Origin: a virus
Lineage: Duplodnaviria > Heunggongvirae > Uroviricota > Caudoviricetes
Length of the DNA: 22,992 bases
IMG/VR virus record: IMGVR_UViG_3300032038_000047
Coordinates: 1 to 22,992 of that record
Strand: one strand, 5' to 3'
Part shown: in pieces, positions 1-22,992 of the stretch
How positions within the stretch are numbered: the stretch's first letter is position 1
Layout: each line of letters starts with the position of its first letter
Made by a program: the position numbers and the translations under genes
Notes under the pieces: model-generated
What the model was told of the DNA's origin: nothing
Databases searched by the model: none
What the model saw: only the letters and a program-made list of their open reading frames with translations

Positions 1-268
1 CCTCTAAAATTCTCCGGAGGGATATTTGGCTAAACTATTTGTAAGAGCGCATGGTGATAATCCATAGTGCCAGCGTTTTCCTACCATCTCCTTTCGCGCT
101 ATTTGGTCTTTATGTAGGTCCTTTCCATCCAGCGAGTCCTCCAAAACCTCCTGTTACTTACTTAAAACACCATGCGTTCCTACAAATAGTTTACATAAAG
201 TACATAATAGGTAACCAAATGAGAGACATTCTGCTGCGAAAGTCACATGAAAGAAGGTTGGTGATCCC

Positions 269-622
269 GTGGCAACAAAGAAAACCCCTGCTTCAGAGGC
301 CCCAAAGAAGCGCAAGAAGGCTCTGACGCCGGAAGCACGGGAGAATCAGATCATCGCACTGGTGATCGACGTAGAAGAAGAGAGAATTCGTAACGGCCAG
401 GCCACCGCACAGGAGTTGATCCACTGGATGAAGCTTGCTTCGGCAAAGGCCCGGCTTGAACAAAAGAAACTGGAGAATGAGAACCTGCTAATTCAGGCGA
501 AAGTGGACGCTATCAAGGCGCAGCAGAACACTGAGGAGCTATATAAGAAGGCTCTGGCGGCTATGCGCTCTTATCAGGGGGAACCGGAAGAAGAGGACTA
601 TGATGACTACGACGAGTACTAA
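269..622 (+). CDS. Putative terminase small subunit-like helical protein
   Basis: GTG start after GAAGGTTGGTG; basic N-terminus, coiled coil and acidic tail; first gene of the module, upstream of HNH. Function inferred from position. Confidence 0.5.
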   Translation: MATKKTPASEAPKKRKKALTPEARENQIIALVIDVEEERIRNGQATAQELIHWMKLASAKARLEQKKLENENLLIQAKVDAIKAQQNTEELYKKALAAMRSYQGEPEEEDYDDYDEY

Positions 623-1031
623 ACTCCGCACATATTCCGAACTCATGCTTCTTCCATCTTTTGAGGAGAGATTCGAGTATTTGAAGCTGGGCGGCAGAGT
701 AGGGGAGTCCACGTTTGGTTTTGACCGATATTTGAACCAAATCCTGTACACGTCAGATGAGTGGCGAGGCTTCAGGCGGGACATCATCATTCGGGACAAC
801 GGCTGCGACCTGGCCATTCCGGACCGTGACATTAACTACCGTCTTACTGTACACCATCTGAACCCAATTACTGCAGAAGATGTGGTCCGGAGACGGCCTT
901 GTGTGTTTGATCCGGAGAATGCTGTCTGCACAGCGTACATGACCCATAAAGCAATCCACTTTGGAGACAAGTCGCTGCTGGCCATTCTGCCGCCGGAGCG
1001 CAAACCCAACGACACTTGCCCTTGGAGGTAG
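603..1031 (+). CDS. HNH endonuclease (packaging-associated type)
   Basis: RDNGCDL...VHHLNPI...ENAVCT...HKAIH HNH signature; ATG at 600 or 603, GAGGA at 593-597 favours 603. Confidence 0.85.
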   Translation: MTTTSTKLRTYSELMLLPSFEERFEYLKLGGRVGESTFGFDRYLNQILYTSDEWRGFRRDIIIRDNGCDLAIPDRDINYRLTVHHLNPITAEDVVRRRPCVFDPENAVCTAYMTHKAIHFGDKSLLAILPPERKPNDTCPWR

Positions 1032-1036
1032 AGACA

Positions 1037-1441
1037 ATGGAAAACAGCTTGACCTCGATCCTGACTTCCGTTAAGAAGCTGCTCGGGATCACAGAGGATT
1101 ACACGCCCTTCGATACAGACATTACAATTCATATCAACTCTGCGCTGGCTGTCCTGGAACAGATGGGTGTTGGTCAGCCTGGTTTTGCCATTACCGGTGA
1201 TACGGAGACGTGGGGTGACTTTCTAGGAGATGCATCGGATCGGACACCAAACCTGGAGATGATCAAGAGCTATGTCTATATGCGGGTTAAACTCATCTTC
1301 GATCCTCCGACCAGCGGAACTGTAGTTGAGGCCTATAACAATGCTATTGCTGAGTTCGAGTGGAGAGCCCATGTGGCGGTGGAGACGCCGTATCTTGGCG
1401 GAACTGCCCCGAAGATCGTGGCGGATGTGTATGATGTGTAA
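1037..1441 (+). CDS. Probable head-tail connector-like virion protein
   Basis: GGAGG RBS before ATG 1037; helical 134-aa protein (SILTSVKKLLG...FDTDITIHINS...KLIFDPP) typical of phage head modules. Confidence 0.5.
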   Translation: MENSLTSILTSVKKLLGITEDYTPFDTDITIHINSALAVLEQMGVGQPGFAITGDTETWGDFLGDASDRTPNLEMIKSYVYMRVKLIFDPPTSGTVVEAYNNAIAEFEWRAHVAVETPYLGGTAPKIVADVYDV

Positions 1442-1445
1442 AGGT

Positions 1446-1456
1446 AATTCAAAATG
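1446..1456 (+). repeat. AATTCAAAATG motif, copy 1
   Basis: Exact 11-mer overlapping the ATG of the 1454 gene. Confidence 0.85.
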
Positions 1457-2035
1457 ATTCTTTTTACAGAAGAGTTTCTTGCACACTATGGGGTACCCGG
1501 AATGAAATGGGGCATCCGACGCTATCAGCCCTACTCAATTCATCCTCGAAAAAGCGGAAAGAGCGGAATTGAATATGGAGAGGCCGTACGACGCGGCAAA
1601 ACTACAGTTGATCGATTGCTCGGCAGTAGTGACTATTCAAGAGAAGAAAAACGTGATATACTGCTAAAAGACGTACCGAAACAGTTTGTATCGGCTGAAG
1701 AAAGCGAACGTGTTATTAGCAACACAGGCGTAGATGCTAACGATGTCTTTCAAAAAGCATTAGAAGGTCGTCGGCATGCAGGTGTTTACAAGGACGCACT
1801 GGAGAAGACTCAAAAGCAGTTAGAAAGCTCGATTGGATCTCGCTTATATCAAGTTCAGGAGCATGATATAAAGATTGCACATCCTGCCGAGTTCGATGAT
1901 GACTGGGGAGTAAAGGATGACCGTGGGCAAGCTGGACTTCTTCACAAATGGGAAAAAGATCGTATACGAAACGCTGAACAAGCATCAATAGAACTTACAG
2001 TATGGAAAGAGAGATTTGGTCATGGTAACAATTAA
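1454..2035 (+). CDS. Leader-family protein 1, candidate toxin C-terminus
   Basis: Leader MILFTEEFLAHYGVPGMKWG; distinct C-terminal domain (RHAG...EHDIKIAHP...GLLHKWEKD..RN); overlaps a small acidic downstream gene. Confidence 0.85.
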   Translation: MILFTEEFLAHYGVPGMKWGIRRYQPYSIHPRKSGKSGIEYGEAVRRGKTTVDRLLGSSDYSREEKRDILLKDVPKQFVSAEESERVISNTGVDANDVFQKALEGRRHAGVYKDALEKTQKQLESSIGSRLYQVQEHDIKIAHPAEFDDDWGVKDDRGQAGLLHKWEKDRIRNAEQASIELTVWKERFGHGNN

Positions 2036-2228
2036 TACTTTGCAAGAAATAGTTGAGAACATTGTGGAACTGGCGGATGAGTTAAAAGCACAAGAGTCGC
2101 TGAGCGATATGGATTATGGCCAACTTCTTGCTTACGCTGAAAGCCTTACTATCATCAAAGACATGTGTGATGAAGATGAGCAAGAAGCAGTAGGCTTAGA
2201 TTTCGATATAGACGCCAGGTACCTATAG
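2022..2228 (+). CDS. Small acidic protein, candidate immunity for 1454..2035
   Basis: 68 aa, strongly acidic, start overlaps the upstream gene by 14 nt, purine-rich RBS. Confidence 0.7.
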   Translation: MVTINTLQEIVENIVELADELKAQESLSDMDYGQLLAYAESLTIIKDMCDEDEQEAVGLDFDIDARYL

Positions 2229-2230
2229 CT

Positions 2231-2257
2231 CCGCAATTTTAACAGCCTGTATAATGG
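2231..2257 (+). promoter_or_regulatory. CCGCAA-N4-(T/A)ACA(A/G)C-N3-TATAAT promoter-like motif, copy 1
   Basis: CCGCAA TTTT AACAGC CTG TATAAT GG; same spacing in five copies. Confidence 0.7.
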
Positions 2258-2293
2258 AAGTCTATTCCAATACTTTGTGAAAGGACGAGAATT

Positions 2294-2641
2294 ATGCAGG
2301 ACTATATTGACATGAAGGAGCTCAAGAAGGCGAAGCGCAGAGCTCGTATTCGGGAGACTACTCAGGCGGTGGCTGCCTGGATTGATCGGAATCGTGACAT
2401 TGCGATGGCGCTGGTCCCGACTGTGATTGGTGTTGGAGGTGGAGCAGTTAAGCTCGCCAAAAAGCACCATACCATCAGTCAGGAGCGGCATCTGAAGGAA
2501 GATTACGTGTATGATCGATCCCTTGGCAAATACCTGAAGCCGACGAGGAAACTCTCGAAGAAGGAGTGGCGCGACGTTGCCCGGCGGAAGGCCAATGGCG
2601 AGAAGTATGTAAACATTTTCGACGACATGGGAGTATTATAG
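2294..2641 (+). CDS. Hypothetical basic protein with one hydrophobic segment
   Basis: AAGGA RBS; 115 aa; hydrophobic IAMALVPTVIGVGGGAV; flanked by promoter motif and terminator. Confidence 0.8.
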   Translation: MQDYIDMKELKKAKRRARIRETTQAVAAWIDRNRDIAMALVPTVIGVGGGAVKLAKKHHTISQERHLKEDYVYDRSLGKYLKPTRKLSKKEWRDVARRKANGEKYVNIFDDMGVL

Positions 2642-2651
2642 ACAGAACTTT

Positions 2652-2681
2652 AGGGGCCGCGTTTGCAGCCCCTTAGTTTTT
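2652..2681. terminator. Hairpin terminator between convergent genes
   Basis: AGGGGC..GC/GC..GCCCCT stem followed by TAGTTTTT. Confidence 0.65.
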
Positions 2682-2898
2682 AGATGTAGTTTCTCAGCCA
2701 GTCCGGCATGTTTGGATCGTCGATGCTCCAGGATTCAACTTCATTTTCATACTCATGCCAAGAGCTCTCGTCTCCATCAAAGTACTTTTGCCGGCTGCAT
2801 TTGTATTTGGTGACTGTGTTGCCTTCCAAACGGTACTCATTCCAGTAATAGCTTTTACCATAGCCTTTCCATTCATTGGTTGTATAGATTGTACTCAT
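2680..2898 (-). CDS. Small aromatic/acidic hypothetical protein (reverse strand)
   Basis: AAAGGA RBS upstream of ATG at 2898 ([12 protein letters not shown]...); 72 aa with protein-like composition. Confidence 0.75.
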
Positions 2899-2934
2899 AT
2901 ATACCAGTCCTTTCTCGACGTCAAAATGGAATTT

Positions 2935-2961
2935 CCGCAAATCCTACAACCTCCATAATGG
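2935..2961 (+). promoter_or_regulatory. Promoter-like motif, copy 2
   Basis: CCGCAA ATCC TACAAC CTC CATAAT GG. Confidence 0.7.
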
Positions 2962-2972
2962 AGGTGACAGTT

Positions 2973-3152
2973 ATGAAAGGAAAAATTGCTGGTTGGATGC
3001 TGTCTAAGCTGATCCCGGCCAACGAGACATTTGAGCTGATGCTCTATCGTAAGAAGGGCGATAACAAAAAGTTCGTCGGCAGGCTGGAGCTTGACAGCAA
3101 TAACCTGAAAGAATTGATGGCTGCATCTGAGGAGGGGTCGGAGTCCGATTAA
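2973..3152 (+). CDS. Small hypothetical protein (59 aa)
   Basis: GGAGGTG RBS, ATG 2973, motif upstream and hairpin downstream. Confidence 0.7.
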   Translation: MKGKIAGWMLSKLIPANETFELMLYRKKGDNKKFVGRLELDSNNLKELMAASEEGSESD

Positions 3153-3176
3153 GGACCCCGCCTCTTTATGTTTTTT
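3129..3176 (+). terminator. Intrinsic terminator overlapping the gene end
   Basis: GAGGAGGGGTC / GACCCCGCCTC stem then TTTATGTTTTTT. Confidence 0.65.
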
Positions 3177-4293
3177 ATGCTGATAGGTCTATTAAGACAG
3201 GCTCTACTTCTGTCCGGCTAACTCCTAATTGCAGAACGAGAGGTTCAAGATTGTTGTCTGAAACATATCGTTTTAGACCAACTTCGATAAAAGCTTCTTT
3301 TTCTGCTTTTTTGTCTTTTAAGTGCCAGATCAGTTGTTTAACCACTTTCGGCATGGTACGGAGAAGTTGCGCATAGTTGAACGATGCAGGGTTTTTAGTT
3401 ACTGCTGTTTTTATGATATTTCCACCCATCAGCAAACTATCTGTAATTGTTAGCAACATTGCAAGTTTTTGTTTGCGCATCTTAGGCTCCATGTTGATGT
3501 GTTTCACGTGAAGCTCCGCAAAGAAGCAAATTCTTACAACCAGTTCAGCAATTACTCCCGGGAAGCCTTGCGCTATAAAGTGGTTCAGGTTGTACCCTTG
3601 AAAATACAGGCTTTGGATTACATCTGATACCAGCAGATCCTCTTCTCCGGGGAGTTTGAAACGAAGCAGACTTCCAAGGCTCATAAAGGGCACTGGTAAA
3701 CCCATCGGGGTTCCCGCATCGGATAATAAGTGGATTATTTCCAAGCAGAACGAACGAAGGGCTGATTCCAGAGAAAGTGGAAGACCATCGGTCATTGCTT
3801 GAGACACAATTTTGCCACTCAAGTCAATAGTGGTCATAGTCCCTTTTTGGATGTCAGCCGTTCCAAACAGCAGACCAAGTACCGGATCGTGTCCTAGTGA
3901 AACCAGCCGATGCATAAAAGGGTTTAATCCTTCTACATGAACCGCTGTTTTGAGGTTATTCGCCGCATCGAAAGGTACATGTGCTGCATTAGACAAGAAG
4001 TCAATTCGATCCTCAGTAAGTACTTTATGAATCGTTTTATTGACGAAATCCGGAATAGGTCCGGCCGACAGCCCATATCTGGTTGGATGGGGAATACCAA
4101 TGCACAATGCGTCTAATGCAATTCCCAGTCCGGCAGCCAACCCAACATAAGCTAGTTCATGTCGGTTAGGCTTTACAAGTTTTTTGAATTCCATTTCCAG
4201 TTCGTTTCGTGCACGCAACAGTTCTGGGGTTCGAGTTAAATCTACGAGTTGTTTCGTTCCCTCCTTTCGTGTAGTTCTACACATCTTCTTCAT
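3175..4293 (-). CDS. Hypothetical 372-aa moron protein with hydrophobic segments
   Basis: Long reverse-strand ORF; AAAGGAGTGG RBS favours ATG at 4293; motif HRLVSLGHDPVLG. Confidence 0.85.
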   Translation of the reverse strand: MKKMCRTTRKEGTKQLVDLTRTPELLRARNELEMEFKKLVKPNRHELAYVGLAAGLGIALDALCIGIPHPTRYGLSAGPIPDFVNKTIHKVLTEDRIDFLSNAAHVPFDAANNLKTAVHVEGLNPFMHRLVSLGHDPVLGLLFGTADIQKGTMTTIDLSGKIVSQAMTDGLPLSLESALRSFCLEIIHLLSDAGTPMGLPVPFMSLGSLLRFKLPGEEDLLVSDVIQSLYFQGYNLNHFIAQGFPGVIAELVVRICFFAELHVKHINMEPKMRKQKLAMLLTITDSLLMGGNIIKTAVTKNPASFNYAQLLRTMPKVVKQLIWHLKDKKAEKEAFIEVGLKRYVSDNNLEPLVLQLGVSRTEVEPVLIDLSA

Positions 4294-4318
4294 GAGCACC
4301 ACTCCTTTCTATGGCCTA

Positions 4319-4327
4319 ATTGTACCA
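4319..4327 (-). promoter_or_regulatory. Extended -10 promoter (TGGTACAAT) for 3175..4293
   Basis: Reverse complement reads TG-G-TACAAT about 25 nt upstream of the start; no clear -35. Confidence 0.5.
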
Positions 4328-4396
4328 AATCATTCACATATAAAACAGAGCAATCGGAGACAATTACCGTTTGTTATTTGGTCAATTGGTGTCTAC

Positions 4397-4423
4397 CCGC
4401 AAATTCTACAACTCCTATAATGG
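4397..4423 (+). promoter_or_regulatory. Promoter-like motif, copy 3
   Basis: CCGCAA ATTC TACAAC TCC TATAAT GG. Confidence 0.75.
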
Positions 4424-4457
4424 AAAGAATCAACCTAAAATTATAGGAGGTATTATC

Positions 4458-4712
4458 ATGAAAAACGTAAACGTAATGCATATTATTAAGAGCATCGTTA
4501 TGGCGATCATTTGCGGAGCGGCAGGGGTCGGCATGTTGGCAGTGGTATCGCATTTCTATTATGAGAATGCATACGCACATACTTCATGCACGGCGGACGA
4601 GCTCTGGGAAGCGATTGCTGTGGTGGTTGCGACATTGATGATGCACTTTGTGTATCGTAAGATCATGAAGGCCATCGAAAAGAAGGAATTCTTAAAGGAG
4701 ATTGGGGACTGA
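4458..4712 (+). CDS. Small two-TM membrane protein
   Basis: AGGAGG RBS, ATG 4458; two hydrophobic helices (IVMAIICGAAGVGMLAVV; AIAVVVATLMMHFVY). Confidence 0.8.
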   Translation: MKNVNVMHIIKSIVMAIICGAAGVGMLAVVSHFYYENAYAHTSCTADELWEAIAVVVATLMMHFVYRKIMKAIEKKEFLKEIGD

Positions 4713-4738
4713 ACAAGTCCCTTCTCTCTATTTTTTTT
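4704..4738 (+). terminator. Intrinsic terminator
   Basis: GGGGACT-GAACA-AGTCCCT stem then T8. Confidence 0.7.
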
Positions 4739-4765
4739 CAGCAAATTTTGCAACCTCTAGGATAG
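4739..4765 (+). promoter_or_regulatory. Promoter-like motif, copy 4 (degenerate)
   Basis: CAGCAA ATTT TGCAAC CTC TAGGAT AG. Confidence 0.55.
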
Positions 4766-4783
4766 GAAAGGAGGTGCATGATT

Positions 4784-4960
4784 ATGCTGGAAACGAAGGA
4801 AATGCGTACACCTTCTGAGGAGGTTATGGACCTGCATGGAGGGTATATTGTCGCCCGGTATACTGGGGTTACTCAGTCAATGGGAGACGAATGGATCGAC
4901 CAGACGGCCGACCTGCTTGAGAAGATTGTAAGCGCTATCTGCTGCTGGCTGGCAAGGTAG
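4784..4960 (+). CDS. Small hypothetical protein (58 aa)
   Basis: AAGGAGGTG RBS; ATG 4778 or 4784 (spacing favours 4784); terminator follows. Confidence 0.65.
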   Translation: MLETKEMRTPSEEVMDLHGGYIVARYTGVTQSMGDEWIDQTADLLEKIVSAICCWLAR

Positions 4961-4976
4961 CACCAAACATAAACCG

Positions 4977-5009
4977 GCAAAGGGCTATTACAGCTCTTTG
5001 CTTTTTCTT
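4977..5009 (+). terminator. Intrinsic terminator
   Basis: GCAAAGGGCT-ATTAC-AGCTCTTTGC stem then TTTTTCTT. Confidence 0.75.
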
Positions 5010-5026
5010 GAGGTGAGTTAACTACA

Positions 5027-5527
5027 ATGCTTATTTTTTCAGAGGAATACCTCATGCATCATGGCATCCAAGGCCAGAAGTGGGGTGTTCGTAGGTATCA
5101 GAATTACGATGGGACTAGAACGGACACCGGAGCCAAGAGATATAGAAAGAAAGAAGCGCGTTCGTATACCAAGCAACTGAATAAAAATGATCAAAGTATA
5201 GCTACCAACATTGGTGTGCAGTACTATACTCCAGATATAGTGAACTACAATAAAAAACGGTATATCAAACAGTATGCTAACGGTAACGATAAGAAAGCGG
5301 AAAAGTATAAAACCAAAATGGAAAAGGCTCAAAATGAACTCACGACAAGCAGAGAACAAATTGAAGAAGCTAAAAGGATTGCAGTAAAGTTGGTAAAAGA
5401 AGCAGAATCAAAAGGCTATACTGTGAAAAAAACGGAAATAAGTAGGTTCATGTACAGTGATGGTAATTATAGCTATTACATGAGAGGAACGCATTATAAA
5501 GTTAAAGACATTCCTAACGTGTCATAA
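5027..5527 (+). CDS. Leader-family protein 2, basic coiled-coil C-terminus
   Basis: Leader MLIFSEEYLMHHGIQGQKWGVRRYQNYDG; GAGGTG RBS; Lys-rich. Confidence 0.85.
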   Translation: MLIFSEEYLMHHGIQGQKWGVRRYQNYDGTRTDTGAKRYRKKEARSYTKQLNKNDQSIATNIGVQYYTPDIVNYNKKRYIKQYANGNDKKAEKYKTKMEKAQNELTTSREQIEEAKRIAVKLVKEAESKGYTVKKTEISRFMYSDGNYSYYMRGTHYKVKDIPNVS

Positions 5528-5546
5528 ATAGGGGGATATACCATAC

Positions 5547-6383
5547 ATGCTTTATTATTCAGAAGATTCCCTTGTGCATCATGGTGTTCAAGGGATGAAG
5601 TGGGGCATACGGAACGGCCCTCCCTATCCACTGACTGCTTCGTCTCATGGTGCAACACAAACACGTAATTCGGGAGAAAAAGCAGCACATAGAGTGTTAG
5701 ACAAGACCGAACATGATGGGCTATTAGCCGCTACTGCAATATATTTGGCACCTTACGTTGCGATGGGGGCTGTTGTTGCGGCGGCAGTGGTTGCCGATGC
5801 CGCACATGAAGCAAAAAGGAAAAAATCTATTTCAAAGAGCCAAGGTCAAGAATTGAAACGACAGGAAGAGCAAGAGCCATTGGAGAAGAGCTTGCTTTTG
5901 GCGAACCCCACTGCTGAAACAAGAAACTGCACAAACTGTTCTATTGCGGGAGTATTAAGAATGCAGGGCTATGATGTTTCTGCTCGGACTAGAAGCGCAA
6001 AAGTCGCTGGCGGTTTTGAAGAGTTTTTAAATTCTGCGTTCCATGACGCAAACGTCAAACGGCTGTCATCTACCGATCGAGCGTCGTTTGCTAGCTCTGC
6101 GGATGTTGCGGCTCGGTACTTGAAAAAAGAGTATGGCAATAATGCGGCCGGTGTAATTGCAGTTGGATGGAAGAATTCGTCATCTGGTCATGCGTTTTCT
6201 TGGAGAATTCAAAATGGTAAAGTCGAATTTCTTGACTTCCAAAGCGGGAGAGGCGATAATGATACTCGCAGGTATTGGCCACGGATCTCAACTGACAAGA
6301 GCATATTCTTTGCTCGATTAGATGATAAATCCCCGAACCTGGATACCATTTATGAGGTAATTCAGAACGGCATCAAGGTGTAA
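5547..6383 (+). CDS. Leader-family protein 3, papain-fold (Tox-PL-like) toxin
   Basis: Leader MLYYSEDSLVHHGVQGMKWG; hydrophobic helix; C-terminal NCTNC (C128/C131), GHAF (H215) and DFQ (D230) catalytic-type motifs. Confidence 0.8.
   Translation: MLYYSEDSLVHHGVQGMKWGIRNGPPYPLTASSHGATQTRNSGEKAAHRVLDKTEHDGLLAATAIYLAPYVAMGAVVAAAVVADAAHEAKRKKSISKSQGQELKRQEEQEPLEKSLLLANPTAETRNCTNCSIAGVLRMQGYDVSARTRSAKVAGGFEEFLNSAFHDANVKRLSSTDRASFASSADVAARYLKKEYGNNAAGVIAVGWKNSSSGHAFSWRIQNGKVEFLDFQSGRGDNDTRRYWPRISTDKSIFFARLDDKSPNLDTIYEVIQNGIKV
6206..6217 (+). repeat. AATTCAAAATGG motif, copy 2 (intragenic)
   Basis: Exact match inside the papain-fold gene. Confidence 0.6.
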
Positions 6384-6396
6384 AGGAGCGACAGCA

Positions 6397-6639
6397 ATGG
6401 CTAAGAAGTATGACGTAAAAGACTTGTCCCGTCAGAAAATAGAGAGCGTTTCTTATTTATATGGGTTTTACTATGTTGTGCTGGTGCCAGACGAATTCTA
6501 TGTAAATGAAGCATGGAAAGTCGACGAGCACACCGGTAAAACAGAACCAATGTTCTATACGGACTATCTTGTTGACATTGAAGACAAAGCCCGCCCAATC
6601 GACGTCAAAGTCTTCAAGCAATGGGCTAGTAAGTTCTGA
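6397..6639 (+). CDS. Candidate immunity protein for the papain-fold toxin
   Basis: AAAGGAG RBS, 13 nt after the toxin stop; 80 aa; YYVV...WKVDEHTGK resembles the VD-x2-TG strand motif of PepSY/Imm35-like inhibitors. Confidence 0.65.
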   Translation: MAKKYDVKDLSRQKIESVSYLYGFYYVVLVPDEFYVNEAWKVDEHTGKTEPMFYTDYLVDIEDKARPIDVKVFKQWASKF

Positions 6640-6668
6640 TTGCAATCCAAATGGTGGCATTGTATAAT
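6640..6668 (+). promoter_or_regulatory. Housekeeping sigma promoter
   Basis: TTGCAA-17 nt-TATAAT. Confidence 0.8.
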
Positions 6669-6693
6669 CGACTCTGTAAGGAGAGTGATCGCA

Positions 6694-7161
6694 ATGCCCA
6701 GGAAGTCTACAAAAGAGAACAAGAACATATACCAGATTTGCAGGGAGAATAAAGGCCTCACTCGGGAGGCAGCGGCTGAGCTTCTCGAAACTATGGATGA
6801 GAACCGCATCAAACGAATTGAAGGTGGCGCAGCACCACGTCCGGATGAGATTTTGCGTATGGCCGACAAATACTGTGCACCGCTTCTATGCAATCACTAC
6901 TGTGTAAATAACTGCGAACTTGGAGAGTCTCAGGTTCACGAGATTACACAGAAGAATCTGCAGCAGATCACCTTGGAAATGATCCATGCAATCAACGAAC
7001 TGTCTGCTGAGAAAGACCGGCTGATAGCAATCGCTGTGGATGGAAAAGTCACAGAGGATGAGCTGCCGGACTTTAAAAGGCTGCGAAAACAGCTGGACGC
7101 AATGGCGTCCATTATTGGATCCCTTCAATTATGGGTCGACGAAAACATGCAAAGCACATAA
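6694..7161 (+). CDS. XRE-family HTH regulator with Cys-containing linker and helical C-terminus
   Basis: RENKGLTREAAAELL...IKRIEGG HTH pattern; AAGGAG RBS, ATG 6694. Confidence 0.8.
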   Translation: MPRKSTKENKNIYQICRENKGLTREAAAELLETMDENRIKRIEGGAAPRPDEILRMADKYCAPLLCNHYCVNNCELGESQVHEITQKNLQQITLEMIHAINELSAEKDRLIAIAVDGKVTEDELPDFKRLRKQLDAMASIIGSLQLWVDENMQST

Positions 7162-7175
7162 TCGACAACAAATGA

Positions 7176-7213
7176 ACCGTGCGCTTTACCCAGGCGTGCG
7201 GTTTCTTTTTTTT
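7176..7213 (+). terminator. Intrinsic terminator
   Basis: ACCGTGCGC / GCGTGCGGT stem (two GU pairs) then TTCTTTTTTTT. Confidence 0.7.
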
Positions 7214-7235
7214 GTGTCAGGGAGGTTAACATAAC

Positions 7236-7751
7236 ATGGAACTTCTGAATGAAGACTATCTCGCCCACCATGGCATCCTTGGGATGAAGTGGGGCGTTCG
7301 CAGGTATCAGAATGAGGATGGTACCTACACTTCTCTCGGAAAGATGAGAGAACGCGAGGAGTATAATGGCGACAGTGACGGAGAAAAAAAGAAAGATAAG
7401 GAACCGCCAAGTAAGAAAGCGTGGACAGCCGTGAGTGATTCCTTTCGAGCTGCTGCTGGTATCCCTGGGAAAGCGCATTCTGCAAATAAAGCAAAACGGC
7501 TTGGTAAAGAAGATATGAGTAAAATGTCTGACGAGGAACTCTTCGCTCGTACACAGCGCCTTACGCTTGAGCGTAATTACATGAACGCCCTGAGCCAGGC
7601 CGATGTTTCCTACGGAGCACAGCGGGCGCAGCAGGTGCTTGAGATCGCTGGAAGTTTGGCATCTATTGCCGCTGGCATCTCAAGTGCGAGCTATAACTTT
7701 AGTCAGGCCAGAGCGCTTAACGCTCAGACAAATTTGCTGACCGGATCGTAA
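7236..7751 (+). CDS. Leader-family protein 4, immediately upstream of terL
   Basis: Leader MELLNEDYLAHHGILGMKWGVRRYQNEDG; GGAGG RBS; KMSDEEL..R..RL.LE..Y segment and amphipathic C-terminus. Confidence 0.85.
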   Translation: MELLNEDYLAHHGILGMKWGVRRYQNEDGTYTSLGKMREREEYNGDSDGEKKKDKEPPSKKAWTAVSDSFRAAAGIPGKAHSANKAKRLGKEDMSKMSDEELFARTQRLTLERNYMNALSQADVSYGAQRAQQVLEIAGSLASIAAGISSASYNFSQARALNAQTNLLTGS

Positions 7752-7755
7752 GTCT

Positions 7756-9504
7756 ATGGCTCTCTCCAACACAGCAACGCCGAGGTATTATGCGCAGTTT
7801 CGTGATGCGGTGCTCCGGAATGAAATCCTGGTAAATCAGGAAGTCTCCATGGAGATGAACCGGATCGACGCACTGATCGCAGATCCCCGGTATTATTACG
7901 ACGATGAAGCGGTCGAGGGCTGGGTTCGTTATTGCGAGAATGAGCTCACCCTGACAGACGGAGCGGACCTCCATCTTCTTGACAGCTTCAAGCTGTGGGG
8001 AGAGGAGATATTCGGCTGGTATGAATTTGTCGACCGCAGCGTGTTTGTCCCAAGTCCCAATGGCCATGGGCACTATGTAAAGAAACGGGTCAAACAGCGG
8101 CTCACCAAGAAGCAGTATCTGATCGTGGCCAGAGGCGCTGCCAAGAGCATGTATGGAAGCTGCATTCAGAACTATTATTTGAACGTAGACACCACAACCA
8201 CTCATCAGATTACGACTGCCCCAACAATGAAGCAGGCGGATGAAATCCTCTCCCCGATTCGGACGTCCATAACCCGTGCCAGAGGGCCGCTGTTCAAATT
8301 CCTAACGGAGGGGTCGCTGCAGAACACCACTGGCTCCAAGGCAAACCGGGTCAAACTCAGCTCCACCAAAAAAGGCATCGAAAACTTCCTAACCGGCAGT
8401 CTGCTGGAGATCCGGCCCATGAGCATTGACAAGCTGCAGGGTCTCCGGTGTAAGATTGCAACCATAGACGAATGGCTGTCTGGCGACACCAGAGAAGACG
8501 TGGTCGGCGCCATCGAGCAGGGCGCAGCCAAAGGTGGTTTGGATGACTATCTGATCATCGCCATGAGTTCTGAGGGCACCGTCCGAAACGGCGTCGGTGA
8601 CACAATCAAAATGGAACTGATGAGCATCCTGAAGGGCGAGTATTGGGCGCCGCACATCTCGATCTGGTATTATCGACTGGATGACGTAAAGGAGGTTGCC
8701 GACCCCTCTACTTGGATCAAGGCGAATCCGAACCTCGGCAAGACAGTAACTTACGAAGCTTATCAGAAGGACGTAGAAAGAGCCGAAAGCAACCCGGCAG
8801 TCCGCAATGATGTGCTGGCTAAGCGGTTCGGCATCCCGACAGAGGGCTATACATATTTCTTTACTTACGAAGAAACGCTGGTCCATCGGAAGCGCTCCTT
8901 CTGGTCCATGCCATGCGCTATGGGCGTGGATCTCAGCCAGGGCGATGACTTCTGCGCATTTACCTTCCTCTTCCCTCTGCGGGCAGGCAGCTTCGGCGTT
9001 AAGGTCCGGAGCTATATTTCTTCCAGAACACTGTTCAAACTGCCAGGAGCTATGCGGGTCAAATACAACGAGTTTATTGACGAAGGAAGCCTTGTGGTCC
9101 TTGATTGCACGGTTCTCGACATGACGGATGTGTATGATGACCTGGATACATTCATTCAGGAAAGCGAGTATGACGTCCGGGCCCTCGGCTTTGACCCATA
9201 CAACGCAAAGGAATTCATAGAGCGCTGGTCTAACGAGAACGGTCCCTATGGCATTGAGAAAGTCATACAGGGCGTAAAGACAGAGTCGGTACCTCTTGGT
9301 GAGCTGAAGAAGCTTGCCGAGGACCGGCTCTTAATCTTTGACCAGAGTCTAATGCAGTACTGCATGGGCAACTGTATTACGATGGAGGACACTAACGGTA
9401 ATCGGAAACTGCTCAAGCGGCGGTATGACCAGAAGATCGATAACGTGTCCGCTTTGATGGACGCCTGGGTGGCTTATAAGGCCAATAAGGATGAGTTTGA
9501 GTAA
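7756..9504 (+). CDS. terL: Terminase large subunit
   Basis: Walker A-like IVARGAAKS, Walker B IATIDEW, motif III-like IAMSSEG, nuclease GVDLSQGDD and KIDNVSALMDA. Confidence 0.95.
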   Translation: MALSNTATPRYYAQFRDAVLRNEILVNQEVSMEMNRIDALIADPRYYYDDEAVEGWVRYCENELTLTDGADLHLLDSFKLWGEEIFGWYEFVDRSVFVPSPNGHGHYVKKRVKQRLTKKQYLIVARGAAKSMYGSCIQNYYLNVDTTTTHQITTAPTMKQADEILSPIRTSITRARGPLFKFLTEGSLQNTTGSKANRVKLSSTKKGIENFLTGSLLEIRPMSIDKLQGLRCKIATIDEWLSGDTREDVVGAIEQGAAKGGLDDYLIIAMSSEGTVRNGVGDTIKMELMSILKGEYWAPHISIWYYRLDDVKEVADPSTWIKANPNLGKTVTYEAYQKDVERAESNPAVRNDVLAKRFGIPTEGYTYFFTYEETLVHRKRSFWSMPCAMGVDLSQGDDFCAFTFLFPLRAGSFGVKVRSYISSRTLFKLPGAMRVKYNEFIDEGSLVVLDCTVLDMTDVYDDLDTFIQESEYDVRALGFDPYNAKEFIERWSNENGPYGIEKVIQGVKTESVPLGELKKLAEDRLLIFDQSLMQYCMGNCITMEDTNGNRKLLKRRYDQKIDNVSALMDAWVAYKANKDEFE

Positions 9505-9515
9505 GGTGGAAGATA

Positions 9516-10013
9516 ATGAACCTGTTATCAGAGAGTTTCCTGATTCATCATGGAATCAAAGGCCAAAAGTGGGGCGTGCGGAATGGGCCTCCGTATCCCT
9601 TGGATGATAGTCAAAATCGTAGAGCTGCCCATCATCGGAATCTGATAGAACGCGGGCGTGCATTTGTCTCATCCAATATGCACAGAATTAAGTACCGCCC
9701 CTTATCGGATATATACAACGGATTTGACGATGACGAGGACGAACTTGAAAAACTAACAATAGATGATATACTTAGTTTACCAAAGGCTCAAAGCCGATTG
9801 AAAATGTCATCTCAGACGTATGGCCATGTGATGCATGAGATTATGACCAATATTTCAAGCGAACAGCGCTTTACCGAAACCAGTTTTGTTAAGAATGTCG
9901 GCCAGTATTCATATGCAGTTTCAAATGATCTTGAAGGCGGGTTCGGCCTTATGGGTCGAGTTAAAATCAGTGAACTAATGAAACATTACGGAAATAAGAA
10001 TCGGGGTAAATAA
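9516..10013 (+). CDS. Leader-family protein 5, candidate toxin C-terminus
   Basis: Leader MNLLSESFLIHHGIKGQKWGVRNGPPYPL; C-terminal YGHVMHEIMTN...VGQYSYAVSN domain; small gene 3 nt downstream. Confidence 0.85.
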   Translation: MNLLSESFLIHHGIKGQKWGVRNGPPYPLDDSQNRRAAHHRNLIERGRAFVSSNMHRIKYRPLSDIYNGFDDDEDELEKLTIDDILSLPKAQSRLKMSSQTYGHVMHEIMTNISSEQRFTETSFVKNVGQYSYAVSNDLEGGFGLMGRVKISELMKHYGNKNRGK

Positions 10014-10016
10014 ATA

Positions 10017-10238
10017 GTGATTACAAAGCCTACACCAACTTCAGATGCGCTTTATGATGCAATTATCAAAATCAAAGACGACAATGATTTCGTTAGCTGG
10101 GTGCTTTCCTGTGCTGTGTACGAGCAGGATCAGCGGCTTCTGTTGGAATTGATACACTCTCGACCCGACATTGATTCGTCAACCATTGTCCGTGCCTGTT
10201 ATAATATAGCCCAAAAACGCGGATTGCTTGTTGAATAG
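10017..10238 (+). CDS. Candidate immunity protein for 9516..10013
   Basis: 73-aa helical protein, GTG start 3 nt after the upstream stop. Confidence 0.65.
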   Translation: MITKPTPTSDALYDAIIKIKDDNDFVSWVLSCAVYEQDQRLLLELIHSRPDIDSSTIVRACYNIAQKRGLLVE

Positions 10239-10242
10239 TCGT

Positions 10243-10269
10243 CCGCAACTTTTACAACGGCTATAATAG
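10243..10269 (+). promoter_or_regulatory. Promoter-like motif, copy 5
   Basis: CCGCAA CTTT TACAAC GGC TATAAT AG. Confidence 0.75.
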
Positions 10270-10279
10270 GAGAGAAGAT

Positions 10280-10320
10280 GAGAATGTGCCTTTTTATGGT
10301 GCATTCTCTTTCTTTTTATT
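10280..10320 (+). terminator. Intrinsic terminator directly after the promoter motif
   Basis: GAGAATGTGCC / GGTGCATTCTC stem then TTTCTTTTTATT. Confidence 0.7.
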
Positions 10321-10369
10321 TGCGACTGGTAAATTTTGCATCTTATTGCCGGGAGGTGATATTTCCATC

Positions 10370-11047
10370 ATGGATCTCTTTTCTGAAGAGTACCTTGCTC
10401 ACTATGGCGTTAAGGGAATGAAATGGGGCAAGCATCTGCCAGGCGTTTTCCCTGTGTTCGGGAACAATAGAGGTACAACGACCAATTACGCAGGAGCCTC
10501 TCGTTCCGCTGGATCTTTCCGCAGCCCGGCCAATACCGCTGGATATTCTCACGCCAGTGGAACTGTTAAACGGATAGCAGAAAAGCGTAGCGGATACACG
10601 CATACTACCGGAACAGCCCCACGCTCCGTCGAGAAGTCAATCAATCGTTCTCGTTCCAGTGGAACAGCGCCGCGCTCTATCGAAAAGTCAATCAATTATT
10701 CGCATTCCGGCGGCCATTTCAAGTCGGCGAGCGCAAGCAGGCCCTCTGGTACATCGCTTGGTGTAAGGGTAGCTTCCACTAGACCAACCACATCTGCTGC
10801 AGCCTATACTTCCCGGGTGCATTCCAGCATCTCACCAGCGCCAAAGGTGCAAGTCTATCCGCAGAAGCCTAGTGAGAAATTGACGGTATATCCACAGAAG
10901 CCGATGAAGATTTCAGATCAGACATGGGGCACTACACTTAAGAACCTGGGTTCCGCCGTTTCACAAACAGGACGCAAAGCAGCAATAAGCGTACTCAGTC
11001 TGATTCAAAATATCTCAGCAAAAGCGCTGCGTGCGCTGAACACATAG
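10370..11047 (+). CDS. Leader-family protein 6, Ser/Thr/Arg-rich low-complexity repeat protein
   Basis: GGAGGTG RBS, ATG 10370, leader MDLFSEEYLAHYGVKGMKWGK; short internal repeats. Confidence 0.85.
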   Translation: MDLFSEEYLAHYGVKGMKWGKHLPGVFPVFGNNRGTTTNYAGASRSAGSFRSPANTAGYSHASGTVKRIAEKRSGYTHTTGTAPRSVEKSINRSRSSGTAPRSIEKSINYSHSGGHFKSASASRPSGTSLGVRVASTRPTTSAAAYTSRVHSSISPAPKVQVYPQKPSEKLTVYPQKPMKISDQTWGTTLKNLGSAVSQTGRKAAISVLSLIQNISAKALRALNT

Positions 11048-11057
11048 GAGGAAAAAC

Positions 11058-11507
11058 ATGGATTTATTATCTGAAGAGTATCTTGCCCACCATGGTGTTC
11101 TTGGTCAGAAGTGGGGCGTCCGGAGATACCAGAATGCAGACGGGTCTTATACGGAAGCCGGAAAAGGTCGGTATGCTCAGAGTAGTAACAAATGGCTTTC
11201 TCGAAAAGTGAATGCGTCTAAAGAAGACCGTCAAGCCCATGGTAAAGAATTGGTTAGCAAGGGCAAAACCAGTGTAGGCGCTATAGGCAGAGCGGTTGTA
11301 CGGCATTATGTTGCCGGCGCTGCTACCGGCGCAGGCGTTTGGGGTGCGCTTGGTGTTGCTGCCGTTGTTGCCGCTCCCGCAGTCACGATTGGAGCCGCTG
11401 CCGCGGCTGCTGTTATGGTTGGTGCGGGAGCTACGTATCAGGTTAGCTCTGCCGTCCGTGGCTATCAGGAAGTAAGCGACATTCAGCAGTATCGCAATTC
11501 AAAATGA
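11058..11507 (+). CDS. Leader-family protein 7 with Gly/Ala-rich hydrophobic hairpin
   Basis: AGGAGG RBS; leader MDLLSEEYLAHHGVLGQKWGVRRYQNADG; about 40-aa G/A/V-rich segment. Confidence 0.85.
   Translation: MDLLSEEYLAHHGVLGQKWGVRRYQNADGSYTEAGKGRYAQSSNKWLSRKVNASKEDRQAHGKELVSKGKTSVGAIGRAVVRHYVAGAATGAGVWGALGVAAVVAAPAVTIGAAAAAAVMVGAGATYQVSSAVRGYQEVSDIQQYRNSK
11496..11506 (+). repeat. AATTCAAAATG motif, copy 3
   Basis: Exact match overlapping the stop of 11058..11507 and the RBS of the next gene. Confidence 0.85.
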
Positions 11508-11517
11508 GGTGACGTTT

Positions 11518-12159
11518 TTGGACCTATTCTCTGAAGAGTATCTTGCCCACTATGGCGTTAAAGGCATGAAATGGGGCAAGAACATTATGGCGAAAGCCGG
11601 TGATTTCCTTACTGGGGATCAATACAAAAAAAACGCTGACAACTATCAGCAGAAAGCCAACGCTTTTCAAAAGCAGGCTGCAAGTTATAGATACGCCGAA
11701 AGAACCAGCACCGCCGAACGGCGTCAGAATACACAGCGTGCTGCACGGGCTATTAGACAAGCGCAAGGTTATCAGCAATTAGCAAGTTCAAACAGCAAGA
11801 AATACAACAATCCTGTAAGAAAAACAATTCGTAATATTTCTTCAACCGCTAATTCAGTACAGAAAAAAGCGGGGAATCTTATTACTGGGAGCCAATACAA
11901 AAAGCAAGCCGCAAGTAATCAGCAAAAGGCGAACTACTATCGTAACCAAGTTGCTGAGCTTAGTTCTGCAGAAAACGCCAATGCTACCGATCGTCGCCAG
12001 AATACTCAAAAAGCATCGCGGGCAGCGAAGCAAGCCCAAGGTTATCAGTATCTGGCCGATAAAGCAATAAAAAATTATCAGACGAAGTCTGTTGCTGGTA
12101 TTGCCACGAGTACCGTAAACAAAGGCCTGGATTTCATCAAAAATCTATTCGGCAATTGA
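11518..12159 (+). CDS. Leader-family protein 8 with 63-aa tandem duplication
   Basis: TTG at 11518, 6 nt after GAGGTG, gives MDLFSEEYLAHYGVKGMKWGK, identical to the 10370 leader. Confidence 0.85.
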   Translation: MDLFSEEYLAHYGVKGMKWGKNIMAKAGDFLTGDQYKKNADNYQQKANAFQKQAASYRYAERTSTAERRQNTQRAARAIRQAQGYQQLASSNSKKYNNPVRKTIRNISSTANSVQKKAGNLITGSQYKKQAASNQQKANYYRNQVAELSSAENANATDRRQNTQKASRAAKQAQGYQYLADKAIKNYQTKSVAGIATSTVNKGLDFIKNLFGN

Positions 12160-12174
12160 AGTTAAGGAGGCAAC

Positions 12175-13449
12175 ATGCCACCACTTACAACACGGCTGAG
12201 GCATGCCTGGAATGCCTTCACCAATAACAAAGATCCCACTTACAATCCTGACTGGATGGGGTACAGTAGTTCTCTCCGTCCAGATCGGGTGCGATATTCT
12301 CGTGGGAATGAGCGGTCCATCATTACAGCAGTGTACACACGCATTGCTATTGATGTGGCCGCTGTTTCTATTCAACACGTTCGACTGGACGAGAACGGCA
12401 GCTTCCTTGAGACAATCAACAGTCCGCTAAACGACTGCCTGAATGTGGAGGCAAATGTCGACCAGACTGGCCGGGCCTTCATTCAGGATCTCGTCGAGAG
12501 TATGTTCGATGAGGGCTGTGTAGCGATCGTCCCAACGGACTGTTCGGCCAATCCCTTGCTCACCAGCTCCTATGATATTTTGTCGATGCGGGTCGGCAAG
12601 ATCACGCAGTGGGGCCCATCCTGGGTACGGGTCCGGCTCTACAATGAGCGCACCGGTCAGCAGGAAGAGGTCACGCTCGCCAAGCAGCAGGTGGCTATCA
12701 TTCCGAACCCGCTATACTCGGTGATGAATGAGCCTAACTCTACCTTCCAGCGGCTGATCCGTAAGCTGAACCTGTTGGATACCATTGACGAACAATCTTC
12801 CTCCGGGAAGCTGGACCTGATCATTCAGCTCCCGTATACGATCAAGACAGAGGCCAGACGGCAGCAGGCAGAACAGCGCCGGAAAGACATTGAGATGCAG
12901 CTGGCCGGGACTAAGTACGGAATCGCCTACACAGATGGTACGGAGCGTATTACCCAGCTCAATCGCTCTGTTGAGAATAACCTGATGAGTCAGATCGAAT
13001 ACCTGACGAGCATGCTATACAGCCAGTTGGGATTGACGACCTCGATCTTTGACGGAACAGCAGACGAGAAGACCATGCTGAATTATTATAGCCGCACCAT
13101 CGAGCCGATCCTCTCCGCCATTGTGGATGAGATGGTTCGGAAGTTCCTGACCAAAACCGCCAGAACCCAGGGGCAGAGCATCATGTTCTTCCGGGATCAG
13201 TTCAAGTTGGTTCCTGTTGGCCAGGTGGCTGAGATTGCTCAGACACTGGTCAGCACAGAGATCGCCACTCCTAACGAGATGCGTGCGGTGATTGGATGGA
13301 AACCAGTGAACGACGCCCGGGCCGATTCATTGATGAACCGAAACATCAATACAGTCCCGGAAGAGGGACAGGAGGAAGTGCCCGTCGAGGAAGATTACGC
13401 CGAATACCCGGAAGAAGTATACTCCGAGGAAGAATACCCTGAAGAATAA
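12175..13449 (+). CDS. Portal protein
   Basis: 424 aa between terL and protease; AAGGAGG RBS; IAIDVA..., GKLDLIIQLP, TPNEMRAVIG portal-type segments; acidic EEYPEE tail. Confidence 0.92.
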   Translation: MPPLTTRLRHAWNAFTNNKDPTYNPDWMGYSSSLRPDRVRYSRGNERSIITAVYTRIAIDVAAVSIQHVRLDENGSFLETINSPLNDCLNVEANVDQTGRAFIQDLVESMFDEGCVAIVPTDCSANPLLTSSYDILSMRVGKITQWGPSWVRVRLYNERTGQQEEVTLAKQQVAIIPNPLYSVMNEPNSTFQRLIRKLNLLDTIDEQSSSGKLDLIIQLPYTIKTEARRQQAEQRRKDIEMQLAGTKYGIAYTDGTERITQLNRSVENNLMSQIEYLTSMLYSQLGLTTSIFDGTADEKTMLNYYSRTIEPILSAIVDEMVRKFLTKTARTQGQSIMFFRDQFKLVPVGQVAEIAQTLVSTEIATPNEMRAVIGWKPVNDARADSLMNRNINTVPEEGQEEVPVEEDYAEYPEEVYSEEEYPEE

Positions 13450-13456
13450 AGGAGCA

Positions 13457-13468
13457 AATTCAAAATGG
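13457..13468 (+). repeat. AATTCAAAATGG motif, copy 4
   Basis: Exact match overlapping the ATG of the protease-capsid gene. Confidence 0.85.
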
Positions 13469-15519
13469 CAGAACGTTACGATTTTAGTGGCTGGGCTACT
13501 AAGAACGATCTGAGGTGCTCCGACGGACGAACAATCCGACGGGATGCATTCAAGGATAACGATGGCCAGATTGTACCGCTCGTATGGCAGCATCAGCATA
13601 ACGACCCCAGCAATGTTCTGGGACACGCCCTTCTGGAGAACCGTCCGGAGGGCGTTTATGCATATGGCAGCTTTAATGATACAGCGGAAGGCCAGAGGGC
13701 CAAGGCGCTGGTGGAGCACGGAGACATTACCTCTCTGTCCATCTTTGCCAACAAGCTCAAACAGAGCCCTGCTAAAGATGTGCTGCACGGAGTGATCCGG
13801 GAAGTGAGCCTGGTGCTCTCTCCGGCAAACCCCGGTGCCAGCATCGAATTCCCGGTCATGGCTCACGGCGATGACTTTGAGGAAATTGAGGACGAGGCCA
13901 CCATCTATACTGGTGAGCCTCTTTATCTTGCCCATGCGGACGACTCTGAGGAAGAGGAAACCGAAGATGACGGCGAGACCGTGAAGGACGTATTTGACAC
14001 TCTAACAGAGAAACAGAAGAAGGTCGTCTACTTTATGATTTCTCAGGCTCTTGAGCAAGAAGGCCTTAAAGCCAAGAAAAAGGAGCCCGAGGAGAAAGAA
14101 GACAGCACAGACGAAGAGAACGGTGAAACTGTAAAACATGCGGATTCTTCCGATGAAGAAGAGGACGCAGAATCTACCGATAAAGAAGGAGGAGCCAAGA
14201 TGGCTGATTCTAAGGAAAAGACCGTTAAGGATGTATTCGACGAGCTCACTGAAGAGCAGAAGAACGTCGTTTACTTTATGATCGGACAGGCTCTGGAGGA
14301 CGCGAAGAAGGGCGGCAAATCCAGCGCTCCTGCCGATACTGAGGAAGATGAGGAAGACGAGCCCGCCCAGCATTCTTATTACGGAGGCAATGACATGAAG
14401 TACAACGTGTTCGACAACAGCTACGACCAGCCGCAGGAGACCCTGAGCCATGCGGAGATCGAGACCATCTTTACCGATGCCCGCCGCATGGGCTCTCTGC
14501 GTGATGCTGTTCTGCAGCATATGGAGGACGGCGTGCTGAGCCATGCTGTTTACAATACCGCGGCCGACGGCTCCCAGGGCACTCAGCAGACCTACGGCAT
14601 GGCCAATGTGGACTACCTGTTCCCGGACGCCCAGACGCTGAACAACATTCCGACCACCATGAACGGCAACACTGCCTGGGTCAAGGATGTCATGGGCGGC
14701 GTGCATCACACTCCCTTCTCCCGTATCAAGAGCGTCGTGGCCGACATCACCATGGAGGAGGCTCGGGCCAAGGGTTACCTCAAGGGCAACCAGAAGAAGG
14801 ACGAGGTCTTTGCGCTGCTCAAGAGAGAGACCAACCCCCAGACCGTGTACAAGAAGCAGAAGATGGACAAGGATGACATCAATGATATCACCAGCTTCGA
14901 CGTTGTCGCCTGGCTGAAGGCTGAGATGCGCGGCAAGCTTGACGAGGAGTTGGCCCGTGCGATCCTGATCGGCGACGGCCGCGGCGTGTCCGATGATGAC
15001 AAGATCAAGGAGGATCGTATTCGTCCCATCGCTACCGATGCCGACCTGTACACCATCAAGTCCCCTGTTACTGCCGGTACTGATGACGCCGGCACCGCCA
15101 AGAACATCCGCCGGGCGATTCTGGTGGGTATGAAGACCTATGATGGCTCCGGTTCTCCCGTGCTGTTCACTTCCAACAAGTGGCTCAACGAGCTCATGCT
15201 GCTGGAAGACGGCATCGGCCATCCCATGTACGAGACCGAGGAGAAGCTGGCTGCGGCCCTGCGGGTTAAGAAGGTCATCCCCGTGCCGATTATGGATGGT
15301 AAGACTGTAAATGACGCCGAGCTGGTGGGCATCGTGGTCAACCTGAACGACTATAACGTCGGTGCGGACAAGGGCGGCGCCGTAAGCCTGTTCGATGATT
15401 TCGATATCGACTACAACCAGCAGAAGTTCCTGATCGAGACCCGGTGCTCCGGCGCTCTGACCGTGCCTCATTCCGCGATCTGCCTGACCGTGGCGGCTGC
15501 GGAGAGCACTGGCGGCTAA
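13465..15519 (+). CDS. Prohead protease-scaffold-major capsid fusion (HK97-like)
   Basis: N-terminal FSGWAT...VPLVWQHQH...VLGHA...LSIFAN protease; acidic linker with duplicated 27-aa helix; capsid domain from about 14395 with strong C/G third-position bias. Confidence 0.92.
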   Translation: MAERYDFSGWATKNDLRCSDGRTIRRDAFKDNDGQIVPLVWQHQHNDPSNVLGHALLENRPEGVYAYGSFNDTAEGQRAKALVEHGDITSLSIFANKLKQSPAKDVLHGVIREVSLVLSPANPGASIEFPVMAHGDDFEEIEDEATIYTGEPLYLAHADDSEEEETEDDGETVKDVFDTLTEKQKKVVYFMISQALEQEGLKAKKKEPEEKEDSTDEENGETVKHADSSDEEEDAESTDKEGGAKMADSKEKTVKDVFDELTEEQKNVVYFMIGQALEDAKKGGKSSAPADTEEDEEDEPAQHSYYGGNDMKYNVFDNSYDQPQETLSHAEIETIFTDARRMGSLRDAVLQHMEDGVLSHAVYNTAADGSQGTQQTYGMANVDYLFPDAQTLNNIPTTMNGNTAWVKDVMGGVHHTPFSRIKSVVADITMEEARAKGYLKGNQKKDEVFALLKRETNPQTVYKKQKMDKDDINDITSFDVVAWLKAEMRGKLDEELARAILIGDGRGVSDDDKIKEDRIRPIATDADLYTIKSPVTAGTDDAGTAKNIRRAILVGMKTYDGSGSPVLFTSNKWLNELMLLEDGIGHPMYETEEKLAAALRVKKVIPVPIMDGKTVNDAELVGIVVNLNDYNVGADKGGAVSLFDDFDIDYNQQKFLIETRCSGALTVPHSAICLTVAAAESTGG

Positions 15520-15529
15520 TTCAAAATGG
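15518..15529 (+). repeat. AATTCAAAATGG motif, copy 5
   Basis: Exact match overlapping the capsid stop codon. Confidence 0.85.
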
Positions 15530-15634
15530 GAGTCCGAGAGCAGCGTTGGAATGCTGAATACTAATACGTTCCATTGTATTCTCTGCGCGCACCAACGGCG
15601 GACTGGCGCTGCTCTTTGATGAAGGAGGATCTCT

Positions 15635-15970
15635 ATGGCGAAATACTATGGGACAATCGGCTTTGAATCCCAGGACGAAATCCGCCCTGGCGTATGGGGG
15701 CCGGTTGTTACGGAGCGACGGTATTTTGGGGATATACTCAAGAATACACGCCGCTGGCAAAACGGCCAAAGTATCAACGATGATCTGAACGTGAGCAACA
15801 CCTTCAGCATTGTCGCTGATCCATACGCCATGGATCACTTCCATACCATGAAGTACATCGAGTGGATGGGAACCAAATGGAAAATCACTGACGTCGATGT
15901 ACAGTACCCTCGGCTGAATCTGTCTGTGGGAGGTGTCTACAATGCCAATCCAACTGGACCGCAGGCTTGA
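15635..15970 (+). CDS. Head-closure / head-tail adaptor protein
   Basis: AAGGAGG RBS; beta-rich 111 aa (YIEWMGTKWKITDVDV..PRL) after the capsid gene. Confidence 0.7.
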   Translation: MAKYYGTIGFESQDEIRPGVWGPVVTERRYFGDILKNTRRWQNGQSINDDLNVSNTFSIVADPYAMDHFHTMKYIEWMGTKWKITDVDVQYPRLNLSVGGVYNANPTGPQA

Positions 15971-16265
15971 GCTTCATGAGGAGCTCTGCGGCCTCCTCGG
16001 AACAAGGTACGCATATTTCCAGCCTCCTCCGACAGTTCAGCTGCATTACCCCTGTTTTGTGTACGACCGGTCAAACAGCAATGATCTCGCTGCAGACGAC
16101 AAGAGCCGGTACCTGCACAGACAGGGGTATTCCATTACCTACATCGCATTTGATCCGGATGATCCGATGGTTGATCAGGTGGTCGAGCACTTCCAGTATT
16201 GCCGCTGGAGCCGCCACTATACTGCGGATAATCTGCATCATGATGTATTCACACTCTATTATTAG
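15942..16265 (+). CDS. Tail terminator / neck protein
   Basis: GGAGGTG RBS, ATG 15942; YFQPP...YPCFVY...Y.ITYI..DPD pattern; directly upstream of the major tail gene. Confidence 0.7.
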   Translation: MPIQLDRRLELHEELCGLLGTRYAYFQPPPTVQLHYPCFVYDRSNSNDLAADDKSRYLHRQGYSITYIAFDPDDPMVDQVVEHFQYCRWSRHYTADNLHHDVFTLYY

Positions 16266-16277
16266 GAGGAAAAAGAA

Positions 16278-17078
16278 ATGGCAAAGCTTATGTGGGACAA
16301 GACCGGTGAACGTTTCTTTGAGACCGGTGTACACCACTGCGTTGTGTATCCCTTTACTTCTGCGAACAATGGTAAGGGATTTTTCTACAATGTAGACGAA
16401 ACCGCTGAAAGCAATAAAAAGTATTCCAACTATGGCCCCGGCGTTGCTTGGAATGGTATTTCTTCTATCAGCGAGTCTGCTGACGGCGGTGACTCCAACC
16501 CCATCTATGCCGACGACATCAAGTATATTGATCTGCGGTCTCTTGAGGATCTGAATCTCAGCCTGGAAGCTTATATGTATCCGGTTGAATTTGCCGTCCT
16601 CGATGGAAGCGCAGATCTCGGGAACGGCATCATGATTGGTCAGCAGCGCCGCCAGATGTTCGGTCTGAGCTACGAAACTCGTGTAGGCAACGACGTTGAC
16701 TACGAGGACTATTCCAGAAAGATTCATCTGGTTTACGGCTGTATGGCCGCTCCCACCGAGAAGGGTTACGAAACCATCAATGATTCTCCTGAGGCGATCA
16801 CTTTCTCCTGGGACATCAGCACCACGCCTATCGCGGTTGAAATTGCCGGCAAGAGCTATAAGCCCACCTCGATTCTGACCATTGAGGTTAATGAGAAGCT
16901 GCTTGATCCGACAAATGATGCTGAAGGGGCAGCTGCGTATCGGGCGGCGTATAAGAAACTGACGGACGCTCTTTATGGCGTGGATGCAGACTCTACTGCT
17001 ACTCCGCCCATTGCTCAGTCGCAACCTTATCTGCCTACCCCGAAGGAAGTCTATGCTTTTTTCAACCCGGGGTCGTAA
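16278..17078 (+). CDS. Major tail protein
   Basis: AGGAGG RBS; WDKTGERFFETGV...GVAWNGI..ISES...YADDIKY siphovirus tail-tube pattern. Confidence 0.9.
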   Translation: MAKLMWDKTGERFFETGVHHCVVYPFTSANNGKGFFYNVDETAESNKKYSNYGPGVAWNGISSISESADGGDSNPIYADDIKYIDLRSLEDLNLSLEAYMYPVEFAVLDGSADLGNGIMIGQQRRQMFGLSYETRVGNDVDYEDYSRKIHLVYGCMAAPTEKGYETINDSPEAITFSWDISTTPIAVEIAGKSYKPTSILTIEVNEKLLDPTNDAEGAAAYRAAYKKLTDALYGVDADSTATPPIAQSQPYLPTPKEVYAFFNPGS

Positions 17079-17203
17079 CTTCACAGGCTGAAGAGAACGA
17101 CCCTGACTCCGTCGGAGAGCCTGATAACGAACCGGACAATGGTCCCGATGATGATCCGCTGACTCCTGAAGAAGAGCCGGAGGATGACCCCGAGAATCCA
17201 TAA
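17057..17203 (+). other. Candidate -1 programmed frameshift site and 46-codon extension of the major tail protein
   Basis: T TTT TTC (17057-17063), 6-nt spacer, stem-loop 17070-17103; -1 frame open to TAA 17201-17203 with no start codon of its own. Confidence 0.75.
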
Positions 17204-17218
17204 GAAGAAAGGGTGAAC

Positions 17219-17279
17219 AACTGCACAGTGCTTTGCTGCTACTTGTTTGTACGGCGGGCACTGTGCAGTTTCAGGTTTT
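17219..17279 (+). terminator. Long hairpin / probable terminator after the major tail gene
   Basis: Perfect 13-bp inverted repeat AACTGCACAGTGC (17219-17231) / GCACTGTGCAGTT (17258-17270); U-tract is imperfect. Confidence 0.6.
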
Positions 17280-17308
17280 ACAGGTCACATTTTTTCTACA
17301 GTCAACAA

Positions 17309-17320
17309 AATTCAAAATGG
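17309..17320 (+). repeat. AATTCAAAATGG motif, copy 6
   Basis: Exact match upstream of the chaperone RBS. Confidence 0.85.
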
Positions 17321-17341
17321 CATCTGAAAGGAGATCCAACC

Positions 17342-17743
17342 ATGATCAAGAAAACTATTACTTACACCGATTATAACGGTACCGAGCGCACTGAGGACTT
17401 TTACTTCCATCTTACCGAAGCGGAGATTATGGAAATGTCCCTCGGCGTGGACGGCGGCTTGGAACAGATGATTCGCAGGATCATTGCCGCCCAGGATGTT
17501 CCCCAGCTCGTGGCGACATTCAAGGATATTCTTCTCCGTTCCTATGGCGAGAAGTCTCCGGATGGCAAGCGGTTTATCAAGACTCCCGAGGTTCGGGAAG
17601 CCTTCACTCAGACAGAGGCATATTCCAAGCTGTTCATGGAGCTGGCTACCAACGCTGACTCTGCCACCGCGTTTATGAACGGCGTGATCCCGGCCGATCT
17701 TAAGAAGCAGCTTCCTCAGGGCAGTCCGGCACCGGTAAAATAA
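17342..17743 (+). CDS. Tail assembly chaperone
   Basis: AAAGGAG RBS, ATG 17342; 133 aa between major tail and tape measure genes. Confidence 0.75.
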   Translation: MIKKTITYTDYNGTERTEDFYFHLTEAEIMEMSLGVDGGLEQMIRRIIAAQDVPQLVATFKDILLRSYGEKSPDGKRFIKTPEVREAFTQTEAYSKLFMELATNADSATAFMNGVIPADLKKQLPQGSPAPVK

Positions 17744-17761
17744 AAGAAAGGGGACAAGAGC

Positions 17762-18304
17762 GTGCTCAAACTTTATATTTCGCCGAAAGAAGAGTTTGAT
17801 CCTGTCACGAGTACGTTTGTGTCGGTGAAGGGTCAAACACTTACTCTGGAGCACTCTTTGGTCTCCTTGTCCAAGTGGGAATCAAAATATTGCAAGCCTT
17901 TTCTGAGTCGAGATAATAAAACGCGGGAACAACTGATTGACTATGTGGAATGCATGACCTTAACCCAGAACGTCGATCGAGAGGTCCTCGAACATATCAG
18001 TGACAAAGAGTTCAAGCAGATCGTCGATTATATTGAAGCGCCGATGACAGCAACGACGTTCTCGGAAACGCAGAAAAAACCAAGTCGTGAAATCATCACA
18101 GCAGAGATTCTATACTATGATATGATCGCACTGAACATCCCGATGGAATGTCAGAAGTGGCATCTCAATCGACTTATCACGTTGATCCGGGTTTGCAGTA
18201 TTAAGAATTCCCCAAAGAAGAAAAAAATGAGCAAAAAGGCGCTCGCCAAACGGAATGCTTCTTTGAATGCAGCAAGGCGGGCGGCCACCGGCTCTTCTGG
18301 ATAG
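17762..18304 (+). CDS. Second tail assembly protein (pre-tape-measure)
   Basis: GTG start with GAAAGGGG RBS; LEHSLVSLSKWES...ITAEILYY.M...WHLNRL pattern typical of tail modules. Confidence 0.7.
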   Translation: MLKLYISPKEEFDPVTSTFVSVKGQTLTLEHSLVSLSKWESKYCKPFLSRDNKTREQLIDYVECMTLTQNVDREVLEHISDKEFKQIVDYIEAPMTATTFSETQKKPSREIITAEILYYDMIALNIPMECQKWHLNRLITLIRVCSIKNSPKKKKMSKKALAKRNASLNAARRAATGSSG

Positions 18305-18333
18305 TTGCGTTTTCTTTCTACCTATGGTATTAT
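18305..18333 (+). promoter_or_regulatory. Housekeeping sigma promoter with extended -10
   Basis: TTGCGT-17 nt-TATTAT with TG at 18325-18326. Confidence 0.75.
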
Positions 18334-18358
18334 CAGGGTGAAAGGAAGGTGGACGTAC

Positions 18359-18901
18359 ATGGCTGCCAGAAGTTTAATATGTCCAAGCTGTGGTGGGCAT
18401 ATAGAAGTTACACAGGATCTTATGCAGTATTTTTGTCCTTATTGTGGGGCAAATGTTACAGCTGATGACGGAATCCAGCGTGTTCTGATTCGTGACGAAG
18501 CAAAGCTGAAGGAATTGGAGCTTCAGGAAGAGGAACGCATTCGCCAAGAACAAGAGGAGCAGCGACAGGCAGAAATCCTCGCTGTGGCGAAAAAGCGGTG
18601 GAGAGTAGCATTGGTTCTATACTTAGGAGCCTGGCTACTATACTCACTTGCAGTGTACCTCTTCCCAAAGCTTGTAGATCTTTTATCCGGTGTTAATACT
18701 GCAATTGCCACTATATGGTTGTTTCTCGGTCCATTGTTTATTCAATTTGCCTACCCGTTTACAGATGCAAATGGGCACTATGTTAGACTTGGCAAAAATG
18801 AAAATATATCGAAAAAACGAGTGTTTCTCATGGCCGTGATTCTTTTCTTTGTGCAAGTACTGATTATTTCAGCCATAAGCGGCATTTTCTCCAATTCATA
18901 A
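18359..18901 (+). CDS. Zinc-ribbon, coiled-coil, multi-TM membrane protein (moron)
   Basis: GAAAGGAAGG RBS, ATG 18359; CPSCG...CPYCG; E/Q coiled coil; three hydrophobic segments. Confidence 0.85.
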   Translation: MAARSLICPSCGGHIEVTQDLMQYFCPYCGANVTADDGIQRVLIRDEAKLKELELQEEERIRQEQEEQRQAEILAVAKKRWRVALVLYLGAWLLYSLAVYLFPKLVDLLSGVNTAIATIWLFLGPLFIQFAYPFTDANGHYVRLGKNENISKKRVFLMAVILFFVQVLIISAISGIFSNS

Positions 18902-18911
18902 AAGTACTTAC

Positions 18912-18941
18912 AGAGCTCTCTTCGGAGGGCTCTTTTTTTTT
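18912..18941 (+). terminator. Intrinsic terminator
   Basis: AGAGCTCTC-TTCG-GAGGGCTCT then a long T-run. Confidence 0.9.
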
Positions 18942-18966
18942 ATGCTCGCAAGATGGAAAATTCTGT

Positions 18967-18978
18967 AATTCAAAATGG
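18967..18978 (+). repeat. AATTCAAAATGG motif, copy 7
   Basis: Exact match after the moron terminator, where the tail operon resumes. Confidence 0.85.
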
Positions 18979-18989
18979 GAGGTAATTGC

Positions 18990-19373
18990 TTGATCAGTTT
19001 CTCGCATAAGGGAGATTTCAGCAAAACTGAAAAGTTCCTCACAAAGGCGCAGACACACCAATTTGCCTCCATTCTCAGCAAGTATGGTGAAAAAGGAGTT
19101 GCCGCACTACAGGCAGCCACCCCGGTCGATACCGGAGAAACTGCTGCCTCCTGGGATTATGAAATCGAAGAAAGTGCTAATTCTGTGACTATTCATTGGG
19201 TCAATCATCATACAGCGCCAACAAACTCCAATGTGAATATCGCGCTGATCCTTCAGCTGGGCCATGGCACCCGCAATGGCGGCTACGTGGTCGGCAGGGA
19301 CTACATTAATCCGGCGATGCGACCGGTGTTTGACGAAATTGCCGACGAGGTTTGGAACGAGGTGAATAGTTAA
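18990..19373 (+). CDS. HK97 gp10-like tail/neck component
   Basis: TTG start 7 nt after GGAGG; ATPVDTGETAASW...IALILQLGHGT..GGYV.G..YI.PA pattern. Confidence 0.75.
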   Translation: MISFSHKGDFSKTEKFLTKAQTHQFASILSKYGEKGVAALQAATPVDTGETAASWDYEIEESANSVTIHWVNHHTAPTNSNVNIALILQLGHGTRNGGYVVGRDYINPAMRPVFDEIADEVWNEVNS

Positions 19374-22300
19374 TGCCGGATATTGACAATCGCATCGTAA
19401 AGATGCAATTTGACAACGGCCAGTTTGAAAGCGGTGTCAAAGAAAGTCTCAGTACGCTGGATAAGCTCAAAAATGCGCTGGATTTCAAGTCAAGCGTAAA
19501 GAGCATGCAAAACCTGTCAGATGCCGGCAAAGGGCTATCTAACAGTCTGAACTTTGACGGTGTTCTGAAAGGCCTGGAGCAAATCAATGATCGGTTCTCC
19601 ATCGTGGGAATGGTCGTCCAGAACCTGAAAACGCAGGCCGCTGATGCGCTTACCAGTATTACTACGGAACTTGCAAAGACAACGGCAGCGGTTACTCCAC
19701 TTGGGAATGCCCTCAGTGAGATCACAACCGGGTTTAATTATCTTGCTACCAGTGTCCAGTCCATGACGCCTGCAGCAAACATGATGGCTGGCTGGGAGAA
19801 ATATGCCGACAAAACCCAGTCCGTTCAGACGATTATGAACGCAACGGGTTTGTCCATTGATGAGGTCAGTTCGCAGCTTGACAAACTGATGTGGTATACC
19901 GATGAGACCAGTTACAATTTCAATGACATGGCCTCGAACATCGGTAAGTTCACATCTCAGGGTATTGATCTTGAGACGGCGTCTACAGCTATGATGGGTA
20001 TCGCCAACTGGGCGGGCCTGTCTGGTGCAAAAGTTGCAGAAGCCAGCCGCGCCATGTATAACATTTCGCAGGCAATGGGCATGGGATACATGTCGCAGAT
20101 GGACTGGAAGTCTATTGAGAACGCCAATATGGCTACTCAGGAATTCAAACAGACAGTCATTGACGCCGCGGTTGCAGAGGGCACGCTTCAAGAAGTTGCC
20201 GATGGGCTGTACGTTGATATGAAGGGCAACGAAGTCTCTGTCAATAATTTCAGGGAAAATCTGAAGGATGGCTGGTTTGACAAAGACGTTATGCTGCACA
20301 GTTTGCAGGACTATGGCGATTATGTCAATGAAGTATATAAAGTCGCAGAGGAATTCGGCGTTAGCTGCGCCGAAGCCATGGATATTGTCAATGATCTGAA
20401 CGGTGTCACGGGCACACTTGGAGAAAGGGCGTTTCGTGCAGCTCAGGAAGCCAAAACTTTTGGCGATACTGTAGAGGCTATTAAAGATGCCGTTTCTTCC
20501 GGATGGATGTCGATCTTTGAGAATATATTTGGTAATTATAACGAAGCAAAGGTTGTTTGGACCTGGTGGGCAAACGAGCTTTGGGATGTCTTTGCGGGAC
20601 CCCTTGACGAACTAAACCAAAAGCTGTCTGGATGGCATCGAGGGATCACTGACGTTTTTGGAGCCCTTGATGCACTTGGGATCAGTTATGAAGGACTGGA
20701 GTGGTGGGCGGACAAAGCATTTGATGGCGACGTACTCGAAACATTTCGGTATCTGCTCAGTGATGTGGATACCATGGTCAAATATGCAGGTGTCGACGCG
20801 AAAACCGCTCTGGAGATTCAAAATGAATACCTGGCGACGACTTCCGATGGCTTAACCGGTTATGAAGCTGGGATCGAGGCCGTCTGGTATGCATGGCGCG
20901 GTGTTGGCGAAATACTCGAAATCGTTGGTGACGCATGGCACGAAGCATTTCCCGAGTCAACAGTGCAGTCCATGGTGTCCTTCACTGAATCTCTGCGGGA
21001 TAGTATGAAGTCGCTATATGATGCGTTCAACGTCGGCGATTTTGAGTATGGCACAGGGTCCATCGAAGAACGAGCAGAAGCAATTGGATATACTGTTGAA
21101 CAGATAGAGTGGGCTGCAAAAAATTGGTTCCAGGGAGACTTGACTGGAGCCATAATGTGGGCGGAAGATCTTGATTATCTTGGTATTTCCATGTCCGATC
21201 TTGCCGCTGCTGCAGATAAATACTTTAATGGCGACATAAACGAAGCACGTTTTGCTGCTATCGCAAACATGACGGAAACCGGCAAAGTCATGGCCGACAC
21301 CATGGACGAATGCCAAGCTAATGTGGACAAATTTACGGCTGCATGGGATCGTTCTGAGAACCTAAGTGCAACGGTCAGCGGGCTTGCTAATGGACTTGGC
21401 ATCATTAAAGATTTTCTTGGCGCGATAAAAAACGTGGTTTTGGAGCCTATCTTTGGAAAAATCCCCAATTTGTTTGACAAGCTATTAGATAGAACAGCAA
21501 AACTTGGGATGCAACTTATCGGCCTTCGTCATCGGCTTCAGGAAAGCGGCTTCTTCGAGGAAAAGCTTCAGAAGATCGTGACATGGGTTACCGGTCTGGG
21601 TAAGCAGATAAACACAATTTGGAACAGCATTAAGAATCTGGACTCGGTTAAGCAGTTGTTGGAAAACCTCAAGCAGATCAAGAACTGGTTCAAGAGCATT
21701 GGCAAAGGTGCGCTTGATACTATTTCAAATTTTCTTGACGACCTGTCTGGCGGTGATCATGCCGAGGGTATCAACAATATTGTCGGCGCTGTGGACGCGC
21801 TGGTCAGCGGTCTGAACTGGCTGATTGATACGGTGCAATCTGGATACGGTGCGGTAAAGACCTTCTTTGAGTCGCTGGATTATTCTTCTATCGGAACGTT
21901 CTTCAGCAGTGTCGTTAGCTCCTTTGGCGGAGACGGCTCGGCGGCAGGCGGGATAATTTCTAACCTATCAAAAATCGGTGAGACGTTGCAGGGGTTCTTT
22001 AGCATAATTCTAGGAAACGGCGCGAATGCCTTTGACACCGGAAAGAGTCTGGTTGCTAATCTGTTTAACGGTATTGCAGCCGGATTTAATGATGGAACGC
22101 TGATCGCAAATCTGAAGACTGCTGCCGGTTATCTGCTTGGCATGGATATTCTTCTGAAGCTGATTCAGGGAACAAGCGCCGTAACAAAAATGATTACCGG
22201 GCTTGCCGATCTGCCGGAGAAGCTGGGCAAAGTACTTGACGGCACTCTCGGCGTTTTGGAAAGTTATCAGACAGAGCTTCGCACCGAGTCCATTAAAAAT

Positions 22301-22992
22301 ATAGCAATTGCAATGATCGCTCTTGCAGGTGCTGTTGCAATTATGAGCCTTATCCCGGCAGATAAGTTCGCTACGGTAATCGTTGGCTTGACCGCTGTGA
22401 TCGGCGTTATGATTCCTCTGGTGAATGCCATCACCAAATTGCAGGCCGCACGAGTAAGTAAAGTAACCGATATTTTCGGTGTTTTGAATAATTTCGCAAA
22501 TAAAATCGCTCCTATGCTTGGGATGGCAGCGGTCTTTGCAGCGGCCGGAGCCATGATTAAGATGATTGGCCAGGGCATTCTTGAGATTGCGATTGGCATT
22601 GCGCTCATTGCGTATGCTGTCAACAAGGATCCCGGAGCCGTTTCCAAAGCCGTTAGTACCCTACTGCCGTTCTTTGAGTGGATCGTCACCATCCTTACAG
22701 TTCTGGGCACTGTAGGAGCCATCATGACATTCATGGGCAAAGACGTGATGAGCTATGCAGCGCTCTTTGCCTCTTTTGGGGCAGCATTTGCCGGAATCGG
22801 AGCAGGGCTTCTGATGATTGCCGGCGGTATTGCCATCATGGCCAATTGTGACCCAACGCGCTTGGGGGATGCTTTCAATAAGCTGATGGGTTTCATGGTG
22901 ATGATCACCCTGATGGTCGCCTTGCTCATGGCTTTAGCGTTGGCTACCAAGGGCGACTATTCCAAATTAGCCGCTGCGGAAGGACTGCTCAA
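19373..22992 (+). CDS. Tape measure protein (3' partial)
   Basis: ATG overlaps the upstream stop; the same frame reads as sensible protein at start, middle and end (IDNRIVKMQFDN, AFRAAQEAKTF, C-terminal hydrophobic helices); not every codon checked. Confidence 0.92.
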   Translation, partial: MPDIDNRIVKMQFDNGQFESGVKESLSTLDKLKNALDFKSSVKSMQNLSDAGKGLSNSLNFDGVLKGLEQINDRFSIVGMVVQNLKTQAADALTSITTELAKTTAAVTPLGNALSEITTGFNYLATSVQSMTPAANMMAGWEKYADKTQSVQTIMNATGLSIDEVSSQLDKLMWYTDETSYNFNDMASNIGKFTSQGIDLETASTAMMGIANWAGLSGAKVAEASRAMYNISQAMGMGYMSQMDWKSIENANMATQEFKQTVIDAAVAEGTLQEVADGLYVDMKGNEVSVNNFRENLKDGWFDKDVMLHSLQDYGDYVNEVYKVAEEFGVSCAEAMDIVNDLNGVTGTLGERAFRAAQEAKTFGDTVEAIKDAVSSGWMSIFENIFGNYNEAKVVWTWWANELWDVFAGPLDELNQKLSGWHRGITDVFGALDALGISYEGLEWWADKAFDGDVLETFRYLLSDVDTMVKYAGVDAKTALEIQNEYLATTSDGLTGYEAGIEAVWYAWRGVGEILEIVGDAWHEAFPESTVQSMVSFTESLRDSMKSLYDAFNVGDFEYGTGSIEERAEAIGYTVEQIEWAAKNWFQGDLTGAIMWAEDLDYLGISMSDLAAAADKYFNGDINEARFAAIANMTETGKVMADTMDECQANVDKFTAAWDRSENLSATVSGLANGLGIIKDFLGAIKNVVLEPIFGKIPNLFDKLLDRTAKLGMQLIGLRHRLQESGFFEEKLQKIVTWVTGLGKQINTIWNSIKNLDSVKQLLENLKQIKNWFKSIGKGALDTISNFLDDLSGGDHAEGINNIVGAVDALVSGLNWLIDTVQSGYGAVKTFFESLDYSSIGTFFSSVVSSFGGDGSAAGGIISNLSKIGETLQGFFSIILGNGANAFDTGKSLVANLFNGIAAGFNDGTLIANLKTAAGYLLGMDILLKLIQGTSAVTKMITGLADLPEKLGKVLDGTLGVLESYQTELRTESIKNIAIAMIALAGAVAIMSLIPADKFATVIVGLTAVIGVMIPLVNAITKLQAARVSKVTDIFGVLNNFANKIAPMLGMAAVFAAAGAMIKMIGQGILEIAIGIALIAYAVNKDPGAVSKAVSTLLPFFEWIVTILTVLGTVGAIMTFMGKDVMSYAALFASFGAAFAGIGAGLLMIAGGIAIMANCDPTRLGDAFNKLMGFMVMITLMVALLMALALATKGDYSKLAAAEGLL

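Follow-up and report, generated by a model that had tools for sequence, protein, structure and literature searches.

Why should eight genes around the large terminase (TerL) and portal genes of one phage begin with the same 20-aa leader and continue into unrelated proteins? A preliminary description of this locus suggested a virion-loading tag on members of a polymorphic toxin system. The window, i.e., the whole stretch of 22,992 nucleotides analyzed here, is part of the 86,992-nt record of an 87-kb phage that infects gut bacteria.

Eight genes with one leader peptide

1016..1441, +, head-tail connector gene (Pfam PF24829, Phage_connect_2; E 1.8e-35)
1454..2035, +, leader protein 1, 193 aa; DUF7211 leader, near-neutral-pI payload without a recognized fold, ending ...FGHGNN
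2022..2228, +, small acidic ORF, 68 aa, pI 4.1, overlapping the 3' end of 1454-2035
5027..5527, +, leader protein 2, 166 aa; extended RRYQN-type leader, basic lysine-rich payload, pI 9.7
5547..6383, +, leader protein 3, 278 aa; NGPPYPL-type leader, papain-fold glutamine-deamidase toxin domain
6397..6639, +, immunity-like small gene, 80 aa, pI 5.3, 13 nt behind the toxin gene
7236..7751, +, leader protein 4, 171 aa, conserved core member directly upstream of TerL
7756..9504, +, large terminase (Pfam TerL_nuclease, E 8e-36, and TerL_ATPase)
9516..10013, +, leader protein 5, 165 aa; NGPPYPL-type leader, payload without assignment
10017..10238, +, small acidic ORF, 73 aa, pI 4.9, GTG start, 3 nt behind the stop of 9516-10013
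10370..11047, +, leader protein 6, 225 aa; payload very basic (pI 11.4) and rich in Ser/Thr/Arg
11058..11507, +, leader protein 7, 149 aa; basic payload in which residues ∼95-125 form a long hydrophobic stretch of Ala/Gly/Val
11518..12159, +, leader protein 8, 213 aa, initiated at TTG; payload basic (pI 10.3), rich in Gln/Ala/Lys and containing an internal repeat
12175..13449, +, portal protein (Pfam Phage_portal, E 1.2e-19)
13465..15519, +, fusion of S78 prohead protease, scaffold-like linker and HK97-type capsid protein (Pfam Peptidase_S78, Phage_capsid)
82826-85555 of the record, outside the window, two-barrel RNA polymerase with a variant leader

Translation of the eight ORFs within 1454-12159 reproduced the N-termini first quoted, and alignment bore out the invariance of E6, L9, H11, G13, G16, K18, W19 and G20, with no indels in the first 23 residues. 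All eight leaders exceed the curated cutoff (E 7e-11 to 3e-7) of Pfam DUF7211 (PF23847), a 25-position family labeled as function unknown, and a literature search found no paper mentioning the name or the accession. To that entry, this analysis adds genomic context, polyproteins, a junction motif and a toxin pairing. These are real genes. Each is preceded by a Shine-Dalgarno-like sequence, and seven start with ATG; the TTG of 11518 lies 6-7 nt past the Shine-Dalgarno sequence GAGGTG, which overlaps the stop codon of the gene before it. Searching the complete record in six frames returned the same eight copies and no others at E<=10. ReqiPepy6 has eight copies as well, so such an arrangement is not unique.

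Codons at the conserved leader residues are identical in only 10-70% of cases, so the leaders are not recent copies, and they are maintained on unrelated bodies at the protein level, by purifying selection. The DUF7211 consensus, an acidic stretch followed by [YF]-L-x-H-[HY]-G-[VI]-x-G-[MQ]-K-W-G-[VI]-R-R, is a short linear peptide with low predicted order. It is extended by RRYQN.DG.YT..GK.RY in 5027, 7236 and 11058, which also match one PHROG beyond the leader, and by NGPPYPL in 5547 and 9516. In blastp comparisons beyond residue 22, only short leader extensions matched, and similarity was absent past about residue 50; the bodies are thus unrelated from there on, as first described, but not in the extensions before it.

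The reported flanking of terL and portal also stood: four leader genes lie between TerL and portal, one abuts TerL, two are 1.4-2.7 kb upstream of TerL and one directly follows the connector gene, as in Lactococcus phage 1706 (orf6-orf7) and Gordonia phage Capybara (gp11-gp12). Coupled small ORFs follow three of them (1454, 14-nt overlap; 5547, 13-nt gap; 9516, 3-nt gap), including, as noted earlier, both NGPPYPL-type genes.

Payloads and coupled small genes

The product of 5547-6383 matches Pfam Gln_amidase (E 1.2e-8), and its alignment to Shigella OspI (3b21), with the NC..C, H and FLD.Q.G motifs retained, indicates an OspI-like deamidase with an intact Cys/His/Asp catalytic triad; hydropathy puts residues ∼65-90 in a hydrophobic helix. 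Behind 22 of 24 homologous toxin genes, an ORF of 60-98 aa starts -35 to +45 nt from the stop. The tabulation of downstream genes proposed in the preliminary description found a small ORF directly behind 18 of 19 toxin genes, compared with 49 of 379 other leader genes. Remote homologues of the 6397..6639 product sit behind toxins at three loci (L146, L130 and L143). From these sequence comparisons, the 5547 and 6397 products are most likely a toxin and an immunity-like antidote. The ORF at 10017..10238 is a possible partner of the 9516-10013 product, and no homologues of it were found; those of 2022..2228 were absent from 154 related loci.

A polymorphic toxin system is recognizable for 5547-6383, whose relatives nearly always have a small gene behind them, but not for the other seven payloads, and the view that payloads are generally toxins fails, as almost none of 83 payload clusters scanned had a known toxin domain. 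The leader profile, searched as originally suggested, matched 39,578 cluster representatives, and 221 payloads gave 91 clusters, of which 76 were singletons, beside one core cluster in 69 loci. Relatives place different bodies at the same gene positions. Recognizable payload domains (Gln deamidase, GNAT and sigma r3/r4) are of the kinds expected of delivered effectors, and in actinophage records, genes bearing the motif are annotated as phosphoesterase/RNA ligase and as peptidase. The majority of payloads have no recognizable function, and several are of low complexity.

The core cluster contradicts the claim that all payloads vary. In alignment, 7236 consists of the leader, a basic linker, an MSDEEL..RL.LE..Y helix and a hydrophobic helix rich in Gly/Ala/Ser. 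The cluster to which its payload belongs numbers 86 members and is present in 69 of 84 phage loci, and the same unit occurs in 1706 orf7 and Capybara gp12; judged by this distribution, the 7236 payload is a conserved core component, not variable cargo.

The leader proteins could instead be fast-diverging duplicates of the core gene in which only the N-terminal motif (e.g., a metal- or nucleic-acid-binding loop) is still recognizable and the unrelatedness of the payloads is illusory. The region and PHROG shared by 5027, 7236 and 11058 fit this idea, as do the many low-complexity payloads, but the same peptide is joined to unrelated folds (deamidase, GNAT, sigma-like, phosphoesterase and polymerase), and this, with the different bodies at the same positions and the singletons, makes common descent of the bodies quite improbable.

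Head module, polyproteins and a putative protease motif

DUF7211 accompanies one head module (TerL, portal, connector and protease-capsid fusion) in every sample. Of 84 phage loci, 76 had TerL, 68 portal, 66 connector and 57 the protease-capsid fusion; 77 of the leader genes were <3 kb upstream of TerL and 74 were between TerL and portal. Bacterial genomes had the same TerL in 49 of 50 leader-bearing loci of at least 12 kb, and genus counts among cultured phages were nearly equal for the leader and for TerL/portal DNA. One locus (L099) has two leader genes and no head module within 20 kb. The module is that of the known Actinobacteria/Firmicutes supercluster (Lactococcus 1706, ReqiPepy6, FP_oengus and Gordonia DJ phages), and the motif tracks it rather than the host. 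Because portal, protease, scaffold linker and capsid shell all travel together, co-occurrence cannot separate them as partners of the leader.

Such company would also suit a head-assembly or packaging accessory motif, with helpers (e.g., terminase/portal regulators, a small-terminase substitute or scaffold helpers) docking on the packaging machinery and acting in the producer only, without injection. Leader genes hug TerL and portal, the conserved member occupies the small-terminase position, a small terminase is not recognizable in the window, and one polyprotein matches the Phage_terminase small-subunit family. We consider this rather unlikely, since it leaves unexplained the eight different bodies, the toxin and immunity-like pairs, the GNAT and sigma domains, and the polymerase leader and phage 1706 labels described below.

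The leader is not strictly N-terminal, as had been supposed. Internal and repeated copies are common in relatives, many of which fuse 2-5 leader-payload units into polyproteins, and one logo fits internal and N-terminal copies. Unit junctions bear [LIF]-x-H-[SAG], which precedes 120 of 308 internal leaders by 6-25 residues (∼3 expected from the background rate), exceeds local shuffles (122 observed, 15 ± 4 shuffled) and is present also in phage loci and Capybara gp12. Similarly, the linker of the protease-capsid fusion has four conserved [LIM]-x-H-[GSA] sites (H134, H157, H329 and H352; across 54 homologues, His in 87-100%, L/I/M at -2 and G/S/A at +1) and is otherwise variable around them. 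Payload bodies are not depleted of the motif (81 observed versus 56 expected). T4 gp21 cuts at L/I-x-E and herpesvirus assemblin at V/L/I-x-A|S, and the hydrophobic-x-His pattern parallels these sites. On this pattern, [LIF]-x-H-[SAG] is probably the cut site of the head protease, and the four linker sites are putative maturation cuts. The T4 capsid-targeting sequence (CTS) ends in a protease site. The leader's own L-x-H precedes H/Y/F, not S/A/G, and therefore the leader may escape cutting; if so, its strongly conserved G..G.KWG.R half needs an explanation other than cleavage.

About 20 homologues of the RNA polymerase start with (D/E)x[LI]xHYG...SGRYPWGSG, a variant that hhalign relates to the leaders (probability 88%, E 2.9e-6) and that matches DUF7211 over half only. 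In phage 1706, the depositors labeled orf7 (two motifs) and orf75 (the polymerase with the variant leader) “structural protein,” and the same record marks inferred functions as “putative.” The proposed cargo probably includes the phage's own polymerase. A YonO-like polymerase has been described for this supercluster, without mention of the motif (bioRxiv 10.1101/842583). Like virion-packaged N4 vRNAP and crAss-like gp66, it is a phage-encoded noncanonical RNA polymerase with a DxDGD loop; its gene adjoins the head module and its product is labeled structural in 1706, but its packaging, unlike that of N4 vRNAP, is putative.

These results bear on two further explanations. A host-directed motif would bring late-expressed modules to a host machine or membrane component of the producing cell (e.g., ribosome, RNA polymerase, divisome, cell-wall synthesis or export route). 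Membrane-type helices in several payloads, the short linear form and low predicted order of the motif, and a toxin requiring an antidote in the same cell agree with this. Nevertheless, the motif follows the head module across actinobacterial and firmicute hosts, repeated internal copies with protease-type junctions fit in-head processing, and both 1706 motif-bearing proteins are labeled structural, so that host targeting seems improbable. Alternatively, the peptide could anchor variable domains outside the head or neck as a capsid/connector decoration, which the constant anchor, variable body, head-module location and 1706 label would allow. The cytoplasmic-type deamidase with its antidote, the RNA polymerase, the very basic low-complexity proteins and the protease-type junctions all suggest the interior, the Pfam-scanned payload clusters had no match to adhesion or Ig-like families, and decoration is very unlikely.

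A candidate capsid-targeting tag

The virion-loading tag of the preliminary description remains the best-supported reading, if indirectly, through head-module linkage, the 1706 labels and the junction motif: with a probability of roughly 0.6, DUF7211 is a T4-like capsid-targeting tag whose cargo is loaded into the head and delivered to the next host. Packaging, cleavage, ejection and the binding of the tag to a head component are what we infer from these patterns. Membrane-helix proteins are unusual capsid contents and count against a tag.

In T4, internal proteins that otherwise differ widely are brought into the scaffolding core by a conserved CTS (PMC3012670). The CTS of IPI-III and Alt, removed by gp21 (PMC3012670), resembles DUF7211 in being a peptide of ∼10-20 residues on a diverse, fast-changing set of unrelated, often basic or enzymatic proteins, with a hydrophobic-x-P1 triplet resembling the inferred site of the head protease (L-x-H here, L/I-x-E in T4). 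Delivery with DNA would be a common role. The two peptides have no sequence similarity. Unlike the CTS, DUF7211 has a second strongly conserved half (G..G.KWG.R) and internal and tandem copies, and its carriers are siphophages of Gram-positive hosts with the protease fused to the capsid protein, whereas T4-type phages are myophages with a separate scaffold core.

The proposed likeness to the MuF polymorphic toxins of temperate phages (Jamet et al. 2017, PMC5576092) is one of arrangement: phage-encoded proteins in a packaging module beside portal/terminase, with a constant N-terminus, variable C-terminal toxins, a small ORF behind toxin-bearing members and abundance in gut Firmicutes. A MuF domain is absent. 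The constant part is a peptide of 20-25 residues rather than a portal-binding domain of roughly 250, several copies occur per genome rather than one, and most payloads are not recognizable toxins.

We propose that DUF7211 would be an intrinsically floppy address peptide, used by one large siphophage lineage (the 1706/ReqiPepy6/FP_oengus/actinophage “supercluster”) to mark proteins for procapsid entry. Within the procapsid, cleavage of [L/I/F]-x-H before S/A/G by the protease domain that each capsid subunit carries would free the capsid domain from the scaffold and, in polyprotein relatives, separate fused leader-payload units. The cargo of this phage would comprise 7236 as the conserved core protein, one glutamine-deamidase toxin, neutralized in the producer by the product of the small gene directly behind it, four very basic proteins that probably associate with DNA, and two or three whose helices are of the membrane type; the two-barrel RNA polymerase of the phage may join them through its variant leader. 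This cargo would exit with the DNA and act in the newly infected cell.

The head module and its eight leaders

CheckV rated the IMG/VR phage record of 86,992 nt complete; the window covers its first 22,992 nt. The leader genes are interspersed among its head genes.

Head-module features of the window, in gene order
600-1031, plus strand: HNH endonuclease (window annotation)
1016-1441, plus strand: head-tail connector gene (window annotation)
1454-2035, plus strand: leader gene 1, directly after the connector in gene order
Between the connector/leader gene 1 and the remaining head module: insertion of ∼3 kb that includes one minus-strand gene
Starts at 5027 and 5547, plus strand: leader genes 2 and 3, then a small ORF and an HTH regulator
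Start at 7236, plus strand: leader gene 4, directly upstream of TerL
7756-9504, plus strand: TerL (window annotation)
Starts at 9516, 10370, 11058, and 11518, plus strand: leader genes 5 to 8, between TerL and portal
12175-13449, plus strand: portal gene (window annotation)
13465-15519, plus strand: fused S78 protease, scaffold-like linker, and HK97-type capsid gene (window annotation)

This layout, together with a YonO-like RNA polymerase at record positions 82826-85555, places the phage in the “supercluster” of Actinobacteria and Firmicutes phages reported by Koert et al. (bioRxiv 10.1101/842583). Among the members of that group are Lactococcus 1706, Faecalibacterium FP_oengus, ReqiPepy6, and the Gordonia, Arthrobacter, and Streptomyces clusters. 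The leader goes unmentioned in that paper. The ∼3-kb insertion consists of the sole minus-strand gene of the region (3175-4302; 375 aa with hydrophobic segments) and a small membrane-type ORF on the plus strand (4371-4712). A further ORF at 2294-2641 encodes 115 aa that include a hydrophobic helix and, at the C-terminus, the motif ..Y.YDRSLG.Y...R.LS..E......K.NGE; since a similar ORF lies in a comparable position in a related locus (L149, 13650-13877), it represents a conserved small family. Neither Pfam nor PHROGs gave a match for these three genes. Among the leader genes upstream of TerL, 6640-7161 encodes a 173-aa XRE-type HTH protein that matches phrog_6499 “transcriptional regulator” (E value, 3e-39). 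No small terminase was recognizable across the whole window.

Translation of the ORFs returned all eight N-termini as quoted in the preliminary description, and alignment confirmed E6, L9, H11, G13, G16, K18, W19, and G20 as invariant, with no indels. Each leader gene is preceded by a Shine-Dalgarno sequence; the start codon at 11518 is TTG, 6 to 7 nt downstream of GAGGTG. The DUF7211 (PF23847) HMM scored the eight proteins at 30.3 to 41.8 bits, against a gathering score of 27 bits, and a six-frame search of the genome returned the same eight copies and no further copy at an E value of ≤10. Beyond about residue 50 the eight payloads have no similarity to one another, as had been claimed. The phage shares one feature with T4-type capsid-targeting systems, a short peptide common to otherwise unrelated proteins. 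The many silent differences among the leaders indicate that they are kept by selection on the peptide rather than by recent copying. Five of the eight payloads have a pI above 9 (four of them 9.7 to 11.4), and three contain hydrophobic helices; an Atlas look-up with the 9516 payload gave sub-threshold matches only. A leader of fixed length, as in a signal peptide, was considered and rejected, as the distance from start codon to His ranges from 4 to 25 residues and internal copies account for 31 of 417 motifs.

Payloads, polyproteins, and the deamidase pair

The 221 payloads of the phage sample described below fall into 91 blastp clusters, of which 76 are singletons. A single cluster, represented by 86 members across 69 loci, is conserved and includes 7236-7751, directly upstream of TerL. 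Four elements make up its alignment: leader, basic linker, a helix with MSDEEL..RL.LE..Y, and a hydrophobic helix rich in Gly, Ala, and Ser. The same core unit occurs inside orf7 of Lactococcus phage 1706 and gp12 of Gordonia phage Capybara. In actinophages it is fused behind a ∼340-aa N-terminal domain, as in Capybara gp12 (L009:2386-3951) and ReqiPepy6 gp013 (L093:4682-6277); some record annotations call this domain a phosphoesterase, RNA ligase, or hydrolase.

The motif is also more than a leader. The 150 best profile matches are long proteins with two to five motif copies each; the first copy is N-terminal in 134, and successive copies have a median spacing of 220 residues, the size of one stand-alone leader protein. 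Internal and N-terminal copies give one logo: an acidic stretch, then the invariant His, preceded by Leu (position −2) and an aromatic residue (position −3). This shared spacing and logo indicate that relatives toggle between separate genes and polyproteins of the same units.

The preliminary description proposed a polymorphic toxin system with downstream immunity genes. A constant N-terminus and variable bodies were indeed found, while recognizable Pfam domains in the 83 payload-cluster representatives were confined to GNAT (three) and papain-fold glutamine deamidase (Gln_amidase; one). The polyproteins repeat these two families (GNAT in 5 and deamidase in 2 of 56) and add sigma-70 regions 3/4 in one. 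MuF polymorphic toxins differ in having an N-terminal MuF domain: the 26 translated ORFs in or beside the window (18 of them window proteins) gave no Pfam match to PF04233/PF06152 and relatives.

The proposal finds its support in the deamidase class. The 5547-6383 product matches PF15644 (papain-fold glutamine deamidase) above the cut-off (E value, 1.2e-8), and alignment to Shigella OspI (3b21) retains NC..C, H, and FLD.Q.G, and with them the catalytic Cys, His, and Asp; its predicted domain is thus of the OspI-like papain-fold glutamine deamidase toxin type. Among 24 homologous genes for leader-deamidase proteins, 22 are followed by an ORF of 60 to 98 aa that starts −35 to +45 nt from the stop codon. 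The ORFs in this position are diverse (ten clusters), and the pairing is specific to the class (18/19, versus 49/379 for other leader genes). MuF toxins are recognized by this polymorphic-toxin signature, the pairing of a toxin with a downstream small gene (PMC5576092). The immunity-gene claim is supported for the deamidase class only. No homologues were found for the small ORFs behind 1454 and 9516, and Pfam and PHROGs returned nothing for any of the three small ORFs downstream of leader genes. The leader subtype extended by NGPPYPL makes up ∼10% of leaders and is carried by 12 of 19 toxins and also by other payloads.

Distribution of the motif and the polymerase variant

A search with a leader profile, suggested earlier as a check, was run, and payloads and downstream genes were tabulated for matches across phage and bacterial genomes. 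Among 1.84 billion representatives of 50% identity clusters, the profile of the eight leaders matched 39,578 at an E value of ≤1e-3. When the leader region of the toxin protein was used in a word-indexed homologue search, just three proteins were returned, too few for a domain table.

The phage sample comprised 84 loci (80 from IMG/VR, three cultured phages, and this genome) and contained 222 motifs, mostly two to seven per locus; for 202 of them a start codon lies within six codons of profile position 1. Close homologues of TerL were found in 76 of the 84 loci, of the portal in 68, of the connector in 66, and of the protease-capsid fusion in 57, counts that are limited by locus length. Of the leader genes, 77 are located upstream of TerL at a distance of less than 3 kb, and 74 are located between TerL and the portal. 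A second sample, of 74 loci from bacterial genomes, came mostly from gut Clostridia, and isolates with the motif include Clostridium leptum DSM 753, Blautia faecis, and Lachnospira hominis; 49 of the 50 bacterial loci of ≥12 kb carry the same TerL. Cultured phages with the motif number 233 records, in which TerL/portal DNA and the leader have nearly equal per-genus counts (Arthrobacter, 95; Gordonia, 55; Streptomyces, 54; Lactococcus, 8 to 9; Curtobacterium, 7). With four motif proteins in Capybara, at least three in Streptomyces phage ClubPenguin, and eight in ReqiPepy6, the eight-copy arrangement is at the upper end of the range and not unique. Co-occurrence fails as a pointer to a binding partner, because TerL, portal, connector, and protease-capsid fusion travel together.

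Two loci depart from this pattern. One (L145) is a decayed prophage. The other, Lachnospiraceae MAG contig CAMVKW010000013.1 (L099; 20 kb), has two DUF7211 leader genes and no homologue of TerL, portal, or capsid within its 20 kb, and is the only sampled locus in which the tag stands apart from the head module.

A variant of the leader is found on a candidate RNA polymerase encoded outside the window (record positions 82826-85555, equivalent to L011:7827-10556), ∼4.4 kb upstream of the window start on a circular map. This 909-aa two-barrel (YonO/crAss-like) protein contains a GADFDGD loop, carries HTH domains at either end, and begins ...DDQLAHYGTPRHSGRYPWGSG, a half-matching leader variant. 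About 20 polymerase homologues share (D/E)x[LI]xHYG, an insert of 0 to 7 residues, and SGRYPWGSGxNPxQ. Profile-profile comparison of polymerase N-termini with the leaders gave a probability of 88% (E value, 2.9e-6) over the first half. In 27 phage loci and 34 genome loci, no more than 10 kb separates the polymerase gene from the leader genes.

In the depositors' record of phage 1706 (EU081845.1), functions that were inferred carry the word “putative,” but a number of scattered ORFs have the unqualified label “structural protein.” These ORFs include orf7, with two DUF7211 motifs, and orf75, a 1,029-aa polymerase homologue with the N-terminus ...SLQHYGTKRHSGRYPWGSG. The labels, which are indirect evidence for tagged proteins within the capsid, reportedly derive from SDS-PAGE and LC-MS/MS of virions by Garneau et al. 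in 2008 (Virology). The Arthrobacter phage paper contains no mass spectrometry.

A hydrophobic-x-His motif and a proposed loading mechanism

The linker of the protease-capsid fusion is variable and acidic except for four [L/I/M]-x-H-[G/S/A] sites, in which His is 87 to 100% conserved among 54 homologues. Two (H134 and H157) lie just past the protease domain and two (H329 and H352) just ahead of the capsid domain. In polyproteins, 120 of 308 internal leaders have the same motif 6 to 25 residues upstream, against ∼3 expected at the background rate, and the junction zones contain 122 motifs, versus 15 ± 4 in composition-preserving shuffles. Examples from phage loci are KLRH|A, KIKH|S, and KLTH|S; in Capybara gp12 the site is EIVH|D, with I-V-H|D 14 residues ahead of the leader. 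T4 gp21 cleaves at L/I-x-E and herpesvirus assemblin at V/L/I-x-A|S, and the junction motif parallels both in its hydrophobic P3 and small P1′ residues. As a protease fused to the capsid would act inside the procapsid, its putative cleavage motif at cargo junctions suggests that leader proteins are inside the head, an independent, albeit inferential, argument for that location.

The leader's own L9-x-H11 fits P3 to P1 of this motif, but the next residue is H, Y, or F rather than S, A, or G. Avoidance of L-x-H-[SGA] in payloads, expected beside an active protease, was not seen (81 observed, versus 56 ± 7). Complex prediction in which the leader (A1) was paired with the whole protease-capsid fusion (A5) scored 0.00, a value without weight for or against binding.

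Two further features of the head genes were observed. The portal N-terminus (12175-12210) reads MPPLTTRLRHAWNAF, and RL.HAWNAF recurs at portal N-termini downstream of leader genes in many related loci; it fits a putative L-x-H|A site, and the portal N-terminus may be processed. In the scaffold-like linker (13960-14320), an amphipathic element (ETVKDVFD.LTE.QK.VVYFMI.QALE) occurs in two copies, surrounded by highly acidic sequence of low conservation.

We propose the following mechanism, of which the sequence-level facts alone are established. The leader peptide would address cargo to the procapsid, where the capsid-fused protease would cut at hydrophobic-x-His sites; the cargo would be delivered along with the DNA, and an antidote would neutralize the deamidase in the producing cell. 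On a bolder reading, DUF7211 may be a general, portable “load me” peptide that docks, substrate-like, on the capsid-fused protease or on the scaffold; whatever protein follows it, alone or in a string cut at L-x-H, would be packed and injected (the phage's own RNA polymerase, toxins, and host-takeover enzymes). We give this reading a probability of roughly one in three. The lineage concerned would, with similar reservation, be a very large one of phages of Gram-positive gut and soil bacteria.

The T4 capsid-targeting sequence, MKTYQEFIAE, resembles the leader by eye only in its hydrophobic-x-P1 ending, and the likeness is one of analogy, not homology. The concept is already known from that sequence and from MuF toxins. 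New here are the arrangement of DUF7211 units in polyproteins, the finding that their junctions and the capsid linker share a hydrophobic-x-His motif, the conserved core member, and the specific pairing of toxin and small gene. The preliminary description named the motif as an uncharacterized phage domain, which agrees with Pfam, where its function is listed as unknown; no paper on DUF7211, PF23847, or the motif was found in the literature.

The idea is directly testable, as many carriers are in culture and freely available (among them SEA-PHAGES Gordonia, Arthrobacter, and Streptomyces phages, ReqiPepy6, and Lactococcus 1706). If true, the “load me” reading would mean that a counterpart of the T4 capsid-targeting system evolved independently a second time, and the peptide would be ready for use in delivering proteins into Clostridia and Actinobacteria. 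Foreign proteins could be loaded into phages of Gram-positive bacteria by this simple handle. The reading would also add an inferred cleavage specificity (hydrophobic-x-His) for the capsid-fused S78 protease and a second family of phage-borne toxin/immunity pairs besides MuF toxins. One short peptide would then account for what tens of thousands of “hypothetical” phage proteins do, and it would become clear how, in a whole phage lineage whose hosts are gut Clostridia, lactococci, and soil actinobacteria, proteins enter the host along with the DNA, among them the phage's own RNA polymerase and toxins.

Follow-up and report, generated by a model that had tools for sequence, protein, structure and literature searches.

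A hydrophobic-x-histidine motif as a candidate maturation cleavage site in a phage protease-scaffold-capsid fusion protein and in DUF7211 leaders

Introduction

How does a phage head mature when its protease, its scaffold and its coat protein are made as one chain, and which residues would such a protease recognise? The window analysed here (the whole stretch of phage DNA, 22,992 nucleotides) raises this question, since one chain of this gut phage comprises the head protease, the scaffold and the coat protein. In addition, eight proteins of the window, encoded around the terminase and portal genes, open with an 11-residue acidic leader closing in L-x-H. The literature on the fusion protein treats it merely as a gene fusion, and we found His-P1 specificity described for no capsid protease. 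The leaders belong to DUF7211, a Pfam family without assigned function, of which we found no mention in the literature.

The T4 prohead protease cuts at L/I-x-E, and T4 propeptides carry several redundant sites (PMC9026906); the assemblin sites of pseudorabies virus are YLQA↓T and VQA↓S (PMC4498786). All of these have the form hydrophobic-x-P1. An earlier note on this DNA had proposed that the fused protease cuts after hydrophobic-x-His, both in the spacer between the protease and capsid domains and at the end of the leaders. Here we evaluate this proposal in the window and among homologues of the fusion protein and the leaders.

Results

Domain architecture of the fusion protein

The fusion protein (Table 1) matched phrog_3270 (E = 9e-235), and its homologues in isolated phages are annotated as 'major capsid and protease fusion protein'. 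Two Pfam families scored above their curated cut-offs, Peptidase_S78 at residues 23-128 (PF04586, 27.0 bits, cut-off 21) and Phage_capsid at residues 424-673 (PF05065, 37.8 bits), and a PDB sequence search with the whole protein gave no match. When the AF2 model of the protease domain was compared by Foldseek, the top 50 matches were all herpesvirus proteases (probability 0.97-1.00); the assemblins of pseudorabies virus (pUL26N), KSHV, EBV and HCMV were matched with a probability of 1.00, E-values from 6e-5 and TM scores of about 0.6. Judged by this model, the protease domain has the herpesvirus-assemblin fold. Candidates for the catalytic Ser and His residues in this domain are S92 and H43, which do not vary across the family, H108, with a conservation of at least 90%, and H54, which matches the consensus.

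An acidic disordered stretch separates the two scaffold helices, and the translation shows a repeated VKDVFD-x-LTE-x-QK-x-VVYFMI-x-QALE block in the scaffold. By Foldseek, the capsid domain matched GTA, HK97 and T5 capsids with E-values of about 1e-11 to 6e-13, and actinobacteriophage capsids as well. Within the fusion gene, AAGGAGG lies 7 nt upstream of an in-frame ATG at 14200 and GGAGG 7 nt upstream of another at 14395. From these candidate internal starts, protease-less products could arise, comparable to pUL26.5, the nested product of herpesvirus pUL26.

Table 1 Features of the window and the evidence for each (↓, predicted cut)
Feature	Position	Strand	Basis or context
Protease-scaffold-major capsid protein fusion gene, 684 aa, P0001	13465-15519	+	Pfam, phrog, annotated homologues
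Protease domain, residues 1-133	13465-13863	+	AF2 pLDDT 95.8, Foldseek
Two repeated scaffold helices, residues 173-198 and 254-282	13981-14310	+	AF2 secondary structure
Predicted mature HK97-fold capsid protein, residues 361-684	14545-15519	+	Foldseek
Site 1, VMAH↓G, H134	13855-13866	+	Directly after last strand of protease domain
Site 2, YLAH↓A, H157	13924-13935	+	pLDDT below 50; at least 90% conserved
Site 3, VKH↓A, H225	14131-14139	+	Between the two scaffold helices, disordered segment 203-249
Site 4, AQH↓S, H303	14365-14373	+	Disordered segment 284-314
Site 5, LSH↓A, H329	14443-14451	+	N-terminal end of helix 329-342
Site 6, LQH↓M, H352	14512-14520	+	Conserved GSL(K/R)xxxLxH block; predicted helix 345-357
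Site 7, LSH↓A, H360	14536-14544	+	Last His before capsid N-arm; disordered segment 358-364
Leader 1, 11 aa, ends FLAH, then YG-x-x-GMKWG	1454-1486	+	DUF7211 43.9 bits
Leader 2, 11 aa, ends YLMH	5027-5059	+	DUF7211 33.7 bits
Leader 3, 11 aa, ends SLVH	5547-5579	+	DUF7211 33.6 bits
Leader 4, 11 aa, ends YLAH	7236-7268	+	DUF7211 44.1 bits
Leader 5, 11 aa, ends FLIH	9516-9548	+	DUF7211 30.8 bits
Leader 6, 11 aa, ends YLAH	10370-10402	+	DUF7211 42.7 bits; GGAGGTG ribosome-binding site before ATG 10370
Leader 7, 11 aa, ends YLAH	11058-11090	+	DUF7211 34.1 bits
Leader 8, 11 aa, ends YLAH if the start is TTG 11518 after GAGGTG	11518-11550	+	DUF7211 42.5 bits
Portal N-terminus RLRH↓AW, His at residue 10, possible further site	12193-12204	+	Comparison of nine portals

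Spacer histidines in the window's protein

Fusion residues 134-360 contain exactly seven histidines, H134, H157, H225, H303, H329, H352 and H360, and all lie where the earlier note had placed them. The residue at position -2 is hydrophobic or Ala in every case, and the residue at +1 is Gly, Ala or Ser in six of the seven. We shuffled a 234-residue spacer, in which L/I/V/M/F/A/Y/W/C account for 31% of the residues and the strict set L/I/V/M/F for 20%. A hydrophobic -2 residue at all seven histidines (broad set) or at six of them (strict set) arose in about 1 in 10,000-20,000 shuffles (p about 5e-5), and the joint pattern including G/A/S at +1 appeared in 0 of 20,000. The pattern was defined post hoc and was later confirmed in independent homologues, with the window's protein excluded.

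According to the AF2 models, pLDDT falls below 50 in the segments holding five of the seven sites. A disordered segment (134-149) begins with H134, and the full-length model, in which residues 134-169 are disordered, offers no in-cis placement of VMAH in the active site. H303, with Ala at P3, is the weakest of the seven by its sequence, and this Ala is awkward for a reading as a cut site. The H329 site fits the family consensus LSH-x-D.

H352 is a candidate capsid maturation site, where the predicted cut would leave 332 residues, and H360 is an alternative or additional candidate that would leave 324. The latter length is comparable with the solved capsid chains matched by the capsid domain (targets of about 260-396 residues, 294-373 alignment columns). 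H352 is awkward as a cut site, lying in a confidently predicted helix with Met as the next residue.

Conservation of the motif across fusion homologues

The family set comprised 1,714 clusters at 50% identity and was sampled by 151 representatives. Among the 1,072 spacer histidines of these proteins, whose contexts are linked by homology and do not count as independent, 88.3% have L/I/V/M/F at -2, compared with 10-27% for the 19 other residue types; Ala accounts for 4% at this position. The +1 residue is S/A/G in 65% and the +2 residue is D/E in 57%. Scored per protein, the hydrophobic -2 residue had a median of 0.89, and 68 proteins reached 1.0. His makes up 3.3% of the spacer versus 1.1% of the capsid domain, and 27.5% of the capsid-domain histidines have a hydrophobic residue at -2, with 4% showing the full motif. 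L or V also precedes, at -2, three conserved histidines within the protease domain, showing that structural reasons can produce this context.

Both domain boundaries are marked by the motif. A His within 20 residues of the NPGA anchor after the protease domain was present in all 151 representatives, preceded by L/I/V/M/F at -2 in 145, and a His within 45 residues before the capsid N-arm was likewise present in 151 of 151; no boundary site with a residue other than His was found among these fusion proteins. The last spacer His mostly lies 7 or 11 residues ahead of the LFP anchor. In an alignment of 100 homologues, H134 was invariant, and H157 and H352 were each at least 90% conserved. The earlier note had named loss of the motif from related capsid genes as a ground for abandoning its reading; the opposite was found, and strongly so, as the motif is family-wide, sits at both domain boundaries and is missing or scarce in the parts that would be kept, the mature capsid domain and the payloads.

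The hosts of the family span Actinobacteria and Firmicutes, with the motif kept in both, and its cultured members include phages of Arthrobacter, Gordonia, Streptomyces, the Lactococcus 1706-group and Faecalibacterium. The persistence of the motif over Gordonia, Streptomyces, Lactococcus and Faecalibacterium hosts indicates that it acts at the protein level.

DUF7211 leaders and their payloads

All eight leaders matched PF23847 (DUF7211) at 30.8-44.1 bits, over a gathering threshold of 27, and the payloads behind them match different PHROGs. The observation in the earlier note that YLAH of the spacer recurs as residues 8-11 of four leaders was exact, the four being those of the genes at 7236, 10370, 11058 and 11518. 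Using a context search whose pattern did not require His, we collected 234 distinct DUF7211 contexts. His was present in all of them, with no other residue found at that position; P3 was likewise L/I/F/M in every one of the 234, whereas P2 varied freely, the alternation expected for a strand-bound substrate. A scoring matrix built from the spacer sites, leaving out the window's own protein, scored the -7 to -1 segment of the leaders high even when position -2 was omitted (Mann-Whitney p about 1e-17). Hydrophobic-x-His is depleted in the payloads, at 13.6% versus a background of 19.5% (z about -3.5, normal approximation).

After the His, the two groups diverge: the leaders continue with H, Y, F or W followed by Gly, the spacer sites with a small residue followed by an acidic one. 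The conserved DUF7211 core extends 13 residues beyond the leader His. A cut site alone does not account for these 13 residues; they need a second function, to which the leader His could belong instead. The earlier reading of hydrophobic-x-His as a shared cut site was accordingly borne out in part: the motif is conserved and placed at boundaries, the leader His is invariant and the payloads are depleted, but the prime sides do not agree and the 13-residue core is left unexplained.

The segment before the His is fixed at 11 residues in the window phage and elsewhere ranges from 6 residues up to whole domains. The motif is not confined to N-termini: it occurs near residue 350 of Schwartz33 gp16 and of ReqiPoco6 gp015, and polyproteins exist with DUF7211 at internal joints. 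In GenBank, the DUF7211 genes of ReqiPoco6 and ReqiPepy6 are annotated as virion structural proteins, which speaks for their packaging.

DUF7211 genes accompany the fusion gene. All nine examined phage genomes with the fusion carry 1-7 DUF7211 genes, and conversely the fusion was within the fetched flank of 106 of 152 DUF7211 loci, the flank ending early in nearly all of the others. In each of the possible exceptions (L018, L055, L097 and L130), the sequence stops, or may stop, short of the head gene. A predicted complex of the protease domain with a 40-residue leader, run without controls, scored 0.02, a value that speaks neither for nor against binding. At the portal N-terminus, L-x-H occupies the column of the possible further site in six of the nine portals compared from the phage family, with R, Q or N in the remaining ones.

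Discussion

The sequence evidence makes cleavage of the spacer after His likely, and for cleavage of the leaders after His it tips the scales slightly in favour. Our best explanation, which we hold with somewhat more belief than doubt and in which we infer every cleavage as well as the loading, pairs a His-cutting prohead protease with a tag resembling the T4 capsid-targeting sequence (CTS). After assembly, the protease would cut after His in (acidic)(acidic)-x-x-hydrophobic-x-His↓small-acidic. A cut at H134, at the end of the protease domain, would be akin to that at the herpesvirus R-site; several cuts in the spacer would produce pieces of 8-78 residues able to exit the shell, and one or two cuts before the capsid N-arm (H352, H360) would leave a mature coat protein of 324-332 residues. 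The leader would most likely act like the T4 CTS, recruiting its basic payload to the core of acidic scaffold; a subsequent clip behind its His would expose a new payload N-terminus, (H/Y)G-x-x-G-x-KWG. For this family, we found no mature N-terminus, semi-specific peptide, gel size or cleavage product in records or literature.

The analogy to T4 drawn in the earlier note extends to details: processing of the T4 CTS is governed by its residues 8 and 10 (P3 and P1; PMC9026906), and the invariant pair here is L9 and H11. As with T4 gp21 and gp22, a hydrophobic-x-P1 motif recurs within the scaffold, marks the maturation site of the coat protein, here a predicted one, and closes an N-terminal tag of about 10 residues. 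Like the CTS of IPI-III and Alt, this tag heads unrelated, mostly basic proteins, internal to the head in T4 and predicted to be so here. The P1 residue, however, is Glu in T4 and His here; the protease here comes from the S78/HK97 branch and forms one chain with scaffold and coat protein; the DUF7211 tag runs on for 13 conserved residues past the predicted cut; and this phage, a siphovirus, infects Gram-positive bacteria.

The fusion protein also resembles herpesvirus pUL26, which has the assemblin fold with the protease N-terminal to the scaffold. In pseudorabies virus the protease releases itself by a cut at its own C-terminal boundary, YLQA↓T, to which YLAH and VMAH may be compared, and cleavage at another site detaches scaffold from coat protein (PMC4498786). 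The two differ in P1, which is Ala in herpesviruses, and in the scaffold, which binds the coat protein non-covalently there but is fused to it here.

HK97 gp4 and gp5 share with the fusion protein the Pfam families Peptidase_S78 and Phage_capsid and the HK97-fold coat protein, and the gp5 delta domain, like the spacer, is a scaffold formed by an N-terminal extension of the coat protein that is removed by the protease, although in HK97 the protease is a separate gene. HK97 gp5 is matured after Lys103, and the HK97 protease is encapsidated via its own C-terminal tail; we know of no leader-tagged cargo family in HK97. With the T4-type CTS class, the window shares a short N-terminal tag on eight otherwise unrelated head-module proteins, and the last residues of this tag are the motif seen again within the scaffold and at the predicted coat maturation site, a likeness at the level of sequence.

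Other explanations concern either the leaders or the motif as a whole. It is rather doubtful that the spacer is cut after His while the DUF7211 leaders are not substrates, their L-x-H being part of an L-x-H-aromatic-G-x-x-G-x-KWG binding or structural element for docking the payload inside the head or for a role in the next host, and the likeness to the spacer being convergence or uncleaved mimicry. Such an element would agree with a prime side unlike that of the spacer sites, with a conserved core reaching so far beyond the His, and with the motif lying near residue 350 in Schwartz33 gp16 and ReqiPoco6 gp015. Against it, the non-prime side resembles the spacer sites beyond L-x-H itself, P3 and P1 are fixed while P2 is free, the length before the His varies between phages as expected of a disposable propeptide, and the motif is avoided in payloads.

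We consider it improbable that hydrophobic-x-His is an uncleaved docking motif by which spacer and cargo bind a pocket on the inside of the shell, on the portal or on an exosite of the protease, with the cuts made elsewhere. A short motif kept in disordered sequence would look alike, but the invariant copies fall precisely on the two domain boundaries that have to be cut, no other residue type of the spacer has a context bias that would mark alternative sites, and the P3/P1 pattern with a small P1' fits the known site grammar of the protease fold. Recognition of the motif by a host protease instead of the fused one has a precedent in Prp, which acts on staphylococcal phage 80alpha; we regard it as very improbable here, as the same motif is kept across actinobacterial and firmicute hosts and the family always has its own protease domain with an invariant Ser. 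An artefact of chance or of composition in an acidic, low-complexity spacer would be favoured by a pattern defined after the sequence had been inspected, yet the shuffles, the independent homologues (88% against a background of 21%) and the persistence of the motif over distant hosts leave it a negligible probability. We rejected this explanation on the family-wide -2 bias and the boundary His in all 151 representatives.

The general claim, that a very large family of siphophage head proteases uses His as P1 and that DUF7211 is a portable load-and-clip tag by which any protein or polyprotein string behind it is packed into the head and set free there, is in our judgement evenly balanced. If it is true, DUF7211 would be assigned a function, the widespread 'major capsid and protease fusion' proteins would have their first cleavage code, and the hydrophobic-x-P1 grammar of assemblin-fold proteases would gain a new P1 residue. 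Foreign proteins could then also be delivered into the heads of phages of Gram-positive bacteria by means of a simple tag, and the motif would make mature coat N-termini and head-internal cargo predictable from sequence.

The head gene encodes a protease-scaffold-capsid fusion

The window is the opening 23-kb part of a phage record from IMG/VR that spans 87 kb. The product of the head gene matched phrog_3270 (E = 9e-235), Pfam Peptidase_S78 in residues 23-128 and Pfam Phage_capsid in residues 424-673. In an AF2 model of the whole protein (mean pLDDT 81), the disordered stretches hold H134, H157, H225, H303 and H360, while H329 caps a helix and H352 lies within one. The capsid part matched solved HK97-type capsids by structure comparison. 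The protease domain folded alone reached a pLDDT of 95.8, and all of the best matches listed for this isolated model were herpesvirus assemblins.

Genes of the head module and segments of the head protein, with the basis of each assignment
Feature	Window positions	Head-protein residues	Basis
Large terminase gene	7756-9504
Portal gene	12175-13449
Head gene	13465-15519	684 residues
Compact protease domain		1-133	AF2 model
Disordered stretches		134-169, 203-249, 284-323, 358-364	AF2 model
Two repeated scaffold helices		173-198, 254-282	AF2 model
Helical pair		329-357	AF2 model
HK97-fold capsid domain			AF2 model

The scaffold helix block VKDVFD-x-LTE-x-QK-x-VVYFMI-x-QALE is duplicated (window 13981-14058 and 14224-14310), and appears as a single copy in the consensus for most relatives. 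Two in-frame internal ATG codons, M246 at 14200 after AAGGAGG (window 14184-14202) and M311 at 14395 after GGAGG (window 14383-14397), have good ribosome-binding sites, and starts there could yield protease-less scaffold-coat products, like herpesvirus UL26.5. The motif AATTCAAAATG lies at the starts of gene 1454 and of the head gene (window 1446 and 13457), with ATTCAAA immediately before each ATG, and a further copy at 11496 is found just upstream of the gene starting at 11509/11518.

Spacer histidines share one sequence context

The spacer between the protease and mature capsid domains contains exactly seven histidines in residues 134-360 (VMAH/G, YLAH/A, VKH/A, AQH/S, LSH/A, LQH/M and LSH/A; the slash marks the predicted cut), all at the coordinates that the earlier note had read. 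With 40 Glu and 28 Asp, the 234-residue spacer is highly acidic, and only 20% of it is L/I/V/M/F. Shuffling gave a hydrophobic −2 for six or all seven of these histidines in about 1 in 10,000-20,000 trials, and a hydrophobic −2 jointly with G/A/S at +1 in 0 of 20,000. The seven predicted cuts would leave spacer pieces of 23, 68, 78, 26, 23 and 8 residues, and a capsid protein of 332 residues after H352 or 324 after H360, a size comparable to that of the solved capsid chains matched (about 260-396 aa). Three histidines in the protease domain itself (window 13591-13788; LGH54/A, VEH85/G and VLH108/G) share the hydrophobic-x-His-small context of the predicted substrates, which may be either a structural coincidence or tied to self-inactivation.

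A HMMER scan of the family gave 1,714 cluster representatives. The analysis took in the 150 best of these plus the protein encoded in the window, and each spacer was delimited by two anchors, the protease's conserved NPGA motif and the LFP motif in the capsid N-arm. The earlier note had proposed conservation of the motif in related capsid genes as a check, and the pattern proved to be family-wide: among 32,007 spacer residues, 88.3% of the 1,072 histidines carried L/I/V/M/F at −2, against 10-27% for the other 19 residue types and a background of 21%. Position +1 was S/A/G in 65% and +2 was D/E in 57%, and positions −6 to −4 were mostly acidic. Each spacer had 4-17 histidines (mean 7.1), with a per-protein median of 0.89 having a hydrophobic −2. 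In all 151 proteins, one His fell no more than 20 residues downstream of the protease domain and another no more than 45 residues upstream of the capsid N-arm, mostly at a distance of 7 or 11. In a 100-sequence alignment, H134 was invariant and H157 and H352 were at least 90% conserved, and the other 770 spacer histidines, in poorly alignable sequence, were still 85% hydrophobic at −2. In the capsid domain, His was three times rarer (1.1% vs 3.3% in the spacer), with a hydrophobic −2 in only 27.5% and the full motif in 4%.

The annotated genomes of isolated phages gave the same picture (FP_oengus, Lactococcus P162, Arthrobacter CapnMurica, Gordonia Schwartz33, Rhodococcus ReqiPoco6, Streptomyces FrodoSwaggins, Microbacterium Camille and Bifidobacterium BitterVaud1), with hosts as far apart as Lactococcus and Streptomyces, which places the signal at the protein level. 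The portal N-terminus has a 10-residue stretch ending RLRH/AW (window 12193-12204), which may be a site of N-terminal clipping; L-x-H occupies this column in six of nine related portals, and R, Q or N stands there in three.

DUF7211 leaders resemble the spacer sites up to the His

Eight genes in the neighbourhood of those for terminase and portal open with a match to Pfam DUF7211 that scores above the curated cut-off, and a profile search found no further matches elsewhere in the genome. Once ribosome-binding sites are considered, every one of the eight leaders comes to exactly 11 residues (Met, nine others and His), assuming starts at ATG 10370 and TTG 11518. In four of these leaders, residues 8-11 were confirmed as YLAH, identical to the spacer site as previously reported. 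A pattern without a His requirement, run on the window and 160 fetched loci, returned 234 distinct DUF7211 contexts, every one with the His. P3 was L (218), I, F or M, P2 was free (sixteen different residues) and P1' was H, Y, F, W or S; the fixed P3 and P1 around a free P2 are as for a substrate bound in extended-strand form.

A position matrix from the spacer sites, excluding the window's own protein, gave the seven residues that precede the leader His far higher scores than other His contexts, even without −2, and the leaders therefore resemble the spacer sites beyond L-x-H; its p-value is indicative only, because non-coding frames are among the controls and the leaders are mutually related. 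The 235 payload regions, the proteins behind the leaders, are basic (K+R 19%) and His-poor (1.2%). Hydrophobic-x-His is depleted in them (13.6% vs 19.5% background; z about −3.5 by normal approximation from counts), as expected if such sites get cut inside the head.

DUF7211 genes accompany the fusion

Every fusion-bearing phage genome examined had one to seven DUF7211 genes, and DUF7211 matches in the phage collection are spread over hosts in the same way as the fusion protein. Among loci found via DUF7211, which sample the closest relatives of the window's leaders rather than all DUF7211, the fusion lay within the fetched flank in 56 of 79 from IMG/VR and 50 of 73 from bacterial genomes; nearly all of the others end too soon. 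Several contigs (L101, L143, L089, L092 and others) carry this Clostridia-type phage module in MAGs named Methanosphaera, Methanobrevibacter, Muribaculaceae, Phocaeicola or Saccharibacteria, probably through mis-binning of phage contigs rather than as true hosts.

Tags also occur internally in relatives. A 707-residue protein (L018:1613-3736) contains the complete DUF7211 tag three times (His at residues 45, 270 and 411), each time behind an acidic or Ser-rich stretch that ends in D/E-F-(I/L)-A-H, and looks like a cargo polyprotein. In Schwartz33 gp16 (L005:8351-10051, annotated as RNA ligase) and ReqiPoco6 gp015 (L006:5951-7567), a tag at about residue 350 joins a large N-terminal domain to a C-terminal part of about 200 residues. 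Such arrangements fit polyprotein processing. In ReqiPoco6 and ReqiPepy6, DUF7211 genes bear a GenBank annotation as virion structural proteins, which cross-references a structural protein of Lactococcus phage 1706.

Predicted cleavage and its parallels in T4 and herpesviruses

Judged from these sequence patterns, the spacer is probably cut after His, and the leaders have a slightly better than even chance of being cut likewise; towards cleavage of both we lean only modestly. These gradings reflect that no mature N-terminus of any fusion-family member was found in records or the literature, that leaders and spacer sites differ after the His, and that the 13 conserved residues following the leader His need a separate function of their own.

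In T4, gp21 cleaves behind L/I-x-E, both within scaffold and coat protein and where a 10-residue capsid-targeting sequence ends, in which residues 4 and 7 serve targeting and 8 and 10 processing; the propeptides have redundant sites, and T4-related phages carry other basic proteins with similar tags (PMC9026906). In herpesvirus pUL26, the protease precedes the scaffold, with a release site at the protease-domain end (YLQA/T in pseudorabies virus) and a maturation site (VQA/S), and UL26.5 is its nested in-frame gene (PMC4498786). The boundary sites of the window phage parallel these R- and M-sites. P1 at the predicted sites is His, whereas it is Glu in T4 and Ala in herpesviruses; a literature search of limited reach found no description of His at P1 of a capsid protease. 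The window phage would combine the T4 and herpesvirus designs, and its scaffold is fused to the coat protein, as in HK97.
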